Under the pieces are notes generated by a model. That model did no database searches and was not told where the DNA came from. It was given only the letters and a program-made list of their open reading frames with translations. Below, one piece after another: positions 1 through 64,000 of a stretch of 64,000 nt of DNA; position 1 is the stretch's first letter, and each line of letters begins with the position of its first letter. Made by a program: the position numbers and the translations under genes. Source of the stretch: Candidatus Lloydbacteria bacterium RIFCSPHIGHO2_02_FULL_50_18 (lineage in GTDB: Bacteria; Patescibacteriota; Minisyncoccia; Phycocordibacterales; UBA6899); the NCBI GenBank assembly GCA_001821395.1, contig MHLM01000001.1, forward strand, positions 144,021 to 208,020. The letters are read 5' to 3'.

Positions 1-6
1 TTTGGC

Positions 7-2223
7 ATGATACTTATTGAAAGCATGTCAGTAGCAATGAAAAACAAAACGCTGGTCATTGTCGAGTCACCGACAAAGATCAAGAAGCTTGAAGCCTACC
101 TTGGCGATGACTACATCGTCCTCGCTTCCGTTGGACATATTCGCGACCTCCCAAAATCCAATAAGGTCGCTATCGATATCGATGGCGGTTTTGTACCGCA
201 TTATGAAATTGTTCCGGGGAAGGACAAGGTGGTTCGCGAACTCAAGGAGGCGGCGAAGGTCGTCAAAGAAGTCCTCCTCGCAACCGACCCCGACCGCGAA
301 GGCGAGGCTATCGCCTGGCACATCGTCGAAGTCCTCGGCCTAAAAAATGCAAAACGTATCGTATTTCATGAAATCACTGAATCTGCAATACAAGAAGCGG
401 TGAAACACCCCCGTCCAATCGATGAAAACCTCCGCCAGGCACAGGAAGCACGACGCATCCTTGATCGTCTCGTAGGATATGACCTTTCGGGACTTATCTG
501 GAAAAAAGTTCGCTATGGCCTCTCTGCGGGACGCGTGCAATCCCCGGCGCTCCGTATCATCATGGAGCGGGAACGAGAGATCCGTGCGTTCATTCCGGAA
601 ACATTCTGGAGACTGACCGCGGACGTTGCGACCGCAAAAAAAGAACCATTCACGCTCACCTGTAGCGAGGAGCCGAGAGACAAAGAACTTGTAGACAGGA
701 TCCTCAAAGAAGGAAAGATGAATGACTGGTATGTCCTCGAAGTGAAAGAAACCCAGGTTGCGCGCACGCCGAAGACTCCTTTTACTACCTCAACACTCCA
801 GCAGTCCGCATCAACTCGACTCGGACTGTCCCCCTCGCGCACGATGCAGATCGCACAGAAACTTTATGAGGCCGGACTCATCAGTTATATGCGTACCGAT
901 AGCACCAATCTCGCGCAAGAGGCGCAGAAAGAAATTCTCGCTATGATCGAAAAGACCTATGGCAAGGAAAAGGCGATGGCACGTACCTACAAAACGAAGA
1001 GCAAGAATGCACAAGAAGCACATGAAGCAATTCGTCCCACGAGCGCATCAAAGAAAAAGGCGGGACTAACTCCAGAGCAGCAAAGTCTCTATGCCCTGAT
1101 ATGGGAGCGCACGATCGCATCGCAGATGATCGATGCCACCACATTGCGTACAAAAATAGTGGCGAATATAGAGGGAGCAAAGCAGCCAATTCCCGATTTT
1201 CATGCGAACGGATCGCGTATCATCGCAAAAGGATGGCTCGAAGCGGATCCCGATGCCGCTGGCGAAGAAGTCACTCTTCCAAAAGTTTCATCCGGAGATA
1301 AGCTCATACTAAAACAGCTCGACGCCCTCGAGAAGCAAACCGAACCGCTTCCCCGTTACACCGAGGCGGGTCTCATTAAGGAGCTCGACAAACGCGACAT
1401 CGGTCGACCGTCGACCTATGCTTCCATCCTCCGGACCATCACCACGAGAGGTTACGTGAATAAAGAAGGCAAGACGCTCATACCGACTGATACCGGGGAT
1501 GTCGTCAGTTCATTCCTCGAACAACACTTTGCCAAATACATCAGTGACACATTCACTGCAGAGATAGAGCAAAAACTCGATGATATCGCCCTCGGGAAAC
1601 GAAAATATGCAAAGACGCTGAAAGAATTTTATGATCCATTCAAAAAAGATGTGAAATCGAAAGATAAAATTGAGAAGATTACCAACCTTGGTGAGGCACC
1701 GATGGGACTGCTTTGTCCAAAGTGCGGCGGCAATATGATCATCAAGCTCGGCAAGAACGGCAAGTTCTTATCATGCGCAAAATTTCCGGATTGTGACGGA
1801 TTGCGCGGTATCGACGGACAAGAGATCGAGGGCCCCCGTCTCACCGGAGAAAAATGCCCCGACTGCGAGAAGGGTGACCTCATCGAGCGCGAGGGTAAGT
1901 TCGGACGATTCATTGCTTGTGCAAACTATCCGAAATGCAAATACATCAAAAAAGATGCCAATCTTAACCCGGTCACCTCAAGCGGAGTCAAATGTAATAT
2001 CTGCAACGAGGGCGACATGATCGAGCGACGTGGCAGATTCGGGATATTTTGGTCATGTTCGAACTATCCGAAATGCAAACATGCGATCAAGGCGAAACCG
2101 ACGGGGAAATTATGCCCAATGTGCCAAGCACTCATGATGGAAGGTACGAAAACAATTCCCGAGAGATGTTCAAAAAAGGAGTGCCCCAACCATAACCCGC
2201 ACAAGCTCAATAAACCCAAATAG
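7..2223 (+). CDS. topA: DNA topoisomerase I. Toprim N-terminus (VIVESPTKIKKLEAYLG), catalytic Tyr region (LISYMRTDS), and four C-terminal Cys4 zinc ribbons (CPKCGG, CPDCEKG, CNICNEG, CPMCQA). True start probably at M of MKNKTLVIV (near 37).
   Basis: 738-aa ORF; Topo IA motifs read directly from the translation. Confidence 0.9.
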   Translation: MILIESMSVAMKNKTLVIVESPTKIKKLEAYLGDDYIVLASVGHIRDLPKSNKVAIDIDGGFVPHYEIVPGKDKVVRELKEAAKVVKEVLLATDPDREGEAIAWHIVEVLGLKNAKRIVFHEITESAIQEAVKHPRPIDENLRQAQEARRILDRLVGYDLSGLIWKKVRYGLSAGRVQSPALRIIMEREREIRAFIPETFWRLTADVATAKKEPFTLTCSEEPRDKELVDRILKEGKMNDWYVLEVKETQVARTPKTPFTTSTLQQSASTRLGLSPSRTMQIAQKLYEAGLISYMRTDSTNLAQEAQKEILAMIEKTYGKEKAMARTYKTKSKNAQEAHEAIRPTSASKKKAGLTPEQQSLYALIWERTIASQMIDATTLRTKIVANIEGAKQPIPDFHANGSRIIAKGWLEADPDAAGEEVTLPKVSSGDKLILKQLDALEKQTEPLPRYTEAGLIKELDKRDIGRPSTYASILRTITTRGYVNKEGKTLIPTDTGDVVSSFLEQHFAKYISDTFTAEIEQKLDDIALGKRKYAKTLKEFYDPFKKDVKSKDKIEKITNLGEAPMGLLCPKCGGNMIIKLGKNGKFLSCAKFPDCDGLRGIDGQEIEGPRLTGEKCPDCEKGDLIEREGKFGRFIACANYPKCKYIKKDANLNPVTSSGVKCNICNEGDMIERRGRFGIFWSCSNYPKCKHAIKAKPTGKLCPMCQALMMEGTKTIPERCSKKECPNHNPHKLNKPK

Positions 2224-2440
2224 GTAGCTTGCAATCTGCATTGCAAGCGGAAAATTGTTTTTGTGAGACGGAGCATTGTTTCGCCAGCAGGCGAAACGCG
2301 AGTCGGGGTCGCGAGCGTTTTCGTTCGACGGAACGAAAACGACTTGTGACCAAAAACTATTCCCGAACGATGCAGCAAGAAGGAGTGCCCGAATCATAAC
2401 CCCCACAAACTGAACAAGCTCACATAACACAAATACCACC
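2224..2440 (+). repeat. About 125-nt hairpin-rich insert (2224-2350) followed by a diverged duplicate of the last 66 nt of topA (2352-2420). The duplicate encodes IPERCSKKECPNHNPHKLNKLT*; the gene ends IPERCSKKECPNHNPHKLNKPK*. Same element family as the tRNA-linked repeats (motifs TTGTGAGACGGAG, GAGTCGGGGTCGCG, TTGTGACC).
   Basis: Direct repeat of the gene 3' end visible in the sequence. Hairpins gcttgcaat/attgcaagc, gtttcgcc/ggcgaaac, cgttttcgttc/gaacgaaaacg. Confidence 0.6.
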
Positions 2441-2465
2441 CGCTCCAGAGAGCGGGTGATTGATT
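2437..2465 (+). terminator. Stem-loop cacccgctc-caga-gagcgggtg after the topA duplicate; putative terminator.
   Basis: Inverted repeat read in sequence; the downstream T-tract is weak. Confidence 0.35.
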
Positions 2466-2523
2466 CTTGCTCAACTACCTACTTTTTCATCTGTACACAG
2501 TTGCACAAATCTGATTTTTCGTT

Positions 2524-3996
2524 ATGATAAAAAATATGGAACATGTCAAGACACTCACCGAAATTACTGAAGTCATGCGCAGTAAGGAAAAAGAGCACAT
2601 CGATCTCGTGACAAAGGCCTATAACTTTGCTGAACAAGCGCACCACGGACAGAAACGCTACTCCGGGGATCCGTACTTTATCCACGTTGCAGCGGTAGGA
2701 TATACCCTTGCGGAGATGGGCATGGATACGACCACCATCTCAGCAGGGCTCCTGCATGACGTCGTCGAGGACGCAATGGTATCTGAAGATGATATCGAGC
2801 GAGAATTCGGAAAAGAGATCCGTTTTCTTGTCGACGGTGTCACAAAGCTCGGTAAGCTCAAATATCATGGGGTCGAAAGACATGTCGAAAGCTTGCGCAA
2901 ACTTTTCGTTTCCACCGCAAAGGACCTGCGAGTCATCATCATCAAGCTTGCCGATCGATTGCATAATGTGAGCACACTTAAATATATACCGAAGGCCAAG
3001 CAGCATCGTATCGCCATGGAGACACTCGAGATCTATGCACCGATCGCAAATCGTCTCTCCATCGGTAAGATCAAGGGCCAGCTCGAGGATTACTCCTTCC
3101 CTTTTGCTTATCCCGAAAAATACGAAGAACTTCAAGCACTGCTCAAGGAGCGAAATAAGGACAATGAAAAGCGTTTGGAAAAAATATATCGCGGAATCCA
3201 GATAGAGCTTGTAAAGAGCGGAATCGTAAATGTGCATGGTGAGTACCGCATCAAGCGCATGTACAGTCTTTATAAGAAACTCGCGGAACATGACATGGAC
3301 ATCAGCAAGATCTATGACCTGTCTGCACTGCGGATCGTTGTCCCGACCCTTGCGGACTGTTATCGTGCGCTTGGTATCGTACACAGCGTCTGGAGACCGC
3401 TTCCCGGCCGCATCAAAGACTATATTGCCTTTCCAAAACCAAACGGCTACCAATCACTGCACACAACGATATTCACCGGCGACGGCGGCATCGTTGAGGT
3501 ACAATTTCGCACCGAGGAGATGGACCGCGATGCGGCGCTCGGAATTGCAGCGCACTTTGCATACAAAGAAGGAATTCCGGGCGACGTGAGTGGCAAACTT
3601 CCCAATAAGCTCGATTGGGTGAAGCAAGTTTCGCTATTACAGAAAAATATTTCCGCGTCTGGAGAATACCTTGAAAATCTTAAGGTTGATTTTTTCGGTG
3701 ATCGCATATTTCTTTTCACTCCCAAGGGTGACGTTGTCGATCTTCCTCAGGACTCCAGTCCGATCGATTTTGCCTATGCCATCCACTCGGATATCGGAGA
3801 ACATATTTCCGGCGCAAAGATCAACGGAAAATTTCTCGCACTTGATACAAAATTGCACAACGGGGATATCGTCGAAGTCATCACCAAAAAAAATGCGAAG
3901 CCGTCGATCAAATGGGTTGATTATGCGAAAACAACTTTTGCAAAGCGCAGTATTCGTTCATATCTGCAAAAAGAAGAGGAGAAACGAAAGCGTTAA
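2524..3996 (+). CDS. rel: Bifunctional (p)ppGpp synthetase/hydrolase, RelA/SpoT homolog. HD domain (HDVVEDA), synthetase domain (GYQSLHTT), TGS domain. Start may be at M5 (2536).
   Basis: 490-aa ORF with HD and RelA/SpoT motifs. Confidence 0.85.
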   Translation: MIKNMEHVKTLTEITEVMRSKEKEHIDLVTKAYNFAEQAHHGQKRYSGDPYFIHVAAVGYTLAEMGMDTTTISAGLLHDVVEDAMVSEDDIEREFGKEIRFLVDGVTKLGKLKYHGVERHVESLRKLFVSTAKDLRVIIIKLADRLHNVSTLKYIPKAKQHRIAMETLEIYAPIANRLSIGKIKGQLEDYSFPFAYPEKYEELQALLKERNKDNEKRLEKIYRGIQIELVKSGIVNVHGEYRIKRMYSLYKKLAEHDMDISKIYDLSALRIVVPTLADCYRALGIVHSVWRPLPGRIKDYIAFPKPNGYQSLHTTIFTGDGGIVEVQFRTEEMDRDAALGIAAHFAYKEGIPGDVSGKLPNKLDWVKQVSLLQKNISASGEYLENLKVDFFGDRIFLFTPKGDVVDLPQDSSPIDFAYAIHSDIGEHISGAKINGKFLALDTKLHNGDIVEVITKKNAKPSIKWVDYAKTTFAKRSIRSYLQKEEEKRKR

Positions 3997-4094
3997 GGCC
4001 TCATCCATTAATAAGTTGCTATAAAAAATGGCTGATGCACAGAGGACCGTCAACACCAATAACGATGAGGTTATTGGTGGACGAGTCCTAAGCC

Positions 4095-5270
4095 CTAGAT
4101 CGAAAAATTGCTGACCGAGTAGAGAGCGTCGTCTTCGGACTCATCGGTCTTTTTTATCTCACCTTCTGCTTCCGGTATCGCTTCTCGGTCACCTGGAGGC
4201 TCATGATGCTCATCGTCGGAAATATCGGTACTGAATCGTTGGAACGAGTCGAGGTGGTCGGGGGCGTCATCAAGAGGTATGAGCGGGGCTTGCGGAGCCT
4301 CAAACGGCGCAAAAGAATGTCCATCACGGGGAATGACCTCGTCGTGCGATATGCGAATCGGAGTACTCTCCTCGAGTGTTTTCATTGCCTTGCTTGTGTC
4401 CGATGCGGCGGTCGAGGCTTTACGCAGCAGTGAAAGCTGTTCGGAAAAATGCACCTTATCGAGCAATGCACGCAGGTCATCACTGGAGAAGAAATCAATG
4501 ACCAACTTTCCGCCCCCTACCTGTCGACGTTCGATGGAAACGCGCGTTCCTAGGGTTTCCGCAAGCTCCTTTTCAATGAGCTCCATCTCGGGATCGCGAG
4601 GGATCTTGCTGCGTACCCGCTCTTTTGCGATGTGCCGCGCGATCTGTTCTGCCTCCCTCACGGTGAGCTTTTTGAAAAGAATTTCTTTATAGAGCGTATT
4701 CTGTTCTTCTTTTCGATCGGTAAGCATCATCAAAGGGCGTGCATGCCCCTCAGTGATGCGCCCCTGCGCAAGCGCATCGAGGATCTCTTTCGGAAGTACG
4801 AGCAATCGCAATGTATTCGAAACATACTCACGACTCTTCCCCACTTTCTTTGCGATCTCAGTGTGCTTCAAGCTAAATTCTTGTGCAAGCCGCGCAAATG
4901 AAATAGCGCGATCAACGGGATTGAGGTCTTCGCGCTGCAAGTTCTCGATGATGGCGAGCTCGAGCTTGAGACGCGGATCGGTCACCGCCTGAATGATAGC
5001 CGGCACACGCAAGAGTCCCGCAAGCCTGGAGGCGCGCAAACGACGCTCTCCTGCGATGAGTTCGTATTCCACGACCATTCCCCCATCAGGTAGCTCAACT
5101 TCGCTTCGCGTGACGACGAGCGGCTGAAGCACCCCATACTGGCGGATAGAGTCTGCAAGGTCACGCAAATGAGCTTCGTCAAACTCTTTTCTCGGCTGAT
5201 AGGGATTCGGTTTGATCTTCTCGACTTCGATCCAAAAAATGGCGTTGTTTATAAATTCAGACATGCGCAC
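4095..5270 (-). CDS. parB: Chromosome partitioning protein ParB/Spo0J (KIKPNPYQPRKEF, GERRLRASRLAG) with an acidic C-terminal tail.
   Basis: ParB box motifs in the translation. Confidence 0.85.
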   Translation of the reverse strand: MRMSEFINNAIFWIEVEKIKPNPYQPRKEFDEAHLRDLADSIRQYGVLQPLVVTRSEVELPDGGMVVEYELIAGERRLRASRLAGLLRVPAIIQAVTDPRLKLELAIIENLQREDLNPVDRAISFARLAQEFSLKHTEIAKKVGKSREYVSNTLRLLVLPKEILDALAQGRITEGHARPLMMLTDRKEEQNTLYKEILFKKLTVREAEQIARHIAKERVRSKIPRDPEMELIEKELAETLGTRVSIERRQVGGGKLVIDFFSSDDLRALLDKVHFSEQLSLLRKASTAASDTSKAMKTLEESTPIRISHDEVIPRDGHSFAPFEAPQAPLIPLDDAPDHLDSFQRFSTDISDDEHHEPPGDREAIPEAEGEIKKTDESEDDALYSVSNFSI

Positions 5271-5362
5271 ATTCTAGCATAGAACCACCCGCCGCAATGA
5301 TGTGTACAAAGTGTTGATGAGTTTGATTTTTGGATGCGAGTTCGTTACACTATCCCCACAAG

Positions 5363-5400
5363 CTGGAGTGGCGGAATGGTAGACGCGTGAGGTGCTGGAT
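5363..5400 (+). pseudogene. 5' fragment of a tRNA-Leu. It matches 25 of 26 nt to the start of the tRNA-Leu(CAA) gene 215 bp downstream. There is no anticodon or T-arm half.
   Basis: gctggagtggcggaatggtagacgcg vs gccggagtggcggaatggtagacgcg. Confidence 0.5.
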
Positions 5401-5575
5401 TAGCGAAGCAGCGCTTCGCAAGCACCGCAAGGTCGGAGCCATGTCGAGGCTTTGTGAGACAGGCGAGACGGGGTCGCAAGAACTTATGAGCGAAGCGAAT
5501 TAGTTACTTGAGACCGACGTAGTCGTGCGCAGTGTGGATGTCGTGAGAATTGTTCAAAAAAATAAATAGTTCGTA
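5401..5575 (+). repeat. tRNA-linked element copy (core TTGTGAGACAGGCGAGACGGGGTCGCAAG, hairpin gcgaagcagcgcttcgc) between the tRNA fragment and tRNA-Leu(CAA).
   Basis: Motifs shared with 2262-2350, 9362-9532, 57225-57420 and 63270-63300. Confidence 0.5.
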
Positions 5576-5577
5576 TT

Positions 5578-5658
5578 GCCGGAGTGGCGGAATGGTAGAC
5601 GCGCACGACTCAAAATCGTGTTTCGAAAGAAGTGAGGGTTCAAGTCCCTCCTCCGGCA
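5578..5658 (+). tRNA. tRNA-Leu(CAA), type II with a long variable arm. The 3' end is ACA; CCA is not encoded.
   Basis: Cloverleaf folded by hand. Acceptor gccggag/ctccggc, anticodon loop cuCAAaa, T-arm gaggg-ttcaagt-ccctc. Confidence 0.85.
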
Positions 5659-5663
5659 CATTT

Positions 5664-6060
5664 TGAAAAATCAGCCCATGTGGGCGATTTTTCTTATGTG
5701 CCGGAGAGAAAGTGCTCTGCGGCACTTTCGTGAGGGACTTGAAAAGCTTTGCGATGTTTATAAAGAATTCTTATTCTGAATAAACCGCAAGGGTGTACTG
5801 ACCGAGTAGCGGTCAAGTCCCCTCTTTCTTTGACAAAAAACGTAGTAACTCGTGACCAAGTCTGATACCCTTGCGTGCTTTCGTGAGGGACTTGAAAGGG
5901 ATTTCGATATTTTCAAGGAGCCATGCTCCGAGAAAATCGAAATCCACCTGGCGAAGTAATCGCCAAGTCCCTCGTTAATTGCATCAATAAGACCTAGTGA
6001 TTCGTGACCAAGTCCGAGAGTACTGCTCGGCTTCCGTGAGGTGACCCACTAGAGACGCGC
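5664..6060 (+). repeat. tRNA-linked elements, about 2.5 tandem units. Terminator hairpin 5666-5692. Mirror copy of the tRNA 3' end split by a hairpin (tgtgccggag[agaaagtgctctgcggcactttcgt]gagggacttgaa, 5697-5742). Core ATTCTTATTCTGAATAAA ... GGGTGTACTGACCGAGTAGCGG. Direct copies of the T-arm (tcaagtcccctc, ccaagtccctcg, ccaagtccgag).
   Basis: Read directly from the sequence; the same architecture recurs at 10 other loci. Confidence 0.7.
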
Positions 6061-6142
6061 ATGATTGTACCTGCGCATTGCACTCATACATATTCTCAAG
6101 TAGAGTTGACTCAGAATCTCATAGTCAATTTACGGAGGAAAA

Positions 6143-6622
6143 ATGCAACAAATATCGTCCCTCGGTGAGCTTTCGGCGATACAAAGTACCGCACTCGATG
6201 AAGCACTTCTAGTGCTAGAAAACTCCTACAATCCCTATTCTCACTTTTGTGTCGGGGCATGCCTCTATACACAAGACGGAAAACTGGTATCCGGAACAAA
6301 TGTCGAAAACGCTGCGTATGGTTCAACCATTTGCGCCGAACGTTCCGCCATTTTGAGTGCAAATGCACTCGGAATCAGACGATTCATTGGCATTGCGATC
6401 ATCGCGCGCGGAGAAAATTTCGACACAACGGAAGTCACTGGTCCGTGCGGAAGCTGTCGGCAAATGCTTTATGAACTTTCGCAAATTTCGAACTGCGACC
6501 TAGAGATCGTTCTTTCGACGTCAAAGAAGGATAAGATCATCGTAACAACAATCAAGGAACTTCTCCCGCTCGCCTTTGGCCCAGTTGATCTCGGCATCGA
6601 CATCACCAAGTATCAAAAATAA
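6143..6622 (+). CDS. cdd: Cytidine deaminase. Zinc ligands CAE and PCGSCRQ. RBS GGAGG 6 nt upstream of the start.
   Basis: 159-aa ORF with the CDA zinc-binding motifs. Confidence 0.8.
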   Translation: MQQISSLGELSAIQSTALDEALLVLENSYNPYSHFCVGACLYTQDGKLVSGTNVENAAYGSTICAERSAILSANALGIRRFIGIAIIARGENFDTTEVTGPCGSCRQMLYELSQISNCDLEIVLSTSKKDKIIVTTIKELLPLAFGPVDLGIDITKYQK

Positions 6623-6670
6623 TATGTCGGCAATAAAAAAGCGCTCTGATCGAGCGCTTTTTACTTGTAA

Positions 6671-7294
6671 CTATATCTTCCCAACCAGCTCAATCCCCGG
6701 CTTGAGTGTGACCTCTCCCGGTTCCCAGCTTGCGGGACACACATTGCCACCATGCTCAGCGACAAACTTTGCCGCACGTAATTTGCGGAGCAACTCCTTT
6801 CCGCTTCGTCCGATCGCATTGTCGTTGATCTCCATCGTCTTCAGCACCCCCTCAGGATCAACAATGAAGCTTCCGCGCAGAGAAAGCCCCGAGTCCCCGC
6901 CATCGGCAATATACGTTCCGAAGAGCATCGAAAGACTTCCGTCGGGGTCGGCGACCATCGGATATTGGATCTTCTTGATTGCAACCGAAGAATCGTGCCA
7001 TGCTTTGTGTGCGTACACCGTGTCAGTAGAAACCGAAAGCACCTCTGCACCTTCCTTTTTAAATTCTTCATACATGTCCGCCATTTCTTCAAGCTCAGTC
7101 GGGCAGACGAACGTAAAGTCTGCAGGGTAAAAGAAATAGATAACCCACTTTCCAAGGAGGTCTTTTGTCTTAATTTTCGTCAATGCATCATTTTTAGTAT
7201 CGTAGACGGCAAGCTCCATCTCTGGGAGCTTATCTCCGATCGACAGTGATACGTCAACCAGATCTCCACCGCATGCACAGGTCTCTTCATTCAT
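6671..7294 (-). CDS. 2-Cys peroxiredoxin (AhpC/TSA family). Active site FTFVCPTEL; resolving Cys in VCPA.
   Basis: Prx motifs in the translation. Confidence 0.8.
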   Translation of the reverse strand: MNEETCACGGDLVDVSLSIGDKLPEMELAVYDTKNDALTKIKTKDLLGKWVIYFFYPADFTFVCPTELEEMADMYEEFKKEGAEVLSVSTDTVYAHKAWHDSSVAIKKIQYPMVADPDGSLSMLFGTYIADGGDSGLSLRGSFIVDPEGVLKTMEINDNAIGRSGKELLRKLRAAKFVAEHGGNVCPASWEPGEVTLKPGIELVGKI

Positions 7295-7362
7295 AAGTGT
7301 ATAATTTTATATGTAAGGCCCAAATTATAGCATTTTTCGTGAAAAGTTCTATACTCTCAAAC

Positions 7363-8265
7363 ATGAATAATGAGAAGCCAAAAATAGTCGTCGTTGTCGG
7401 TCCGACGGCATCGGGAAAGAGCGATCTCGCGGTAATTATCGCGCAAAAATTTAACGGCGAAGTAATTTCCGCGGATTCACGTCAAGTATATACAGGGCTC
7501 GATATCGGAACAGGAAAAGTGACCGAAGAAGAGATGGGCGGAGTCACTCATCACCTGCTTTCTGTCGTATCTCCGGAGGTCATCTTTACGGTAAGTGAGT
7601 ATCGCACCATGGCACAACATGCGATCGACGAGATACTTGCGCGGGGAAAACTGCCCATCATCTGCGGTGGTACAGGATTTTATATTCAAGCTCTCGTTGA
7701 CGGGATACAGTTGCCCGATGCACCACCGAACCCAAGGCTGCGCGAAACACTGTCTGCGTTCACGACAACAGCGCTTTTTGAAAAACTCACAGCCCTTGAT
7801 CCGGATTTCGCCGACATCGTCGACAAGCACAATCCGCACCGACTCATTCGCGCCATCGAGATCGCGTCAGCGCTCGGGCACGTTCCCTCTCTCGAAAAAC
7901 ATCCGCTGTATGATCCGTGCTTTATCGGCATCTCAACAGATCTCTATACACTCCGTGAGCGCATTCACAAAAGACTCCTCGCACGCCTCAATGCCGGAAT
8001 GCTTGATGAAATAAAAAGACTTCACGCGGAGGGACTGTTGTGGGAGCGAATGGAGGCGCTCGGACTGGAATATCGCTATCTTGCGCGCCACCTCACGGGG
8101 AAGCTTTCGTTCGACGAGATGACGAAAGAGTTAGAAAATGAGATCTTCCATTATGCCAAAAGACAAATGACCTGGTTCAAACGCGATAACCGTATTCATT
8201 GGTTTGAAAAAGATGATCTCGTCGCTGTCGAAAAGGAGGTAGGGAAACATCTCCTTCGAGAATGA
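7363..8265 (+). CDS. miaA: tRNA dimethylallyltransferase (P-loop VVVGPTASGKS). The ORF opens at 7297; the start is probably M23.
   Basis: MiaA N-terminal P-loop and overall length. Confidence 0.8.
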   Translation: MNNEKPKIVVVVGPTASGKSDLAVIIAQKFNGEVISADSRQVYTGLDIGTGKVTEEEMGGVTHHLLSVVSPEVIFTVSEYRTMAQHAIDEILARGKLPIICGGTGFYIQALVDGIQLPDAPPNPRLRETLSAFTTTALFEKLTALDPDFADIVDKHNPHRLIRAIEIASALGHVPSLEKHPLYDPCFIGISTDLYTLRERIHKRLLARLNAGMLDEIKRLHAEGLLWERMEALGLEYRYLARHLTGKLSFDEMTKELENEIFHYAKRQMTWFKRDNRIHWFEKDDLVAVEKEVGKHLLRE

Positions 8266-8328
8266 TCCTTAAAATATAAATTATGTAATTCATATCGGTC
8301 GATACAAATTACATAATATATTAACATC

Positions 8329-8358
8329 AAAAACCCCACTCATGGTGGGGTTTTTTAC
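8329..8358. terminator. Bidirectional rho-independent terminator aaaaccccactcatggtggggtttttt between the convergent miaA and peptidase genes. An 11-bp palindrome (attatgtaatt ... aattacataat) lies just upstream.
   Basis: GC stem flanked by A/T runs. Confidence 0.6.
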
Positions 8359-8360
8359 GA

Positions 8361-9293
8361 CTATTCCTCGCCCATATATTCGGGCGGGAGAACAAAGACG
8401 TGATAATGCGAACGCTCAATGATGAACAGAATTTTATGCTTTTGTTGATCGGCGATAAGCCGGGCCTCAAGCCATGCGCGTTTCTGTTGACCAATATCCT
8501 TCAGACCGAGATCAAGCGAGGACCCACTTGTATGGGTGGAGCACAGAAATGCATAGCGACAGTCTGCGGGCGATAGCCCTCGCCTCACCTCTTTTGCCTG
8601 ATCCTCAAAGGAGCGAATCATCGAAGTAACGCGAAGCGGAACGAAATGCTCACCGGCCTGCTCTTCCAGCGCAAAATGCTGATGCATATCATGAGCAAGT
8701 CCCGCGATATAATCGCGCACCCATGGACGAGTGAACCTCCTGTCGGGAGGGATCTCTTTTGACACCACTTCAACGTAAGGAGACGATATCTCCACAAGCT
8801 GACCTCCCGCTTCACGTCGGATATCCGCGAGATCGCGATATCCTCGAAGCCGAAATGTGCGCGCGAGACAAACTTCATGCCCATGATGCGCCGTGGATCC
8901 GCGCAGTGCGGACCAAAAGGCCCTGAGTCCGTTTTCCTCGCGTGCGGTCTGCTCTCGAAACACGAAATCCACTACAGCTCCAGTGCGATTCGTCTCAGTC
9001 ACATGGCGGATGCATTCCGAAAATGCATCACGTATCGCCTCTTGCTTCGAGGAAAGCAATAGCTTCGCACCAAGCGGCACTCGAGATGGATCGGCAACCG
9101 GTGGCAGCTTATTCTGTCTCACTTTGTGCTTTCCGGACCGTTGGGGCTTCTTTACCTTCTTGCACAGCTTTTGTTTATGATTCTTCCGGCACTCCGCGCG
9201 AACGGACGTGTACTCCGTAGCCGGTGCGGCAAATGTGCTTCCAAAAAGGAGCACCATGAACAAAGCGGCTATCGCTCGTGCAATATGCTTCAT
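8361..9293 (-). CDS. Secreted peptidase M15-like protein (VanY/D-Ala-D-Ala carboxypeptidase fold). Signal peptide; motifs STHTSGSSLD (SxHxxGxAxD-like) and ERSHYH.
   Basis: Signal peptide plus partial M15 zinc-ligand motifs; assignment tentative. Confidence 0.45.
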   Translation of the reverse strand: MKHIARAIAALFMVLLFGSTFAAPATEYTSVRAECRKNHKQKLCKKVKKPQRSGKHKVRQNKLPPVADPSRVPLGAKLLLSSKQEAIRDAFSECIRHVTETNRTGAVVDFVFREQTAREENGLRAFWSALRGSTAHHGHEVCLARTFRLRGYRDLADIRREAGGQLVEISSPYVEVVSKEIPPDRRFTRPWVRDYIAGLAHDMHQHFALEEQAGEHFVPLRVTSMIRSFEDQAKEVRRGLSPADCRYAFLCSTHTSGSSLDLGLKDIGQQKRAWLEARLIADQQKHKILFIIERSHYHVFVLPPEYMGEE

Positions 9294-9361
9294 TGCGTTC
9301 CCCCTTCAAAGAAACCTCTACGTTCACGCTAACATGCCTTAGGGTTTGCGCAAGGAGAGAA

Positions 9362-9532
9362 ATCAGCGGGCCCACGAGGAATCGATCGCAGTACCGTTCG
9401 TTGCGGTCACAGATAATTTCCTCGCCGTCGCACGGAAATTTCCGCGACCCCGACTCGCAACCTCGCTTGCTAGCTCGGTATCAGCTCCGTCTCCCGCAAA
9501 GCGAAAAACTGCATTCGCAGTTATTTCGTCTT
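9362..9532 (-). repeat. tRNA-Trp-linked element. Core GAGTCGGGGTCGCGGAAATTTCCGTGCGACGGCGAGGAAATTATCTGTGACC, hairpin CGGTACTGCGATCG, direct copy of the tRNA 3' end (cgattcctcgtgggcccgc, 9362-9385), partial mirror tgcggg...gagtcgggg.
   Basis: Read on the minus strand. Confidence 0.6.
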
Positions 9533-9534
9533 TG

Positions 9535-9605
9535 CGGGCCCACGAGGAGTCGAACCTCGGACTCTTCTTTTGGAGAGAAGAATTTTACCGCTAAACTATA
9601 GGCCC
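9535..9605 (-). tRNA. tRNA-Trp(CCA).
   Basis: Hand-folded. Acceptor gggccua/ugggccc, anticodon stem cttct/agaag with loop cuCCAaa, T-arm cgagg-ttcgact-cctcg. Confidence 0.8.
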
Positions 9606-9645
9606 TGTATGGGAGAATATAACACGCAACGGGTATTGCTTCAAC

Positions 9646-9671
9646 AAAAAACCACCGAGGGGTGGTTTTTT
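9646..9671. terminator. Hairpin aaaaaaccaccgaggggtggtttttt, terminator for rpmG.
   Basis: Perfect 8-bp GC-rich stem with flanking A/T runs. Confidence 0.6.
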
Positions 9672-9673
9672 GA

Positions 9674-9829
9674 TTACTTCTTTGCTTCTTTGAACGTGAC
9701 GCGCTTGCGGAGTTTTGCGCTGTATTTCTTGAGTTCGATCTTGCGCGTGACGAGCTTCTTATTCTTGCTGGTCCAGTAGACCTCGCCTGTTTCCTTGTGT
9801 TTAAGCTGTATGAGATTATCTTGTGACAT
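9674..9829 (-). CDS. rpmG: 50S ribosomal protein L33. 51 aa: [51 protein letters not shown]. Below the 60-aa cutoff of the supplied ORF track.
   Basis: Translated by hand. L33 pattern (TG..Y.T.KNK...KLELKKY.P..RKHV..KE.K). Conserved rpmG then tRNA-Trp synteny. Confidence 0.6.
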
Positions 9830-9903
9830 ATGGGTCTTGTTAGGTGTTAGCAGGTTACCAAATACCCCTCAAAATGGCAAGTAGGGCCACCAAATAACAG
9901 ACC

Positions 9904-11046
9904 CTAAATAACGTAAAATCGCTTGATGAGTGGATTCAGCCTCGTCACCACCTCATAATGCGTCGTAGCGGCAAATTGAGCCATTTCAGAGGACTCGATA
10001 AGCTCTTTGCCTTGTTTGCCGATGAGCACCACTTCATCCCCCATGCGCACGTTCGGAATGTCGGTCACGTCGACCACGATCATGTCCATAGCGACACGCC
10101 CGACAATGCCGGCGCTTTTCCCCCCGATGAGTACCCTTCCCTTGCTCGACAACATCCTTGGTATTCCGTGCCAATACCCAACAGGGATCACCGCAAGCCG
10201 CGAATCGCGCCGGAGCATCTCCGTAGAGTCATACCCCACGCGCTCACCTTTCTTTACCTCCTTAACCTCGCCGACAACGGCCTTCCAGGCAAGTACGGGA
10301 TACAGGGCGATCGACCGCGACAGATGGTACTTCGCCTCATCAGACGGCCAGAGCCCATAGCAGCCAATACCGATGCGTACCATATCGTAATGCGTATTCG
10401 GATAAAGCATCGCGCCGCCCGTTGCCGCAGCATGACAGATCGGGTCGTGCCCCGCTTCATAGAATAATACTTTCCACTTTTCAAATTCAGCCGCTTGCCG
10501 TTTCGTAGCATCGCTATTCCTCGGGTTTTTTGCTTCAGCGAAATGGGTGTACAGACCTTCGACACGAAAAATACGGAGTGGAGTTTGAGCAATTTCACGA
10601 AGTAGCTTTAGTGCTTCTTCCATCTGGAATCCTTGACGATGCATTCCGGTATCGACCTTGATGTGTACGAGGAGTGGTTTTTTTGACGGTGGTAATTTGC
10701 ACACCTCTTTGAACTGAGCAAAAGAAGATATCGTAATACTGATGTTGTGTTTTCTCGCGTCACGGTAAAGTGAAGGCAACGTGAAACCGAGAACGAGGAT
10801 GGGTACATTGATTCCATTTTTTCGTAACGCCATCGCTTCGGTGATCGAATCAACACCAAGCCAGTCAGCGCCGAGGCGCACCATTTCCGGCGCAAATTCA
10901 TGCAGATTGTGCCCATACGCATTCGACTTCACCACCGCCATCATCATCGTCTTCTTCCCGATCAACTTCCGAAACGTACGATAATTTTTCGCTATCGCGC
11001 GTTTGTCGACCTCGATCCATGTACGTAAATTCTCTGCATATTTCAT
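9904..11046 (-). CDS. alr: Alanine racemase. PLP-lysine motif AVVKSNAYGH. The start is probably M34 of the tracked ORF.
   Basis: Alr N-terminal motif and length. Confidence 0.8.
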   Translation of the reverse strand: MKYAENLRTWIEVDKRAIAKNYRTFRKLIGKKTMMMAVVKSNAYGHNLHEFAPEMVRLGADWLGVDSITEAMALRKNGINVPILVLGFTLPSLYRDARKHNISITISSFAQFKEVCKLPPSKKPLLVHIKVDTGMHRQGFQMEEALKLLREIAQTPLRIFRVEGLYTHFAEAKNPRNSDATKRQAAEFEKWKVLFYEAGHDPICHAAATGGAMLYPNTHYDMVRIGIGCYGLWPSDEAKYHLSRSIALYPVLAWKAVVGEVKEVKKGERVGYDSTEMLRRDSRLAVIPVGYWHGIPRMLSSKGRVLIGGKSAGIVGRVAMDMIVVDVTDIPNVRMGDEVVLIGKQGKELIESSEMAQFAATTHYEVVTRLNPLIKRFYVI

Positions 11047-11242
11047 AACAACATCATAACACTGAACAAACGATATGGAGCAGACTTTAGGCCTCAATGC
11101 GATTGAATAGCTATGCACCGATTGCAATACAGAGGGATGTCGCAACCGAAAGCACGGCGATGGCGAATCATTCTATGACAGCAATACGACGAAACGGTGT
11201 TTTACAAATAAAGACGAAGCTGTTATATTGCATTCACAAATG

Positions 11243-11326
11243 CGTAGGTGGCGGAGCGGTCAATCGCAATAGACTGTAAATCTATCGTCCTATGGGCTAC
11301 GCAGGTTCGAATCCTGCCCTACGCAC
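11243..11326 (+). tRNA. tRNA-Tyr(GTA) with a long variable arm. CCA is encoded (11327-11329).
   Basis: Hand-folded. Anticodon stem ataga/tctat with loop cuGUAaa, T-arm gcagg-ttcgaat-cctgc. Confidence 0.8.
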
Positions 11327-11329
11327 CAA

Positions 11330-11372
11330 ATAAAATGAGCATCCCTTCCGAGGGATGCTCATTTTATTATGC
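11330..11372 (+). terminator. Perfect hairpin aaataaaatgagcatccc-ttccga-gggatgctcattttatt.
   Basis: 17-bp perfect stem. Confidence 0.65.
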
Positions 11373-11374
11373 GT

Positions 11375-11640
11375 AGAGCAAGCGAAGCTTGCGGGCAGGA
11401 TTCGAAGACCCTGAGTTTATCGTAGCGAGCTTGTCCTCAAGCGATGCGAGATTCGAAGGGTGTACTGTCCATGTAATGGAAGAAACTCCTGCCCTTTCAA
11501 TATGGCTTCCGGCAGGATTCGAAGCCGTTCTCCCATGTTTTTGAGCGATGGCTTTGCATCGTGAAAAAATGGGCGACATTGTTTACTTGCGAACAAACCG
11601 ACCCTATGGTCGGTTTTACGTATGGTGTCCAGATATATGC
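11375..11640 (+). repeat. tRNA-linked elements. Mirror of the tRNA-Tyr 3' end split by the hairpin gcaagcgaagcttgc. Core GGGTGTACTGTCCATGTAATGG plus direct copy agaaactcctgccc. Then a second partial unit whose mirror (ggcaggattcgaagccgttctcccatgtttttgag) is identical to the tRNA-Lys element at 24738-24775. Ends in the hairpin aaaccgaccctatggtcggtttt.
   Basis: Read directly from the sequence. Confidence 0.6.
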
Positions 11641-11643
11641 CCT

Positions 11644-13758
11644 CTAAATAGCACCACTCTTACATTGCTTACATAAGTCACGTACATTCTCGGGAACATA
11701 ATCACACGACGGTGCGAGTTTGAAATTCTCGCAGACATTTGCGGGCATTCCGCCACCCGACGCGCCAGCAGGAGGCATCATACCGGTCGGAATTCCTGCG
11801 GGAAGCTCTCCGCTCTTTGGAACTCCCTCGGGACGATAACCTGCTTCGGGGATGCCCTCCTTAGGAATACCCGCTGGCATTCCGGCAGGTCTAAAACTCT
11901 GCATGCACTCAGCGATAAACGGCTGTACGTCTTCCGGTCCTCGTATTGTAGAAACATCACCGATCTTCGACTTGATACAGTCACGCATTTCCGCTGGCGC
12001 CTGCTCGAGCATCTTATCCATTATTGCAGTCGCATTAGCCGCACATGATTGAAATGCATTCCCCATGTCGGGAGAAAGCTCGATGCCGTCTCCATTCATG
12101 ATCTTTTCTACGACATCTTTTCCAAGTTTCTCTTCGATACATGCGCGCATTTCCGGCGGCATCTTCTCAAGACCTTCGCGCGCCTGTTGCATTCCGCTCT
12201 CACGCATGGACTCAAAACACTTTCTCACGATATCTCCGCTTTGCGCATCCATTTCCCCACCCGAAAGCATCTTATCGAGCCCGCTCGACCCAAGCCCTTT
12301 TTCGATACAGGCTTTTGCCTCGGGTGTTGCGATATCCATCGCTGCACTTATCTTTTCTTTTATCTTAGGCATCATATCTGCCATGCAACCCTTGATCAAC
12401 TGACCCATATTTTGTGTGGGCATGAACGTACCTTCTGATATCTTTGCCAGCGCTTCTTCTCCTAATTTTTCCTTTAGGCATACACGCGCTTCTTCAGGAA
12501 GCTGCGGCAAACCGGCACGCAATTGACCCATTCCATCTTTGATCTCTTTCAATTGCTCGGCTGGAATGAGGCCATACTTTTCGGCAAACTTAAAACATTC
12601 TTCCTGGTGCGACGTATCATTACAATACGCCTCACAAGTTTCACGAGAACGGCACCCACCGGGACCCTCTCCGCCGGTCTTCCTCGCCATCTCGGCATCT
12701 TCCTTTGAAATGAGCCCTGCTTTCTCGGCGAAGTTCACACATTCATCGGCATGATCACTTTCGGAACAATATGCTTCACAAAGCGCTTTTGTTGTGCACT
12801 TTCCGGGAGTTTCACCCGACTTCATAAATGGGAGTACTCTGCGCGACTCTGCGACATCTTTTGGATCAATGAACCCTGCTTTCTCGGCAAACGTGAGACA
12901 TTCATCAGCATGGGTCGTATCAGCGCAATATGATTCACATGATTTTTTGTCTGTGCAGCCACCCGGAAGCGTCGCGCCTTCTGCAAGTACTCTGGATATC
13001 CGTTTCGCGTCCTGCAATACATCTTTCGGTATCAGGTTGTGTCGTTCTGCAAATAAGAGGCATTCATCCAAATGCGCGACTCCATTGCAGTACGCCTCGC
13101 ATGTTTTTTGGTCCTTACATGCACCGGGACCGTCTCCTCGGAGAACATCGGCAAACTCCCTCGCGCGAGCAGCCTCTTCCTTTGAGATCATGCCATTTTC
13201 TTCCGCATAATCCGTACACGCTACGATGTGCGCCTTGTCATCACAGTACGTCTTGCAGGACGACTGGTCCTTACAATTTCCGAGCTTAGTGATGGGAAAT
13301 TTATTCTTCTCAGTTTCCGATCGCTGCAGATGCCCGACCGCACCAAACACACTATCGGTCACGACACCGTCATTGGTGAACGTATACACGCGCCCCCACA
13401 AATTCAACCTCATATCATCGGGACGCTGCGTCTGATACGAAGTGGAATATATCCCTTTTGTACCCTCGTTGAAACCACTGACGCTCCAGTTCATGTCGGC
13501 GGCAGTGTATCGAATCGTATATATTTTTCCTGCCATGAGCGTTCCCATGGGGTCGCTCGAACCCTTCCAGCCGGAATCATCAAAATTGGCTGTATCAAAA
13601 TTCACGTAAAATGTTTTTCCCGACTTGATGTACGACTGCCATGGCCCGAGTTCGGGTGCCGCAAACGCAACGATCACCGAGCTCATGAATATTCCCGCAC
13701 AAACGATCAGCACTGCAATGTGTCCTGCGAGCACATTCTTCATGTGAAAATTTTTCAT
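11644..13758 (-). CDS. Secreted or membrane-anchored cysteine-rich tandem-repeat protein. Five ~45-aa modules (C-x5-C-x3-C-x8-9-C, e.g. CKDQKTCEAYCNGVAHLDECLLFAERHNLIPKD) are followed by four ~35-aa repeats (PEEARVCLKEKLGEEALAKI...). The ORF track extends it to 13926, but the start is MKNFHMKNV at 13758.
   Basis: Repeats visible in the protein, and echoed as opposite-strand ORFs in the track. Confidence 0.6.
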   Translation of the reverse strand: MKNFHMKNVLAGHIAVLIVCAGIFMSSVIVAFAAPELGPWQSYIKSGKTFYVNFDTANFDDSGWKGSSDPMGTLMAGKIYTIRYTAADMNWSVSGFNEGTKGIYSTSYQTQRPDDMRLNLWGRVYTFTNDGVVTDSVFGAVGHLQRSETEKNKFPITKLGNCKDQSSCKTYCDDKAHIVACTDYAEENGMISKEEAARAREFADVLRGDGPGACKDQKTCEAYCNGVAHLDECLLFAERHNLIPKDVLQDAKRISRVLAEGATLPGGCTDKKSCESYCADTTHADECLTFAEKAGFIDPKDVAESRRVLPFMKSGETPGKCTTKALCEAYCSESDHADECVNFAEKAGLISKEDAEMARKTGGEGPGGCRSRETCEAYCNDTSHQEECFKFAEKYGLIPAEQLKEIKDGMGQLRAGLPQLPEEARVCLKEKLGEEALAKISEGTFMPTQNMGQLIKGCMADMMPKIKEKISAAMDIATPEAKACIEKGLGSSGLDKMLSGGEMDAQSGDIVRKCFESMRESGMQQAREGLEKMPPEMRACIEEKLGKDVVEKIMNGDGIELSPDMGNAFQSCAANATAIMDKMLEQAPAEMRDCIKSKIGDVSTIRGPEDVQPFIAECMQSFRPAGMPAGIPKEGIPEAGYRPEGVPKSGELPAGIPTGMMPPAGASGGGMPANVCENFKLAPSCDYVPENVRDLCKQCKSGAI

Positions 13759-13762
13759 ATCG

Positions 13763-14050
13763 CTAGAAAGGATTCTGATAAGTGTCGGTATACGGATTGA
13801 CCGTTTTTTCGAACGGATTCGTATCAGGCATCTTTTCGACTGGATTGGATGCACCAGTTTTTTGATAAATATCTCCACCAAAAGATTCGGCGGGTACCGC
13901 CTCTGCCGGTGTGGCATTTGTATCACTTCCTGATAATGTGTTGTCGGTCCCCTTTTGAGAAGTACCGAAATAAAACCAAAACATAAACCCTAAAATGACG
14001 GCGAACACGAGCGCGGCAAGCGCAAGTAGTACATTTTTTTTCATGATCAA
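13763..14050 (-). CDS. Small membrane-anchored hypothetical protein (N-terminal TM, Thr/Pro-rich tail).
   Basis: ORF with a hydrophobic N-terminus. Confidence 0.4.
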   Translation of the reverse strand: MIMKKNVLLALAALVFAVILGFMFWFYFGTSQKGTDNTLSGSDTNATPAEAVPAESFGGDIYQKTGASNPVEKMPDTNPFEKTVNPYTDTYQNPF

Positions 14051-14238
14051 ATTTTATCATATCAAAAAGTATAGTGCGAACAGCCGGACTCCACTATGTC
14101 GTACCTGATCGACAACATATCGTTACAGAGACACATCTTTACCAGGATCTCGATCATCAATTCAAAACGATGAGCTGTGACCATAATGACCCAGCGACTC
14201 TGCTCAAAGAAAAACCGGCGTTCGCCGGTTTTTCTTTA

Positions 14239-16923
14239 TTACACCTTCACATTGGACTTCACTCTCACTTTTGAGCGAATGGGTTCTCTCTTTTTGTCCA
14301 CCTTGATGTCGATCTCTTCGCCTTTCATTCCGACAGTGACTAACCCCCCGGACATCATACGTTCTCTGATGATCGCTGAAGCGACCGGAGTGAGGATCTT
14401 GTCTTGGATCAGTCTGCGAAGCGGCCGCGCACCATACTGCGGATTGTATCCGGCCTTTGCAAGATAGCCGAGCGCATCATTCGAGATGACCAGCTTGATT
14501 TCTTTCGTGAGCAATCGTTCACGAAGTTTTTCAACCTGTAGCGTGACAATATTCTTCAGCGCTTCAGGAGAAAGAATATCAAACATGATGATGTCATCGA
14601 GACGATTCAGAAACTCGGGTCTGAAGTAATCTTTCAACCGAAGCATCACCTTGTCCTTGGTCTGGGTATATTCCTCCGCATCGTTCGCATTACCAAAGCC
14701 GATCGTCTGCATCTTGTCGATGAATTCGCTTCCGATATTGGAAGTCATCACAATGACGGTATTCTTAAAGTTGACAACGCGACCCTTGGAATCAGTGAGT
14801 CGTCCATCGTCTAAGACTTGAAGCAGGATGTTGAATACCTCAGGATGGGCTTTTTCTATTTCGTCGAAAAGAATGACGGAGTACGGGCGATGGCGCACCA
14901 TTTCAGTCAAATTGCCTGACTCTTCATAGCCCACATAGCCGGGAGGAGCTCCGATCAGCTTGGAAACGGCAAATTTCTCCATGTATTCGGACATATCAAC
15001 ACGGATCATCGACTTCTCATCGTCGAAGAGAAATCCCGTAAGCGCCTTGGTAAGTTCGGTCTTACCGACTCCTGTTGGACCCAAAAAGAGGAACGATCCA
15101 ATCGGTCGACCCGGGTCGGCGATGCCGACACGCGAACGCTTGATAGCATCGGCGATCTTTTGGATGGCCGCATCCTGCCCGACCACGCGCTTGCGCAGCT
15201 CGTCCTCGATGCGGTTCAGCTTGGATGCCTCTTCCTCAAGCATGCGCGACAAAGGAACTCCGGTCCATTTCGAAACAACTTTGGCGATGTCCGGCTCGGT
15301 CACCTCCTCGTGCAATATCCGCCGTGAGCTTTGCAATTTTTTTAACTTGGCGGTTTTCTCGATCAGCGATTTTTCCAGTGCGGGAATTTTCCCATAACGG
15401 ATCTCTGCCGCCTTCGCAAGATCACTACGCAATTCAGCATTTTCAGCCTCGAGTCGAAATGTTTCAAGCTCTTTTTTGATATTGCGGAGTGCTAACACAA
15501 GCTCTTTTTCATTCTTCCATTTTAATTCAAATTCACGCGTTTCTTCTTTGAGATCAGCAATCTCCTTGCTGATGATCTTCATGCGGTCCTTTGCCTTTTT
15601 CCCCGCAGCGCCTTCGGACTCCTGTTTCAAGGCTTCATTTTCAATTTCCAGGCGCATGATCTTGCGATGTGTCTGCTCAAGGATCGTTGGCTTGTTTTCC
15701 AATTCGATGCGCAGTGACGATGCGGCTTCGTCGATAAGATCGACCGCCTTGTCGGGAAGAAAACGATCGGAGATATAACGGCTCGACAGATTCACTGCCG
15801 CCAAGATAGAGTCATCGGTGATCTTCACGCCGTGAAATATCTCGTATTTCTCCTTGAGTCCGCGCAAAATAGCCACCGCATCCTCGATCGAGGGTTCGTT
15901 GATATAGACCGGCTGAAAACGTCGCGTAAGCGCCGGGTCCTTTTCGATATATTTTTGATACTCCTTAAGTGTGGTCGCACCGATCGCGCGAAGTTCCCCT
16001 CGCGCAAGTGCAGGTTTCAGCATATTTGAGGCATCCATTGCCCCTTCTGCCGCACCGGCTCCGACGATAGTATGGATCTCATCGATGAAAAGAATGATCT
16101 TTCCTTCAGACCTCTCGATCTCCTTCATGATGGCCTTCAGGCGCTCCTCGAATTCTCCGCGGTATTTCGTACCCGCGATCAGGAGACCAAGATCAAGTGA
16201 AACAAGCTCCTTATCCCGCAAAAATTCGGGAATATCTCCTTTTGCGATACGTTGTGCAAGACCCTCAACGGCTGCGGTCTTTCCCGTTCCTGCCTCACCG
16301 ATGAGTATGGGATTATTTTTTGTACGACGAGAAAGAATCTGAATGATACGGCTGATCTCTTCGTCTCGGCCAACGACGGGATCGAGCTTGTCTTCCTTGG
16401 CAAGCTTCGTGAGCGAGCGCGTGTACTTTCCGATAGCGCGCATTTTCTTTTGCCCTTCGCCTTCGCCATTTCCGCTATCACGCAGCTCATAGAGTACGCG
16501 CAAAACACTTTCTTTATCGATGCGAAATTTCGCTATGATCTCCTGCGCACCTGACGGGACGTTCATGAGCGAAAGAAAAAGATGCTCGGTTGAAATGAAT
16601 TGATCGCTCAACTCCTTTGCAACCGCTTGCGACGCTTCAAGTGCTTGTGCGAGCTCGGGAGTAAGATACAGCTGATAGGACGAGGCGGTCTGACTGCTCG
16701 GCTGATTTCCCTCCTCAAGAGTCTCGATGATCGTCTCCGTCATGATGACGGGATCGATATCGAGCTTCTCGAGAATAGACAGAACCATACTCTCATCCTG
16801 GAGCACAAGACCCGCCAAAAGATGGACTGGTGTGACATGAGTCTGCCCACGCTCAATGGCGAGCTCGTGGGCACGCCTAATCGCATCTCTCGCTTTTGTG
16901 GTGAAATTATTGAATGGTGGCAT
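14239..16923 (-). CDS. clpB: ATP-dependent chaperone ClpB. Clp N-domain, two AAA+ modules (GEAGTGKTA and GPTGVGKTE), coiled-coil middle domain.
   Basis: 894-aa ORF with Walker A boxes and ClpB architecture. Confidence 0.9.
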
Positions 16924-16997
16924 ATGAGTTTACGGTTGAATATAATACTTTTTGTCTGATAACCGCTACAATACAATATATCTTTCTATTGTCAACA

Positions 16998-17909
16998 CTA
17001 CGATGCGCTCACGATATCCTTGGGTTCCCCCGAAGTGGGTGTGGACTGTGCAACACCTGATGAAACTGCGGTAACAAGCTCAAGGATGCGCGATGCCGGA
17101 TAGATTGCCAGACCTGTCCCCACCAGAGGATTCACCACAATACCAACCGCCTGTGCATCGAGATTGACCACGAGAGCGCCGGCATAATCCTCCGGAATCT
17201 TTGGATTCGTGTCTATCGCGGTGACGTGGTCGGGGGTCGTCGTGCTTTCGCTTTTCGTATAATGGAATTTCGAAAGTGTCCCCTTAAAAACCCCCGCTCC
17301 GTCCGCTCCACCCAACGCAATGATCGTTTGCGCTATTTTCGCATCAGTCTGCCGCCCAAAGGTCACGGAATCGAATATATCGGAAGGTATCGTGTCACTG
17401 ATCTTGAGCAACGCGAGCGGAGTCTTCCCGATCGCATCGTGCTTGATCGGTACCGCCAGATAGGATCTCTCTCCGATGGTAATGCGATAGCTGGCGAGTA
17501 CAACAGACTCAACGGAGATGCTCTTTTGGTCTGCAACAATCACACCATCACGAGATACCACAAATCCCGTTGCGAGCGGAGGAGTGCCTGTCGCCTCTGC
17601 CGCAGCAAAGATGAGCGCGATACGAGGCTGATTTTTTTCCACAGCAGCAACAATAAAATCGTCTTCCTTGGCATAGATGGTTACCTCCTTCGTGATAGTT
17701 GTGACCGGCCTTACCGTCGAACTTTCCGGGGTACTCGATCCTGTTACGACACGTTCGATCGTGCGCTCTACTACGCGATTGACTGTTTGCGTCAGCGTCG
17801 GCGGTGCCTCTTCGAGCATAGCAACGGTGATCACTCCCGTGCCAACAGAAACCACGAATGAGGTAAGCATCGTGAGAAGGATCATCTGTTTGTTATTGAG
17901 CTCATCCAT
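16998..17909 (-). CDS. Membrane-anchored secreted protein with an S1/HtrA-like segment (GFVVSRDGVIVADQ, LALLKI). The canonical His/Asp/Ser catalytic motifs are not evident, so it may be a pseudo-protease.
   Basis: Weak motif similarity only. Confidence 0.35.
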   Translation of the reverse strand: MDELNNKQMILLTMLTSFVVSVGTGVITVAMLEEAPPTLTQTVNRVVERTIERVVTGSSTPESSTVRPVTTITKEVTIYAKEDDFIVAAVEKNQPRIALIFAAAEATGTPPLATGFVVSRDGVIVADQKSISVESVVLASYRITIGERSYLAVPIKHDAIGKTPLALLKISDTIPSDIFDSVTFGRQTDAKIAQTIIALGGADGAGVFKGTLSKFHYTKSESTTTPDHVTAIDTNPKIPEDYAGALVVNLDAQAVGIVVNPLVGTGLAIYPASRILELVTAVSSGVAQSTPTSGEPKDIVSAS

Positions 17910-17993
17910 GAGAACAGTATATCGTATTATAAATAAAGTATCGAGTACAAAAATCCGCCCCCATGGTGGGACGGCTTATGCTAAAAAGACAGC

Positions 17994-18569
17994 CTAGAGA
18001 CGACGAGAAACGACTTCCCAGTCGATCGAAGCCCAGAATGCCTCAATATAATCAGCACGCTTTACCCCGTAATCAAGCACGAACGCATGTTCAAAAACAT
18101 CCATCACCAAAAGCGGTGTCGCGCCGGCCAAATGCCCCGTATCGTGTTCATTGATCCATACGTTGAAGAGCGCATCGGACTCCTTATCGTGAACGAGCAT
18201 TGCCCAACCAATACCTCGCATTGCACCCGTAGCCTTGAAATCTTTTTCCCATGCACCCACACTTCCCCAGGTTGAGATAATCTTTTGCATGAGAGGATGC
18301 CCTTCGGCTATCATCTTTCCCATGGAAGCCATATTTCCGAAATAAAGTTCGTGCAAACGCATGCCATCATACTCCCACCCGAATCTCCGCTTGAGTTCAG
18401 CATATTCGGGAGTTGTGAATGCTCCATCTGCAGATAATGAATTTAATTTCTCAACAAGCGCATTCGTATTCTTGACATAACCCTCATAGAGACCAAAATG
18501 ATTTTTCAGTAATGCGTCGCTAAAACCCTTTGTCCCCAAAAGATACTCGAACTTTTTTGCTGTGTACAT
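17994..18569 (-). CDS. sod: Fe/Mn superoxide dismutase (DVFEHAF ... LDY).
   Basis: SOD metal-ligand motifs. Confidence 0.85.
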   Translation of the reverse strand: MYTAKKFEYLLGTKGFSDALLKNHFGLYEGYVKNTNALVEKLNSLSADGAFTTPEYAELKRRFGWEYDGMRLHELYFGNMASMGKMIAEGHPLMQKIISTWGSVGAWEKDFKATGAMRGIGWAMLVHDKESDALFNVWINEHDTGHLAGATPLLVMDVFEHAFVLDYGVKRADYIEAFWASIDWEVVSRRL

Positions 18570-18622
18570 AATTGCTCTGTTAATTATAAAAATATTTTAA
18601 TGATCATACCGATTCTAACATA

Positions 18623-19372
18623 CTATTCGGTCATGACTTTTCCCCACAATTCGCGATCAAGACTTTCTTTCCCGTGTGTCAAAATAAAATAATTAAGGTA
18701 CATGAACGGGATGTTGAGCAATCCCACGACCCACTTGAGTACGAGCTGCCCCCAGATCAGCGCCAACATAAGTTCCATACTCACACCAACATATGCAATA
18801 AAAACAAAAAGCACACTATCAATCGTTAGTGCGGGAATCGTCGAGATAACGTTGCGTAACCATAAATGTTTTCCATGGGTACGTTCTTTGAACCACGCAT
18901 AGATATACGCATCGATATTTTCCGAGATGAAAAAGGCGACCCATGATGCGATGGTCATCTGGGGAACAACGACAAAGAGGCTATCCCAATATTTTCCTTG
19001 TTCACTCCAAAACGGATGAGGTTCGAACTGTGCACCAAGCCAGAGAAAGAAGACCATCGCCATCTGAGCAATGAGCGCAATGAAGATCATGCGCTGCGTT
19101 GCCTTGCGTCCGAATCGTTCATTGACGATATCGGTAAGCAGAAATGTCACAGAAAATACCAATACTCCCGCTGAGGTGGTGAACAAACCCATGCTGCCGA
19201 GATCGAACGAAGCAACTTTGGTCGCGAGTATTTGTGACATCAGTACGAACGCAACGTACAGTCCGACCAAGAGGTCCGAACTTCCCAGCCTGCGTGCATA
19301 CAAGCTTCCGAGCAACGTAAAGCTCGTTACTCCTATGACCCAATACGCAAAAAGAGGAATCAGCATATGCAA
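18623..19372 (-). CDS. Polytopic membrane protein resembling YhhQ/DUF165 (queuosine-precursor transporter family).
   Basis: About 6 TM helices and family-like length. Confidence 0.4.
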   Translation of the reverse strand: MHMLIPLFAYWVIGVTSFTLLGSLYARRLGSSDLLVGLYVAFVLMSQILATKVASFDLGSMGLFTTSAGVLVFSVTFLLTDIVNERFGRKATQRMIFIALIAQMAMVFFLWLGAQFEPHPFWSEQGKYWDSLFVVVPQMTIASWVAFFISENIDAYIYAWFKERTHGKHLWLRNVISTIPALTIDSVLFVFIAYVGVSMELMLALIWGQLVLKWVVGLLNIPFMYLNYFILTHGKESLDRELWGKVMTE

Positions 19373-19386
19373 CCATTATACGATTC

Positions 19387-20601
19387 CTATACCAATGCAA
19401 CAACGAGTGTTTTACGGATCTCCAGAAGCGCGAAAAGAAAGAGGTCGATATCTTTTTTTGTTGTGCTCCGCCCAAGACTGATGCGCAGACCGCTTGGCTC
19501 TCCGTCATGCCCTGCGGCCTGAAGCGCCATCAGTACGTGAGAATGTTCCGCATCTGCTTCATTGCATGCACTCTTGGTTGAAACGGCTATACCCTTCGCA
19601 TCGAGTGCGATCGTAACAAATTCATGATCGGCACCACGGAGAGCAATATTTATATTATTGGGAAGTCGTGACGTAAGACTGCCGTTAATGGTCACATCTT
19701 CCTGCGTTTGAAGTTCCGCGATCAAATAATCTTGAAGTTGCATGAGGCGGTCGCATTCATTCCTTCTTTCGGACGCAGCGATCCGTAGCGCCTCCGCGAA
19801 TCCGACGATGAGCGGAATGTTCTCAGTCCCTGCACGTAATCCCCTCTCCTGACCTCCACCCGTGATCAACGGATAAACGGGGATCGTTCGTCCGACAAAA
19901 AGGAGCCCAATCCCCTTCGGTCCGTAAATTTTTGCCGCATTCAATGTCATAAGATCGACGCCAAGCTGCGGAACTCGAAGCTCAAGATAATTTGTCGCCT
20001 GGCACGCATCGGTATGAAACAGGGGGTAGCAATCATCGCCCTCCGCACGCACGTCGCGAGACGTCCCTCGTACTTCTTTTTTCCAATTGCGTATCGCACG
20101 TGCAATTGCTCGGATCGGCTGCACAACGCCGATCTCATTGTTCGCGTACCCGATTGAAATGATCACCGTATCCTTGGTTATCGCACGAAGCAATTCATCA
20201 ATGTCGATAATACCCTCTTTATCAACGGAAATAATGGAAAGCGTTGCACCTTCCCTCTCCAATGCGCGTGCCGCAGCGAGCACGGCATCATGCTCGATCG
20301 CGCAGACGACAATATGAGGGGTTTGCTCGGGATGATTCTGCCTCCACGACATCACCGTTCCCCTGAGCGCCAAATTACAGGATTCTGTTGCACTTCCCGT
20401 GAAAATTATTTCATCGGCATGCACCCCAAGTTCTTCTGCAATAGACCTTCGGGCATTCGCCATGGCACTCTTAGCAAGAACACCCTCCTCGTGGATCGAT
20501 GATGGGTTACCGAACGTTTCTCCCCAGTATAGGGCCATTGCTTTCTGCACCTCGGTTGAGACAGGTGTCGCGGCGGCATGATCAAGATAAATGCGTTTCA
20601 T
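19387..20601 (-). CDS. Cysteine desulfurase, class V aminotransferase (NifS/IscS-like). PLP-lysine region NAAKIYGPKG.
   Basis: N-terminal LDHAAATP and PLP motif. Confidence 0.85.
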   Translation of the reverse strand: MKRIYLDHAAATPVSTEVQKAMALYWGETFGNPSSIHEEGVLAKSAMANARRSIAEELGVHADEIIFTGSATESCNLALRGTVMSWRQNHPEQTPHIVVCAIEHDAVLAAARALEREGATLSIISVDKEGIIDIDELLRAITKDTVIISIGYANNEIGVVQPIRAIARAIRNWKKEVRGTSRDVRAEGDDCYPLFHTDACQATNYLELRVPQLGVDLMTLNAAKIYGPKGIGLLFVGRTIPVYPLITGGGQERGLRAGTENIPLIVGFAEALRIAASERRNECDRLMQLQDYLIAELQTQEDVTINGSLTSRLPNNINIALRGADHEFVTIALDAKGIAVSTKSACNEADAEHSHVLMALQAAGHDGEPSGLRISLGRSTTKKDIDLFLFALLEIRKTLVVALV

Positions 20602-20695
20602 GTATTTTTCAGTCTATGATGCAACGCCTTGTTTGACAATATATTTTGAATACGTAACCTGAGGCAAGGATACTTCTTTCATTTCAAGGAAATTT

Positions 20696-20953
20696 ATGAT
20701 TTGGTCAATCGTGATTACGCTCGTGGTTGCACTTTGCGCAGGGTTCTGGCTCAAGTCCTCGGCACTTGCATGGCTTTCGGTATGCGCTGTCATCATCACG
20801 TTGATCCGCACCAACAAAAACGGTGACGCGTTAGCATTTGTCTACGCAATTATCGCAATCATCATCGCGTGGACTACGTTCTATTTTTCGACATACCAGC
20901 ACTGGGTCGGCGATCTCTTTGGATATTTTATGAAAGAGTTCGTACTTCGATGA
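20696..20953 (+). CDS. Small hypothetical membrane protein (2 TM).
   Basis: ORF with hydrophobic segments. Confidence 0.3.
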   Translation: MIWSIVITLVVALCAGFWLKSSALAWLSVCAVIITLIRTNKNGDALAFVYAIIAIIIAWTTFYFSTYQHWVGDLFGYFMKEFVLR

Positions 20954-21047
20954 GACACGAGGACGGCATGCCGTCCTTTTTATTTTTTTGCATAATAGTC
21001 CGCAGTTGATAGCATTGGGGTAGGACAAAATAGTACGAGGAGTTTCA

Positions 21048-21215
21048 GTGAAAGCACTCAAAAGTGAGCGAGCAAAAAGGATATTGAGCGGCTGCAATGG
21101 TGCACACCAGGGGATGATGCGGACGCCCACACGCGGCGGGAGCGCAAAAGGTGAGTTTGATTGTCCGGTATGTCGTCAAACCTTCAGGTGGGTGAAGGTA
21201 CCCAAAGCCAAGTAG
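21048..21215 (+). CDS. Putative 55-aa CxxC protein (VKALKSERAKRILSGCNGAHQGMMRTPTRGGSAKGEFDCPVCRQTFRWVKVPKAK) with a GTG start. RBS GAGGAG 7 nt upstream. A rho-independent terminator (gcacccgaaagggtgttttttg) follows the stop.
   Basis: RBS plus terminator bracket a short ORF; not in the ORF track (<60 aa). Confidence 0.3.
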   Translation: MKALKSERAKRILSGCNGAHQGMMRTPTRGGSAKGEFDCPVCRQTFRWVKVPKAK

Positions 21216-21259
21216 CACCCGAAAGGGTGTTTTTTGCAAATTTGGGAAGCTGGGCTATT

Positions 21260-21712
21260 ATGTACTGCATGACACCATCACTCATCACCATTGTAATTCT
21301 GGGAATAGCAATTATCGTCCTCGTTGTATGGCTTATCTTGCTCGAGCGACGCATTGCCAAACTCGTCGGAGGGAGTGACGCATCTTCACTCGAAGACACT
21401 ATCACCAAGAATCAGAAAGATCTCGGCGAACTGTTCGCATTCAAACAAGCGGTGGAAACCGAGATCAATGAGATCGACAAGCGAATGAAGAAAAAGCTTC
21501 ACGGCGTGCGCATGCTCCGCTTCAACCCATTTCATGGCACCGGCTCCGGAGGAAACCAGAGCTTTGCCACTGCGTTTCTTGATGAAGAAGGCAACGGAGC
21601 AGTACTTTCTTCTCTCTACTCACGTGAAAAGGTCAGCATTTTTGCAAAACCGGTTGTCAACCGAACATCTGAGTTCGAATTGAGCGAGGAAGAGAAAGAA
21701 GTACTCAAATAG
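21260..21712 (+). CDS. Hypothetical membrane-anchored protein (N-terminal TM, coiled-coil, GTGSGGNQSF motif).
   Basis: ORF; start taken at MYCMTPS. Confidence 0.45.
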   Translation: MYCMTPSLITIVILGIAIIVLVVWLILLERRIAKLVGGSDASSLEDTITKNQKDLGELFAFKQAVETEINEIDKRMKKKLHGVRMLRFNPFHGTGSGGNQSFATAFLDEEGNGAVLSSLYSREKVSIFAKPVVNRTSEFELSEEEKEVLK

Positions 21713-21787
21713 CTGAATAAGTTTGTTGTTGAGCCGTGGTTTCTCGACACTATTAATATTGTGTGGTAGTATCGCCATATTGCAATT

Positions 21788-23293
21788 ATGGCTGAAAAAA
21801 ACACAACATCATCCGTAGAACGCTCGCCAATCGTCGTCATTATGGGTCACGTTGACCACGGAAAATCGACGCTTTTGGACTACATCAGGAAAACGAATAT
21901 CGTAGCTACTGAAGCGGGTGGTATTACCCAGCATATTTCCGCATATGAGGTAACCCACAAGGACGCAAAAGAAACGGAAAAGAGGATCACCTTCTTGGAC
22001 ACGCCGGGGCACGCAGCATTCCAAAGTATGCGCTCACGCGGGGCACGCGTTGCCGACATTGCCGTACTCGTCGTATCTGCGGAAGATGGAGTAAAGACTC
22101 AAACGATAGAGGCGCACAAGGCGATCGTAGAGGCGAAGATCCCCTACATCGTAGCAATCAACAAGATTGACAAGCCAAATGCGAATATTGAGAAAACGAA
22201 ACAGACACTCGCAGAAGCTGAGATATATATCGAGGGATACGGCGGCGACATTCCCTTTGTCCTGATCTCCGCAAAAACAGGGCAAGGAGTTCCGGAGCTG
22301 CTCGACATGATGCTGCTCATCGCAGAAATGAACGAACTCACCGGTGATACAAGCATCCCCGCAAAAGGTGTGATCATTGAATCTAAGATGGATCCTAAAA
22401 AGGGTATTATTGCGACCGTCGTGATCACTGACGGCACATTAAACAAAGGGATGTTCGTCGTTGCCGAAGGGGCAATGACGCCCGTACGCGCGATCGAGAA
22501 CTTCTTGGGAAAACCTCTGGAATCGGCAACATTCTCGTCCCCAATTCTCCTTTCAGGATGGACTGCCGTACCGAACGTCGGGGCAGAATTCACTGCACTG
22601 GAAAACAAAAAAGGGGCGGAGGCCTTGGTGGGACAAGCAAATCTCGTTAAAAAGATCGTTGTCAAAGACTCGTTACCGGCTGATGGAGTGCTCTTTCCCA
22701 TCATCATCCGTGCCGATGTTGCTGGGTCGCTTGAAGCTATTGTTTCCGAGATAGGAAAACTGAAACATGAGCGGGTCATATTAAAGGTCATCCAAAAGGG
22801 CGTCGGGGCCGTCAATGAAAGCGACATCAAACTTGCCTTTGGAACGAACAATCCCGTCGTGATCGCTTTTCACACAAAGGCTGACACGCCTGCGATCGAT
22901 CTCGCTGCACGCACCGATGTCACCATCCATCAATTTGACGTCATCTATAAGCTAACCGAATGGCTTGAGGAAGAGATCAAGCGTCGCGCGCCGCATATCG
23001 AAATGGAAGAAAGACTCGGAGAATTCCGCATCATTCGCTGTTTCAGCCAACAAAAAAATCTTCAGGTTGTCGGTGGCGCCGTTCTATCGGGAAAAATGGT
23101 CAACGGTGCGAGGGTGAAGATCATGCGCCGCGAGGTTGAGATTGGGGAAGGAAAGGTCGTTGAACTGCAGTCACAAAAAGTGAAGGCGGCCGAAGTTCTT
23201 GAGGGCCATGAATGCGGGCTTCAGGTAGAATCCAAATTCACCCTTGCTGAACGCGATGTGCTTATCCCCTATATTATTGTCAAAAAACAATAA
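21788..23293 (+). CDS. infB: Translation initiation factor IF-2, short form ([17 protein letters not shown]).
   Basis: GTPase G1-G3 motifs. Confidence 0.9.
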
Positions 23294-23431
23294 CATGATG
23301 GAACTTTCCCAAATGGCGAACTTCTTTGTTGCGGGTCCCCAGCGACTCGGTCAACATATCGGAATATGTCTTCCTCGTCCCCTTCCCCGCGTCGCGAATT
23401 TCATCCATTTGAGTAAGTTCCACTGCAAAAT

Positions 23432-23791
23432 ATGAGTAAGCTCAAACATCAGCGTGAGGAATTCATGCTCAAGGATCTCGCCGCGGATTTCCTTTCGCGT
23501 CAATCGAACAGAACTTCACTTATCACCGTCACGCGCGTGATTCTTTCTGACGACCAGAAACGCGTCGACATACTGTTATCTGTTCTTCCCAAAGAAGCAG
23601 AAAAGGCGGCACTCATTTTTGCTAATCGCATGACGACAGAATTCAAAGAATACATCAAAGCACACAGCAGAATCCGCATTCTTCCGAAGATACATTTTTC
23701 ACCTGATTTCGGCGAGCAAAATCGACAGCGCATCCAAGAGCTCCTCGAACTTGTTGACGGTGAGCAAGAAACTGGAACTTCGCAAAAATAA
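23432..23791 (+). CDS. rbfA: Ribosome-binding factor A.
   Basis: Size, KH-like core, and conserved infB-rbfA synteny. Confidence 0.7.
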   Translation: MSKLKHQREEFMLKDLAADFLSRQSNRTSLITVTRVILSDDQKRVDILLSVLPKEAEKAALIFANRMTTEFKEYIKAHSRIRILPKIHFSPDFGEQNRQRIQELLELVDGEQETGTSQK

Positions 23792-23810
23792 TTGGTATAG
23801 TTTGCGCTAT

Positions 23811-23882
23811 GGCGTAGTGGCGAAGTGGTAACGCATAGATCTGCAAAATCTACATGCACCGGTCCGATTCCGGTCTACGCCT
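23811..23882 (+). tRNA. tRNA-Cys(GCA).
   Basis: Hand-folded. Anticodon loop cuGCAaa, T-arm accgg-tccgatt-ccggt. Confidence 0.8.
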
Positions 23883-23955
23883 CCCTAAAACATTTTGTTG
23901 CAAAATGTTCGGGCGATCATTTTGCAACAAAATGATTTAGCCATGAACAAATGCT

Positions 23956-24036
23956 GCCCGGGTGGTGAAATGGTATACACAGGAGACTTAAAATCTCCCG
24001 TCGCAAGGCATGTGGGTTCGACTCCCACCCCGGGCA
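23956..24036 (+). tRNA. tRNA-Leu(TAA).
   Basis: Hand-folded. Loop cuUAAaa, long variable arm, T-arm gtggg-ttcgact-cccac. Confidence 0.85.
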
Positions 24037-24038
24037 CA

Positions 24039-24205
24039 AAGTAAATAAATCCCTGATGGGATTTATTTACTTTGTGCCCGGGAGAAAGCAAGCTGCCTTG
24101 CTTTCGCGTGGGAGTCGAAGCCCGTTTCGTTATTTGCGAAGAATTCCTATTCTGAGAAAATCGAAATGGGGTGCTGACCCAGCAAAGATCGAACCTCCCA
24201 CGTTA
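24039..24205 (+). repeat. tRNA-linked element. Terminator agtaaataaatccc-tgat-gggatttatttact. Mirror tgtgcccggg[agaaagcaagctgccttgctttcgc]gtgggagtcgaagccc. Core GAATTCCTATTCTGAGAAAATCGAAATGGGGTGCTGACCCAGCA. Direct copy gatcgaacctcccacg.
   Basis: Read directly from the sequence. Confidence 0.7.
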
Positions 24206-24623
24206 ATAGTGTAAAATGAGTCAATGAATAAAAAGATCGTCGCATCACTGACTCTCTCAATCGTTGTTTCATTTCTGATAATAGTTACTGTTTCGAATTA
24301 TTTTGCTGAGAAAGAAATAGCGAACCAGCGCTCTGAATACACAACTCGAGGAATAGCCTTTGGCGAAACTCTTGCCCCGTAGGCATACCTTTTCCATATG
24401 CATGCATGGGGCTTTGTGTTCGTGAAACCAATATAAAAAATTTGCTTGTAGATGTGGTGATCTTTTGCATTCCCACATACATTCTTGTCTATGCTTTACT
24501 TGTTTTGATAGCCAAAAGAAGATCTCGAATAGGTGACGTTTCATCAAACGTAAATTAGCCCCAGTGTTCGAATCTATTGCGAATCTTCCTTGATTTGCTA
24601 TGATAGCGAAGTTAGGGAAAATT

Positions 24624-24697
24624 GCCTTCGTAGCTCAGTTGGTAGAGCAGCTCGCTCTTAACGAGACGGTCGCAGGTTCGAATCCTGCCGGGGGCAC
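24624..24697 (+). tRNA. tRNA-Lys(CTT). CCA is encoded.
   Basis: Hand-folded. Loop cuCUUaa, T-arm gcagg-ttcgaat-cctgc. Confidence 0.8.
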
Positions 24698-24700
24698 CAT

Positions 24701-24880
24701 AAAAAAATCCGCGACAAGCGGATTTTTTTATGGTGCCCCCGAAGAAGTGCCCTGCGGCACTTCTGGCAGGATTCGAAGCCGTTCTCCCATATTTCTGAAT
24801 GATTCATATCATGAGGAAATGGGAAACGGGTACTGACGCAGTAGGCGTCGAAACTCCTGCCGTGAGATTTCAAAAGACTG
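24701..24880 (+). repeat. tRNA-linked element. Terminator aaaaaaatccgcgacaagcggattttttt. Mirror tggtgcccccg[aagaagtgccctgcggcacttctg]gcaggattcgaagcc. Core GTTCTCCCATATTTCTGAATGATTCATATCATGAGGAAATGGGAAACGGGTACTGACGCAGTAGGCG. Direct copy tcgaaactcctgccgtgag.
   Basis: Read directly from the sequence; the core is about 80% identical to the unit after tRNA-Val(GAC). Confidence 0.7.
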
Positions 24881-25070
24881 AGTATATTTCGCATGCCTGC
24901 GCATGCAGGTCTTCAAAATACGAAACCCAACATGCAGAGCTTGTCTTCGTGTCCCCAATGGCATCGGTGTGATTTCGCACTTGCGAACAAGTCTATGAGA
25001 ACCCAACTGATGTCGGTTTATTCTTCCACTTCCCTTTTATCCAAATTCCAGTACTATAGCCCTACACCCT

Positions 25071-25152
25071 GCCCAGGTGGCGTAATTGGTAGCCGCGCCA
25101 GTCTTAGGAACTGGTCTCGCAAGAGGTGGAGGTTCAAGTCCTCTCCTGGGCA
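25071..25152 (+). tRNA. tRNA-Leu(TAG).
   Basis: Hand-folded. Anticodon stem ccagt/actgg, loop cuUAGga, long variable arm. Confidence 0.8.
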
Positions 25153-25400
25153 CAAAGAAAACCGCGTAAGCGGTTTTTGTGTGCCCAGAGCGACTGAATA
25201 CTACAAAGAGTACTTCATTTTTCTAAAGCAGAATACTGCTAAGAAAAATTGGTCGCACCACAGAGAGTACTTCATTTTTCTAGAGCAGAATACTGCTAAG
25301 AAAAATTGGTCGCTGCTTCAGTCGCGCGAGAGGACTTGAAGCCGTTCTCCTGTATTTTTGAAGATTTCTTAATCTGACAGGTAGCCCAAATCTTGCACGC
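25153..25400 (+). repeat. tRNA-linked element. Terminator aaaaccgcgtaagcggtttt. Mirror tgtgcccagag[~130-nt insert]gagaggacttgaagcc. The insert is a hairpin (gcgactgaa ... ttcagtcgc) whose loop holds 2 x 52-bp tandem repeats (AGAGTACTTCATTTTTCTARAGCAGAATACTGCTAAGAAAAATTGGTCGC). Core spacer GTTCTCCTGTATTTTTGAAGATTTCTTAATCTGACAGG.
   Basis: Read directly from the sequence. Confidence 0.65.
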
Positions 25401-25438
25401 CAGTCTCTACGTAATCATCATGGATAGATTCATGATGA

Positions 25439-27166
25439 TCATTCATTTCCCATCAATTCGTTTATTTTAGCCGAAGTGGTTTTACCAACATATCCGGTCC
25501 CCCTAACAAGACCCCAGGGCGCTAAAACATCTTCGGTATATTTTTCTTGGAATTTTATAACTGCTTTATAAGTCAAGAGGCCGAAATAATCAGTTTCCTT
25601 ACCCGGAGAGCCAACACCCGAATCAGCCAATCGAGTATCGGGGTCGGAATTGAGGAAAATTTGCAAGCGTTTTATGTCTGCATTTGTTTGTCGGTATTGT
25701 CGGTATTGAGTAAATGGGTTAGTAAATGGCAAAATATTTATTCGCAAATTTTCCGTTACAGTAGTACCCGATCTTAGAACGATTATGCTTGAAGCAGTAT
25801 CTGATGATCTGCCGTAGGCAGTGTAAAATTTAACATAAACGGTATATTGTCCATCCGGACAGATTAGATTTTTAAGTGTACCGCCAAATTTTGAGCATAA
25901 GTCCCATAGCTTGAAGGCGACATAATCTTCTCGGCTGGCATCAGTGAAATCTCCAGTCATTGAAATCGCCAATTGCTTGATGTCCATTCCCGCATTAAAA
26001 CCAAGTATGACATTTCTATTTGACGTTGTGCTTGATCCGGAATTTACAAAAACCTTAAATCCACCTGTCGGCGTTATCGGCAAATTACTCCAACCTGCTG
26101 GCATACCACCTCCCCCACTTGAAGTTACAGCAGGAGTTACTAAGACGGCGTCCCAAATCAAAGTAAAATTATGAGAGTTGGAATTTCCGACGTTATCTGA
26201 GGCAGTAAAACTGATTACATAAGTTCCGTTAGTATCGACTGAGATAGTTGTGCTCGACGCGGTACCGTCTCCAAACGTTACCGCACCAGGTCCTGAAACT
26301 TTTGCCCACTGATAAGTTGAAGCGTTCATATCGCTCCCGGAATCTGAAGCTGCAGCGACTTGAGTAAATGTAGCTCCTTTATTTTGATCATCTCCAGCAC
26401 TAATGGTGGGATTTTGTTTATCAATTTTTATGATATTTGACGATTCTGTGTTCTCAATATTCCCTAAATTATCTACTGAGTAGTACCTTATATATTGCTG
26501 ACAACTAGAACCTGAGTCACACGACAAACTAACACTTGTTCCTTCAGTGGTTGGCACGCAGCTATTATTAGTGTCAACGCAATAATATGTATGCGCTATT
26601 CCGCTTCCGCTATTATCAGACGGGTTCAAATTAATAGTAAGATCTGAACTATGCCAATTATCATCAGCATTATCGGTTGTAGTTGGAGACGTATTTCCCA
26701 CTACAATCGATTCATTAAATGAAACGCTCCAATCGTAAAGGGGCAGTCCGGTACTGCCTGAAGATGGCGATACGCTCGTATCTGTATCTCGAATATTACC
26801 ACCTACGGCAGTAGCATCGCCGGCTTGTGCGCACCAAGATGCAACAACATAGCAACTCCAGGCGTATCTCAAATGTTGATCTGTGCCAGTCGGCGTATCA
26901 CTTAGAGTAATTTTTACTTGACTGTTATTATTTATAAGTTCTACTGAATCTATTGAAACACTATTGCCACCAGCCTGTGTAAATTCAAACCCATAATCAG
27001 GACGCTCCGCAACGTTGGCAGTATCAATAGCTAATGTTCCATAAGGGATATTATAATTGGCGATTATTACGTTACTCGATCTCAAAATCGATGATGGCAT
27101 GAGGGGATTCCAAGTCTGTCCCTCAAACAATACTTTATCCATAACTTTTGCAAACATCTCTCCCAT
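25439..27166 (-). CDS. C-terminal part of a giant surface protein: Ig-like/beta-rich region plus a C-terminal peptidoglycan-binding domain (YFGLLTYKAVIKFQ ... GYVGKTTSAKINEL). Probably continuous with the upstream ORF via an A8 homopolymer frameshift.
   Basis: PGBD motif. The 85-nt overlap with the upstream ORF contains A8 at 27166-27173; one extra A would fuse the two frames. Confidence 0.6.
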   Translation of the reverse strand: MGEMFAKVMDKVLFEGQTWNPLMPSSILRSSNVIIANYNIPYGTLAIDTANVAERPDYGFEFTQAGGNSVSIDSVELINNNSQVKITLSDTPTGTDQHLRYAWSCYVVASWCAQAGDATAVGGNIRDTDTSVSPSSGSTGLPLYDWSVSFNESIVVGNTSPTTTDNADDNWHSSDLTINLNPSDNSGSGIAHTYYCVDTNNSCVPTTEGTSVSLSCDSGSSCQQYIRYYSVDNLGNIENTESSNIIKIDKQNPTISAGDDQNKGATFTQVAAASDSGSDMNASTYQWAKVSGPGAVTFGDGTASSTTISVDTNGTYVISFTASDNVGNSNSHNFTLIWDAVLVTPAVTSSGGGGMPAGWSNLPITPTGGFKVFVNSGSSTTSNRNVILGFNAGMDIKQLAISMTGDFTDASREDYVAFKLWDLCSKFGGTLKNLICPDGQYTVYVKFYTAYGRSSDTASSIIVLRSGTTVTENLRINILPFTNPFTQYRQYRQTNADIKRLQIFLNSDPDTRLADSGVGSPGKETDYFGLLTYKAVIKFQEKYTEDVLAPWGLVRGTGYVGKTTSAKINELMGNE

Positions 27167-29169
27167 TTTTTTTCTTGGGTATTCACGTCCATATGGAGCT
27201 TGTCCGACCGATAATGATATTGATACTTTGGCTGGACCAAAATAATTTTTCCGGGATTATCTATATGCGCGTTTAATTGTGCTTCAGCTATTTCCCCCGT
27301 TGGCGCGGAATTCATTTGATTTATAAATAATGGGATAGTGTCGTTACGGCTAGTCAGAGTATTAAGATCGGTTTCATAATCCAACTGCCATTCTTCAAGA
27401 TAACTTTTATAATTTGCTCCGGCACCACCCACATAATCACTTTCTCCGTGAATTGAAGTAACTGCGATGGGTCGATACAGCTCGCCTAGCGTACTCTCAA
27501 CGTAAGTTTTAGTTACACTTGCCTGTGTCATACCCTTGTTATACCAAGATGTCCCCTTTTTTAAACCACTGTAGTTAGTTCCACCATGTGCATGGAGGCC
27601 AACGACAATTGGACTGAGAAGATCTTCATACGCATGAAGGCTATTGGCCATTCCTGATGAGATTGTTTCCACATTACCGCCCTCTCCTTGCCCAGACTCA
27701 ATTAATGGTATGAGCGGAGCAGCTGTTCCTTCAACTCCGGGGGTAAGCATAAGATTATTATAAGGCTGCGTAACGCTTATAGGCGGTGAAGCATAATAAA
27801 CTACGGCCAGACTTTGCCCCGTTGACAATATCTGATAGTAGGTTGTTTGCTCATTTACCGCGAAGGAAACAGTCCCGGAATTATTTGTAAGAGCAGGAGT
27901 TGCTGACACGCTTATTATATGAGGAGACCCACTCGTACTTGTAGGTGTATAGGTGAATGTTTTTGCATCTGACGAACCGGACCACGACAACGAAGTTGGC
28001 GCAAACGTTCCGGCACCAGTTGATGACGATGTAATCGTGCCGGTATATTCGCCATCAGGCGTCACAATAAAATTACCGGATGCTGTAGCCATCGTGCCAG
28101 ACGACGGGCCGGCAAAAGTAAATGATGTAGCGGGTGGCGCAAGGGTGACGACTGAAAATTCAGAACTGTCTGCGGTTGCAGGGACGCCATCGGTAACCCT
28201 GAGCTTGTAATAATAAATCGTAGCGGGAGATAGTCCGGTATCTGATAATGTGAGCGATGTTTGTCCGCTTAAAATATTCCCAACACCCGGCGTAAAACCG
28301 CTGCTTATGCTACGGTACCACTGATAAATATAGGGTGCTATTCCTCCTGTTGCTTCCGAAGATGAAAGATCGATACTTGAATCTGTTTTCTCCATTAAAC
28401 TAATTGAGCCGGCGCTAAAAGTAGAAAACGGATATTCAAGCCCTGTGCCCGAATTGTATAAACTCGTGATCTCATCTGGAGTTAGTATTTTTTTCCAAAA
28501 ACCAACAGAATCAATGCGCCCGTCCAAATACATTGTAGCACCAGAAGCCTGAAATCTCCCGATTGTAAATGCTGCGCTAGTATTTGCCGGCTCGGAACCG
28601 GCGACGCTTGTATTGGTATACGTATTATTAACAGTTATGGTATTAGTATGAGTGGTAGCATTGTGGCTACATGTGAGAAAATACCATTGGCCAATCTGGA
28701 CTCCCCCCGTTGGAGTCACATATGCATCTACCGATGGAAAAGTAGAACAGCGAAACGTGTCGGAACTAACACCGTAATACAAAGCATATTCTCCGGTGCT
28801 GCCATATTTTCCAACAAACGTCATATTTGTTGATTTGGTATCAAGATAGACCCATGCAGAAATAGTAAAATCTATACCGCCTATACTCAAACTGGGATTA
28901 TCAACGATGCTTAAATATTCTGAGTTAGCCATAGTTAACTGCGCAGAATTTCCAAGTTTGCCAACTCCTTGAGTCACCGTATTGTTGTCGGTCAGATTAT
29001 TTGAACTAACACTATCTGCTCGCGTACCACTTACCTCATCTAATTTCCAATAAGAAATAAGTGATGTGGATAAATCCGTTGCAAAAACATGAGAGAAAAA
29101 TTGTGTGTACAACGACACCGAAATTAAAAGCAGGGCAAATATTTTAAAATTTTTTCGAAAGGTTTTCAT
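27082..29169 (-). CDS. N-terminal part of the giant surface protein: signal peptide, LamG/concanavalin-like domain (DFTISAWVYLD), Ig/FN3-like Thr/Ser-rich repeats.
   Basis: Signal peptide and LamG-like motif. Confidence 0.6.
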   Translation of the reverse strand: MKTFRKNFKIFALLLISVSLYTQFFSHVFATDLSTSLISYWKLDEVSGTRADSVSSNNLTDNNTVTQGVGKLGNSAQLTMANSEYLSIVDNPSLSIGGIDFTISAWVYLDTKSTNMTFVGKYGSTGEYALYYGVSSDTFRCSTFPSVDAYVTPTGGVQIGQWYFLTCSHNATTHTNTITVNNTYTNTSVAGSEPANTSAAFTIGRFQASGATMYLDGRIDSVGFWKKILTPDEITSLYNSGTGLEYPFSTFSAGSISLMEKTDSSIDLSSSEATGGIAPYIYQWYRSISSGFTPGVGNILSGQTSLTLSDTGLSPATIYYYKLRVTDGVPATADSSEFSVVTLAPPATSFTFAGPSSGTMATASGNFIVTPDGEYTGTITSSSTGAGTFAPTSLSWSGSSDAKTFTYTPTSTSGSPHIISVSATPALTNNSGTVSFAVNEQTTYYQILSTGQSLAVVYYASPPISVTQPYNNLMLTPGVEGTAAPLIPLIESGQGEGGNVETISSGMANSLHAYEDLLSPIVVGLHAHGGTNYSGLKKGTSWYNKGMTQASVTKTYVESTLGELYRPIAVTSIHGESDYVGGAGANYKSYLEEWQLDYETDLNTLTSRNDTIPLFINQMNSAPTGEIAEAQLNAHIDNPGKIILVQPKYQYHYRSDKLHMDVNTQEKKWERCLQKLWIKYCLRDRLGIPSCHHRF

Positions 29170-29503
29170 AATTCGTTACTCTTTCGCCATTGAAGATATA
29201 TCATAAAATGATGGTTTTTAAAAAAATATTTTGTAAACACTTTCCAAAAAATCACCACCAACACAACCAACGATGAACCACCACCACCCGGCTTACGCCG
29301 CAAAGTATTGTAGGGCGAATAAAAGCTAAGGCCGTGGTGAATTCACCAAGCCCGAAAAAAATTAACCCCTTGCTCATTTTAGCCCAAAATATTTCGTATT
29401 TTGTTTCTAATCTTGTATCTCTTGTTCGTATTGTACCATATTTTTCCAAGTCAAAGACAAAATCGCCAATATTGAATTAGCCGCTTACCTCCTCTCAAAA
29501 CCC

Positions 29504-29531
29504 TTGACTTTTCCCCTATTTTTGCTATAAT
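29504..29531 (+). promoter_or_regulatory. Near-consensus sigma70 promoter: TTGACT, 16-nt spacer, TATAAT. A second TTGACA sits at 29566. RBS AGGAG at 29590, ATG at 29600.
   Basis: Hexamers read in the intergenic region upstream of the 328-aa gene. Confidence 0.55.
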
Positions 29532-29599
29532 GCTGACAGATATTTTCGTACTATCCGTAAGGGTAGATTGACACTTTCATAGTTTTTTTAGGAGCTACC

Positions 29600-30586
29600 A
29601 TGACTATTTCTGAAAGCACCTTAGACAAGGTCGGCGCAATGGGCGCTGCATTCTCTCTCATTGACCTCATTCGCGGGTTCAGCCATGGAGGCGTTCACGT
29701 CGGCGGAGGCACGGGCGGAGTAGGTTTTCTTACTTCTCTTCTCACTGTGCTCGTCAGAGTATGGGAAGAAAAAGGCGGGAGCATGAAAGACGAAAGCGAA
29801 ATGCTCGAGTCAATGTTTGCAAACCCGCAAGCAAAGAATGAAAAACTCACACCGCAGGAACGTACCAAGATCGCGGCCGTCATCAAGGCGATGACTCCGG
29901 CAGAGCAGAAAGTGTTCCGCATCGCAATTTTTGTGATGGACCCCGATGTGACGACGATCGAAGTACCGGAGAAAAAAGACAAGGACGGCAAAGTCATCGC
30001 TGTAGCCGGAAAACGAACCGAAAAAACGGGAATTGATCCTCGGGTCAATGTCCTGCACGGTATCGCCGAGCACGTCCATGACAACCTCGATAACGTCACC
30101 GAAGTGGCCGAATTACTTCGCGGTACGGGGGCGCTGGGTGGAAACAACGAGGCACTTAAGTTTCTCGTCAAGGTACAAGTAGAGCTCAAAAAGCTTCTTT
30201 GCACGTTCTTCGGGGTCGAATCCGTCGATCTTATCACCTTCGACATGGTCAAAGAAAAGGCAACCGTGCTCATCGGAAATATCGGTGTGCCGAATGCCAA
30301 TTTGCCGGGACCTCCGGTCGGTCCGCTCATGCGAGTGGGTCGCCTCATCACGCCGGGGAGTTATCGCAATGCTCCTGCATCGAAAAGCGTGAAGTCCAAG
30401 AAAGAGGTAAGGTCGACGAGCCTGCTGAAGATGTTTGCAGTGGTAGCATGTATCACCGGCATCCTCGCTTACGGCTTGTACTTCGGAGCTTCAAAGTACC
30501 GAGCGTACCAAAGAGATACTGAGATTGACAACATCATCAACGCGTATCAACCGACCAAAACGTCGGCTGAGCAGCCGATGAAATAG
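29600..30586 (+). CDS. Hypothetical protein, 328 aa. Gly-rich N-terminus (GGVHVGGGTGGVGF), C-terminal TM anchor.
   Basis: ORF with strong promoter and RBS. Confidence 0.55.
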   Translation: MTISESTLDKVGAMGAAFSLIDLIRGFSHGGVHVGGGTGGVGFLTSLLTVLVRVWEEKGGSMKDESEMLESMFANPQAKNEKLTPQERTKIAAVIKAMTPAEQKVFRIAIFVMDPDVTTIEVPEKKDKDGKVIAVAGKRTEKTGIDPRVNVLHGIAEHVHDNLDNVTEVAELLRGTGALGGNNEALKFLVKVQVELKKLLCTFFGVESVDLITFDMVKEKATVLIGNIGVPNANLPGPPVGPLMRVGRLITPGSYRNAPASKSVKSKKEVRSTSLLKMFAVVACITGILAYGLYFGASKYRAYQRDTEIDNIINAYQPTKTSAEQPMK

Positions 30587-30604
30587 GTCTCAAGGAGAAA
30601 TCTC

Positions 30605-32227
30605 ATGAGTTTATGGAAAAAAGCAGGCTACGGCCTTTTGGGAATTTCGGCCATTCTCGGTCGAAGGACCCTCTCGTCCGCATACGACCGCCAGATCGAG
30701 GGCATTACCGACGCGCATATCAAATATGTCGGCGGCGCAATGCTCTTCGGAGTTTGCGGTCTCGTGCTTAACTTCATCTTTTTGATGAATGGGATGCACG
30801 GCATGCAAACAGCGCTCTTCGGAGTTATCTGTCTTGCGTCACTGTATTACATGATCGCGCCAAAAATGAGCATTCCGCTCATCATCGCGGCCGCAGCGGT
30901 TCATGCCGGAGAGGCGAAAGATCAAGCGAAGCTCAAACTGCTCGGCGACGGAGTGAAAGACATTGTCAATCTGGCAAGTCTGGCACTCTTTTGGATCGGT
31001 GTGTACATCGTCGGAACGATCATTGCCCCATGGGACTTGAGTTGGGAATTCTTTCTTTTCCTTCACATGTTCATCATCATGGCACTACTGCTCTTTGTGA
31101 GCGGCAAGGCATCGGTCAGCACGAAAGTGTACGATAATTGCTTCAAGTTCACCATTGCTGTGATCGTTGTCAGCGTACTCACGATCGCAATCGGACGTGA
31201 GCACGTAGGACCATTATGGGCGCAATTCTCCGCAAGCAAAACTTCTCGTATCGAGGCCAAGTTGAACGCAAGTTCGATTAAGACCGCAGACGAAGCGTCA
31301 GCCGAGTGGATTGAGAAGAATGTTCACATCGATAAGCGGACCGGTGAGCAATTCGTCATCGTTACCGACAAGGTCACCGGCAAACAAAAACCGGTCGCCG
31401 CACAGCCCTACATTGAGAGGGAGAAGCAACGCAGGAACGAAACCATCCGCTCGGTCACGGAAAAAGGCGGAAAGACCAATGCGACAAACACGAGACAGGA
31501 TAATAAGGGAGGTTACTTCTCTTATGAATACTGGAACGCAAAAGCGCATGAATGGTCGGAATCCTGGGGGGTACCACTCTTCGTCGGCATCATTGCAGTA
31601 TTGGCAATGGTCGTGGCACACTTCATTCCCGTCATCTGGGGAGGAAAGAAACTCTTTGGAAAGTCAGGTACTGAAACGGCAAAGGTTGTTAGTACGCCGA
31701 AGGAGTCCGGAAACGGACTTGTTGCCACATTACTCGTTGCGGGTGCTCTCGTGTATATTGGCTTTCAGTATACGCAAGGTGAACGAGGAGCAAAAGCCAA
31801 TATGGCACCGCAAACAAGCGTTGCGACATATGCCACACTAAAGAAAGGAGATGCCGGTCTGTGGATGGCCTACTGGAGTGACATGAACGGGCACTCCATT
31901 TACAGACTTCCTCAAGATAGATGGCATGGGCGAACTGTTTCGCTTTTGCCAGGCAGCTCTGTTTCGAATGTGTCCGACATCACGCTTGTTTTTGATCCTA
32001 ATGATCCAAGTACCAATATCTCATTTAACGGAGATTGCGTTGCCGGTAGCTACGATATTCAAAAAGAGTGCGTCGGATACTGGAGAACAGAAGTGGGGTC
32101 CGGTACTTTCAGGCTTGAATGGTGGGGAAGCCAGGAAACATTCCACATTGCACTGTTTCCGGGACAACTGCCGGCAAAAGGACAGGCACAAGCCATCAAG
32201 GAGATACGCTTCGTAAAAAAACAATGA
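30605..32227 (+). CDS. Hypothetical polytopic membrane protein, 540 aa. About 5-6 N-terminal TM helices, two further TMs, and a C-terminal soluble domain. No ATPase motifs.
   Basis: ORF with hydrophobic segments. Confidence 0.55.
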   Translation: MSLWKKAGYGLLGISAILGRRTLSSAYDRQIEGITDAHIKYVGGAMLFGVCGLVLNFIFLMNGMHGMQTALFGVICLASLYYMIAPKMSIPLIIAAAAVHAGEAKDQAKLKLLGDGVKDIVNLASLALFWIGVYIVGTIIAPWDLSWEFFLFLHMFIIMALLLFVSGKASVSTKVYDNCFKFTIAVIVVSVLTIAIGREHVGPLWAQFSASKTSRIEAKLNASSIKTADEASAEWIEKNVHIDKRTGEQFVIVTDKVTGKQKPVAAQPYIEREKQRRNETIRSVTEKGGKTNATNTRQDNKGGYFSYEYWNAKAHEWSESWGVPLFVGIIAVLAMVVAHFIPVIWGGKKLFGKSGTETAKVVSTPKESGNGLVATLLVAGALVYIGFQYTQGERGAKANMAPQTSVATYATLKKGDAGLWMAYWSDMNGHSIYRLPQDRWHGRTVSLLPGSSVSNVSDITLVFDPNDPSTNISFNGDCVAGSYDIQKECVGYWRTEVGSGTFRLEWWGSQETFHIALFPGQLPAKGQAQAIKEIRFVKKQ

Positions 32228-32239
32228 ACGTTCTTTTGC

Positions 32240-32275
32240 TCACAAGAGCAAAGACCAAGGCATGATTGCCTTGGT
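32240..32275. terminator. Bidirectional terminator aaagaccaaggc-atgatt-gccttggtctttttttt between convergent genes.
   Basis: Perfect 12-bp stem plus a T-run. Confidence 0.65.
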
Positions 32276-32311
32276 CTTTTTTTTAAAAAACAAAGTATTC
32301 AGACCTACGCC

Positions 32312-32668
32312 CTAAATAGGAACAGTTGTTTGAATAGTAGGCGCGGTACCCAGTCCGCCGAGCGGTGCAAGTCCCAATTCTGTTTGGATGAATCCGATGA
32401 TCGACCAGAGCGCTACAATCACAAAAATACCCACCATGCCCCATACGAGAAACATCCTCCCCTCCTGCACCGCCTTCTCATCATCGGCATGCCAAATGAA
32501 TTTTACGACACCCCAAAAAAATACCGCAACCGCACAACCCAACAGTACGGGCATGATGGTCTGCATGAGATTAATGAGATCATCCATGATGGTGATCACC
32601 GACGTCTGAGCAAGTGCAAATGTTGGTAAGAAAAAAAACGTACCGAGAATAAAAGATCGTTTAGACAT
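32312..32668 (-). CDS. Small secreted 2-TM protein, paralog 1 of 8. VirB2/TrbC pilin-like topology (signal peptide, TM1 FFWGVVKFI, loop HADDEKAVQEGR, TM2 WGMVGIFVIVALW).
   Basis: Paralog alignment by eye. Confidence 0.55.
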   Translation of the reverse strand: MSKRSFILGTFFFLPTFALAQTSVITIMDDLINLMQTIMPVLLGCAVAVFFWGVVKFIWHADDEKAVQEGRMFLVWGMVGIFVIVALWSIIGFIQTELGLAPLGGLGTAPTIQTTVPI

Positions 32669-32981
32669 AATTCATCAGCGTCATATCGCCGCCTATTGAG
32701 CTAATAAGGAATCGCATGATACCAAACACGGCAACCATGATGAACATGCCAATGATACCCCATATCATACCGAGACGCCCCTTATCGCGCATCTCCGCAT
32801 TATCCGGATTCCAGATATACGCGACCACTCCGTAGATAAAATAGACGGTCGCGAGTGCAAAGAGCAAAGCGATGATAGGATTCAAAATATACGTCGAGAT
32901 GTTGCCGACGAAAGTGAGCACCGATGCGGGAATCGGGGGCGCAGCTGCTTCTGCTACGCTTGGAAAAAAAATGTTTAACAT
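32661..32981 (-). CDS. Small secreted 2-TM protein, paralog 2 (start at MLNIFF; loop NPDNAEMRDKGR).
   Basis: Paralog alignment by eye. Confidence 0.5.
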   Translation of the reverse strand: MLNIFFPSVAEAAAPPIPASVLTFVGNISTYILNPIIALLFALATVYFIYGVVAYIWNPDNAEMRDKGRLGMIWGIIGMFIMVAVFGIMRFLISSIGGDMTLMNYV

Positions 32982-33084
32982 GAATAAATTATAGCATCTC
33001 AATAAAAATTGACTATCCGAATGAGCAAACAAAAACCCCCGAGAACATTCTCGGGGGGTTTTTGTAATCCTATTTTTATCAGGA

Positions 33085-33441
33085 CTAGACTCCAGGAACA
33101 GCAAATGCTGGTGGTGTTGACGTGGTTATTGTCCCAGTCAATCCAAGCTGAGTCTGAGCCCAACCAAGAATACCCCAGAGAGCGACCATGACAAAGATCG
33201 CAACCATACCCCAGATCATAAGCGTCTTACCCTGCTCCTTTGCGGCTTCATCGCTTGCATTAGCGATATATTTGACCAAGCCCCAAAAGAACGCAACGAC
33301 CGCAAGACCCATGAGTAATGGGATCAAAAGCGAGATAATACCCTGAACGCTGTTTACGAGATCGGCGATACCGGTGAGCACGGTTGCTGCAGAAGCAACT
33401 GCGGGACCCACAAGCATCATTCCGATGATAAATTTCTTCAT
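33085..33441 (-). CDS. Small secreted 2-TM protein, paralog 3 (start MKKFIIG, signal peptide ending ASA; loop NASDEAAKEQGK).
   Basis: Paralog alignment by eye. Confidence 0.55.
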   Translation of the reverse strand: MKKFIIGMMLVGPAVASAATVLTGIADLVNSVQGIISLLIPLLMGLAVVAFFWGLVKYIANASDEAAKEQGKTLMIWGMVAIFVMVALWGILGWAQTQLGLTGTITTSTPPAFAVPGV

Positions 33442-33615
33442 AGATTTGATAATAATTAATAAATACACCGCCAAAACTATAACTTAATGCTATCGCACAA
33501 ACCGATGTCAAGCAATAGAAAAAAAAGATACCTGTGGATTACTGTTTCCGTTACCCGGAATCACAAAAATCGACCTCTTCACATGCCTGATGATCATATT
33601 TTTGTACGATAAGAG

Positions 33616-33978
33616 CTAATGGATGCCGCCAGTCGAATCCACATAATCCGGTGCGCCTCCCGGCATAATCCCAAATGTATCAACAAGAAGAATTCGCACT
33701 ATTCCCCATACGGAGAAGAGCACGACGAACGCGATAATCCCCCAAATGATGAATTGCTTTCCTTTTTCACGTTCAACGGGATCGTTCGCATTACCGATAA
33801 ATTTTACGACGCCCCAGAAAAAGAACATGATGGCAGCGATCCAGAAAAATTGTCCGGCCTTCACCAAAATATTGTAGACAAGCACCTCGAGGTCAAAGAC
33901 GTCCGTGACTTGCGCGAAAACAAGGGATGGAGTGCCAAGAAGCGTCGCAATACCGAACTGTTTGTTTATTGTTCTCAT
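33616..33978 (-). CDS. Small secreted 2-TM protein, paralog 4 (loop NANDPVEREKGK).
   Basis: Paralog alignment by eye. Confidence 0.55.
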   Translation of the reverse strand: MRTINKQFGIATLLGTPSLVFAQVTDVFDLEVLVYNILVKAGQFFWIAAIMFFFWGVVKFIGNANDPVEREKGKQFIIWGIIAFVVLFSVWGIVRILLVDTFGIMPGGAPDYVDSTGGIH

Positions 33979-33993
33979 GAAAATAAAAAATAA

Positions 33994-34338
33994 TTATGAG
34001 GGCGTACTCAAAAAAGGAATACCGAACGAACCTCCAAAGAGTGTTGAATTCAAGATACCGATGAGTCCCCACATCCCAAGCACAACCGCGATACCGATGA
34101 TGGCCCACAGCAGATAGGGCTTGATCTCTTCGCGCCTTTTCTCATTATCTGAATTCATCATATAGAGCGCGATACCATATACGAGTCCGGCGATAAGCGC
34201 GGCAAAGAAAATGGAGATAATGTTCTTTAAGACTCCCAAGAGCAACTCGACGAAACTCTTGAAGTCCGTCGGCGTAGTAGCGGCAAAAGTAATAAGGGGG
34301 GAACAGAAGACTAGCGTCGCAAAGATGAATTTTTTCAT
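33994..34338 (-). CDS. Small secreted 2-TM protein, paralog 5 (start MKKFIFATL; loop NSDNEKRREEIK).
   Basis: Paralog alignment by eye. Confidence 0.5.
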   Translation of the reverse strand: MKKFIFATLVFCSPLITFAATTPTDFKSFVELLLGVLKNIISIFFAALIAGLVYGIALYMMNSDNEKRREEIKPYLLWAIIGIAVVLGMWGLIGILNSTLFGGSFGIPFLSTPS

Positions 34339-34345
34339 ATACATA

Positions 34346-34684
34346 TTAAAATAATATCGCCGTACCATATACCATGTCTGCGATGACTTTTGCACCAAGG
34401 ATAATGAGCCCGCCAACGAGTGTCCACGTGAGCCAGATCTTCGCCTTCGTCACCTGCGCTTCATCCCCCCCCGCGGTGACGAACTGAAAACCAGCATAAA
34501 TAATACAGCACGCGAGCGCGGGTATGCCGACCAGCTGCATGATCTCGATCAGCCAATAGATAAAATCCTGAAGCGTAAGAATTGAGGGAGCCGGATTTGA
34601 TAGCAGTGTCCATGATGCAGCAAGTGAAATTCTTGGTTGCGAGAGGGTGAGTGTGGCGAAAGATACTAAGGCTGTTTTTTTCAT
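34346..34684 (-). CDS. Small secreted 2-TM protein, paralog 6 (loop AGGDEAQVTKAK).
   Basis: Paralog alignment by eye. Confidence 0.55.
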   Translation of the reverse strand: MKKTALVSFATLTLSQPRISLAASWTLLSNPAPSILTLQDFIYWLIEIMQLVGIPALACCIIYAGFQFVTAGGDEAQVTKAKIWLTWTLVGGLIILGAKVIADMVYGTAILF

Positions 34685-34703
34685 AAAGGTATTGGGATTC
34701 AGA

Positions 34704-35063
34704 TCACAATGAGCTAATAGTCGCCTGTATCGCTGCGGCGATCACTTTCGCACCGAGCAGCACGAGTGCCCCCAACAGTGTCCACTTGAAGGTGGTACGA
34801 GCCTTCGCAATCTGCGCCTCATTGTCCCCCGCGGTCACAAAGAGAAATCCGCCATAAATGATGAACATCACAATAATGGGCACTCCGATAAGAAAAACGA
34901 GGTCGACGATAGCGAGCAGGAGATCGGGAATAGAGGTAATCCCACCGTAAGTGATCGGGTTTACATAGCTTGACGAAGCAGCAGACGCCGTATGCGTACC
35001 CATTAAAAGTCCGAGCGTTGTCAGGTTTAATGGTTTTGTTATGTAGTGTTGCATAAGTATCAT
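34704..35063 (-). CDS. Small secreted 2-TM protein, paralog 7 (loop AGDNEAQIAKAR; start uncertain).
   Basis: Paralog alignment by eye. Confidence 0.5.
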   Translation of the reverse strand: MILMQHYITKPLNLTTLGLLMGTHTASAASSSYVNPITYGGITSIPDLLLAIVDLVFLIGVPIIVMFIIYGGFLFVTAGDNEAQIAKARTTFKWTLLGALVLLGAKVIAAAIQATISSL

Positions 35064-35067
35064 GAAT

Positions 35068-35541
35068 TTATGGCCCCAAGAAATTAAATGACGATCCGGT
35101 ACCAAGGAAGAATTCGAGGATGAAATTAACAGTCACCCACGCCGCAAGTGCGATAATGAGTCCCCAGAACACATTCAAGAAAACGTCGTGCGCCTGTTTG
35201 ACTTGGCCTTCATTGCCACGATTGGTCACGTAGAGAAAACCGGCATAGGCGAACATGACCGCACCCAATGGTGCTGCGATCTTGAAAATGAGGAAATTGA
35301 TCACATTCTGCGCAGTCTCGATCACGTCGTTAAAATAACATTCCTCATGATTACCCGGGGTGGTAGCATTTGATGCCCAGACCAAGGGGCTCGGATCTTT
35401 GACCGCACCGTCTCCATTAATGTCAAATCCGCAAGGAATGATCGTTGACGGTGAAGCTGCGAATACAGAGAATGGGGTCACGAGTATCAAAACACCGAGG
35501 AATATCGCAGAAACAAATCGATGAGTGACACTGTTGTGCAT
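35068..35541 (-). CDS. Small secreted 2-TM protein, paralog 8 (longer N-terminal domain with 2 Cys; loop NRGNEGQVKQAH).
   Basis: Paralog alignment by eye. Confidence 0.5.
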   Translation of the reverse strand: MHNSVTHRFVSAIFLGVLILVTPFSVFAASPSTIIPCGFDINGDGAVKDPSPLVWASNATTPGNHEECYFNDVIETAQNVINFLIFKIAAPLGAVMFAYAGFLYVTNRGNEGQVKQAHDVFLNVFWGLIIALAAWVTVNFILEFFLGTGSSFNFLGP

Positions 35542-35556
35542 AGCAATAAGTGAAGT

Positions 35557-36876
35557 TTAGTAGCGAGACAAAGCAACGTCAAGTTCCGTGTTCAATTTTG
35601 CAACAGCCGTAGCGGTGTCATTCCTCCCTGACGAGACTGATTCGACCATCGCTTGGAATGCTTTGTCGGAAATTTCCGGCTTTGGATCAAGCCAGGTACG
35701 TGCACGAATGGCCGCTTCGAAAAATACCGCCATCGCCGCATCGGTCGGAGGAACCGCGAGCAGGTCTCTTCGAACGGGGGGCAGATTGTACGCCGCAGCA
35801 AAGTCTTTTGCGGGATTCGCATCAAAGAGCAGTTTCTGCATAGCAACAAAGGCGGTGCTTTTATTTTTGGAGGTCTTCAGCACAGCGAGACCATGCACCT
35901 TTGCAAATGTTACCTCAGCCGTCGTTCCTCGCGGTTCCGGAACCTGTGCGACCGCAAAATTCAGGTGTGGATTTTTTGCCTTGATCTCGCTATATGCACT
36001 CGCGTAATCGAAATATACCGCGAGATTTCCGTTGATGAATTCATTGCGCGAATCACTGCGCGCACGACTCCATGTAAAAATATTTTTGAGCGGATTCGAA
36101 AAATCCATAAAGAAACGGAGGGCAGAAACAACATCCTGATCGGCAACAAATTGACCGGCATCGGATTTTGCAACCATGCTCTTGGGTGTTTTCCCATTCA
36201 TCTTGACGATAGGGTTACCCACCTGAAGAAAGAGCATCGCAAGAATGTCTTTCGCATGGGTCACATTGACATACTCCCCAAATGAAATTGCGCTCTGAAC
36301 AAGTTCGGAGGTACGTACGTCGCGTTTTGTGAATTTGGGGGTAAGCGTCAAGAACTCATCCCAGAACTTGGGCACTTCGGTAACCGATGCATTGGTAAAA
36401 ATATCTCTGTTCCAATACATGACCATCGGGTCGATCGCAAACGGGAGCGCGACCAGCCCCTCATCGCGCATATATATCTCCGATGCCTGAATGAAGCTCG
36501 ATGAAAAAAGACCCGGTGAAACAGCAGTGTACGGTACCAGCTCGATCTTATCGAAATGGCGCAGAATGAGATCATCGGGCAAAAGCAGAACATCGGGGCC
36601 CGTTCCGCTTGCGAGCGCCTCAACGATATCACTATCGAAATTTTTCGGATCATGAAATTGATACGAAATACTAAAATTCTTTTTATATATATCGTTAAAT
36701 TTCTTGATCGTCTCCGAAAGACCCGCGGTGTCCTGAAAAGTACCCCATATGACGACGTTCCCCTGAGCCCCAGGAACGGTCGTGTCACCCTTTTTAGGAT
36801 CCGACGTTGCAAACACAAGAAGACCGACAACGGCCATTATTCCAAAAAAAGTAAGAAGAATCGTCTGAAATTTCAT
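35557..36876 (-). CDS. Extracellular solute-binding protein (ABC transporter SBP family 1, MalE-like), membrane-anchored.
   Basis: N-terminal TM, length and SBP-like composition. Confidence 0.6.
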   Translation of the reverse strand: MKFQTILLTFFGIMAVVGLLVFATSDPKKGDTTVPGAQGNVVIWGTFQDTAGLSETIKKFNDIYKKNFSISYQFHDPKNFDSDIVEALASGTGPDVLLLPDDLILRHFDKIELVPYTAVSPGLFSSSFIQASEIYMRDEGLVALPFAIDPMVMYWNRDIFTNASVTEVPKFWDEFLTLTPKFTKRDVRTSELVQSAISFGEYVNVTHAKDILAMLFLQVGNPIVKMNGKTPKSMVAKSDAGQFVADQDVVSALRFFMDFSNPLKNIFTWSRARSDSRNEFINGNLAVYFDYASAYSEIKAKNPHLNFAVAQVPEPRGTTAEVTFAKVHGLAVLKTSKNKSTAFVAMQKLLFDANPAKDFAAAYNLPPVRRDLLAVPPTDAAMAVFFEAAIRARTWLDPKPEISDKAFQAMVESVSSGRNDTATAVAKLNTELDVALSRY

Positions 36877-36891
36877 AGGTACAACGTAGCG

Positions 36892-37452
36892 CTATGCCCG
36901 CATCTCCGTACTATTCACCTGATAAAGACCTTTCCGAAATATAAGACCATAATGAAAATTTCCCGCATTGACTGTTTTTTCAAAGGTGAAATTCAGCGAT
37001 TCAACGAGCTTTCGCGCTTCTGTTTCAGGAAACACTTGTTCGGTCGTCGGTCCCATATTATTGAAAGACGCCGTCCAGTCGATCAGCATGAGTCTTCCAC
37101 CCTGCTTGAGTACTCGGCGTGCCTCATCCAGAACGTTTTTTTTATCGGATGCCTGAAAGAGCACGTTCGAAACAACGACGACATCGCATACCCCATCGCT
37201 CAATTTCGTCCCGCCCAAAAGTTCGACATCTCCCCAGAGAAATGAAACATTGCCGATGTGCTTTTCTTTACAGGTATTTTCGAGGCGCGTAAGCAAGTCC
37301 TTTTGCACCTCGATCGCGTACACCTTCCCTGTTCCGTGCATGGCTTCTGCCGCAGCGATTGTATATGCACCCGACCCCGCGCCAAAATCTGCAACCACCA
37401 AATTATCGGCTAACCCTAATTGTTCGATATTCTTCTCCGGTGCTGAAAACAT
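36892..37452 (-). CDS. Class I SAM-dependent methyltransferase (motif I VADFGAGSG).
   Basis: Rossmann MTase motif. Confidence 0.7.
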   Translation of the reverse strand: MFSAPEKNIEQLGLADNLVVADFGAGSGAYTIAAAEAMHGTGKVYAIEVQKDLLTRLENTCKEKHIGNVSFLWGDVELLGGTKLSDGVCDVVVVSNVLFQASDKKNVLDEARRVLKQGGRLMLIDWTASFNNMGPTTEQVFPETEARKLVESLNFTFEKTVNAGNFHYGLIFRKGLYQVNSTEMRA

Positions 37453-37541
37453 TCGTCAATTATAGCATTTTCTGAAGATATACGGGAAGCGCACAATCCC
37501 CACCTACATTGCTCCTGCTCTTTGGGGGCGTAGAACTTACC

Positions 37542-37796
37542 CTATCGATAGATATCATGAGTACCCACATCAAGATAATAGATGGCATCCTTTTCTTTTT
37601 TAATGATCACCCGATAGGTAAAGTTTGCGGAAAAGGCATACCAAGATCTGAATTTTCCATGAAGTTTGTGAAACTTCAAAGATTCAGCGTCTTTTTCTTT
37701 CTCAAATAAAGATACCGCGCGAAAGACGTCATTTTGCACTTCCTCGTCGCATTTTTTGAGTGAGCGAAGGAAGCGTGCCGTATAGAGATACAGCAT
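37542..37796 (-). CDS. Type II toxin, RelE/ParE family.
   Basis: 84-aa basic protein immediately downstream of a small antitoxin-like ORF; paralog of 48753-49028. Confidence 0.6.
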   Translation of the reverse strand: MLYLYTARFLRSLKKCDEEVQNDVFRAVSLFEKEKDAESLKFHKLHGKFRSWYAFSANFTYRVIIKKEKDAIYYLDVGTHDIYR

Positions 37797-37797
37797 A

Positions 37798-38016
37798 TTA
37801 GAATTTCTTAAATAATTTCTTCAGGTCTCCTCTATACACGCGTCCGGCCTTAATGTCCGCCTCTGCTTCGTTGAGACGGCTCAGTGCGCGCTCCTCCTGC
37901 AATCGCCCAAGCGCAAAACGCACGAGATGTGCTTTCGACTCACTCGTCCCCGCTCGTAACTCTTCTTCAATGAACGACTCCAGCTCTTTGGTGATCGGTA
38001 CGGTAATTGTTGACAT
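37798..38016 (-). CDS. Antitoxin (RHH/ParD-like), partner of the RelE/ParE toxin.
   Basis: 72-aa ORF overlapping the toxin start; paralog of 48543-48752. Confidence 0.55.
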   Translation of the reverse strand: MSTITVPITKELESFIEEELRAGTSESKAHLVRFALGRLQEERALSRLNEAEADIKAGRVYRGDLKKLFKKF

Positions 38017-38276
38017 GTACTATATCCTAGTACTATCTGATAGTACTGTCAATATCACCTTAACTTTACTTTCATTCTTCACCAAACATGAATGAAGCGA
38101 TCTGTGCGAGGAATTGGAGAATCTTTATATCGGCCAAATTATCTCAAGCTTGCAGATAGAGATGCAGTGCGAGGCAAAACAGAAATACGCAAGCAAGCCT
38201 TACTCAGAGTAAGGTGCAGCGCATATTTTTGTTTTAACAAAGCAATGCGCTCTATGTGCAAGCTTTTCTCTCCTGC

Positions 38277-40754
38277 TTACAGGGTTATTAGGGAAGCGAT
38301 GGAATCGCCTTCCCGCAGCTTCATGATCCGTACCCCCTGTGTCTGACGACCAAGGATCGGCACTTCTTTCAGTGTCACACGAATGACCTGGCTATTCTTT
38401 GAGATCGCAACAATCTCCCCATCGCGATCGGCGACCACAAGTCCCGTCATAATTTTTCCCGTCTTTGGTGTCACTTTTGCAGTTTTGATCCCTGACCCGC
38501 CGCGTTTCTGCACTTTATACTCTGAGAGTTTACTCATTTTACCGTAACCCTTTTCTGAGAGCACGACAAGAAGCGGATCGGCATCGGTTTTCTTGATGAC
38601 ATCGGCGGTCACGATCTTATCTTTGCCCTTCAGGTTCATACCGCGCACCCCTCCGGCGCTCCTTCCCATTTCGCGCACGTCAGAGTGCTTAAAACGGATA
38701 GACTGACCCTCTTGCGAAACAAGGGAGATATCATCGCCCGTTTCAACAAAACGTGCGGTGAGGAGCTGGTCGTTCGGCTGAAGCTTGATCGCAATGAGTC
38801 CGCTGCGGCGCACATCGCGGAAACCGTCTGCGGCGACCTTTTTGACCACTCCGCACTCGGTCACCATAACTAAGGAGAGTTTTTCTGCTGTCTTCATCTC
38901 CTTCGGCATCGCGAGCATCGAGGTCACCGACTCGTCTCCTCCGAGCGACAGATAATTCATGATGGATTTCCCCTTTGTTGCCCGCCGCCCCTCCGGAAGC
39001 TCATAGGCTTTTATCTGGTACGCTTTACCCTTGTCCGTAAAAAACAGGATGTCGGCGTGCGTTGATGTCGTCAAGAACATCTTCACGAAATCTTCTTCTT
39101 TCGTATCGAGATCCATCACGCCCACTCCGCCGCGTTTCTGCGTATGATATTCCACGGGATCGGTACGCTTAATGTATCCGCCATCAGAAAAAACAAGTAC
39201 GGTTTCCTTCTCCGGAATGGTGTCCTCGATGGAGATCGTCTGCACTCCGCCTTTCATGATCTTTGTACGACGCTCATCTCCATACTTCTCTTTCATTTCT
39301 ATCATCTCCGCCTTGATGACGCCCATCATCTTCTTCATACTTGCGAGGATCGACTCAAGCTCTTTGATGATCTCACTAAGTGCCTTCAGTTCATCATCGA
39401 TCTTCTTGCGCTCAAGGCCTGCAAGTTTTGCAAGTTTCATTTCAAGAATTGCGGCAGCTTGCTTATCAGAGAACTTGAATTCCTTCATCAGATTTGCATG
39501 AGCGGTCGGAGTATCTTTTGAGGCCTTGATGAGTTTGATAATCGCATCAATATGGTCGAGTGCCTTTTTAAGCCCAAGTAAAATGTGCTCGCGGTCTTTT
39601 GCTTTTGCAAGATCAAACTCTGTGCGTCGCTTCACTACCGCTTTGCGATGTTTGATGAAGACCTCGAGAATACTCTTGATCGAAAGTGTCTGGGGGACTC
39701 CGTCAACAAGCCCGACCATATTGTAGTGGAACGTTGTTTCGATCTCGGTATGTTTGTAGAGATAGTTCAAGACTTTCTGCGGAGGTACGCCCTGCTTCAA
39801 ATATACGGCAATACGAATATCGCCCTTTGCGGACTCATCACGAAGATCTTTGATGCCTTCAAGTTTTTTCTCACGCACAAGGTCGGCGATCTTCTCGAGA
39901 AGCATCGCCTTGTTCACGCGGTACGGTAAGCTCGTGATAATGATTTCTGTTTGCCCTGCCTTCTGCTCCACGATCTCCGCCTCACCGCGGCAAACGACTC
40001 CCCCGCGCCCTGTTGCATATGCATGACGGATATCTAACTTATTGTAGGCAACTCCACCGGTCGGAAAATCCGGACCTTTGATGAATTCGAGCAGATCCTC
40101 TCCCGTTGCCTCTGGGTTATCGATGAGATGAGTCAATGCATCAACGACTTCACCGAGATTGTGCGGAGGGATAGAGGTCGCCATACCAACCGCAATACCC
40201 AGCGTACCGTTCAAAAGAAGATTCGGGACAACCGACGGCAATACCGAAGGTTCTTTTTTTGAACCGTCATAGTTCGGACGGAAGTCAACGGTATCCTTAT
40301 CGAGGTCACGAAGTACCTCCCCCGCAATACGCGACATCTTTGCTTCCGTATAACGATATGCAGCAGCGGAGTCTCCATCGATCGAGCCAAAGTTCCCTTG
40401 ACCCAAGACCAGAGGGTAGCGCATCGAGAAAAGCTGGGCCATCTTGACCATCGCATCATAGACAGATGAGTCTCCGTGGGGATGGTACGATCCGAGCACC
40501 GCACCAACCACCGTCGCTGATTTTTTGAATCGCGCAGAGGAGGAAAGCCCCATTTCATGCATCGCATAGAGGATGCGACGATGGACGGGCTTCAGTCCAT
40601 CACGCACATCGGGAAGTGCGCGGTCCACAATAACAGACATCGCGTAATCAATGAATGACTCTCGCATCTCTGTGACGATGTTGACCGGCAATACTCCAAC
40701 CGTACCGATCTCCGGAGTTGGGCTTTCTTCTTTTTTTTCTACTGCTTTGCTCAT
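38277..40754 (-). CDS. gyrA: DNA gyrase subunit A.
   Basis: 825-aa ORF with GyrA N-terminal breakage-reunion domain and C-terminal beta-pinwheel repeats. Confidence 0.9.
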
Positions 40755-40769
40755 AATGATGAAATAATT

Positions 40770-41114
40770 TTATGGGTTGGTATTCAATGATCCTATATCA
40801 ATGGCGCTCGTTGTTGCTACGTCACTTGCTCCAACGCTCGCCACAAGCTGGTTTTGTTCAGCGGCATATTGCAACTGCCCGGTAGTTTCGCTCCATTGCG
40901 AAAGTGCGCTGTTTTTCATGTCAGCAAATATGTTGCCAACTACTTCCGTCGGCGATACTTCCTGCACGCTCTTGTCGGATGCTCTTACCTCAGAGTTCCG
41001 CCCCTCCCACCAGACTGAAACGATCAGCACCGACAGAAGCACCGTCGTTACCACAGCAATCTGCTGGCGAACATGACGGGGTTTTGCTTTTAATGTATCT
41101 AAATAATCAAGCAT
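40770..41114 (-). CDS. Hypothetical membrane-anchored protein.
   Basis: ORF with one TM. Confidence 0.4.
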   Translation of the reverse strand: MLDYLDTLKAKPRHVRQQIAVVTTVLLSVLIVSVWWEGRNSEVRASDKSVQEVSPTEVVGNIFADMKNSALSQWSETTGQLQYAAEQNQLVASVGASDVATTSAIDIGSLNTNP

Positions 41115-41122
41115 AAATATAG

Positions 41123-41791
41123 TTACGCATGGAGAAGCGGTTCAAGGACGATAACGTCCCCTTCCTTTCCTTCAAGGTCTTTCTTTTTCAATATCAATTT
41201 TTCTATTTGTACGACATCTTCCGCTCCTGCTTCTTTCAAAAATGCTTTCAGTTGCTTGTCGTTCTTATCTTCAAAATCAACGGGAATGATAAGCTTGGCG
41301 TCGAGCATGACCGCGATCTTGCCGGCATCAGAAGGGGTCAACACATCACCTCCCGATATCGGAACAACGAGAATATCAACTTCCCCGATACCCTCGATGG
41401 TCTCAGGCGATAGCTCTGTCCCCGCAAGCGCTCCAAGGATGCAGATCCGGATGCCTTCGAGCTCTACTGTATATATAGTATTCAACAGACCGGCCTCTCC
41501 GACGGATTTCGGTGATAAAAAACCGGAGACGGCGACTCCGCCTATCTCATACTCCCCCGGACCGGACACAACGAACGGCACCTTGTCGCCATGCGAAAGG
41601 TTTTCTACTCCGTTCAATTCCGGGTGATTCATCGATACCAAACCGATGCGTGCAGCAAAACGGATCGGCTTCATGCGCGACTGTTTTCCAAAAGGATTCG
41701 CAGCAATAACAGTATCTCCTTGAGCGATCTTTATGAACTGGCCTCCATGGTACGTGATTATCATGCGGTTGAGTATAACAATTTCATTCAA
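41123..41791 (-). CDS. MBL-fold metal-dependent hydrolase (COG2220-like; N-terminus MIITYHGGQFIKI).
   Basis: Family-like N-terminus. Confidence 0.5.
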   Translation of the reverse strand: MNEIVILNRMIITYHGGQFIKIAQGDTVIAANPFGKQSRMKPIRFAARIGLVSMNHPELNGVENLSHGDKVPFVVSGPGEYEIGGVAVSGFLSPKSVGEAGLLNTIYTVELEGIRICILGALAGTELSPETIEGIGEVDILVVPISGGDVLTPSDAGKIAVMLDAKLIIPVDFEDKNDKQLKAFLKEAGAEDVVQIEKLILKKKDLEGKEGDVIVLEPLLHA

Positions 41792-41889
41792 AAAGGGAAA
41801 GACAAAAACAGTTGAAAAATAGCGACATATTGTGTGTAATGCACTAGTCTAATGGGTATTGACATTATACACATATAATGCTATTACTC

Positions 41890-42220
41890 TAGAAGAGGTG
41901 ATTGGAATTCCCACAAGGGTTGCTGGCAAAAGAAGGACGAGCATGATGCTCATCTGTGCCGTGCAAACCATCGACTGCCGCGTATGACGCGCCCCGTCCC
42001 CGACAACATGTAGGGATGCGGCCAAAGACTGCGGCGCGCGGGTTCATATCCGTCACCATTTCGTCGCCGTCGGGCGACAGCACGGACCAAGGGAGTTGCC
42101 TTCCCCTGGTCCACAACAATGAAAGGGGCAGGATGCACCACATTCGCGATCCCACCTGATCTTTCCCACCTCCCCCAAACCGCTCGCGAACCCCATTCAA
42201 TTGGTAACGCATATGAGCTT
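41890..42220. ncRNA. GC-rich, ORF-poor island with many stable hairpins (ggaccaaggg...cccctggtcc, gtcgccgtcgggcgac). Candidate structured RNA such as RNase P RNA or tmRNA; class and strand not resolved.
   Basis: Compositional contrast with the AT-rich flanks and lack of a credible ORF. I could not convincingly align the P4/CR-I motifs by eye. Confidence 0.3.
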
Positions 42221-42955
42221 CAAAAAAAGCTGATCATCAATCAGCACTGCGCCGAGTCGACTGCATGGAAAGAGATGAGCCCCGAAAGGATAGTAAAGAG
42301 AAACGCTTCGTAAAAAGCAGATCTCCTGGCCGAGCTCCACACCAAGTGCAAAGATTCACAGCAGACAGGCCACGCCATAAAAACGCGTGGTCTTCTTTTA
42401 TTTACCAAAACTTGACAGTATTTGAGGAGATGGATAGATTAAGGCCTCGTGGTAAGCACTGAGCAATCAGACACAAACCTTGTTCATTCCCTTTGCTAAG
42501 GAGAGAGTATCGATGAAACGCAGTCAACAGAGTTTTATTTAAACGCCAGCCGGCCGGTGCTCGAAATAGGTTTGTCCCCAAAAGGACTCCCGTATTGAGC
42601 GCGAAAGCCCAAAGCCCCCACCCTAAAAGTGGGGGCCAATTTTTTACATAGGGTACCCCTCTGTACATAGGGTACTCCTATGTAGCAGTGACTTGCATAA
42701 TTGGGACTCATTTGATAGTCTTTTGGCACAACTGAATATTAACAACACTATTGGGATTAACCCGTCATCAAGTAAGGGGGTTCCTCAAAATGGATGAAGT
42801 TCGAGACGTGGAGAAAGGGACGAGGAAGACATATTCATATATGTTGACCGAGTCACAGAGGCTCCACAACGAAGAAATTCGCCATTTTTAGAAACACTCA
42901 CTGAGACGACCCCCAAGAGGAACAGTTATCTGCCCTCACGCAGATTTTTATTTTT

Positions 42956-44080
42956 ATGACTACAATAGAAGAAGATGAAGTGATCATCATTGGCGGCGAG
43001 CAAGTGCTCGACCCTGGCCACGTGATGACGAAGTATATGGCGGAGATCGTGAAGCGCCCGGAGCCGGGTGAGATTGTTGAAGGTCCCGTCATCAAAGTAG
43101 ACAAGAAGGCTGTGTATATCAACATGCCTCCTTACGGCATCGGTATCATCTATGGCCGTGAGTACATGAACGCGCGCGACCTCGTGAAGCACATGAACAT
43201 CGGTGACGTCATCACCGCAAAGGTCGTTGAGAGCGAGAATGAGAATGGTTACGTCGAGCTTTCACTCAAGGAAGCACGTCAGTCGCTTATCTGGGCCGAG
43301 GCGGAAGATTACGTACGCAAGAAAACCGTACTGGACCTTATGGTAAAGGATGCGAACAAGGGCGGACTCATGCTCGACTGGCAGGGTATCTCAGGATTCC
43401 TTCCCGCATCACAACTCTCGGGAGATCATTACCCTCGCGTCACGGATGGTGACAAGGATAAGATCCTCGAGGAATTGAAGCGACTCGTTGGAGAGAAGCT
43501 TTCGGTCGTGATGATCACCGCGGTTCCAAAGGAAGGCAAACTCATCTTCTCGGAGAAGGAGCAGAATCAGAAAGAGAAGGAAGAGATCGTCGCGAAGTAT
43601 CGACTCGGCTCGATTGTCGAAGGAGAGATCACCGGCATCGTCGACTTCGGTGCATTCATGAAGATTGAGGAGGGTCTCGAGGGGCTCATCCATATCTCAG
43701 AGATGGATTGGGGTCTTGTGGACGATCCACGCAAGCTCTTCAAGGTTGGTGAGCATGTGAAAGCGCAGATCATCGAGATCAAGGATAATAAGGTTTCGCT
43801 TTCCGTAAAGGTTCTAAAAGAAAACCCATGGAAAAGTGCTGAGAAGAAATATAAGAAAGGTGATGTCGTGAAAGGTGTTGTTATCAAATTCAACAAGTAC
43901 GGCGCACTTGCCTCCATTGAGGAAGGTGTTGCGGGACTCGTCCATGTTTCGGAATTCGGCACAGAAGAGAAGCTTCGCGCCGCGATCGAACTTGGCAAGG
44001 TCTATCCGTTCACCATTACCCTCTTTGAGCCAAAGGACCAGCGCATGACGCTCTCGTTTACGACAGAGAAGAAGGCATAA
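42956..44080 (+). CDS. rpsA: 30S ribosomal protein S1, short 4-domain form.
   Basis: Repeated S1 domains. Confidence 0.75.
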   Translation: MTTIEEDEVIIIGGEQVLDPGHVMTKYMAEIVKRPEPGEIVEGPVIKVDKKAVYINMPPYGIGIIYGREYMNARDLVKHMNIGDVITAKVVESENENGYVELSLKEARQSLIWAEAEDYVRKKTVLDLMVKDANKGGLMLDWQGISGFLPASQLSGDHYPRVTDGDKDKILEELKRLVGEKLSVVMITAVPKEGKLIFSEKEQNQKEKEEIVAKYRLGSIVEGEITGIVDFGAFMKIEEGLEGLIHISEMDWGLVDDPRKLFKVGEHVKAQIIEIKDNKVSLSVKVLKENPWKSAEKKYKKGDVVKGVVIKFNKYGALASIEEGVAGLVHVSEFGTEEKLRAAIELGKVYPFTITLFEPKDQRMTLSFTTEKKA

Positions 44081-44107
44081 GCTCGCTCTCGGTATTGCTT
44101 GTCGAAA

Positions 44108-44150
44108 GAAAACACCACCCACTTGGCCTGCCTGCGCAGGCAGGGTGGTG
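44108..44150 (+). terminator. Terminator aaaacaccaccc...gcctgcctgcgcaggcaggc...gggtggtgttttcg after rpsA.
   Basis: Long GC stem with flanking A/T runs. Confidence 0.6.
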
Positions 44151-44222
44151 TTTTCGTTCGGGAATTGACAACACTATCGCAGTTGATAGCATGAGTATCA
44201 GCAATGTTGTTTGGAGGGAAAA

Positions 44223-44456
44223 ATGGCTGAGATCAAACGTGAACCCACGGGAATTCGCTGCAAACTTGAAAACTGTGAGGACGGGATCATCATCAAGAAA
44301 ACGGTCATCGAACTCGCTATCCCAAAAAGTGAGATTCGCATGGGAGGAGGACCCTTACCGATGCAGCATGTTGTGACCTGCTACTGCAATTCATGCGGGA
44401 CCGTCTACGAGCCCGAAGTCATTCTCAAGAAGATGGGTTCCATGTCTCACCCATGA
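44223..44456 (+). CDS. Small zinc-ribbon protein (CKLENC ... CNSC). Promoter-like TTGACA-N16-TAGCAT. RBS GGAGG 6 nt before the ATG.
   Basis: ORF with expression signals. Confidence 0.45.
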   Translation: MAEIKREPTGIRCKLENCEDGIIIKKTVIELAIPKSEIRMGGGPLPMQHVVTCYCNSCGTVYEPEVILKKMGSMSHP

Positions 44457-44509
44457 ACTGGCAAAATTTTTTGCAAAAAAACCGTACCAATTGGTACGGT
44501 TTTGCTATT

Positions 44510-45022
44510 TCAAAAGAGTTCTCTGCGCCAAAGATAGGCCGGTATCGCGAGTCGTTCGCGGAACGTGAACGATGAGCGGGAGCGAACCCACCATTCGTCA
44601 GCATCGAAATGATAACCGATCGATGGGTCGGTCATTCCCTTTGCGCCGGGGAATCTGGCATTACGGAGACACCGTATGCAGCGTTCCACATGATCCGGAT
44701 GAGCCGCGGCATAAACCTGAGAAACCAAGTGGCGTCGTGCTGACAGAAAACCTGCTGCTGCGTCGGCGACATCGCGCGAAGAGAGATAGCCTCTTTCTTT
44801 CAGCGGAACGGTGTAATGGACCTGCGCACCGAGCGACCGGAGCTCTATAGCGACTTCCCACTGCGCGATCACATAGCAACCTTCTTGGTCACCGCGTACG
44901 TATGACGCGACCATCCTCGCGATCTCCCGAGAACTGAGCGAGGGCTGGGTCTTTCCGATTCTGCCGAAAGAAAATGCAACAATAGCCTTCAAGGAACACC
45001 TCCGTGTATCACGATGCTGCAT
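44510..45022 (-). CDS. Hypothetical protein. Compositionally atypical (GC-rich), function unknown.
   Basis: ORF only. Confidence 0.35.
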   Translation of the reverse strand: MQHRDTRRCSLKAIVAFSFGRIGKTQPSLSSREIARMVASYVRGDQEGCYVIAQWEVAIELRSLGAQVHYTVPLKERGYLSSRDVADAAAGFLSARRHLVSQVYAAAHPDHVERCIRCLRNARFPGAKGMTDPSIGYHFDADEWWVRSRSSFTFRERLAIPAYLWRRELF

Positions 45023-45126
45023 CCAGACTACTTATTCATAAGCATGTCTGCAAGTGCCGAGCAATGAGCCGATGTAACAACTGCAATTCAGGTATCTCGA
45101 CCGAAGAGCGAATTTTCCGAGCGTTC

Positions 45127-45726
45127 TCAGCTCTTCAGGTCCTGCGATCTTACTTTTTTGATCGTATCTTTAAATTTTTCATGACCATTAGTGATCAAAA
45201 AGACAATACGTTCCGCAATACCGATACTCCGACTTTTTATCGTGGACAATTCTTCAACAGTAAATTTTTCCAATACAAAATCCCCTGCTTTTCTCCGTGG
45301 TGCGTCCAAGGTGATTGCTGGCGCGACTCCGACGCGGAAGCGGTAGAAATCGCGTGTCTTAATAGCGGCAATAATAGACACCACCCCATTCTGTCCTCCT
45401 GCCCCACGGTCGCGTGCCGAACGCCAGTCTCCGGTTGGAAGATCGGCGTCGTCATGAATAACGATAAGCTGTGCGGCCTGATCGGGACTTTTCACGAGCG
45501 TAAGAAGACTTTTGCCGGACTGATTCATATAAGTCTCCGGCTCGAGAAGGACAACCTCGTTCCCCGCGATCTCACCGTATGACGCTAATGCATCATATGT
45601 TTTTTTATATTCCCAAGAAGAAAAGTTATATTTTTTTCGAAATTGCTCGATTACGATGCGTCCGGCATTATGACGCGTCTTTGCATATTCTCCTCCGGGA
45701 TTTCCCAACCCTACGATAATCCATTT
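45127..45726 (-). CDS. pth: Peptidyl-tRNA hydrolase (MKWIIVGLGNPG).
   Basis: Pth N-terminal motif. Confidence 0.85.
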   Translation of the reverse strand, partial: KWIIVGLGNPGGEYAKTRHNAGRIVIEQFRKKYNFSSWEYKKTYDALASYGEIAGNEVVLLEPETYMNQSGKSLLTLVKSPDQAAQLIVIHDDADLPTGDWRSARDRGAGGQNGVVSIIAAIKTRDFYRFRVGVAPAITLDAPRRKAGDFVLEKFTVEELSTIKSRSIGIAERIVFLITNGHEKFKDTIKKVRSQDLKS

Positions 45727-45860
45727 CATTCCTGCATTGTAACGTAAATTCCTTTTTTTCATAGCATTGTATTTTCCGCGACGTAAATGACGAGCGCTTC
45801 GCGGCGTGTCACACTTATTGCTATTGTGTCAAGGGGTTTTTTCCCGTATGATAAGCGGAA

Positions 45861-46511
45861 ATGAGCACCCAAAATAACCCCGTTTCAGATCAGCAAGACA
45901 CGCACAACATCAACACAGAGAGCACAGAGGGGACGAACAGGAATGAGGGGAAAATTTCTACACTCAGGGTCATTTGGGAAACCGTGCGCTACGCGATCAT
46001 CGCCGCACTCATCATCATCCCCATTCGCACCTTCGTCGCACAGCCGTTTGTCGTATCCGGTAACTCTATGTATCCCACCTTTGAGAATGGGCAATATCTT
46101 ATCGTCGATGAAACAGCAAAATACATCGGTGAATATCATCGTGGTGATGTGGTCATTCTTCGCTACCCCAATGATCCGTCAAAATTCTTCATCAAGCGCG
46201 TAATCGGACTCCCCGGAGAAACGGTGACCATTCAAAATGGCAAGGTTTCAATCACCAGCGCAACACAGAAAGAACCGTTGCTGTTGGATGAGCCCTATGT
46301 GAAAAATCCAAAGTTCGACAGCTCTTCACGCACGCTCGATAACGAAGAATTCTTCGTGATGGGCGACAATCGCGCACAAAGCTCCGACTCGCGTGTATGG
46401 GGCCCGGTACCAAGACGGCTCATGGACGGCAATGCGTTACTCCGACTGTATCCCCTCACGCTCGTCGCTCTCCATCCGGGAGGAATTCAAAGCTTTGGGG
46501 TCACCTATTGA
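45861..46511 (+). CDS. lepB: Signal peptidase I (SGNSMYPTF; GDNRAQSSDSR).
   Basis: S26 Ser and Lys boxes. Confidence 0.8.
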   Translation: MSTQNNPVSDQQDTHNINTESTEGTNRNEGKISTLRVIWETVRYAIIAALIIIPIRTFVAQPFVVSGNSMYPTFENGQYLIVDETAKYIGEYHRGDVVILRYPNDPSKFFIKRVIGLPGETVTIQNGKVSITSATQKEPLLLDEPYVKNPKFDSSSRTLDNEEFFVMGDNRAQSSDSRVWGPVPRRLMDGNALLRLYPLTLVALHPGGIQSFGVTY

Positions 46512-46546
46512 TTATTTTTATTATTTATTCATTTAGTCTTCACGCT

Positions 46547-47938
46547 ATGACAAAGAAAGAGTCCGAAAAGAAAGAGATACCGACAGCCCTCAAGGGAATG
46601 AGAGACCTGATCGGTGATGAATCACACAAGTACCAGGGCTTTTTTGAAAAGGCAGCGGAGGTTGCTATCTATTACGGATTTCAGCCGATCGATGTGCCGA
46701 TCATGGAGCGCGAGGAGGTGTTCCTCTCTACGCAAAGCGAAGACACCGATCTCGTGGGGAAAGAAATGTACTCACTCAAGACAAAGAGCGGGGAAAAACT
46801 CGCGTTGCGTCCCGAGGGTACCGCTCCCGTGATGCGCGCGTATCTTGAGCATGGCATGCAGTCACATCCGCAGCCCGTAAAATTCTACTACTACGGCTCA
46901 TTTTTTCGTCACGACAATCCTCAACGCGGTCGCTATCGTGAATTCAAGCAGTTTGGCATTGAGATGATCGGCTCATCGAAATCGATCAGTGACGCAATGG
47001 TGATCTATTTGAACGCTACCATCCTAAAAGAGGTCGGTCTCACAAACATCATGATTGATGTGAACTCGATCGGAGACAAGGAATCACGCGCGCCATATCT
47101 TCGTGAACTCACCGCATACTACCGAAAACATATCAATCACCTGTGTGCGAACTGTAAGCAGCGCATCAAGACGAACCCCCTGCGCCTGCTCGATTGTAAA
47201 AGTCCCGAGTGCCAACCATTCAAAGAGAAAGCTCCGCAATCGATCGCCCATCTTTCACCTGCAGCAAAACAGCACTTCAAGGAGGTCCTCGAGTTCCTTG
47301 ATGCGCTCAAGCTCACCTATCGCATCAATACTAATCTCGTTCGCGGTCTCGACTATTACACACATACGGTCTTTGAGATCACCGAGATCCCCGACGACCG
47401 ACCGGCTGAGATCTTTGCCGAGAACGCAACACAGCTCGAAGCCACAGATAAGGAGAAGGACGACAAGAAAAAGAAGCATGAGCGTGAAGACGCGGAAAAT
47501 GCGCCGATGTCCATCGCCGGAGGAGGTCGTTATGATTACCTTGCGAAACGCCTCGGAAGCAAAAAAGACATTCCCGCAGTCGGAAGCTCCATCGGTGTCG
47601 ATCGTGTGCTATTGTCCCCCAACTACAAAGGCTCGGCACCACGCATCGTAAAGAAGCCGAAGATCTATTTCATCCAGCTTGGTTTCGAGGCAAAACTAAA
47701 GTCACTCGAGATCATTGAAGTACTGCGTAACGCACGTATTCCCGTTGTTCATGCACTCAACAAAGATTCGCTCGGAGCACAGCTTGGTATCGCCGAGAGA
47801 ATGCAGGTTCCCTATGCGCTCATCTTTGGACAGAAGGAAGCGCTTGAAGGCACGGTGATTGTGCGCAACATGCTCACCCGCTCACAGGAGACAATAAAGA
47901 TCGCAAAGCTGGCGGATTATATAAAAGCCATCAAATAG
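46547..47938 (+). CDS. hisS: Histidyl-tRNA synthetase (start MTKKESEKK; motif LRPEGTAPVMRAY).
   Basis: Class II aaRS HisRS motifs. Confidence 0.85.
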   Translation: MTKKESEKKEIPTALKGMRDLIGDESHKYQGFFEKAAEVAIYYGFQPIDVPIMEREEVFLSTQSEDTDLVGKEMYSLKTKSGEKLALRPEGTAPVMRAYLEHGMQSHPQPVKFYYYGSFFRHDNPQRGRYREFKQFGIEMIGSSKSISDAMVIYLNATILKEVGLTNIMIDVNSIGDKESRAPYLRELTAYYRKHINHLCANCKQRIKTNPLRLLDCKSPECQPFKEKAPQSIAHLSPAAKQHFKEVLEFLDALKLTYRINTNLVRGLDYYTHTVFEITEIPDDRPAEIFAENATQLEATDKEKDDKKKKHEREDAENAPMSIAGGGRYDYLAKRLGSKKDIPAVGSSIGVDRVLLSPNYKGSAPRIVKKPKIYFIQLGFEAKLKSLEIIEVLRNARIPVVHALNKDSLGAQLGIAERMQVPYALIFGQKEALEGTVIVRNMLTRSQETIKIAKLADYIKAIK

Positions 47939-48108
47939 AAACCGCTCGGCATTGCTTTTTGAGGGCACGCATAAAAGTCTGCTGACTTTTTGCTCAGACT
48001 CCGCTCCGTCGAGCTCCGTAGCCCCTCAAAAAGTAACACCTCGCTCCCAGGTGCGTATTTCGAGTTGGCATGTGTATAATATGAATAGTTTGAAGACACC
48101 AAAAAAAT

Positions 48109-48477
48109 ATGCTTGCTAAAATAAATTATCTTTTTGCCTCGAGGTGGGAGCATCTTAAAAAGTACGGGCAGACATCCGAGTATGAGGCTGTGCCAGGGTC
48201 TGCACTGCCAAGATTAAAATACAAAACACCAAAAGATAATTTACTCTTTTTAATTGAATTTCTTGGTCTTTTCTTATTCGTGCTGCCAACCTTGGCACTG
48301 TGTGTTTGGCTCATAGAAAAGTGTATAGAAAAATTTATTCATTATGCATATCCAGTAGTTCACATACTCGTCTATGTGCCAGTTGCAACTGCAATTTGTC
48401 TCGTGATCTATTATGCGATTTTCCCTTCATTGGTAGACTTTTTAAAACGCAACAAAAGGGAATCAAAAGGTACCTGA
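48109..48477 (+). CDS. Hypothetical membrane protein.
   Basis: ORF with TM segments. Confidence 0.35.
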   Translation: MLAKINYLFASRWEHLKKYGQTSEYEAVPGSALPRLKYKTPKDNLLFLIEFLGLFLFVLPTLALCVWLIEKCIEKFIHYAYPVVHILVYVPVATAICLVIYYAIFPSLVDFLKRNKRESKGT

Positions 48478-48542
48478 CACCTTTTTCTTGACTCTACATC
48501 CTTACGTGATATGATATTATCATATTTAATTATCATATATTT

Positions 48543-48752
48543 ATGTCTACCCTTTCCGTGCCCCTCACCCCTCAACTTGAGATTGAAATTGATCGGATGG
48601 TCAAAAATGGCGTTGCTTCGAACAAGGCCGCAGTCGTGCGCCGTGCAATCGAGAAACTTGTCGAGGATGAGGCGGTGAACGCGGTGCTTCTTGCGCAAAA
48701 TGAGCCAACGCTGAAGGGTGACCTGCGCAAGCTCATGAAAAAAATTCGCTAA
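48543..48752 (+). CDS. Antitoxin (paralog of 37798-38016).
   Basis: MST(I/L)SVP N-terminus shared with the paralog. Confidence 0.55.
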   Translation: MSTLSVPLTPQLEIEIDRMVKNGVASNKAAVVRRAIEKLVEDEAVNAVLLAQNEPTLKGDLRKLMKKIR

Positions 48753-49028
48753 ATGAGCACTATGGCTATCCTTTTTATCTCATTCAAGCCGACTTTTGTA
48801 CGGCAACTCAACAAGCTTGAGTCCGGCTTACAAAATGAGGTATTTGAAAAAATATCCTTGCTCAAGGATGTTAATAACCATAAACTTATTGCAGTCCACA
48901 AATTACACGGGCGACTGTCTGATTGCCACAGCTTTTCAGTGAACTTTAAATACAGAATTGTCTTTCAATATCTCTCAAAAAGTGAAATCGTTCTTCTCGC
49001 GATCGGTGATCATGGCGTGTACAGATAA
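48753..49028 (+). CDS. RelE/ParE-family toxin (paralog of 37542-37796; shared KLHG...FSVNFKYR and GDHGVYR / GTHDIYR).
   Basis: Paralogy read from the sequences. Confidence 0.6.
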   Translation: MSTMAILFISFKPTFVRQLNKLESGLQNEVFEKISLLKDVNNHKLIAVHKLHGRLSDCHSFSVNFKYRIVFQYLSKSEIVLLAIGDHGVYR

Positions 49029-49266
49029 AAATACCCCGCCAAGATAGCGGTTTATATCAAGGCAAACAAATAGAAGGATGCTCGGGGTTACGTACTTTTG
49101 AAAGGCACATGGTCGGGCTCTCCTGCGGAGCCCGCCATCACTCTTTGCCAATTGCTCCATAAGAAATGAACGAAGCCGGAAACTCTTCAAATTTCTAGCG
49201 ACTTGCAATCTAGACGAAGTGTGCTATGGTAATATCAGATTTTTCAACCAAAGCTGGAGAATCAAA

Positions 49267-49665
49267 ATGTTCAGTGCAACACGCATCTTGAATGGGATCG
49301 TGGCGGCGTTACTACTACCAGTAAGCAGCTTCCTTATTCTGGGAACCGCCATCGGTACCGTCATGTGGTGGTCTGGTGCACAACTCGCGCTTGTGCCACT
49401 CCTTTATGTGTTTGATCTTTTTTTTCGCAGGCGAGATTCACGAAGCGATATGACTTGTTCCATTGCGTGGACCCTTCTTTTCTTGCTTGCTACCCTCAGG
49501 AGTATTACAAGATTTTCGCTTGATATTCCTCAAGAAATAGGCGGTCCATTATTTTATCTCTTTACCGCCACGGTTCTGTGCGTACTACCGCTCCTCCTCA
49601 ATGGCACCTATCTTGTGCGACTGATCCTGCAGAAACGGATCGACACGCAGTTGCCTGCAGCCTAA
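49267..49665 (+). CDS. Hypothetical membrane protein (4 TM).
   Basis: ORF. Confidence 0.4.
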   Translation: MFSATRILNGIVAALLLPVSSFLILGTAIGTVMWWSGAQLALVPLLYVFDLFFRRRDSRSDMTCSIAWTLLFLLATLRSITRFSLDIPQEIGGPLFYLFTATVLCVLPLLLNGTYLVRLILQKRIDTQLPAA

Positions 49666-49913
49666 CAATTATCACCGTCCATCTGGACGGTGATTTTTTC
49701 TTACATCCCCCGATCGAAACGCTAAATGTACTGAGACCGAGACATTGTTTTTTGGGACAATAAGGAACTCGAACGCCGTTTCCCAGAATGGATCGCAATA
49801 TTTTCAATACATTGCTCGCTGCGGCGAAGCGAGCACGACAAAAAACAGCAGACCCTTAGAGTGTTTTGAAAACATTGCAACCGAACTGGGTCTATGTTAG
49901 GATTTCCCCACGT

Positions 49914-50168
49914 ATGAAAATCATCGCAGAAGTCAAAAAACAAGGGAGCGAATCAGGGGCGGCAATTATCCGTCGTTTTACTAAACGCGTTCAGGGAACA
50001 AAGGCGCTCATCAAAGTGCGCGCAGATCGTTACTTTACTCGCAAATTGTCCAAATTAAAGACGAAGCGCCGTGCGCTTGTCTCTATGGGTATGCGCGCGA
50101 ATTACGATAAACTGAAAAAACTTGGCAAGATCCCCGACAAAGTGGAAGGTCGCCATGCCCACAAGTAA
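49914..50168 (+). CDS. rpsU: 30S ribosomal protein S21 (IEVK ... AIIRRFTKR ... basic tail).
   Basis: S21-like pattern and rpsU-ybeY synteny. Confidence 0.55.
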   Translation: MKIIAEVKKQGSESGAAIIRRFTKRVQGTKALIKVRADRYFTRKLSKLKTKRRALVSMGMRANYDKLKKLGKIPDKVEGRHAHK

Positions 50169-50565
50169 GAGCCCGGCATCATTTGCGATCACACAACTCT
50201 CAAAAGACAGGGTTCCTCCCCTGCCTTTTTTGGCATTAAAAGAAAAAGTGCTTGGAAAAAAATATAACCTTTCTCTCGCCATTGTCGGTGATGCGCGCGC
50301 AAGGGCGCTCAATATGAAATATAGAAATAAAGAGTACACGCCAAACGTGCTCTCGTTTCCCATCGACAAAATGAACGGGGAGATCTTTATGAACCTCAAA
50401 CAAGCAAAGCGTGAACATCGCGCGCGAGGTGAATCGTTCGAGTACTTTGTGGCACTCCTGTTTATCCACTCCATGCTCCATTTGATTGGGAAGCGTCATG
50501 GCAGTACAATGGAAGGTGAAGAGCAAAAACTTCTCAACGCCTTCAAGATCAAAAACATTCTTTGA
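50155..50565 (+). CDS. ybeY: Endoribonuclease YbeY (zinc motif HSMLHLIGKRH).
   Basis: H-x3-H-x5-H motif. Confidence 0.7.
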   Translation: MPTSKSPASFAITQLSKDRVPPLPFLALKEKVLGKKYNLSLAIVGDARARALNMKYRNKEYTPNVLSFPIDKMNGEIFMNLKQAKREHRARGESFEYFVALLFIHSMLHLIGKRHGSTMEGEEQKLLNAFKIKNIL

Positions 50566-50605
50566 ACTTATCCGGCGCTGACTCGTATCACTCCTAATTT
50601 TAAAC

Positions 50606-51784
50606 ATGGCCAAGCGTATTATTTCCGGAATAGACATCGGCACACACACCGTTCGTGTGGTCATTGCTGAGCATACCGATGGTGGCGGACTGCCGCACAT
50701 TCTTGGTGTGGGAAAGGCAGAATCACGAGGCCTTCGACATGGCTACATCATCAATATTTCCGATGCAATAAAAGGAGTGAGAACGGCAGTCGAGCAAGCG
50801 GAACAATCAGCGGGTGTGCGTATTCGGGAGGCGTATATTTCTATCGGCGGAGTCGGACTTGAAGGAACACAAACAACCGGAGCGGCGATCATCTCGCGAG
50901 CAGATTCTGAGATCACCGAGGCTGACGTCGAACGTGCACATCGCGCATGTGAACAAAATCTGGTAAATGCCGCCAACAAAAAAATCCTCCACATCATACC
51001 GATCGAATACCTGATCGACGGCAAGAAGATATATGGGAGACCGGCGGGAATGAAGGGGCTCAAGCTTGAGGCAAAGTGTCTCATCGTCACATGCCTCGAA
51101 CAGCACTTAAGCGACCTCATTCGCGCCGTAGAAGAAGCGGGAATTGAGCCGGTTGACGCTTGTGCCTCTCCTATTGCTGCGTCATTTGTTGCGCTCACAA
51201 AAGCACAACGCATGGCAGGCGTCATTCTGGCAAATATCGGAGCAGAAACGATCTCTATTGTTGTATATGAAGAAGGAATACCTATTTCCCTGGAAGTATT
51301 CCCCATCGGCTCGACCGACATTACGAACGACATCGCGCTCGGACTAAAAATACCACTCGAAGAAGCGGAGCTAATCAAGCTCGGAAAGAAAGCGCACGAG
51401 TTCCCCAAAAAGAAATTGAACGACATCATTCTTTCTCGTCTTGAAGATATGTTCAGTCTCGTTATCGCACATTTAAAAAAGATCGGGAAGCATGAACTCT
51501 TGCCTGCCGGCATCGTGCTCACGGGTGGCGGGTCGGGCATCGAAACGATCGAGGACTTTGCTCGTGCAGCAATGCGACTCCCATCCACGATCCCCACCAA
51601 TACGATCGATTTCACCAATAACCCCAAATCAAAAAAACAGATAAAAGATACGTCTTGGTTCGTCGCGTATGGACTTGCCATTTGGGGTGCGACCAATGAT
51701 CGCCCGTCCATGGCCGCTGCAGGAAATTTCTTGAACAACATAAAAGCGATGGCGTCCAATCTCTTGAAGCAACTGATGCCGTAA
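50606..51784 (+). CDS. ftsA: Cell division protein FtsA (actin-like ATPase).
   Basis: N-terminal GIDIGT motif and position before ftsZ. Confidence 0.8.
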   Translation: MAKRIISGIDIGTHTVRVVIAEHTDGGGLPHILGVGKAESRGLRHGYIINISDAIKGVRTAVEQAEQSAGVRIREAYISIGGVGLEGTQTTGAAIISRADSEITEADVERAHRACEQNLVNAANKKILHIIPIEYLIDGKKIYGRPAGMKGLKLEAKCLIVTCLEQHLSDLIRAVEEAGIEPVDACASPIAASFVALTKAQRMAGVILANIGAETISIVVYEEGIPISLEVFPIGSTDITNDIALGLKIPLEEAELIKLGKKAHEFPKKKLNDIILSRLEDMFSLVIAHLKKIGKHELLPAGIVLTGGGSGIETIEDFARAAMRLPSTIPTNTIDFTNNPKSKKQIKDTSWFVAYGLAIWGATNDRPSMAAAGNFLNNIKAMASNLLKQLMP

Positions 51785-51931
51785 CAGCAGAGCGCCTTGG
51801 CAACCGATCATTTATGATCTGTATAACAGCCTGCTCCCCGAGCGTTCGCTTTCCTTCTCTTTTTTGTTATACTCTAGGGTATTATCGACTAATTCAGCAC
51901 GGGTGGAGCCGTGTCATTAATACGTATTATC

Positions 51932-53179
51932 ATGCCCAAAGTTAATCCGGAGATCGAAGCTTTTGCCCGCATCAAGGTTGTTGGTATTGGAGGTTCAGGA
52001 AGGAATGCAGTCAATCACATGGTGCGTTCAAAGGTGAACGGTGTCGAATTTATCGTTGCGAACACTGATGCGCAAGACCTGCACAATTCGCTCGCGTCGA
52101 AAAAGATCCATATCGGAAAAAATCTTACACGCGGACTCGGTACGGGAATGAATCCCGAGCTCGGTAAGCGCGCCGCAGAAGAGACAAAGGAGGAGATCCA
52201 GGAAGCGCTCAAGGGGGCAGACATGGTCTTCATCGCGAGCGGAATGGGTGGTGGTACGGGCACCGGTGCATCCCCCGTCTTTGCACGTACTGCACGCGAG
52301 CTGAACGCACTCACTATCGGCGTCGTCACGAAACCTTTCTTCTTTGAAGGTACGCAGCGTATGTTCCTCGCAGACAAAGGTCTTGAGGCACTTGAGGCTG
52401 AAGTAGATGCGCTTATCGTCATTCCGAATGATAAACTGCTCAATAACTCCAAAGACACGACCGTCCTCAATGCATTCGCTCAATGCGATGAAGTGCTTCG
52501 TCAGGCGGTCGAAGGTATCTCCGACCTGATCACCACGCCGGGCCTCATCAACGTCGACTTTGCAGACATCAAAGCTGTCATGGCCGATGCGGGAACCGCA
52601 CTCATGGGTATCGGTCTTGCGTCCGGTGAAAATCGCGCGGTTGAAGCGGCGCGGATCGCGATCAACTCTCCGCTCCTCGACGTTTCGATCAACGGAGCAC
52701 GCGGAGTACTATTTGCGATCGCGGGCGGCGAGGATATGACCATGAGTGAGATTCAGGAAGCGGCAAAAGTGATTACAGAATCCGTTGACGCGAACGCTCG
52801 CGTCATATTCGGAGCGATCATCGATAGTAAATTGCGCAAAGGTGAACTCAAGATTACCGTCATTGCTTCCGGCTTCCCTGAAACAGGACGAGCTTCAAAA
52901 AATCAGCAGAAAACGATCGAAAACAAAACTGAGGAATCCGAGGATGACGAGGCTAATGAAGATACGCTTTTCGCGCCAAAAGAAGAAAAATTTGCAGACA
53001 TGGTGCGCAAAGATAAGAGTGGTGCCGAACGCGCGATCTTCAATACTATTCCCGAAGAGAAGCAGCGTGTCGTCTCGGTAAAGCGTGAAGAAGCACAGCC
53101 AAAATTCGAAGCGGAAGACGAAGAGGATGACGACTTGGGAGTGATACCCTCATTCCTTCGCCGCTCCAAGCTTCGCTAA
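51932..53179 (+). CDS. ftsZ: Cell division protein FtsZ (GGGTGTG).
   Basis: Tubulin signature. Confidence 0.9.
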   Translation: MPKVNPEIEAFARIKVVGIGGSGRNAVNHMVRSKVNGVEFIVANTDAQDLHNSLASKKIHIGKNLTRGLGTGMNPELGKRAAEETKEEIQEALKGADMVFIASGMGGGTGTGASPVFARTARELNALTIGVVTKPFFFEGTQRMFLADKGLEALEAEVDALIVIPNDKLLNNSKDTTVLNAFAQCDEVLRQAVEGISDLITTPGLINVDFADIKAVMADAGTALMGIGLASGENRAVEAARIAINSPLLDVSINGARGVLFAIAGGEDMTMSEIQEAAKVITESVDANARVIFGAIIDSKLRKGELKITVIASGFPETGRASKNQQKTIENKTEESEDDEANEDTLFAPKEEKFADMVRKDKSGAERAIFNTIPEEKQRVVSVKREEAQPKFEAEDEEDDDLGVIPSFLRRSKLR

Positions 53180-53342
53180 TAAATTTTGCGAGCTGCTTCG
53201 TTGTCTGCGACGATCGATCCGGAGAACTTATAGGAGTAAGTCCTCTCGGATACGCTCGTCTTGACGCCTTGTATCTCATCAAATTTTATTAAGCGAACGC
53301 GTGCTGGTTTTTCAATATAACTTTTATTTTTAATTATTTTTT

Positions 53343-54266
53343 ATGTACGACTTAGTGATTATTGGAGGAGGACCGGGCGGTGTGGCTGCGGGAGTATACG
53401 CGGCACGCAAGCGTTTAAAAACACTATTCATCACCTTTGACTGGGGCGGGCAATCGACGGTATCCCCCGGTATACAGAACTGGATCGGTACGATAAATAT
53501 TCCCGGAGCCGAACTCGCAGAGAAACTGAAAGCCCACTTAGATGCATATAGGTCTGACATCGTAGAGATCAGAGAACATGAACTCGTTACAAAAATTGAG
53601 AAAACTGAGCATGGTTTCACTGCAACCACCGATGCGGGAGGATCATACGAAACAAAGACCGTACTCGTGACGTCAGGAAGTAAGCGCCGAAAGCTTGAAA
53701 TTCCTGGTGCTGATAAATTTGAACATAAGGGAATCACGTATTGCGCATCATGCGATGGTCCCATGTTTGCCGACCAGGATGTTGTTGTTATCGGCGGAGG
53801 GAATGCGGGTTTTGAAACAGCAGCGCAACTCCTTGCATACGCAAAGAGCGTCACACTTCTTCAGCGCGGCGTAGAATATCGCGCAGACCCAGTGACGGTT
53901 CAGAAAGTACTTTCGAACCCAAAAATGAAAGGTATCACCAATACGGAACTGCTCGAAGTGAAAGGCGGTAATTTCGTCACAGGCCTTACTTACAAAGATC
54001 TGACAGATGGGCAGACGAAGGAGATTCCCTGCAGCGGGATATTTGTTGAAGTCGGTCTCGTTCCGGCAACAGACTATATCAAAGAACTTGTCCCTCTCAA
54101 CAAATACGGACAGGTCATCACCGATCCCCGCACGCAACAAACGCAAACCCCCGGTATTTGGGCAGCGGGCGACTGCACTGATGGTCTCTATCATCAAAAC
54201 AATATTGCCACAGGTGACGGTGTGCGCGCTCTTGAGGATATCTACATGCACATCCACGCAAAATGA
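53343..54266 (+). CDS. trxB: Thioredoxin reductase (FAD GGGPGG; redox CASCDG).
   Basis: Motifs in the translation. Confidence 0.85.
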   Translation: MYDLVIIGGGPGGVAAGVYAARKRLKTLFITFDWGGQSTVSPGIQNWIGTINIPGAELAEKLKAHLDAYRSDIVEIREHELVTKIEKTEHGFTATTDAGGSYETKTVLVTSGSKRRKLEIPGADKFEHKGITYCASCDGPMFADQDVVVIGGGNAGFETAAQLLAYAKSVTLLQRGVEYRADPVTVQKVLSNPKMKGITNTELLEVKGGNFVTGLTYKDLTDGQTKEIPCSGIFVEVGLVPATDYIKELVPLNKYGQVITDPRTQQTQTPGIWAAGDCTDGLYHQNNIATGDGVRALEDIYMHIHAK

Positions 54267-54319
54267 TTTTCTTGCATAAAAAAACCCCGCTGATCGGCGG
54301 GGTTTTACTGTCTTCGAAA

Positions 54320-55960
54320 TTATTTTCCGGCTTTTTGAGATGCTTTCGGCTCCTTGTCCGACATCTTCAATACCTTTTTGACACGTTCGAGTCGAAGGTA
54401 TTCCACGTGGTCCATCGCTTTGACTGCGTCCCGTGCCTTTTCGCCAAAGAGATACAAGGCTGGGTCGCGTTCAATTAACGGTGCCCGTGTCGCGCTCGGG
54501 TCGCTTGATGCTCCCCCTGAGACAATAGCCCCATCGAGGTCACACTCATGGATATCCTTTTTCTGATCGATAACGCCTTCTATGTCGTAATCAATATCAG
54601 GATCGATGCCCTTGCATTGAACAGCGACGTAACTTGTCGGAGAACCGAGGAGATATTCAGCCTCATTCAAACGAACATAGCTGCCATCGCCAAATGGTCC
54701 GATGTTCTGCATCGAGCCTTTTCGCCATGTCCCCTTGCCGATGATCACGCACCTGCCAAGCTTCTTCAGGTCCCCAGCAAAGATCTCCGCGGCTGATGCT
54801 GAACTACCGTTAATGAGCACTGCGCATGCGAGACCATTCGTGATATCGCCACGTTGAGGTTCCGGAATTCTCTCACCGGCTACCGTACCGTATGCATGAA
54901 CACCATTGTTATCGCGGATCGATACCAATGGATCAGTGCTGTCTGCTATCGCGTCAACTGCTTCGTAGGCCTCGGTCAGCAACCCCCCGGGATTGTTTCG
55001 GACATCAAAAATGATCCCCTTCACACCCGAATGTCGAGCGAGCATTTGCTTCACTGACTCGACCATTTTTGAACGTAGCGCAGTCCCGAATTGGACGAGT
55101 TCCACATAGGCGTACTTGGCATTTGGATCGTTCGGCATCCTGAGGATCCGTGTCTTCACCATCGGGACCTTGATTGAGGCACGCACGACAGTGATAGTGA
55201 GGAGTTGATCTTTGTCTCCTCTCAAAATCTCAAGGATGACGGGTGTGTTCGGCTTACCGGCGATCTGTCCGATCGCTGCTTCCATATCAGGAAGAGAAGT
55301 GGTTAACACACGTTTATTACCGTTCACAATGGCGACGATTCGATCACCATCTTTTACCCCAGCCTTTTCTGCGGGTGATCCTTCCATGACATGAACGACA
55401 CCAATTGCCCGCTCATCGGTAAATCCAAAATGTACACCGATCCCCTGCATATCCCCTGACATGCTTTTCATGAATGCAGCAGATTCTTCTTCGTTCATGT
55501 AACCTGAATGCGGGTCGCGTGACGAAAGAATACTGTGATACACGCCGTTCATGCAGGTCTTGAAGTCCACTATCTGCGGCTCGATCACGCACGAGAGCTG
55601 AATGACATCAAACAATTTAAACACCAGAGCCGAAAGGTGGATCTGTTGCGCGGTCATGTTTTCACCGAATTGTTGGGGATGCCGTGCTGCAAACGTTTGC
55701 TCAAGCTCCCGAAGGACCTCTTCCTGGCGATCAGAAGACATATTCCGATCCGATAGGATCTTACGAACGACCTTGTCCACGCACACATCATCATCGGTGA
55801 TAGCGGGGTAAATATTGCAAGCCATGACCGTCAGTGAGACAGCCTTTTGGGACAATACCGCATCGGGCGAATCTTCGGGCGTTCTAGCCCATGCGGTAGT
55901 GGCCATGAACACGTATGACATCACGACCAATGCCACGATACTCCGGAGAGTTGTTTTCAT
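54320..55960 (-). CDS. C-terminal processing (tail-specific) protease, S41 family, with a PDZ domain (FDVRNNPGG).
   Basis: S41 motif and PDZ. Confidence 0.8.
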   Translation of the reverse strand: MKTTLRSIVALVVMSYVFMATTAWARTPEDSPDAVLSQKAVSLTVMACNIYPAITDDDVCVDKVVRKILSDRNMSSDRQEEVLRELEQTFAARHPQQFGENMTAQQIHLSALVFKLFDVIQLSCVIEPQIVDFKTCMNGVYHSILSSRDPHSGYMNEEESAAFMKSMSGDMQGIGVHFGFTDERAIGVVHVMEGSPAEKAGVKDGDRIVAIVNGNKRVLTTSLPDMEAAIGQIAGKPNTPVILEILRGDKDQLLTITVVRASIKVPMVKTRILRMPNDPNAKYAYVELVQFGTALRSKMVESVKQMLARHSGVKGIIFDVRNNPGGLLTEAYEAVDAIADSTDPLVSIRDNNGVHAYGTVAGERIPEPQRGDITNGLACAVLINGSSASAAEIFAGDLKKLGRCVIIGKGTWRKGSMQNIGPFGDGSYVRLNEAEYLLGSPTSYVAVQCKGIDPDIDYDIEGVIDQKKDIHECDLDGAIVSGGASSDPSATRAPLIERDPALYLFGEKARDAVKAMDHVEYLRLERVKKVLKMSDKEPKASQKAGK

Positions 55961-56224
55961 GGTAATCTCCTTTCAAAAAACTTCACTTGTTCCTTATTTA
56001 CCCTATACCAGTTTCAAAATATTGCAAGAGAATTGTCAATAATCAAAAAATAGACGCAAAATTATCGCTTTTGGTGTCTGTCGGTCATTGATTTTTTCTG
56101 CTAAGTTTCCGAAACATTACCTCAAATACAACCGCGCAAACGGAGTCTTGCGGAGACTATGAAAATAGAGATTGTCCTACAACGCACGATATGTTAGTAT
56201 CTCCTTATTCAGATAAACGATATT

Positions 56225-56297
56225 GGGCGGTTAGCTCAGTTGGTAGAGCGCCACTTTGACGTAGTGGATGTCAGAGGTTCGACTCCTCTATCGCCCA
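56225..56297 (+). tRNA. tRNA-Val(GAC).
   Basis: Hand-folded. Loop uuGACgu, T-arm agagg-ttcgact-cctct. Confidence 0.8.
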
Positions 56298-56600
56298 CAA
56301 GAAAAAGCCCCATTGGGGGCTTTTGATTTGTGGGCGAAGAAAGCCAACTGCTTGGCTTTCGCTGGAGGAGTCGAAAAGCTTGGTGATGTTTTTGAGAAAT
56401 TCATATTTTGAAAAAACCACCAAAGTATACTGTCCCCGTAGGGGAAGACTCCTCGATTCGTGACCGACTATTCTGTTGTCTGCATGACTTTCGTTAGAGG
56501 AGTCGAAGACCTTCTCCCATATTTTTGAGGATTTCCTAATCTAAAAAATGTGAAAGGGGTACTGACGCAGTAGGCGTTGAATCTCCTCTATCACCCACGC
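56298..56600 (+). repeat. tRNA-linked elements, 2 units. Terminator aaaaagccccattgggggcttttt. Mirror tgtgggcga[agaaagccaactgcttggctttcgc]tggaggagtcgaa. Unit 1 core GTATACTGTCCCCGTAGGGGAAGACTCCTCGATTCGTGACC. Unit 2 is about 80% identical to the tRNA-Lys unit and ends with a direct copy ttgaatctcctctatcacccacg.
   Basis: Read directly from the sequence. Confidence 0.7.
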
Positions 56601-56691
56601 AGCGACAAAGAAATTATCTGTACCAAGACCTCTTTACATACTAATCCTGAATGCTATGCTTTCACAGGATTGCAACAATGGGTGGACAAAT

Positions 56692-56943
56692 ATGAATCGC
56701 ACATGGAAAGCTTTTTTAGCGAGCATTTTTTTGGGGATTCTCATTGGGATCGGAATATACATGCTCACGGGCAACATGCAGGCAACATTATTTCTCGGGG
56801 TTGGCATCTGGGGCGTCGCGTATTTCATTTGCGTAGGAATCACCTCAATGGCCGCTTCGCTCTCAAAGATCAGGAGTCTTATCGAAAAGCAATGCTCGAA
56901 ATATCAGTCATGTCAGTGCAAAAATGATGCAAAACCGGATTAA
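56692..56943 (+). CDS. Small hypothetical membrane protein (2 TM, C-terminal Cys cluster).
   Basis: ORF. Confidence 0.3.
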   Translation: MNRTWKAFLASIFLGILIGIGIYMLTGNMQATLFLGVGIWGVAYFICVGITSMAASLSKIRSLIEKQCSKYQSCQCKNDAKPD

Positions 56944-57010
56944 CTCCGGTTTTTTATTGGGGCAGACGCTCATTGAACCTCCACTCTTCCTATGCTAGTA
57001 TTTCATCATC

Positions 57011-57084
57011 GCATCCTTAGCTCAGTTGGTTAGAGCATTGCATTCACATTGCAGGGGTCGGAGGTTCGAATCCTCCAGGGTGCA
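57011..57084 (+). tRNA. tRNA-Val(CAC). CCA is encoded.
   Basis: Hand-folded. Loop uuCACau, T-arm ggagg-ttcgaat-cctcc. Confidence 0.75.
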
Positions 57085-57087
57085 CCA

Positions 57088-57425
57088 ACCTAGGACGCAA
57101 CTGCTTGCGTCCGTGGAGGATTTGAAAGGATTTTCATTATCGAGTCCGCGAGGTTGAAAATCACCTGCGGCGGTAGCCGAGAATCCTCCAGGGTGCACAA
57201 ATCAGACACAAAACCTTCCCTGCGGAAGGTTTTGTGTCTGATTTGTGAGACAGAGTCATGTTTTTTCAGCAGAAAAAACAGACGAGTCGGGGTCGCGGAA
57301 ATTTTCGAGTGGCGACGAGAAATTATCTGTGACCAAGGATGGCTTTTCGTCATCGAAATACGAAACCCGTACCACTCCCGTAGGGAGAGAAATTCCTCCA
57401 GGGGTACACCATCAGCAAGAAATTC
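57088..57425 (+). repeat. tRNA-linked elements. Hairpin ggacgcaactgcttgcgtcc. Partial mirror gtggaggatttgaa. Direct copy 1 cgagaatcctccagggtgcaca. 20-bp perfect hairpin aatcagacacaaaaccttcc/ggaaggttttgtgtctgatt. Core TTGTGAGACAGAG ... GAGTCGGGGTCGCGGAAATTTTCGAGTGGCGACGAGAAATTATCTGTGACC ... CCCGTACCACTCCCGTAGGGAGAG. Direct copy 2 gaaattcctccaggggtacacc.
   Basis: Read directly from the sequence. Confidence 0.65.
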
Positions 57426-57432
57426 CTCCTTC

Positions 57433-58152
57433 CTACCTCCACTTCACCCCCTCAAACCAATCTCCCGGGCAGGTGGTCTTTGGATTCGCCATGCGATGAG
57501 GAATGATCCGATCGATTGCAACATTCGGGTAGTGTTCTTGAATGATCCTTTTTGCACCCTCTATCATAGTGTCGGGTGGTGGAGTATGTTCAAAATCCCC
57601 ATCAAGACAAATACCGATACTACGGCAATTGATACCCCAATTCCCCGCCTGCCAGCCTATCTCATCATCATTCAGCAACCGCTCCGCTGTGCCGTCCGTG
57701 CGCACGAGCCAATGATATGCATAGAATACCATCCGCCTCTTTCCTTCTTCTACTCGAAAATGATTTGACCAGACCGGAGTTCCTTCTATCTTTTTTTCCG
57801 TTGACGGGGACAGATAGGACTTCGCGTAAAGCCTGAGAAGATGCATGGCATCAAGTCGCTGCCAGGTGATCCCGCTTTCACCTTTCGTGTGGTGGATGAC
57901 AATCGTATCGAGGGGCTTCCGCTCGGCATCCCAATCCTTTCCTTCTCCCCCCAGAATAACCATTCCATCACTCAAAAGAGCCTCAAAAAAGCCGTATACC
58001 GCGTCTCGCGCCGCCTTACGGGTGCTCCGGTCGGAACCCTCGTATTTGGTCAAAATTGCTTCAAATTCGGGGTATATGACACGATACCAATCATGCCGTT
58101 TTACGGCTGCATTCTTCCACTTGTCTTGGTCAAAAAATGGACTTTCAGGCAT
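57433..58152 (-). CDS. N-acetylmuramoyl-L-alanine amidase (Amidase_2/PGRP fold; IVIHHT, AYHWLV, CPG).
   Basis: Amidase_2 motifs. Confidence 0.6.
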   Translation of the reverse strand: MPESPFFDQDKWKNAAVKRHDWYRVIYPEFEAILTKYEGSDRSTRKAARDAVYGFFEALLSDGMVILGGEGKDWDAERKPLDTIVIHHTKGESGITWQRLDAMHLLRLYAKSYLSPSTEKKIEGTPVWSNHFRVEEGKRRMVFYAYHWLVRTDGTAERLLNDDEIGWQAGNWGINCRSIGICLDGDFEHTPPPDTMIEGAKRIIQEHYPNVAIDRIIPHRMANPKTTCPGDWFEGVKWR

Positions 58153-58215
58153 ACAAAGATTATACCTGAAAACTATCGCTGAAATTAAACTGAATGCGGT
58201 TTGCCGCTGATCGCA

Positions 58216-58878
58216 CTACTCCGCTTCCTTGTCCGTGAACACGATGAGCCGATCTGCGTAACTTTTTTTTGCCTTGTTCCACACCCCGCCACAAGTAATG
58301 AGGTTAAGATGTATTCTTCCGTCGCTTGAACCAAACACCTCTCCGGCATCCGAATTTTCTTTGTACGTACGAACCTCGCGCACGACGAATGTCGTCATCG
58401 TATTTTTATCGTCAACAACGGAGAGTTTGTCTCCGCTTTGCAGTTTGTTGAGGTCATCGAATACTGCGGGTATGCCATTTTTCCATCCATAATGTCCGGC
58501 AACGACGGAGCTCCCAACCTCTCCGGGTCTTGGGCCAAACTCGAACCATGCGACATCATTTGGACCTTTTGGTACCGCCATTGCCCCGTCAGGAGTAACT
58601 CCCACAAATTCAAATGCTGCATCAACGTTGATCTTTGGTATCTTGAGTCGGATCGGAAATCCTACACTCGACTGCTCACCAAGATAAGCAAGGTCTGCAA
58701 TTGACGCAACGGCGATCGGATGCTGCGATACGCGAGTCTCATTCTGCAATAGTTGTCGAGCAAAAAAAGCCCGTCCGAAAAAACCGATCCCGGCTACCAC
58801 AACAAATCCGACCCCCACAATACTGAGGGCAACAAACGATCTTTTGAACGATTTTTTTGATTGCATGGATATGTTCAC
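58216..58878 (-). CDS. Sortase (N-terminal TM anchor; active-site LITCGG).
   Basis: TLxTC-type motif and His-containing core. Confidence 0.75.
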   Translation of the reverse strand: MNISMQSKKSFKRSFVALSIVGVGFVVVAGIGFFGRAFFARQLLQNETRVSQHPIAVASIADLAYLGEQSSVGFPIRLKIPKINVDAAFEFVGVTPDGAMAVPKGPNDVAWFEFGPRPGEVGSSVVAGHYGWKNGIPAVFDDLNKLQSGDKLSVVDDKNTMTTFVVREVRTYKENSDAGEVFGSSDGRIHLNLITCGGVWNKAKKSYADRLIVFTDKEAE

Positions 58879-58887
58879 TCCTTGATA

Positions 58888-59400
58888 CTACTGCGCCGGT
58901 GCCGATTCGCCAACAGCCTCATCTGCGATGTCGGCATCCGCATCGGCCTTGGTATGATGCACGCGTCCATCAATATGATTCGGTGGTGCATAGACCGTAT
59001 AGATCTTTAGGGCTACTGCACCGATATTTCGGAAATTATGCTTCGTACCGGGAACAACGACCACGACGTCACCCGAACTGACCGGAAACTTTTCGTCGTC
59101 AAGTATTCCTTCACCCGTACCGCTCAAGAAGAACAGCGTCTGCTCGGTATATTTATGCGTTTCCTCTCCGACCTCACCATCGGGCGGGATGCTCATGACG
59201 ACGAGTTGGCTATTTGTGCCGGTGAATAAAACGCGCCTAAAGTCTTCGTTTTCTTCCGTCTTTTTTACGATGTTTGTATGGTAGCTCATATATTGCGTAG
59301 GCTGACCGCTTATAGACGAGATCGGCTTCTTGGAGAAATTGAAACCAAGCATATCTGAGGTCAGAAAAATAATGATCAATAAAGAAAATACAATTCCCAC
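58888..59400 (-). CDS. Membrane-anchored cupin-domain protein.
   Basis: Cupin_2-like G(x)5HxH...E...G pattern. Confidence 0.5.
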   Translation of the reverse strand: MGIVFSLLIIIFLTSDMLGFNFSKKPISSISGQPTQYMSYHTNIVKKTEENEDFRRVLFTGTNSQLVVMSIPPDGEVGEETHKYTEQTLFFLSGTGEGILDDEKFPVSSGDVVVVVPGTKHNFRNIGAVALKIYTVYAPPNHIDGRVHHTKADADADIADEAVGESAPAQ

Positions 59401-59539
59401 GATACCACGATACTAATAATGATTTTCATTGTTTTCAGTTGCATATGTTTTTTCAAAGGATTCGTAGCACAAAGGCCCTGCCAACGCAGGGCCTTTCCTG
59501 CCACTAGTTACAAACTACTTCTTTGAAACAGTGTGGGGG

Positions 59540-61348
59540 TTACGCAATGCGTTTTCGGAGCACCATAACCGAAACGAACATGAACATACCGACTGCAAAG
59601 AGCGGCAATGCAAGTCCGTTATCTGTTCCGGCATAACCCGTGTTTGGTAACATCGGAGTAGCAGCGACAACGACCGTCGCGAGCGCAATGTCTCTTGCCG
59701 TCAAGCCATTGGCATCACCCTCGGCAATGACCGTATTGGTCGTGGTCTCTGTCATCATCATACTGCACGTGTAGACCCAGGTCTCGGTGGGATCAAGCTT
59801 TGAATCGCCATTCGTATCACCGTAGACAAATCTCACCGCGTTGCACTTGTCATCAGTAAGGCGAACATTGCTGAGTGCAACTGTTCCCGGATTCGTCACT
59901 GTTTTGGTATACGCAACGATCCCTCCTCCCGCGCGAAGTGCGAGCGGACTCGGAACCTTTGTCACATGGATCAATGGGGGCACGACGGGCAAACCGACGA
60001 CGACTGTCGCACGTGCGATGTCGACCGCGGAGATACCGTTAGCCCATCCGGTCGCGGTAACAATGTTCGTGTGAGTTTCCGAGATCACACTGGAACACGT
60101 ATGGACCCACGTTTCATTCAGGTCAAGCTTACTATCGTTGTTGGTGTCACCTGAAACTAGCACGATAGGACTACAGGTATCGCCGACCATCGTGATATTC
60201 TCGACGGGCACAATTCCGATATTACGAAGTGTGTAGGTGTACGTGACCAAGCCTGGGCCACCGGGTAACGACAAGGGGCTCGCGACCTTGATAACGTCCA
60301 TAAGCGGCGGAACGAGCGGGACGATAGGTGCGGCGATGTCGTTATTCGTGATGATACAGAACTTATTATCACCAGGATTAAGACTTACGCCTCCTTGAAG
60401 GTCACAATCGCCTGAGAACGTACGCGTGTATTTGGTAAGGTCGACTGTTTCAGTGACCTTGTACGCAAGCGCAGGCGCAGGGAATGTGTTGGTCACCCCG
60501 GAGAGGACCGACGCACCGTTAACGAACAACGGGAAATCGGAGATCTTCTTGGTTCCTCCGCCGTCATTCACGACATGCTTCACGACCGTGATCGTTGCAG
60601 GCTGCTTGGAGGACACCGGCACTACAGCACCGGTAGCACATCCGGAAATATTGGTCACACCGCCCGTCGACAAGGTTCCAGTGAGCGCCATCATGCGACC
60701 GACAACCGTTGCACCGGTCAAGAGAGACACATTGCTATTTGCAATAAGCGTCCCCACAAACTGTGTGCCTGGAGATCCTTGTATCGTAGCGTCTCGATCG
60801 ATCTGCCAATAGACGTTGCAGGCATTGACGCCGGCACCCAAAACAACCGTAGCGGCGTTAGTGAATGTAAGGTCGTTATTGATCTGGAAGATCCAAACAT
60901 CCGTAGGGCTTCCGTTCAAGGTAAGCGTCGTATTGATCGTTGCGTCGCCGGAGCGAATATATAGGCCCGGGGCCGGAGTCATGTCCGGAGGAGAAGCAGG
61001 GTCCCACGTCGTTCCAAGAGGTTGATTCGTAGGATTCATACTTGTCCATGCAGCCGTCGCATCGGTCTTTGCAGTTCCCGACAGTCCGCCTGTCCCAAAA
61101 TAGCTTGAACCCCCAACTGTCCAAGGACCGCTGGCTGAAAGACCCGGGTTGACACCGAGGTCACCGGAGACCGTGGCTCCGGAACCGTCGGCAGTCATTG
61201 CCGAACCACCGAAGACAGAGAAACTTGCCGCCGTACCGAGGTTCGGTGCGACCGCAACCGTCGCGAACGCAACACTGGGACCGGTAAAACCGAGAGCCAA
61301 GGAGGCAACGAAGGCTGTTGTTATCGAAACTTTATTAAAAATTTTCAT
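59540..61348 (-). CDS. Sortase-anchored surface protein. Signal peptide, DUF3494 (ice-binding-like beta-helix) domain (LGTAASFSVFGGSAMT ... GDLGVNPG), two DUF11-like repeat domains, C-terminal LPNTG sorting signal with TM and RKR tail.
   Basis: LPNTG plus hydrophobic segment plus basic tail; internal ~110-aa duplication. Confidence 0.7.
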   Translation of the reverse strand: MKIFNKVSITTAFVASLALGFTGPSVAFATVAVAPNLGTAASFSVFGGSAMTADGSGATVSGDLGVNPGLSASGPWTVGGSSYFGTGGLSGTAKTDATAAWTSMNPTNQPLGTTWDPASPPDMTPAPGLYIRSGDATINTTLTLNGSPTDVWIFQINNDLTFTNAATVVLGAGVNACNVYWQIDRDATIQGSPGTQFVGTLIANSNVSLLTGATVVGRMMALTGTLSTGGVTNISGCATGAVVPVSSKQPATITVVKHVVNDGGGTKKISDFPLFVNGASVLSGVTNTFPAPALAYKVTETVDLTKYTRTFSGDCDLQGGVSLNPGDNKFCIITNNDIAAPIVPLVPPLMDVIKVASPLSLPGGPGLVTYTYTLRNIGIVPVENITMVGDTCSPIVLVSGDTNNDSKLDLNETWVHTCSSVISETHTNIVTATGWANGISAVDIARATVVVGLPVVPPLIHVTKVPSPLALRAGGGIVAYTKTVTNPGTVALSNVRLTDDKCNAVRFVYGDTNGDSKLDPTETWVYTCSMMMTETTTNTVIAEGDANGLTARDIALATVVVAATPMLPNTGYAGTDNGLALPLFAVGMFMFVSVMVLRKRIA

Positions 61349-61488
61349 CTTATTTATTGCTAATCTTTTAAGACCATTAATTACTATATTTTACAAGCAT
61401 CTACAAAGAGGCACAAGGCTGATGTGCACAGCAGTGATAGCTGCTATAAAAAACGGAAACCTTTTATAGTTCCCGTTTTTAATGTGAG

Positions 61489-62742
61489 CTATTGATAATG
61501 TGCACTAATATAGGCACGAGTTATCGGTCCAAAATTCCCCAAAGGCGGAGTGATTCCTGCCTGAGCTTGGAATTCTGCAAGTGCTGCGCGGGTAAGGGAG
61601 CCAAAATACGTCGTTGCACCATTTTTTCCAAGTGCTTGTGCCGCCGGACCCTTTCCTTCTGAGATCAGGAATTGCTGAAGTGCGGTGACACTGGTCCCCC
61701 TACTCCCTTCATTGAGACTTATCGCAATCGCGCGCACTTGCTGTCCAAAAGCCGAAGCTGAGGCCCCCTGCTGTGCAGCCTGCGCCGCCTTGAGTGTTCG
61801 CAAGGTTGCCTGCAGTTCGACAAGTCGAGCCTGTAAGGCAATCAGATTTGCACTCGGTGCGACCGACGTAGTCGACGTCTGTGCTTGTGTCGATACTGTT
61901 TGTCCGGCACTCGAAGAAGTGACGGTCGGTGTCGATACAGGCGTCACTACGGGTGTCGGCGTCACGACCGGAGCGACAATCGCTGCGGAAGTTGGCATGA
62001 CAACGGTGTTTGCATCAAGCGTGACTGCCGACTGTGCCAATGCGCGGCCGTTCAATTGGGCGCCGGTATTGAGTACGATTGCCGTCTGATCCAAGATATT
62101 ACCGTTCATGACCGCGGTTGTATTGATGGTCGTCTGTCCGGCAACAACCCAGAAAATATTATTTGCCTGCGCACCTCCGGCGAGGATGATCTTCGCACCG
62201 GAGCTGATGTCGAGGTTCTGTGCGACCTGAAAGATCCAGATACCGTTTGCCGAACCCGAAAGCGTCACATCGGTGGGAATCGTCAGCCCAGTACCCCATT
62301 TATAGACGCCGGCAGGAAGGGTAAGTCCGCCAATGTTTCCCGCGCCAAGTTCAGTAACCGTAGGCGCACGCCCCGCGGCGTCAGTATATGCGTTTTGCAT
62401 GTCGAGTATCGCGGTGGTGAGATTTGCAGGAGTTGGGTCCGCATAGCTCGGTGCATATACTTTTCCGGTCACTAATGCTGATGTAGAAAACGCACTCGCT
62501 GCAGGAAGCGTTAAATCGAATCCGGTAATATACGTCGCAGCCGCCGGACTAACACCAATGTCACCGACAACGGCGGTAGTCCCCGTTGTTGAGATCCCTG
62601 TTTTTGCAAGGATCACGAAATTGCCTGCTGATCCGAGATTTACCGTTCCACCCTCGACCGCTAATGCGATCTGCCCGGTAAGACCGAGCGCTGCAGAGAC
62701 AAGCAGCGTCGCAAACATTGAATACTTATTGAATTTCTTCAT
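61489..62742 (-). CDS. Secreted DUF3494 (ice-binding-like) protein with a C-terminal peptidoglycan-binding domain (ALQQFLISEG ... FGSLTRAALAEFQ).
   Basis: Paralogous N-terminal domain to 59540-61348; PGBD motif. Confidence 0.65.
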   Translation of the reverse strand: MKKFNKYSMFATLLVSAALGLTGQIALAVEGGTVNLGSAGNFVILAKTGISTTGTTAVVGDIGVSPAAATYITGFDLTLPAASAFSTSALVTGKVYAPSYADPTPANLTTAILDMQNAYTDAAGRAPTVTELGAGNIGGLTLPAGVYKWGTGLTIPTDVTLSGSANGIWIFQVAQNLDISSGAKIILAGGAQANNIFWVVAGQTTINTTAVMNGNILDQTAIVLNTGAQLNGRALAQSAVTLDANTVVMPTSAAIVAPVVTPTPVVTPVSTPTVTSSSAGQTVSTQAQTSTTSVAPSANLIALQARLVELQATLRTLKAAQAAQQGASASAFGQQVRAIAISLNEGSRGTSVTALQQFLISEGKGPAAQALGKNGATTYFGSLTRAALAEFQAQAGITPPLGNFGPITRAYISAHYQ

Positions 62743-63229
62743 AGCTATTATTTATTTATTGATAACTTGTTAATTTAACTTACTGACCCCTTAGGGTGCG
62801 GGTCACGTGATATATACGCGATGCGTGTAATGATCCACGGATCAAATTCAACGATGATAACAAGCATGGTCGACAGCCATCCTTGCACTTCGATAATAGT
62901 AACATACTTATTCTCCAATAAGTTAATGCTATGCTTTAAAGCTACTATACTTTATTTATATCATTCCCCAGCCTATCAAACGAACAGATTTTAAGGCCTC
63001 CACGATGATCAGGTCATTGATTATTACAAATAAATGTTTATGCTGTCCGGCGATCTCCCCAACATTCGCGTTGCAGGCATCCGTATAAACAATGGAGCCT
63101 CGCGCACCTTGCGCAATATCATTCATATGTGACAAATATATTGACAGGGTCGTCGCGATTGGTGATGACGATGGGTGCATGGTCCGACATCATTCCGCTC
63201 AACAAAATAACCGCCTAAAGCGGTATTTT

Positions 63230-63434
63230 GTACGAGCGGAGATGAGAGGATATTCGGTCACAGGTTACTAAGCCTTTTAGCGCAAAGCCTACTAAAAGTC
63301 TAAGTATCTTCGACCCCGACTCGGCGACAATACTTTTCAAAACTAAAGTATCGTAAACCGCCTCCGTCTTTCGAATCCTCTCATCTCTCGCAGTGATAAA
63401 TTAAAAAAGACCTTACGGTCTTTTTTAAACCACC
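63230..63434 (-). repeat. tRNA-Ser-linked element. Terminator aaaaaagaccttacggtctttttt. Unsplit mirror tttcgaatcctctcatctctcgcag. Core GCCGAGTCGGGGTCGAAG ... CCTGTGACC. Direct copy gaatatcctctcatctccgc (63238-63258).
   Basis: Read directly from the sequence. Confidence 0.6.
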
Positions 63435-63436
63435 TG

Positions 63437-63523
63437 CGGAGATGAGAGGATTCGAACCTCTGGTGGGGTTACCCCCACGGCAGTTTTCGAAACTGCTGCC
63501 TTCAACCGCTCAGCCACATCTCC
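63437..63523 (-). tRNA. tRNA-Ser(CGA), type II.
   Basis: Hand-folded. Loop uuCGAaa, long variable arm cgtgggggtaaccccacc, T-arm agagg-ttcgaat-cctct. Confidence 0.8.
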
Positions 63524-63607
63524 AATGTGTCCTAGATTCGAGCGATTGGCAAAATCTACCATATCTATCTAGATTTTTCCAGACATTGTGCTAGTATGTG
63601 ACGCATC

Positions 63608-63679
63608 GGCCTCATCGTCTAACGGTTAGGACAGCACCCTTTCACGGTGTAGATCCGGGTTCGATTCCCGGTGAGGTCA
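63608..63679 (+). tRNA. tRNA-Glu(TTC).
   Basis: Hand-folded. Loop cuUUCac, T-arm ccggg-ttcgatt-cccgg. Confidence 0.75.
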
Positions 63680-63860
63680 CTAGTACAAATATGAGCACTC
63701 GTCGAGAGTGCCTTTTTGTCTGTGACCCCAAGTGAGTAAGCTACTTTGCTCACGTCAGATAATCGAAGCCTTTTCCATTATTTGTGAAGGATTCCTATCC
63801 TGAATAAATTGGAAAACGGGTACTGCTCCTATAGGGAGAGATTCTCTGTTGATTCTAGTG
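63680..63860 (+). repeat. tRNA-linked element. Terminator gagcactc-gtcgag-agtgc. Mirror tgtgacc[ccaagtgagtaagctactttgctcac]gtcagataatcgaagcc. Core GGATTCCTATCCTGAATAAATTGGAAAACGGGTACTGCTCCTATAGGGAGAG.
   Basis: Read directly from the sequence. Confidence 0.55.
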
Positions 63861-64000
63861 AAAAGTTTTTGAAATTCTCTGCACCACAAAATTTGCTAAA
63901 TAACGTACTAACTTAAATTCTAACCTGAATTGCAACAAGGAATTATTGGCGCGCTGTCAATAAAACAACATACCCGTCGGGATATACTGGGAGTGCTTTA

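Follow-up and report, generated by a model that had tools for sequence, protein, structure and literature searches.

A likely recent single-base frameshift at an eight-adenine run divides a predicted secreted esterase gene of Candidatus Lloydbacteria

The window analysed here is a stretch of 64,000 nt from an uncultivated bacterium of a groundwater population. On its minus strand two open reading frames (ORFs) of 695 and 575 codons overlap by 85 nt, and GenBank lists two "hypothetical proteins" for the gene (OGZ05239.1 and OGZ05238.1). The junction between both frames is made up of the following features.

27082..29169, minus strand: upstream ORF, 695 aa, from the ORF list; matches P0002, identical (NCBI OGZ05239.1/OGZ10391.1)
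27082..27165, minus strand: out-of-frame tail of the upstream ORF, WERCLQKLWIKYCLRDRLGIPSCHHRF, and its TGA stop
27166..27173, minus strand: A8 run (T8 on the plus strand), the frameshift site, from the sequence and the alignment of relatives
27166..27172, minus strand: A_AAA_AAA, a perfect X_XXY_YYZ −1 slippery heptamer in the upstream frame (GA-A AAA AAA-TGG), from sequence reading
25439..27166, minus strand: downstream ORF, 575 codons counted from the first ATG (P0123/P0124/P0125)

The initial annotation had described the two overlapping frames, had placed the A8 run within the overlap, and had proposed that a ninth A would lead the upstream frame straight into the downstream one. The ORF coordinates, the sequence itself and the insertion of one A bear this out. 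The size of ~1,270 aa given for the joined protein was an overestimate because the overlap had been counted twice: with one additional A a single uninterrupted ORF of 1243 aa is restored, which reads ...NTQEKKMGEMFAKVMDKV... The coding strand across the junction is ...ACC CAA GAA AAA AAA TGG GAG..., the A of the downstream ATG being the final A of the run (27173->27166), and relative to the upstream frame the downstream one is shifted by −1. Residues 1-668 of the upstream ORF are the genuine N-terminal portion of the ancestral protein, comprising a signal peptide, a LamG domain, two Fn3/Ig-like domains and most of an esterase domain. They are followed by the 27-aa out-of-frame tail, for which no counterpart was found among the homologues aligned. 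The downstream ORF is the C-terminal portion, comprising the final helix of the esterase, a beta-sandwich, one PKD and one Ig-like domain, and an end resembling PG_binding_1, and it does not possess a signal peptide of its own.

The A8 run alone is unremarkable, as the window contains 11 A/T runs of 8 nt; among the same-strand ORF junctions of the window, only this one has a homopolymer. What goes beyond chance is a switch of frame, exactly at this run, in the homology to 44 uninterrupted proteins. These homologues (33-86% identity) cross the junction as one polypeptide with at least 20 aa on either side, and none of the 44 is split there; an end or a start at this position is seen only in the alleles of the window itself. 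Six close homologues align unbroken through ...SDKLHMDVNTQEKxMGEMFAKV..., with invariant positions before and after the junction. This supports the view that both ORFs descend from a single gene, which encoded a large secreted protein of several domains and was interrupted by a 1-nt frameshift at the A8 run.

The ancestral domain order starts with the signal peptide, a LamG lectin-like domain and two Fn3/Ig-like domains, and continues with an SGNH/SASA-type esterase and its beta-sandwich, a PKD and an Ig-like domain, and a peptidoglycan-binding-like C-terminus. The parts that could be delimited are listed below.

28468..28917, minus strand, residues 85-234: Laminin_G_3 / concanavalin-like lectin domain (Pfam, E=2.8e-17)
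26696..27861, minus strand, fused residues 437-825: conserved core, predicted SGNH/SASA-type carbohydrate O-acetylesterase with C-terminal beta-sandwich
27811..27819, minus strand, residues 451-453: GQS motif, putative nucleophile serine block, invariant in 13 aligned homologues
27193..27204, minus strand, residues 656-659: D-K-L-H, putative DxxH catalytic block, D and H invariant
26159..26386, minus strand, fused residues 929-1004: PKD / K319L-like PKD domain (profile match)
25538..25633, minus strand, fused residues 1180-1211: weak PG_binding_1-like segment (profile match)

Profiles and sequence reading thus assign surface-type features to the gene product (signal peptide, LamG, PKD and PG-binding-like domains). 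Regarding the domains proposed initially, LamG was recovered (Laminin_G_3, E=3e-17) and PKD as well, whereas the C-terminal peptidoglycan-binding domain gave only a weak match in the fused protein (E=0.026, under the Pfam cut-off); PF01471 is carried by the aligned homologues P0004 and P0005. The central SASA/SGNH esterase module was absent from that domain list. Because of the ancestral domain order the protein was probably a secreted, wall-associated sugar-deacetylating enzyme and not a pure adhesin, and the earlier term "adhesin" is too narrow for a protein with a predicted carbohydrate O-acetylesterase as its conserved core.

The esterase module is the most conserved part of the protein, and it is the part which is cut: the frameshift falls at residue 668, in the last helix of the esterase. 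The Pfam SASA profile (PF03629) matches residues 502-677 with 22.3 bits compared to a gathering cut-off of 24.8 (E=1e-4), and some homologues bear a precomputed PF03629 annotation. G451-Q452-S453, H574-G575-E576 and D656/H659 are all invariant in the 13 sequences aligned, the DxxH block lying 9 residues before the frameshift. In the AF2 model of the module, which is modest (mean pLDDT 62) and of low confidence in its N-terminal third, the junction is located at the start of helix 664-682, immediately before the beta-sandwich. Foldseek relates this model to the tailspike 9vyh, the CE20 acetylesterase XAC1771 (7kmm; PMC8245568), the deacetylase FI8 and SIAE sialate esterases, with a probability of 1.0 to 7kmm, 8f9p, 2apj, 1zmb and 9vyh at a model pLDDT of only 62. 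A PDB profile match to 9vyh is collinear over both halves. Sequence motifs and predicted fold support an SGNH/SASA carbohydrate O-acetylesterase as the conserved core, its enzyme specificity being likewise a prediction. Known relatives of this core are the SGNH/SASA (PF03629, DUF303) esterases CE20 XacXaeA/XAC1771 (7kmm) and SIAE (8f9p) and the module of the cyanopodophage Pan3 tailspike (9vyh), with which it shares the alpha/beta core, the GQS…HGE…DxxH pattern and the attached C-terminal beta-sandwich. It differs from the solved members by an identity of just 12-18% and by its place within a LamG/Fn3/PKD/PG-binding surface protein, and from XacXaeA by the missing inserted X448 domain. Past the lesion no decay was seen; the 575 downstream codons are open, and all invariant residues of the module are kept.

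The initial annotation had also allowed for a sequencing or assembly indel, in which case the true genome would be intact (A9 or A5CA3) and A8 a consensus error. Homopolymers are a classic error site, the sequence is a metagenome-assembled genome, and one intergenic run in these data has 7 nt in one assembly and 8 in another. This intergenic difference also means that length variation is detectable in these data. At the junction, however, we found only A8. The exact 695-aa product with its shifted tail occurs on 15 contigs, and two NCBI MAG protein accessions carry it. All seven contigs whose DNA was compared contain A8; they represent five or more sample or run identifiers and three or more assembly pipelines. 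Several of the assemblies may share read sets or one clonal aquifer population, and their independence is therefore one of samples and assemblers, not of lineages. Six of these loci are 100% identical over the gene (ENA ERZ27254752, ERZ28563803 (SAMN03842431) and ERZ27254846; JGI 3300002502 and 3300002529; Logan SRR2090155). The haplotype L013 (SAMN03842435) has a 21-nt in-frame deletion with A8 present in its DNA, and the haplotype P0122 (SRR3989338), known from protein only, has two amino-acid changes and the same shifted tail, which is common to three haplotypes in all. By exact look-up, none of the A9, A7 and A10 products occurred among ~15 billion collected proteins, and a second homology search gave no intact allele of more than 86% identity. 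Conserved genes (relA/spoT, methyltransferase, gyrA, sortase and pilin-like genes) contain five further 8-nt A/T runs without loss of frame, and Illumina consensus errors are rare at runs of this length. Against these observations an indel error is very improbable.

A second proposal was a classic contingency locus, where slipped-strand mispairing would convert A8 (OFF) to A9 (ON) and back and thereby toggle a surface protein. The gene product is indeed large, secreted and surface-type, replication slippage is possible at A8, and the A9 product would carry a tolerated residue, as the homologues differ at this position (H/Q/R/L/W/N…). Homopolymer contingency loci are found in surface and R-M genes of host-adapted Neisseria, Haemophilus, Campylobacter and Helicobacter, and the present locus resembles them in having a homopolymer in a surface-protein gene where a change by one unit toggles the full-length product. 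Unlike those, the tract shows no length polymorphism among the compared contigs (at assembly level) or in the exact protein look-up, it is located mid-gene, and its eight As are short for efficient switching. The comparison with related genomes adds to this. MAFFT puts the single gap at a C found in all six relatives with DNA (CAA, CAG, CAA, CGT, CAC, CAG); over the junction-spanning stretch L014 is the most similar relative, and both it and L008 read GAA/CAG AAA CAA ATG. The relatives thus show A5-C-A3 or something close to it at the site. With this C inside the run none of the six has a homopolymer tract at the site, the longest A run being 5, and no homologue is split. Because the C is present in six out of six relatives, A8 was most likely made by the deletion itself, in one step from A5-C-A3, and would be the product of an inactivating mutation, the simplest origin of a run in this position, and not an older contingency tract. 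This order of events is a parsimony argument, the alternative of C-to-A followed by A9-to-A8 taking two steps. Phase variation is quite improbable.

Fixation and the undecayed downstream part would suit a very recent pseudogene, and equally well recoding or independent translation. Selective maintenance of a recoding or switch site would account for the fixed allele as well as for the 575 undecayed codons. The A8 run and its heptamer would then be a selected recoding or reversible-switch site, which we regard as unlikely. Selected recoding, likewise unlikely, would consist of programmed −1 frameshifting on the ribosome at A_AAA_AAA, of transcriptional slippage at A8, or of both, and would give two useful products: standard decoding would release a soluble, truncated LamG-esterase, and slippage would add a scarce wall-anchored full-length enzyme, which A8-to-A9 reversion in a subpopulation might supply as well. 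The heptamer is perfect and in the correct frame, the required shift is −1, and a −1 ribosomal slip or one additional A in the mRNA at this position leads to ...QEKKMGEMFAK... Bacterial −1 programmed frameshift sites are known from dnaX (A_AAA_AAG) and the IS3/IS1 family (A_AAA_AAG/A_AAA_AAC), and the present site, all A, shares their X_XXY_YYZ form, register and direction of shift. In contrast to these, it has no SD-like stimulator (no GGAGG-like motif within 25 nt upstream of the heptamer), no hairpin or pseudoknot above background (downstream 127 nt, MFE -23.8 vs. -24.7±3.4 for shuffles, z=+0.27) and no conservation of the arrangement in any of the 44 homologues. The frameshift allele occurs in three haplotypes with an undecayed downstream ORF, but the haplotypes are almost identical, and therefore the persistence of the allele says little. 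The simplest origin of the site is the C deletion, of which it would be a by-product. A functional split, in which both ORFs would be translated separately and act as two proteins, could draw on the in-frame ATGs at the junction (M1, M4, M9), on a GGGAG right before M4, and on the annotation of two proteins by gene callers and NCBI; a missing SD is uninformative here because SD motifs are rare in this genome. The spacing from GGGAG to ATG is, however, just 2 nt, and the internal promoter signal is not above chance. Moreover, the downstream product lacks a signal peptide, yet its PKD, Ig-like and PG-binding domains are extracytoplasmic types, and the cut interrupts a helix of a compact module which the 44 homologues, like the solved tailspike 9vyh, contain in one piece. 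We consider separate function very unlikely.

The explanation that we consider likely is an authentic, recent single-base frameshift, fixed in the sampled assemblies, which splits a 1243-codon surface esterase gene of Candidatus Lloydbacteria (Parcubacteria/CPR). Loss of the C in ...GAA AAA CAA ATG... would have joined A5 and A3 into A8, and because of this fusion the homopolymer would be a consequence of the mutation instead of an older hypermutable tract. Standard decoding would lead to a secreted 695-aa product in which the catalytic Ser, HGE and DxxH blocks are still present, the final helix of the esterase fold and all later domains are missing, and 27 aa of nonsense sequence form the tail. 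The 575 codons downstream, without a signal peptide, would probably be poorly translated or untranslated, and the enzyme would presumably have lost its function. As the allele is fixed across every sampled assembly and no further downstream decay is present, either the event should be recent or the downstream part should have kept a use.

The deletion would, by accident, also have created a new site at which the A8 run includes a perfect −1 slippery heptamer, A_AAA_AAA. A small full-length fraction, with K replacing Q, could come from transcriptional slippage or −1 ribosomal frameshifting in the style of a "pseudo-pseudogene", and in principle such leaky rescue is plausible. The mutation could also be reverted if replication slippage extended A8 to A9. 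There are precedents for rescue at runs of 8-9 As. Baranov, Hammer, Zhou, Gesteland & Atkins (2005, Genome Biol; PMC1088944) describe "authentic frameshift" genes or "pseudo pseudogenes" at A/T runs. About one tenth of full-length apoB is made from a frameshifted allele with an eight-A run, 8-A runs are used in some IS elements, and a run of 9 is the usual threshold for slippage, 8 being productive in some taxa (PMC1088944). Our locus agrees with these cases in that a 1-nt indel disrupts the gene relative to single-ORF homologues, lies in and lengthens an A run where RNA polymerase slippage could restore the frame, and arises from a single mutation that the orthologues do not have. It differs in its run of 8 instead of 9 and in its host, an uncultivated CPR bacterium. 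In PMC12946587, DMD c.2281delG turns A4GA5 into A9, a deletion that makes a slippery A run and is partly rescued. Both apoB A8 and DMD A9 resemble the inferred change from A5-C-A3 to A8, as a lone non-A base is deleted and a homopolymer created; they are eukaryotic with measured rescue, whereas rescue at our locus is only a possibility.

If the site was leaky or reversible, this would be the first documented case of recoding or phase switching in a surface enzyme of CPR/Patescibacteria, which none of the findings requires. As proposed here for A5-C-A3 to A8, the mutation behind a frameshift can itself generate the homopolymer found there instead of being caused by it, which calls for caution before such runs are named contingency loci. 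For annotation, the two GenBank entries represent one disrupted gene of a predicted secreted SGNH/SASA-type esterase.

The best explanation for the two overlapping reading frames on the minus strand is an authentic, population-fixed frameshift in a surface esterase gene of Ca. Lloydbacteria, which is probably recent. Events of this kind are well known; this is a new instance of one, with practical value chiefly for annotation. The elements concerned are:

27082..29169, minus strand, upstream ORF (695 aa)
25439..27166, minus strand, downstream ORF (575 aa from the first ATG)
27173->27166, minus (coding) strand, run of eight adenines (A8), the final A being base 1 of the downstream ATG

Reading of the minus strand confirmed the 85-nt ORF overlap around A8 described in the initial annotation. 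The coding strand across the junction is ACC CAA GAA AAA AAA TGG GAG AGA TG, the downstream ORF lies in the -1 frame relative to the upstream ORF, and GA-A_AAA_AAA-TGG represents a perfect X_XXY_YYZ heptamer in register. With one A inserted, the two ORFs become one of 1243 codons, which reads ...NTQEKKMGEMFAKVMDKV...; the length of ~1270 aa first assigned to this fused protein was too high because the overlap had been counted twice. The full-length product would be marked by the junction peptide LHMDVNTQEKKMGEMFAK or KMGEMFAK, the truncated product by the tail peptides CLQK, LWIK, YCLR and DRLGIPSCHHRF. An A8 per se is common, as 11 A/T runs of 8 nt occur in the window at 48% GC. Among the same-strand ORF junctions of the window, that of the split gene alone has a homopolymer inside the overlap. 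Two further same-strand overlaps were regarded as candidate frameshifts and rejected: 6143-7130 (a deaminase and an unknown) and 45861-47938 (a signal peptidase and HisRS) contain distinct genes, with junctions free of homopolymers. An alternative genetic code was discarded as irrelevant, because homology carries on in frame -1 regardless of the meaning of TGA.

That one gene was split at A8 was borne out by its homologues. A search with the fused protein retrieved the identical 695-aa product (P0002, annotated as hypothetical in a Candidatus Lloydbacteria MAG of the RIFCSPHIGHO2 series) and the uninterrupted longer relatives P0001 (1350 aa, 79% identity), P0003 (1294 aa), P0004 (1231 aa), P0005, P0006 and P0007. 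The alignment of the relatives is unbroken through the junction (…SDKLHMDVNTQEKxMGEMFAKV…), with D656, H659, K667, G670, E671, M672, A674 and K675 of the fused protein invariant on either side. After a second search 44 homologues (33-86% identity) were found to span the junction in one polypeptide, where spanning required at least 20 residues to be covered on each side. The split occurs in 0 out of these 44, and only the window's own alleles stop or start at the junction.

Pfam matches on the fused protein
Residues 85-234: Laminin_G_3, E=3e-17
Residues 502-677: SASA (PF03629), 22.3 bits compared to a cut-off of 24.8
Residues 929-1004: PKD, above the gathering cut-off
Residues 1180-1211: PG_binding_1, weak, E=0.026

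The domain organization proposed initially holds for LamG and for the signal peptide, which is recognized by direct inspection of the N-terminus (MKTFRKNFKIFALLLISVSLYTQFFSHVFA|TD), while the peptidoglycan-binding domain is found only weakly. Conservation is highest in a module of ~390 aa (residues 437-825, window 26696-27861) that is contiguous in all homologues and contains the invariants G451-Q452-S453, H574-G575-E576 and D656-x-x-H659; the frameshift lies 9 residues past the DxxH block. A single-sequence phmmer search of this core against the PDB gave no match, and a PDB match was obtained only by profile search. The one solved structure matched, collinear across both halves, was the tailspike of cyanopodophage Pan3 (9vyh). 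An AlphaFold model of the module is of modest quality (mean pLDDT 62, pTM 0.68, poorest in the first third) and presents an alpha/beta domain and, after it, a beta-sandwich, placing junction residue 668 at the beginning of helix 664-682, the last helix ahead of the sandwich. With this model Foldseek returned 9vyh, the CE20 xyloglucan acetylesterase XAC1771 (7kmm), the deacetylase FI8, the mammalian sialate O-acetylesterases 8f9p/8f9r, 2apj and 1zmb, all with probability 1.0; the CE20/SGNH type is described in PMC8245568. The initial annotation set the gene beside large adhesin genes. From profile and fold matches, with the Pfam score just under the cut-off, the most conserved part of the protein is predicted to be an SGNH/SASA-type esterase module. 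What the split gene encodes is therefore not purely an adhesin but a predicted carbohydrate O-acetylesterase that is secreted, multidomain and presumably associated with the wall.

Two observations concern the module itself. The sole solved structure with sequence kinship to the esterase and beta-sandwich module of this CPR protein is the cyanophage tailspike; the module thus occurs both in receptor-destroying spikes of phages and in surface proteins of CPR. In P0172 (402 aa, encoded on a 2071-nt Logan contig) the beta-sandwich half begins almost exactly at the equivalent of the junction, core residue 231, and is preceded by an unrelated N-terminal part of 247 aa; judging from this architecture, the frameshift site may be near a natural boundary between domains.

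Fifteen contigs carry the exact 695-aa product, its out-of-frame tail of 27 aa included. Six loci have the gene at 100% identity, with A8 present in six out of six (ENA ERZ27254752, ERZ28563803 (SAMN03842431) and ERZ27254846; JGI 3300002502 and 3300002529; Logan SRR2090155). The seventh, L013 (SAMN03842435 scaffold_44869), keeps A8 and shows a 21-nt in-frame deletion at its nt ~2187 (window ~27984-28007), flanked by CGT microhomology, by which FAPTSLS is lost from the second Fn3/Ig-like domain. The protein sequence of P0122 (SRR3989338), a haplotype with two amino-acid substitutions, ends in the identical shifted tail. In an exact-sequence look-up among ~15 billion proteins the A9 (1243 aa), A7 and A10 products were absent, and each of the A8 products had two NCBI MAG accessions. 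A further five A/T runs of 8 nt, in the relA/spoT, methyltransferase, gyrA, sortase and pilin-like genes, are in frame. Homopolymer variation is detectable in these data when present, because an intergenic run near 24700-24708 counts 7 in the window compared to 8 in L013. Scans for variant DNA patterns (two each of metagenome_contigs and genome_contigs, with variable gap and fixed flank) gave 0 hits in collections that do not contain this population, and although the pattern does match the window these counts bear no weight on tract-length variants. We conclude that the true majority genotype is A8 in each of the populations sampled. A sequencing slip, as considered in the initial annotation, is very unlikely to explain a tract found in seven out of seven loci, with the shifted tail recurring in P0122 and the A9 product missing.

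Site sequences in the six relatives with DNA at this position
L014: GAA AAA CAA ATG
L007: GAA AAA CAG ATG
L008: CAG AAA CAA ATG
L009: GAA AAG CGT ATG
L011: GAG AAA CAC GCG
L012: GAA AAA CAG ATG

In a MAFFT alignment the single gap of the window falls exactly on a C common to six out of six relatives, and GAAAAACAAATG without that C becomes GAAAAAAAATG, the window sequence. Given this position of the gap, a one-step loss of C from A5-C-A3 is the most parsimonious history; it would have caused the frameshift and created A8 at once. A change of Q to K leading to A9, followed by contraction to A8, is less parsimonious, needing two steps instead of one. No homopolymer longer than 5 occurs at the site in these relatives. 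The proposal of a phase-variable contingency locus is not supported, since no length variation was seen, the relatives carry a C within the run and hence no tract, and A8 most likely owes its origin to the inactivating deletion. Homologues differ in the residue at the junction (H, Q, R, L, W, N and others), so K in an A9 revertant or slippage product should be tolerated.

By analogy, the A_AAA_AAA site within A8 could permit leaky rescue of the full-length product. A frameshifted apoB allele with eight As is reported to yield about one tenth full-length product, some IS elements make productive use of 8-A runs, and single indels in A runs give rise to 'pseudo pseudogenes' (PMC1088944). PMC12946587 describes a deletion turning A4GA5 into A9, with rescue. 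No downstream structure (z=+0.27) and no SD-like element upstream were found at the heptamer, and the frameshift is conserved in none of the 44 homologues; there are hence no signs of a programmed recoding site.

Standard decoding would produce a secreted 695-aa protein with LamG, Fn3-like domains, the esterase without its terminal helix and the 27-aa nonsense tail. The downstream 575 codons provide no signal peptide, yet their domains are all of extracytoplasmic type. They contain 0 stops and keep all invariant module residues. A relative-rate test of whether the part past the frameshift evolves faster points in directions that change with the outgroup. Because the downstream part shows no decay, either the lesion is recent or this part is still expressed. 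With regard to independent initiation, the absence of an SD motif at the downstream ORF is uninformative, as such a motif is missing from most bona fide genes of the window. Around the junction the promoter/terminator scan gave counts equal to the shuffled expectation, with no promoter-like signal above chance. Across the window (e.g. starts 37452(-), 17909(-) and 18569(-)) several well-supported genes possess a TATAAT-like box within ~10-20 nt of the ATG, which together with the mostly missing SD motifs suggests that leaderless or SD-independent initiation is frequent in this genome.

Further observations concern the neighbourhood. The variable run at ~24700-24708 adjoins tRNA-Lys (24624-24699) and, as a T run on the minus strand, follows a GC-rich hairpin (TCCGCTTGTCGCGGA), resembling a terminator; its length variation in this population is either real or assembled so. 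The stretch from tRNA-Leu(tag) (25071-25153) to the 3' terminus of the split gene contains an intergenic 57-nt tandem repeat (25203-25313, 1.9 copies, 96% match), which creates a spurious 148-aa ORF (24893-25339). L013 departs from the window in its first 199 nt, which do not correspond to the sequence upstream of 29991, within the 328-aa ORF 29600-30586; the cause is either a rearrangement in this strain or a chimera at the contig end. The short contigs L004 (ENA) and L005 (JGI), independent of each other, both stop in the PKD region (window ~26402-26419) within ~20 nt, a hint of heterogeneity among strains or of a repeat common to other PKD genes that breaks assemblies. The region 29600-32227 (plus strand) and 32661-33474 (minus strand) contains two ORFs of 328 and 540 aa without Pfam match, which are divergent from the split gene and accompany it on every longer contig; farther out are two or three small T4SS_pilin-like (PF18895) ORFs. 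Directly downstream of the split gene, at 23811-25153, four tRNA genes (Cys-GCA, Leu-TAA, Lys-CTT, Leu-TAG) are located, out of 11 in the whole window.

Follow-up and report, generated by a model that had tools for sequence, protein, structure and literature searches.

Tandem arrays of VirB2-like pilin genes have already been described across the Patescibacteria. The portions of the published survey cited here (PMC12102498) report 441 arrays of 2-11 such genes in 383 assemblies, with a mean within-array identity of 25%, and place VirB2-like genes in 1,948 VirB4-positive assemblies and near virB4 in 1,135. In the published accounts, as far as they are cited here, these arrays are most abundant in the Microgenomates and Saccharibacteria, and the six-pilin array of Candidatus Southlakia epibionticum (Se ML1) is essential. 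Paralogs of VirB2 in Bartonella and Anaplasma have been proposed to broaden host binding.

The locus described here, in a 64-kb window (the whole stretch of DNA analysed), is a well-conserved example of this known kind of array. An earlier note had presented it as a candidate novel envelope system and had called its eight tandem paralogs unusual. Neither description can be maintained, since divergent VirB2-like arrays with 2-11 genes are in print and the relevant entries of Table S1 in PMC12102498 list the matching assembly, Candidatus Lloydbacteria RIFCSPHIGHO2_01_FULL_49_22 (GCA_001818945.1), as VirB4-positive, together with two other Lloydbacteria assemblies. If the window comes from that assembly, as seems probable, a T4SS VirB4 would, according to the table, be encoded elsewhere in the genome. 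We consider it likely that the eight form a Patescibacteria-type array of VirB2/TrbC-superfamily pilins (PF18895), arranged in three units and accompanied by two lineage-specific partner proteins of 328 and 540 aa. Three aspects are new, namely the age and individual conservation of the eight paralogs, the orphan sugar-type solute-binding protein and methyltransferase ahead of pilin #8, and the convergent pair of membrane proteins beside pilins #1-3.

The pilin genes are co-oriented on the minus strand from 32312 to 35541 and encode proteins of 106-157 aa, in agreement with the earlier note; start codons were picked as those ahead of signal peptides. A local pilin HMM found no further copies in the window. 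Alignment separates two subfamilies. Subfamily A comprises pilin #1 (32312-32668, 118 aa, PF18895 score 33.4 bits, orthologues 50-63% identical), #2 (32661-32981, 106 aa, 27.6 bits, 61-81%), #3 (33085-33441, 118 aa, 30.6 bits, 57-82% with three-pilin loci included), #4 (33616-33978, 120 aa, 39.1 bits, 53-68%, with the motif FFWGVVKFIGNANDP) and #5 (33994-34344, 116 aa, 29.5 bits, 41-66%). Subfamily B comprises #6 (34346-34684, 112 aa, 30.7 bits), #7 (34704-35063, 119 aa, 37.1 bits, 54-76%, with the motif IIYGGFLFVTAGDNEAQ) and #8 (35068-35541, 157 aa, 32.4 bits, 46-69%). The proposed kinship with VirB2/TrbC pilins is borne out by the profile comparison: all eight paralogs, at 27.6-39.1 bits, exceed the gathering score of the Pfam family PF18895 (T4SS_pilin; 26.6 bits), a recurrence far beyond chance. 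Sub-threshold matches to TrbC/VirB2 (PF04956) were obtained for #2, #5, #6 and #8; pilin #6 is the most TrbC-like of the eight (22.3 bits, E 1.5e-4) and bears the UniRef name 'Conjugal transfer protein TrbC', while #8 scores 21.9 bits. All eight also match the NCBIfam Mbov_0395 pilin-like conjugal transfer family below threshold, and the top match of the pilin profile among PDB sequences, the pKM101 VirB2 homologue TraM, is non-significant (E 0.33). The 'pilin' label of PF18895 is itself a prediction, and we know of no pilus ever seen in any Patescibacterium.

Alignment and a hydropathy scan show two strongly hydrophobic, putative transmembrane (TM) segments in each paralog; the charged loop between them is short and, as had been proposed, has the form N-x-(D/G)(D/N)-E...(G/A)(K/R). 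A Sec-type signal peptide had been attributed to every paralog; it is clear, with an A-x-A end, in seven of the eight, but that of pilin #2 is short and uncharged (MLNIFFPSVAEA). Pilin #8 carries an N-terminal extension of ~45 aa with a conserved Cys pair, which is predicted to be extracellular.

The spacing of the genes departs in part from the gaps of 5-30 nt given previously. Measured from #8 to #1, the gaps are 4, 19, 1, 15, 174 and 103 nt, followed by an 8-nt overlap of #2 and #1. The 103-nt gap holds a hairpin terminator 3' of pilin #3 (33036-33057, minus strand; 9 bp with 7 GC pairs, then a T run) and a promoter-like TAGTCA-16-TG-TATAAT (33015-32988, minus strand; 10/12 positions, the second-best site of the region), which ends 7 nt ahead of the ATG of pilin #2, whose mRNA may therefore be leaderless. 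With this terminator and promoter, the array probably comprises three transcription units: methyltransferase, solute-binding protein and #8 to #4; #3; and #2-#1. Pilin #3, with the 174-nt gap upstream and the terminator downstream, appears to form its own unit. In relatives, the #3/#2 junction carries an inserted FA_hydroxylase or a PEMT/ICMT-like gene. The first string opens with a class I SAM-dependent methyltransferase (36892-37452, minus strand), followed by a membrane-anchored orphan solute-binding protein of carbohydrate type (35557-36876, minus strand; Pfam SBP_bac_1/8, with weak MalE/GanS-type NCBIfam matches) located 15 nt upstream of pilin #8. That the array is co-directional with these two genes had been noted, and wherever eight pilins are present (seven genomes) both genes precede #8.

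Gene order is conserved in ten Lloydbacteria-type genomes, and related genomes keep the succession of tRNA cluster, 328/540 pair, pilins, solute-binding protein and methyltransferase. The acquired island suggested in the earlier note is therefore not supported. Positional orthologues share 41-82% identity, against 17-46% between paralogs, and all eight have their best matches at the same position (loci L001, L003, L005 and L007). In core and tail alike, each paralog retains invariant residues peculiar to it, and DNA-level repeats are almost absent from the array. The eight copies are thus, as their alignments indicate, old paralogs that are each individually conserved, and not a fast-evolving variation cassette; the conservation of positional orthologues across genomes suggests that each paralog has a settled role of its own and is not varying rapidly. 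The variable spot of the region is the flank of tRNA-Leu(tag). The low-GC insertion is made up of the two large surface-protein genes that neighbour the array.

The array faces two proteins encoded on the plus strand. Their operon is preceded by a sigma-70-type promoter, TTGACT-16-(TG)TATAAT (29504-29531, plus strand; 11/12 positions), so that the near-consensus promoter of the earlier note is confirmed, with a TG extension and an AGGAG ahead of the ATG at 29600. The 328-aa protein (29600-30586) is Gly-rich at its N-terminus, contains the invariant motif RVWEEKGGSMKDESEMLE and is anchored by one C-terminal TM segment, which some homologues lack. Its homologues (n=14) are all without Pfam domains, and in 185,579 species genomes the family turns up at only 6 loci, each of Lloydbacteria/Paceibacterota type. 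The 540-aa polytopic membrane protein (30605-32227) combines ~5 N-terminal TM segments, a charged central domain, two more TM segments and, at the C-terminus, a beta-rich domain in which Cys478 and Cys489 are conserved. Its family is very small (about 33 cluster representatives among 1.84 billion), and it has no match in Pfam, NCBIfam, PHROG or PDB. The gap of 18 nt indicates that the two genes are co-transcribed, and a 13-bp hairpin terminator (32250-32279, plus strand) separates the 540-aa gene from pilin #1. The pair accompanies pilins #1-3 in ten of ten distinct genomes, always with the 540-aa gene convergent with pilin #1; in L002, where the flanks are rearranged and no pilins but #1-3 remain, the arrangement persists. 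These genes, which resemble nothing known, would therefore seem to be lineage-specific partners of pilins #1-3. As to their role, a membrane platform, a chaperone or an anchor are possibilities that we raise as conjecture.

Such constancy of association, retained through rearrangement, could also be read as the mark of a self-contained surface module specific to Lloydbacteria, in which the 540-aa protein would act as a VirB6-like assembly platform, partnered in the cytoplasm by the 328-aa protein, and the two would polymerise #1-3 (and #4-8) independently of, or loosely coupled to, the canonical T4SS, while the adjoining solute-binding protein would capture host sugars at the filament. We regard this as unlikely. 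The 540-aa architecture, with at least five TM segments and hydrophilic domains, does resemble the 'extended VirB6' of PMC12857230, and virB4 is absent within 10 kb in every locus, but then no ATPase is present there to power extraction. Similarity of the 540-aa protein to VirB6/TrbL or PrgH was not found (Pfam at E<=1; Pfam on 29 family members; hhalign against PrgH), nor did a PDB-sequence profile search return a VirB6-type match, assuming that solved VirB6-type chains are included in that PDB copy; a VirB6-like role is only an idea. AF2 models of the two partner proteins (pLDDT 41 and 53) are too poor for fold comparison. Furthermore, the convergent orientation means that the pair and the pilins are not co-transcribed, and the shared synteny may be partly inherited, since all ten genomes come from one narrow lineage.

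To return to pilins that would serve a T4SS encoded at a distance: as had been observed, Pfam detects no VirB4, VirD4 or relaxase among 30 large ORFs of the window, and phmmer searches with PrgJ, PcfC, PrgH, PrgI, PrgK and PrgL of pCF10 gave no match there. T4SS machinery genes are absent from the window, as they are from the surrounding 10 kb of the block in every related locus. We envisage that Sec would insert each precursor and that its signal peptide would be removed, a LepB signal peptidase being encoded in the window. The mature protein of ~90-130 aa would form a two-helix hairpin in the membrane, consistent with its hydrophobic pattern, and, as in VirB2 biology, its termini would point outward and its short charged loop would be cytoplasmic. 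A chromosomal monoderm-type (MPF_FATA-related) T4SS, with the VirB4 ATPase that the published table would place elsewhere in the 1.28-Mb genome, might then extract and polymerise the subunits into a short pilus or conduit towards the host cell, by analogy with the array of Southlakia. Old, individually conserved paralogs in two subfamilies would fit distinct structural roles: conjecturally, those of major and minor subunits, or of an adaptor or tip, for which #8 would be a candidate because its N-terminal domain contains Cys residues.

It is improbable, in our estimation, that the proteins never leave the membrane and instead serve as non-polymerising, PrgF-like integral components of a monoderm T4SS channel. 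In favour of this reading, Gram-positive T4SSs lack pili, and the portion of PMC12102498 cited here counts 627 PrgF-like proteins in the CPR. The similarity to PrgF of pCF10 lies in the loop and in TM2 (hhalign gives E 0.019, and phmmer E 0.005 for the pilin #2 orthologues, the best match); it is nevertheless marginal, and PF18895 and TrbC score higher. PrgF lacks a signal peptide of the array type, and a single channel subunit would hardly account for eight different paralogs that are each conserved and whose exposed tails vary. That the genes encode a diversified family of holin, bacteriocin-immunity or effector membrane mini-proteins, brought in on an island at the tRNA cluster, is largely refuted and very hard to credit, for although they are small, tandem two-TM proteins near a tRNA cluster with repeat scars, no such family was matched (Pfam at E<=1; PHROG), no toxin, lysin or integrase lies beside the array, no plasmid match was found, order and copy number are kept with the tRNA cluster in ten genomes (eight pilins in seven; #1-3 in L002), and the array, with a GC content of 0.46, differs little from the window average of 0.48 (48.1%).

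Among known systems, the TrbC/VirB2 pilins (PF04956; T-pilus VirB2, RP4 TrbC, pKM101 TraM) share with the array a long signal peptide and a mature protein of ~70-130 aa that has a pair of hydrophobic helices and a short loop of charged residues. They differ in that PF04956 scores here fall below the cut-off, the setting is monoderm, and no VirB5, cyclisation signal or outer-membrane core is evident. PrgF (Enterococcus pCF10, MPF_FATA) and the Mbov_0395 family of Mycoplasma ICEs (NF045849) are likewise small two-TM proteins of monoderm conjugation with an N-x-D-D...K-G loop motif, the matches being weak and all below cut-offs; PrgF, unlike the array pilins, has 75 aa, is single-copy and lacks the N-terminal segment. 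Extended VirB6 proteins (at least five TM segments, central/C-terminal hydrophilic domains) are similar to the 540-aa protein in architecture and pilin-adjacent position, a resemblance only, without detectable sequence or profile similarity. The closest counterparts are the Patescibacteria arrays (PMC12102498; SEML1_0006-0019 of Southlakia ML1, PMC10633639; the 'Sec-secreted array' of Nanosynbacter lyticus TM7x), which, in the portions cited, are also defined by PF18895/PF04956, are tandem and chromosomal in the CPR, have no relaxase nearby, and diverge comparably (~25% identity between paralogs, against 17-46% here). The present array differs in belonging to Lloydbacteria (Paceibacteria), in lying away from virB4 (remote genes are common in the published set but less studied) and in its solute-binding protein, methyltransferase and 328/540 pair, partners of which those portions make no mention. 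Finally, the trwL (VirB2) and trwJ (VirB5) arrays of Bartonella Trw and the virB2 paralogs of Anaplasma are similarly tandem and sequence-variable in host-dependent bacteria; those arrays, however, form part of a complete diderm T4SS locus and have been interpreted as variation cassettes, whereas the array described here consists of conserved positional orthologues.

The eight co-oriented minus-strand genes at 32312-35541 are confirmed by both the ORF listing and sequence reading. With start codons taken immediately before the signal peptides, they encode proteins of 118, 106, 118, 120, 116, 112, 119 and 157 aa (#1 to #8), which bears out the 106-157 aa of the earlier note. Membership in PF18895 (T4SS_pilin) was judged by the curated gathering score of the whole-protein HMM, 26.6 bits, and all eight lie above it, with scores of 33.4, 27.6, 30.6, 39.1, 29.5, 30.7, 37.1 and 32.4 bits, respectively; precomputed PF18895 matches also exist for the orthologues in the related loci L001-L007. 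Weaker resemblances include sub-threshold matches to TrbC/VirB2 PF04956 (#6 22.3, #8 21.9, #5 15.6 and #2 13.5 bits; cut-off 27.9), sub-threshold matches of all eight to the NCBIfam 'Mbov_0395 family pilin-like conjugal transfer protein', and the UniRef name of #6, 'Conjugal transfer protein TrbC'. When a profile of the eight was compared with all PDB sequences, the top match was the pKM101 VirB2 homologue TraM (8cw4), at a non-significant E of 0.33. A diversified family of membrane effector or immunity proteins had been offered as an alternative, and no holin, immunity or phage family was matched by the eight proteins. Together with PF18895 membership and the TrbC, Mbov_0395 and TraM resemblances, this makes the pilin-like reading correct at the level of family membership.

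Alignment and a hydropathy scan confirmed the two-helix layout with its charged loop: a signal peptide, a variable N-terminal segment, helix 1, a loop of ~12 residues (N-x-D-(D/N)-E...(K/R)), helix 2 and a variable tail. This is the layout of the VirB2/TrbC superfamily, in which a cleavable signal peptide precedes a pair of hydrophobic helices with a short hydrophilic loop between them and the mature protein has ~70-130 aa. A Sec-type signal peptide had been assigned to each paralog; it is clear and of A-x-A type in all of them but #2, where it is weak. Two subfamilies can be told apart by their motifs, FFWG(V/L)VK(F/Y)I in #1-5 and IIY(A/G)GF-F-VTAG(G/D)(D/N)EAQ in #6-8.

The spacing of the genes is less uniform than was first described: from #8 to #1 the intergenic gaps are 4, 19, 1, 15, 174 and 103 nt, and #2 and #1 overlap by 8 nt. 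The gap of 103 nt, between #3 and #2, contains a strong hairpin terminator (33036-33057) and, on the minus strand, a promoter, TAGTCA-16-TATAAT with a TG extension (33015-32988). Since both signals fall within this gap, there are probably three transcription units, namely the methyltransferase (36892-37452), the orphan solute-binding protein (35557-36876) and #8 to #4; #3; and #2-#1. The end of the promoter's -10 box and the ATG of #2 are 7 nt apart, which suggests a leaderless mRNA for this gene; its signal peptide is also the weakest among the eight. Between the methyltransferase gene and gyrA lies a minus-strand pair (37542-38016) encoding a RelE/StbE-like toxin (84 aa) and a ParD-like antitoxin (72 aa), both scoring just under their NCBIfam cut-offs.

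Looking up gene contexts and scanning species-representative genomes once yielded nine further distinct loci, all of Lloydbacteria/Paceibacterota type, and the block was compared across them with local HMMs for the pilins and the two unknown proteins and with phmmer for the flanking genes. The genes for the 328-aa and 540-aa proteins are convergent with the pilin array in 10/10 genomes. Seven genomes, the window included, have eight pilins each, no more and no fewer, with the same genes for a solute-binding protein and a methyltransferase ahead of them. Only three pilins adjoin the 328/540 pair in the related loci L002, L011 and L012, although the L011 contig stops ~0.5 kb past the third pilin, so that this locus may be truncated. 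In L002, the only three-pilin locus so tested, BLAST identified the three as orthologues of #1-3; both flanks of the module are rearranged there, and it abuts clpB. An unrelated gene (FA_hydroxylase, or PEMT/ICMT-like) is inserted between #3 and #2 in L003 and L005/L006, at the junction where the window has its terminator and promoter. Genes of these families, between #3 and #2 or directly after #3, lie at L003 13506-14327, L005 13276-13896 and L012 13935-14762, and lipid-modifying enzymes sit inside the pilin array in relatives. One locus, L013 (CAYXYK010000006.1), is labelled 'uncultured Candidatus Saccharibacteria' and carries the full Lloydbacteria-type block of 328/540 pair, eight pilins, solute-binding protein and methyltransferase; its taxonomic label is probably wrong.

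When window paralogs were compared by BLAST with the eight-pilin loci L001, L003, L005 and L007, the best match of each was the gene at the same position, at 41-82% identity; identity among the window paralogs themselves is 17-46%. Each orthologue group is marked by invariant residues of its own, in both core and tail, and almost no DNA-level repeat is left within the array. On these three grounds, the eight genes are old and individually maintained. Such persistence argues for distinct and non-redundant paralog roles instead of a rapidly varying cassette.

The block had also been proposed as an acquired island at the tRNA cluster. We looked for absence in relatives, deviant GC, an integrase and border repeats, and on synteny and composition a tRNA-integrated genomic island was rejected. 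Firstly, the block stands in the same order in ten genomes, and in L003 and L005 the tRNA cluster Cys-Leu-Lys-Leu, in that order, closely precedes the homologue of the 328-aa gene. Secondly, the GC of the pilin array (0.46) is near the window mean of 0.48 (48.1%), which lies between it and that of the 328/540 pair (0.51). The block in the window carries no integrase. What does vary is the sequence beside tRNA-Leu(tag) (25071-25153), where two genes for large secreted proteins (25439-29169; LamG and PKD/OmpL47-barrel; GC 0.42) sit between this tRNA and the 328-aa gene in the window and are absent from all related loci. In L007 a large serine recombinase takes their place. From these two observations, it is the tRNA-Leu(tag) flank, and not the pilin block, that looks like a variable or integration spot. 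This flank (23811-29169) also has a 57-nt tandem repeat (25200-25313) and, near the tRNA, 41-nt tRNA-3'-like repeats at 24768-24808 and 25331-25371.

The two convergent genes follow a near-consensus promoter, TTGACT-16-TATAAT (29504-29531), which we could confirm. The 328-aa protein (29600-30586, plus strand) has no signal peptide, a Gly-rich N-terminus, an invariant RVWEEKGGSMKDESEMLE motif and one C-terminal TM helix that is missing in some homologues. About five TM helices make up the N-terminal part of the 540-aa protein (30605-32227, plus strand); a charged central region of ~115 aa follows, then a further two TM helices and lastly a beta-rich C-terminal domain with two conserved cysteines. 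By the positive-inside rule, we infer an N-in orientation that would put the central region and the C-terminal domain on the outer side. The families of both proteins are very small, that of the 328-aa protein with 14 homologues among 5.8 billion clusters and 6 loci among 185,579 species genomes, that of the 540-aa protein with 33 representatives in an exhaustive search of 1.84 billion; a word-indexed search with an alignment as query for the 540-aa family returned the same 3 proteins again. Neither protein matched Pfam, NCBIfam or PHROG, and their profiles gave only chance or TM-driven matches against PDB sequences. The AF2 models are of low confidence (pLDDT 53 for the 328-aa protein; mean pLDDT 40.7 for the 540-aa protein, from a 3-sequence alignment and not good enough for comparing folds). 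The 328-aa model was run with Foldseek against the PDB, which returned nothing under E 2.8. In architecture the 540-aa protein recalls the 'extended VirB6' described in PMC12857230. Neither sequence nor profile identified it as VirB6, TrbL or PrgH: it had no match at E<=1 in Pfam, including the TrbL/VirB6 model, Pfam was likewise negative for 29 family members, hhalign against PrgH of pCF10 gave a probability of 0.1%, and the search of PDB sequences brought up no chain of VirB6 type. The likeness to VirB6 remains a resemblance, not membership.

That VirB4, VirD4 and a relaxase are absent from the window held on a Pfam search of its 30 large ORFs, and none of the three was found in the 10 kb upstream either. 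VirB6 and VirB3, which like VirB4 are usually encoded in one locus with VirB2/TrbC pilins, are also missing from the window and from these 10 kb. VirB4 was likewise missing when the search was extended 10 kb past either window end, and when every ORF of the window and of 15 loci was searched by phmmer with six pCF10 T4SS proteins. A 760-aa ORF without a Pfam match (11644-13926, minus strand) was considered as a possible ATPase and rejected; it encodes a secreted protein in which Cys-rich units of the form C..C-x-x-YC......H..EC..FAE..G-x-I are repeated, with helical repeats after them and a tail rich in Pro and Gly. For a plasmid origin, a tblastn search with pilin #6 against 72,556 plasmids gave no match. 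The window is ordinary CPR chromosomal sequence, with topA, relA/spoT, parB, miaA, alr, clpB, sodA, infB, gyrA, rpsA, pth, lepB, hisS, ftsA, ftsZ and trxB. A minus-strand surface-protein gene cluster at 58216-62742 encodes two Ice_binding-like proteins, one with a PG-binding domain and the other with DUF7507/CLIPPER and SpaA-like domains, and adjoins sortase and cupin genes (seen in L009); it may represent a surface structure that depends on sortase and stands apart from the pilin array.

Much of the bacterial diversity not yet brought into culture is patescibacterial, and these bacteria live on other microbes; in the one system tested so far, both their T4SS and its pilins are essential. For the array described here, Sec would insert the pilin precursors and the signal peptide would be cleaved, giving a membrane pool of hairpin subunits. 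A chromosomal MPF_FATA-related T4SS, its VirB4 encoded elsewhere, would then extract and polymerise these into a short filament or conduit at the host interface, in which the paralogs could serve as major and minor subunits, and #8, whose N-terminal domain is disulfide-capable, is a candidate for a tip or an adaptor. An orphan carbohydrate-type solute-binding protein in the pilin string suggests, speculatively, a link to nutrient capture. A bolder reading is that the 328-aa and 540-aa proteins, #1-3 (with #4-8), the solute-binding protein and the methyltransferase form a distinct Lloydbacteria-specific surface organelle, with a VirB2-type filament on a non-homologous or unrecognisably diverged VirB6-like platform, that captures or imports host-derived nutrients with the solute-binding protein and is not a set of spare parts for a canonical CPR T4SS; this we consider improbable. 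Missing accessory factors of the CPR pilus may concretely be sought among the 328-aa and 540-aa proteins, which are invariably linked to the array, and the orphan solute-binding protein. The locus also offers a clean comparative case, in which eight individually conserved paralogs speak for fixed structural roles and against antigenic variation.

Among known systems, PrgF of pCF10 (75 aa; 19545-19772) has in common with the pilins the N-D-D...K-G loop and the second helix. The resemblance is marginal (hhalign E 0.019; phmmer E 0.005 to #2 orthologues) and hints that PrgF may be a monoderm counterpart of VirB2. Arrays were reported by Quinonero-Coronel et al. (Microb Genom 2025; PMC12102498), who searched 3,035 Patescibacteria genomes with the same Pfam models (PF04956/PF18895). 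VirB2-like genes were present in 1,948 VirB4-positive assemblies and near virB4 in 1,135 of those, and 441 arrays of 2-11 pilin genes were counted in 383 assemblies, with a mean within-array identity of 25%. An array is there defined as at least two PF04956/PF18895 genes, in tandem or one non-pilin gene apart, in a CPR genome and of low identity; eight tandem genes of 17-46% pairwise identity in a Ca. Lloydbacteria genome fall within this definition. Table S1 of the same source lists VirB4 = Yes for Ca. Lloydbacteria RIFCSPHIGHO2_01_FULL_49_22 (GCA_001818945.1). The earlier note had allowed that a T4SS elsewhere in the genome would make the array a known component and, as far as the literature shows, this listing would place one there if the window belongs to that assembly. 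In a Tn-seq study, the pilin series in the T4SS cluster of Ca. Southlakia epibionticum was essential (Wang et al. Cell 2023; PMC10633639), and a 2025 review treats such pilins as the possible pilus of a monoderm T4SS, a CPR pilus having yet to be visualised (PMC12857230). The kind of feature is thus already known from the published arrays, and eight genes lie within their range, so that neither the proposed novel envelope system nor the supposed rarity of eight tandem paralogs is upheld by what that article reports. The new points are modest, namely the stable positional orthology of all eight paralogs and their invariant, lineage-specific partner genes; the locus is a well-conserved example of the published kind of array, and no new kind of system.

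Follow-up and report, generated by a model that had tools for sequence, protein, structure and literature searches.

The window, by which the whole analyzed stretch of 64,000 nt of Candidatus Lloydbacteria DNA is meant, contains a gap of 1191 nt between a gene for an MBL-fold hydrolase (PF13483), read on the minus strand, and a gene for an S1-domain (rpsA-like) protein, read on the plus strand; no gene has been called in this gap in the source assemblies. The start of the hydrolase gene was set at 41764, and not at the listed ORF start (41791), because its homologues are 213 aa long. Inside the gap lies the segment 41890-42220, hereafter the element, whose parts and surroundings are collected in Table 1. 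The preliminary description of this DNA had singled it out as a GC-rich island, and rightly so: its GC content is 0.574 against 0.481 for the whole window, a value that stands at the 99.2th percentile among all 330-nt windows and that matches the average over the window's 11 tRNAs (0.569). The gap itself is a variable region, at which assemblies break and strains differ.

Other features of the gap were also considered. The region 42560-42700 had been said to hold a strong terminator and an echo of a hairpin of the element; the terminator is there, as part of a transcription unit separate from that of the element, while the supposed echo is unrelated to it and the sequence at 42645-42684 is an imperfect palindrome with a direct repeat (ACATAGGGTAC, present twice). 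A replication origin, considered since the flanking genes diverge, was rejected, as the cumulative GC skew keeps declining over the entire window, without a minimum at the gap, and DnaA boxes show no enrichment (10 observed, 13.7 expected).

Table 1. Features of the locus, in order of position (window coordinates)
Feature	Position	Strand	Description
MBL-fold hydrolase gene	41123-41764	-	
Promoter P1	41859-41887	+	near-consensus sigma-70-type, read from sequence
-35 hexamer of promoter P1	41859-41864	+	TTGACA
Spacer of promoter P1	TGc at 41879-41881	+	17 nt, ending in extended -10 TGc
-10 hexamer of promoter P1	41882-41887	+	TATTAC
Predicted transcription start	about 41893-41895	+	
Predicted primary transcript	41893-42405	+	about 510 nt, from promoter P1 to the first plus-strand intrinsic terminator
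Conserved core of the RNA	about 41897-42218	+	
Helix P1, 5' strand	41897-41906	+	GGUGAU-U-GGA, pairs with 42049-42057
Helix Pa	41918-41969	+	in the 5' domain, GGUUGC-UGGCA ... UGCCG-U-GC-A-AACC, encloses the small hairpin GAGCAUGAUGCUC
Helix P1, 3' strand	42049-42057	+	UCC-GUCACC, closes a 5' domain of about 160 nt
Hp1	42063-42078	+	GUCGCC GUCG GGCGAC, -12.0 kcal/mol, z -3.7
Hp2	42084-42112	+	two-part, GGACC-A-AGGGA / UCCCC-UGGUCC, conserved loop GUYGCCUU, -17.8 kcal/mol, z -3.4
Single-stranded ACAAC	42113-42117	+	conserved, directly 3' of Hp2
Purine box	42121-42128	+	GAAAGGGG (GAAAGGAG in relatives), Shine-Dalgarno-like
Hp3	42125-42152	+	upper stem GGAUG/CAUUC (42131-42145), lower stem GGG..GC / GC..UCC
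Putative mini-ORF	42133-42159	+	AUG..UGA, MHHIRDPT*, 4 nt past the purine box
Hp4	42182-42218	+	three-part, GCUC-GCG-AACC-CCA-UUCAAU-UGG-UAA-CGC-AUAU-GAGC, -10.0 kcal/mol
3' extension	42219-42362	+	GC 0.475, hairpins GCUGAUCAUCAAUCAGC and GCUUCGUAAAAAGC; conserved with L001, and with L106 in blocks UCGACUGCAUGGAAA and GCAGACAGGCC
Intrinsic terminator	42363-42403	+	stem GUC-GGCCACGCC/GGCGUGGUC-GAC-like, then UUCUUUUAUUU; -15.9 kcal/mol, z -4.6
Promoter of the next transcription unit	42412		
Terminator of a separate unit	42614-42645		
Imperfect palindrome and direct repeat	42645-42684		
S1-domain protein gene	42956-44080	+	

The statement that the element has no credible ORF holds up. ORFs can be drawn mechanically (one of 107 aa on the minus strand, 41889-42212, and two on the plus strand, of 67 and 64 aa), and none of them has a Pfam match; a search of 5.8 billion proteins with the 107-aa ORF found nothing similar, even at E ≤ 10, and a 114-aa ORF called on the plus strand in L001 matches only itself. 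Furthermore, the window and L001, its closest relative, differ at this place by seven indels (1, 1, 1, 2, 1, 4, and 14 nt) in otherwise highly conserved sequence, and gene callers choose opposite strands in different relatives and call nothing in the source contig. A protein-coding gene on either strand is therefore ruled out, because the indels shift the frame and protein homologues are lacking; the same results speak against a pseudogene. A GC content above the genome mean, a patchy presence among relatives and a variable gap are also what could be expected of the decayed and functionless remnant of a GC-rich gene acquired horizontally, or of a mobile element, conserved only through kinship. 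This explanation is very unlikely: neither long ORF has a relative in the protein collection just mentioned, the element has no match among phage records, plasmids, and viral contigs, it is a single copy within the window with neither repeats nor terminal inverted repeats, and its helices are kept by double substitutions in spite of sequence divergence (see below), which points to selection on RNA structure and not to drift. Two conserved motifs of the element likewise have no match in viral contigs, and a mobile or viral origin was rejected.

Several sequence signals place the predicted transcript on the plus strand, the strand and both ends of the RNA having been read from such signals. In all nine loci with the element or its 5' part, the arrangement TTGACA-N16/17-TGnTAnnnT is found at the same spacing from the MBL gene; promoter P1 was missed by the automated scan because the scan requires a T at the sixth position of the -10 hexamer. 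From the predicted start, the transcript probably extends to the terminator at 42363-42403. Both the 3' extension and this terminator are common to homologues B and H (L001 and L106), in which a G.U pair of the terminator stem is replaced by G-C, and a strain variant (L092) carries eight SNPs at 42293-42320 that reproduce the L001 version of the extension. L004 has instead a terminator of its own some 40 nt past Hp3, which would yield an RNA of about 300 nt, and the core was set at about 300 nt for this reason. The S1 gene lies some 740 nt past the conserved core and about 550 nt past the terminator, behind two more promoters. The element is not, then, the 5' UTR of a gene with which it would share one transcription unit, as a cis-regulatory leader or riboswitch would be, because the terminator at 42363-42403 and the promoter of the next unit intervene.

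Promoter, terminators, and G.U pairs all point to the plus strand. A functional RNA transcribed from the opposite strand was weighed as well, since the folding energy of the whole region, weakly unusual with respect to shuffled sequences, is slightly better on the minus strand (z -2.4) than on the plus strand (z -1.9), and two terminator-like sites were scored there (42245-42229 and 41954-41936). The chances of such an antisense RNA are nonetheless remote: no conserved promoter precedes it, the conserved promoter and terminators face the plus direction in all lineages, nine cells that are G.U or U.G in the table of pairs of the supported helices would become A.C, and the first of the two sites would stand at the start of the RNA and not at its end.

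The plus-strand RNA is predicted to be heavily folded. Both hairpins that had been named from inspection of the DNA, GTCGCC/GGCGAC (Hp1) and GGACCAAGGG/CCCCTGGTCC (Hp2), exist and are stable, and they are the two helices with the best support from covariation. In Hp1, all six pairs are paired in 100% of the seven sequences and three of them change on both sides (GC/CG, CG/GC/GU, and CG/AU). In Hp2, changes on both sides affect 8 of 10 pairs, 89% of the cells pair, and a hairpin folds on its own at this position in every homologue. The conserved ACAAC that follows Hp2 is found in five of the seven full homologues (A, C, D, E, and G), is replaced by ACACC in B, and is missing from H. Next comes Hp3, whose lower stem takes in the 3' part of the purine box; changes on both sides occur in four of its 10 pairs, 93% of the cells pair, and the fold is clear in A, B, C, and H but only weak in D, E, and G. 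Finally, C alone lacks Hp4, which A, B, D, E, G, and H all have. The outer helix of Hp4 is different in every lineage, its middle helix alternates between GCG/CGC and GCA/UGC, and its inner helix appears as CCA/UGG, CCG/CGG, CCCA/UGGG, or GUCCG/CGGGC.

The 5' domain is organized by long-range pairing. Helix P1 covaries among the homologues, being GGUGAU/GUCACC in A, GGUGAC/GUCACC in B, GGUGC/GCACC plus AGUG/CACU in C, an 11-bp helix in D (UGGAAGUGCGA/UCGCGCUUCCA), and GUGACG/CGUCAU plus GAA/UUC in H; when duplex partners of the 5' end are ranked, a segment just before Hp1 comes first or second in A, B, C, and D. A hairpin-type helix of differing sequence takes the place of Pa, at the same relative position, in A, B, C, D, and G, and visual inspection showed a similar helix in two partial homologues, L098 and L107. 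The interior of this domain is not alignable across lineages. Two additional structures were tried and rejected: a pseudoknot between the loop of Hp2 (GCCUU) and the AAGG of the purine box, which amounts to at most 4 bp with no covariation in E, G, and H, and a K-turn in the internal loop of Hp4, which does not have the G.A/A.G signature.

The evidence that this fold is maintained comes from seven full homologues (A, B, C, D, E, G, and H) at the same locus in seven species-level lineages. Three divergent ones (L099, L105, and L106) were missed by nhmmer, used with either one sequence or a four-sequence profile, and were spotted first by eye and then by a covariance model. This model, seeded at first from four sequences, matched the three unseeded homologues at the expected spot (E = 3.7e-6 for L106, 0.005 for L099, and 0.033 for L105); the rebuilt model gave values from 2e-9 to 7e-6 for them, all three now being in its seed, and found nothing further in 695 kb of related loci. 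A pattern scan of metagenomes returned only one copy of L001 type and two chance matches. An Hp3-like stretch in L008 and L018, located behind a coding gene, has E values of 0.63-0.95 and a different fold; it was discarded as a chance match or a remnant.

Over 26 pairs and seven sequences, 93.1% of the cells are paired, against 76.1% after shuffling, and 15 of the 26 pairs change on both sides, against 7.4 for shuffled data; none of 500 shuffles reached the observed values of pairing and covariation, values that come from seven full sequences of related organisms in an alignment fitted to the model, so that the pairing is inflated. When the register is slid by one to three columns, pairing falls to 36-53%. 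The strands of P1, Pa, and Hp4 are complementary within each lineage even though their sequences differ, and carrier lineages with no more than 68-77% identity in their MBL proteins retain the helices by double substitutions, while the primary sequence between them has diverged beyond detection by nhmmer. Helices kept by compensatory substitutions, here in seven sequences and a model-fitted alignment, are what marks a structured noncoding RNA in general. Because the promoter is near consensus and the fold has been kept while the sequence diverged beyond the reach of profile HMMs, the RNA is probably functional. It is not carried by every relative, being absent from the same locus in at least nine comparably related lineages (L006, L007, L008, L011, L012, L013, L100, L102, and L104), and is therefore either dispensable or moved elsewhere in these.

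This distribution also bears on the identity that had been proposed for the element, a candidate RNase P RNA or tmRNA. A divergent form of either, or another universal RNA such as 6S or SRP RNA, would fit the size of about 300-500 nt, the high GC content, the many helices, and the strong promoter, and loose resemblances to CR-I/P4 and CR-V of RNase P RNA had been noticed. These resemblances, however, are on the minus strand, opposite to the RNA. At gathering thresholds, cmscan against Rfam 15 found only the 11 tRNAs in the window and nothing in 20 related loci; at E ≤ 10, no match fell within the element when 41700-43000 was searched, and five homologue loci gave no consistent weak match and none to RNase P. 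ARAGORN found the same number of tRNAs and no tmRNA in the window, and neither a tRNA-like end nor conserved regions of the P4 type were found in the element. The absence of the element at the locus in many close relatives, unless it has moved, also disfavors a universal RNA, and nothing like it turned up at other positions in about 700 kb of related loci. Such an identity is scarcely credible on this evidence. The Rfam search at E ≤ 10 also led to the rejection of 6S, SRP, known riboswitches, T-boxes, OLE, ROOL, GOLLD, raiA, and HEARO. What stands of the original proposal is that the element encodes a structured RNA, as helices are kept by compensatory changes at the same locus and coding is excluded; what falls, on the results of Rfam 15 and ARAGORN for the element and for six homologues, is its assignment to RNase P RNA or tmRNA.

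The most conserved segment between the helices of the RNA is the purine box, which reads AAGG[AG]G in six of the seven homologues and AAGGAA in H, amid surrounding sequence that diverges. It would be complementary to the 3' tail of 16S rRNA, the gene for which does not lie in the window. Where genes of the window do have a ribosome-binding site, it is GGAGG, AGGAG, or AAAGGAG, at 4-8 nt from the start codon; most genes of this genome appear to have neither a Shine-Dalgarno site nor a leader. A start codon follows the box by 4-6 nt in all homologues, AUG in five of the seven and UUG in two. The putative mini-ORF that it opens has as counterparts MHSIRSPTK* in C, MVHIHPP* in H, UUG-QRIRDQPAD* or a 30-aa ORF from an AUG in D, a 39-aa ORF in another frame in E, and UUG-KRP* in G; the reading frame, the peptide, and its length (3-39 codons overall) are shared by A, B, and C alone, with partial agreement in D and H. 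Conservation of the AUG does not prove translation, because the AUG lies in the stem of Hp3. A further candidate function, that of a CsrA sponge, was suggested by the CAGGAUG of the window, which resembles the consensus for CsrA binding; it was rejected because the GGA is GAA in relatives.

The box and the start codon raise the question of whether the transcript is rather an mRNA-like leader, in which the folded 5' part of 230 nt would act as a sensor that controls access to the box and to the start codon in Hp3, and in which translation of, or stalling on, an ORF of 3-10 codons would control termination or a downstream fold, like a leader peptide or attenuator. The spacing just described agrees with this, as does the sequestration of the 3' half of the box in the lower stem of Hp3, which recalls translational riboswitches. 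Also in its favor, the mini-ORFs of the window and of L004 differ at eight bases, four of which are synonymous third positions (CAC/CAU, CGC/CGU, CCC/CCG, and ACC/ACG), and several of the peptides have Pro or Pro-Pro right before the stop codon. However, the transcript has no downstream gene to control: in L004, it terminates about 40 nt after the mini-ORF, and in the window the next unit starts from a promoter of its own, at 42412. Moreover, the length and frame of the peptide vary as given above, a 1-nt indel separates the L099 region from the window, the conserved bases are those of the stem and loop of Hp3 and are explained with no need for translation, the 4-nt spacing between box and AUG is at the short end for the genes of this genome, and no known riboswitch aptamer matches. 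We consider this reading unlikely.

Taken together, the most probable reading of 41890-42220 is that of a gene for a hitherto undescribed and heavily folded noncoding RNA found only in some Candidatus Lloydbacteria. The best explanation overall is that of a stand-alone gene on the plus strand for a structured noncoding RNA, with 41890-42220 as its core, and we give it, including the proposal that follows, a probability of about 0.7. Our best guess is a stable RNA scaffold that bears the conserved Shine-Dalgarno-like GAAAGGAG box. The RNA would work in trans, as a stable scaffold or binding partner and not as the leader of a downstream gene, and this is the weakest step of the proposal. The GAAAGGAG box, as the most conserved unpaired element, would be held between Hp2 and Hp3 a few bases before the start codon embedded in the latter, and its most likely partner would be the 30S subunit, contacted through the anti-Shine-Dalgarno tail of its 16S rRNA. 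Such contact might either lead to translation of the mini-ORF of 3-10 codons, which would stabilize or remodel the RNA, or make the RNA a decoy. The docking would depend on a single motif of 6-8 nt, the 3' half of which is paired in Hp3. There is, in our judgment, about an even chance that the RNA is the founding member of a new Lloydbacteria-specific class of large, independently transcribed RNAs that form an RNP or dock to the ribosome through the GAAAGGAG box and the conserved hairpin loops.

The RNA is restricted to a subset of Candidatus Lloydbacteria, which belong to the CPR/Patescibacteria. These bacteria account for a large share of bacterial diversity and have genomes of about 1 Mb with very little noncoding DNA; to our knowledge, almost nothing is known of their regulatory or structural RNAs beyond the universal ones. 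An RNA gene of about 0.3-0.5 kb with such a promoter and such a fold is probably useful to these reduced cells, which pay for it. If real, it would provide a tractable new RNA class for structural and RNP work, a marker of a Lloydbacteria subclade, and a test case for RNAs that carry a Shine-Dalgarno sequence and address the ribosome in such organisms; if the new ribosome-docking or RNP class is confirmed, it would rank with the earliest examples of lineage-specific functional RNAs reported from the Candidate Phyla Radiation. Its impact is limited for now by its narrow range (7-9 lineages).

A comparison with known systems places the RNA more precisely. With leader-peptide attenuators and translational riboswitches (such as the ermC, cat, and cmlA leaders, and tnaC), it shares a strong box like a ribosome-binding site and a start codon partly buried in a hairpin, followed by an ORF of 3-10 codons with, in some lineages, Pro right before the stop. 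It differs from them in that there is no regulated downstream gene, the folded domain upstream (230 nt) is far larger and has no known aptamer, and the frame and length of the mini-ORF are not conserved. RNase P RNA, of types A and B, is comparable in length, in GC enrichment, and in its strong stand-alone promoter, and in both RNAs the 5' strand and a distant 3' segment close a multihelix domain. Unlike RNase P RNA, the Lloydbacteria RNA has none of the five universally conserved regions, no P4 pseudoknot, and no covariance match at E ≤ 10; it is on the opposite strand from the tentative motifs and is not universal within Lloydbacteria at this locus. Nor is it, like 6S RNA, a long rod-like hairpin with a central bubble; it has no match to 6S in Rfam, and there is no evidence of a link to RNA polymerase. 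What it has in common with 6S and Ms1-type RNAs is a stand-alone gene for a stable RNA with a near-consensus promoter, noncoding and probably abundant.

Parallels are also offered by the orphan large structured ncRNAs of bacteria (raiA motif RNA, OLE, ROOL, and GOLLD), from which it is set apart by the lack of any match in Rfam 15, by its host, a CPR bacterium and not a Firmicute or Actinobacterium, and by its Shine-Dalgarno-like box with a start codon; it also has no recognizable genes for associated proteins nearby, unlike OLE, which has oapA adjacent. Like all four, it is predicted to be independently transcribed and 300-600 nt long, it is much richer in GC and more folded than its surroundings, it has no adjacent gene in its transcription unit that would make it a leader, and it combines many covarying helices and few strictly conserved unpaired nucleotides with a narrow and patchy range.

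The GC-rich island at 41890-42220 is a real feature and very probably a new, lineage-restricted gene for a structured non-coding RNA on the plus strand, a verdict based on the sequences of seven full homologues, all from related organisms, and on comparison of related loci. It lies in the 1191-nt gap between the genes of an MBL-fold hydrolase and an S1-domain protein of a Candidatus Lloydbacteria genome (CPR/Patescibacteria), where zero genes are called in the assemblies carrying this contig. To the left of the hydrolase gene are a 114-aa ORF and gyrA, and from the S1 gene through the gap, the MBL gene and the small ORF to gyrA, the order is kept across the Lloydbacteria loci compared; the hydrolase itself is 100% identical to one from a 'Candidatus Lloydbacteria RIFCSPHIGHO2_01_FULL' MAG. 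A replication-origin reading of the gap between diverging genes was checked and rejected.

Features of the gap and its flanking genes (window positions; P1, Pa and Hp1-Hp4 are modelled helices)
Feature	Position	Strand	Remarks
MBL-fold hydrolase gene	41123-41764	minus	Pfam PF13483
First promoter	41859-41887	plus	conserved motif in nine loci
P1	41897-41906 with 42049-42057		closes ~160-nt 5' domain
Pa	41918-41969		inside 5' domain
Hp1	42063-42078
Hp2	42084-42112		loop GUYGCCUU
Single-stranded ACAAC	42113-42117
Purine box	42121-42128		GAAAGG(A/G)G
Hp3	42125-42152		variable stretch follows, before Hp4
Hp4	42182-42218
Shared intrinsic terminator	42363-42403	plus	-15.9 kcal/mol, z -4.6; predicted RNA ~510 nt
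Second transcription unit	42412-42645	plus	no Rfam match
S1-domain protein gene	42956-44080	plus	right side of MBL gene

Among 330-nt windows, the island's GC content (0.574 versus 0.481 for the whole window) ranks at the 99.2th percentile, and it equals that of the window's 11 tRNAs (mean 0.569). Both hairpins noticed in the preliminary description exist and are stable, Hp1 at -12.0 kcal/mol (z -3.7) and Hp2 at -17.8 kcal/mol (z -3.4). For the region taken as one piece, the energy lies just ~2 sd below shuffles on either strand, so thermodynamics alone could settle nothing. At gathering thresholds, Rfam 15 returned only the 11 tRNAs from the full 64 kb, and a search of 41700-43000 with permissive filters (E<=10) left the element empty, its sole matches being junk at the terminator near 42614. 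Twenty related loci gave zero gathering-level matches, five homologue-bearing loci shared no consistent weak match, and ARAGORN reported no tmRNA. The earlier candidacy of the island as RNase P RNA or tmRNA is thus unsupported, and its RNA is neither; the RNase P-like motifs had been read on the minus strand, opposite to the one on which promoter, terminators and G.U pairs place the RNA.

Homologues of the element occupy the equivalent gap position in equal orientation. Beside the window's own copy (A), full homologues are B (locus L001, with L002, L003 and L088 near-identical), C (L004, with L005 the same), D (L009), E (L099), G (L105) and H (L106), and L098 and L107 hold partial 5' ends. The MBL proteins of element-bearing loci are 68-100% identical to the window's. 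A profile HMM detects A-D only; with these four as seed, a covariance model for Hp1-Hp3 also finds the unseeded H (E 3.7e-6), E (0.005) and G (0.033, filters off), each at the expected spot. The model rebuilt from seven sequences gives all its members E-values of 2e-17 to 7e-6, with no further match in 695 kb, the rest of the window included. Nothing similar occurs in phage records, plasmid records or viral contigs, and a pattern scan of JGI metagenomes gave one more copy of B, two chance matches and nothing else.

A protein-coding reading of the element is ruled out by indels, discordant gene calls and absent protein homologues. A and B are ~90% identical in the element, yet differ by indels of 1, 1, 1, 2, 1, 4 and 14 nt, and gene callers predict a plus-strand gene of 114 aa in B, a minus-strand gene of 87 aa in C, and none in A. 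The statement that the island is free of ORFs holds for credible ones: mechanical ORFs are present, including one of 107 aa on the minus strand, and the evidence of this paragraph makes them not credible. A search of 5.8 billion proteins turned up nothing similar to the 107-aa ORF at E<=10, and the 114-aa ORF of B matched only itself.

The RNA is assigned to the plus strand because of the conserved promoter direction, the terminators and nine G.U or U.G cells in supported helices, which turn into A.C when read from the minus strand. The promoter motif, TTGACA-N16/17-TGnTAnnnT, is present in 9/9 loci, ~95-125 nt from the MBL start and directed away from that gene, and its position in the window predicts a transcription start at ~41893-41895. 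In C an intrinsic terminator ~40 nt past Hp3 predicts an RNA of ~300 nt; in A, B and H the sequence runs on to a common terminator, taking in Hp4 and an extension poorer in GC, and the transcripts of D and G seem longer. Both RNA ends are predictions of this kind. Short contigs of the window's population from other samples (L090-L097) end within the gap, at window positions 42073, 42321, 42462, 42515 and 42848; in L092, 8 SNPs at 42293-42320 match the L001 version of that hairpin, suggesting that the RNA's 3' extension varies between strains or has recombined.

Covariation was counted in a model-derived alignment of the seven sequences (26 pairs, 159 cells). Standard pairs fill 93.1% of the cells versus 76.1 ± 2.1% with 3' partners shuffled (0/500 shuffles reach the observed value), double-sided changes occur in 15/26 pairs (3/6 in Hp1, 8/10 in Hp2 and 4/10 in Hp3) versus 7.4 in shuffles, and sliding the register by 1-3 columns lowers pairing to 36-53%. 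Since this alignment was fitted to the model, the hairpins of each homologue were also folded singly: Hp1, Hp2 and Hp4 form in every homologue having the region; a clear Hp3 forms in A, B, C and H, a weak one in D, E and G. Sequences differ between lineages, yet in each of them the two strands match by base pairing in P1, Pa and Hp4, as in P1 (GGUGAU/GUCACC, GGUGC/GCACC, UGGAAGUGCGA/UCGCGCUUCCA, GUGACG/CGUCAU) and in the inner (CCA/UGG, CCG/CGG, CCCA/UGGG) and middle (GCG/CGC vs GCA/UGC) helices of Hp4. For the 5' end, the segment immediately upstream of Hp1 is the strongest duplex partner in A, C and D and ranks second in B; the inner part of the 5' domain is not alignable across lineages, and C, D and E carry an optional additional hairpin at the ACAAC site. 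Constrained to the modelled helices, 41893-42405 folds at -167.4, within 8 kcal/mol of the unconstrained minimum (-175.2). Covarying helices in seven homologues and absent coding signs thus support the structured RNA first suspected by eye.

The element is missing from this locus in at least nine comparably related lineages (L006, L007, L008, L011, L012, L013, L100, L102 and L104), most of which have a different small transcript behind a like promoter. The site looks like a hot spot for small RNAs that are specific to single lineages. In L104 (1650-1830, reverse strand, upstream of the MBL gene) the first promoter drives a different GC-rich long hairpin of ~170 nt (GGAUGAGCGCUCGGA...UCCGAGCGUCUCAUCC plus U-run), ahead of a tiny-ORF unit. 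Stretches like purine box plus Hp3 (GGAAGGGGGCAAGGTGCATAACATTCGCG) stand directly after a coding gene and ahead of a terminator at L008:181-225 and L018:590-635; they fold differently, with covariance-model E of only 0.63-0.95, and are either chance or element remnants.

The terminator previously noted within 42560-42700 is real (42614-42645) and ends the second, separate unit, whose promoter is TTGACA-N17-TAGATT (42412-42440). In it a tiny ORF (42513-42542, MKRSQQSFI*) and a GC-rich tail accompany a conserved UUGUUC..AACC..AAGGAG stretch; the unit is orthologous to units directly behind the first promoter in the element-less L006, L007, L011, L012, L013, L102 and L104, where the tiny ORFs differ (e.g., MKYTQLMSLLV*, MKSFTSTK*, MQTIYTITNQN*, MKILMACSSCSISQS*). 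The supposed echo of the element hairpin is unrelated to it: 42645-42684 (plus) is an imperfect palindrome with a direct repeat (ACATAGGGTAC twice), with a promoter-like TTGCAT-N17-TAGTCT shortly downstream. The S1 gene, which is without a Shine-Dalgarno site, is preceded by the strongly conserved leader GGCACAACTGAATATTAACAACACTATTGGGATTAACCCG, and 42645-42765 (plus) looks like an operator and rpsA leader. A ~100-nt repeat (85% identity) at 42788-42887 (plus) and 23311-23410 (minus) begins in both copies with ATGGATGAA and could encode a small-protein N-terminus (for the copy in the gap, MDEVRDVEKGTRKTYSYMLTESQRLHNEEIRHF*). By comparison with L001 and L004, the copy in the gap is inserted within the S1 gene leader.

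Among unpaired elements, the purine box is conserved best (AAGG[AG]G in 6/7 homologues, AAGGAA in H); it reads as an extended form of the Shine-Dalgarno sequence that could pair with the canonical 16S 3' tail. Such sites are clear in only ~4/38 window genes checked (GGAGG, AGGAG or AAAGGAG, 4-8 nt ahead of the start codon); most genes are without one and several look leaderless. The MBL mRNA is probably leaderless, because a conserved -10-like TATACT (41764-41790, minus) ends 7 nt ahead of the ATG and a Shine-Dalgarno site is absent; the same pattern occurs at genes with first codons at 17909, 37452 and possibly 21788. After the box follows a start codon, AUG 4-6 nt on in A, B, C, E and H and UUG in D and G, opening mini-ORFs of 3-10 codons (MHHIRDPT* in A and B, MHSIRSPTK* in C, MVHIHPP* in H, UUG-QRIRDQPAD* in D, UUG-KRP* in G) or, in E, a 39-codon frame. 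Four of the 8 differences between the A and C mini-ORFs are synonymous third positions; the same bases double as stem and loop of Hp3, a 1-nt indel occurs in E, and the ORFs vary in both length and frame, a pattern in which translation and structural constraint are indistinguishable here. The main rival reading is a leader-peptide-like, self-regulating unit. Because the transcript carries no gene downstream, it is unlikely to be a leader or riboswitch of the classical type. Our best guess, of moderate to low confidence, is that the element would act in trans as a stable scaffold RNA, with the purine box as its contact to the 30S subunit.
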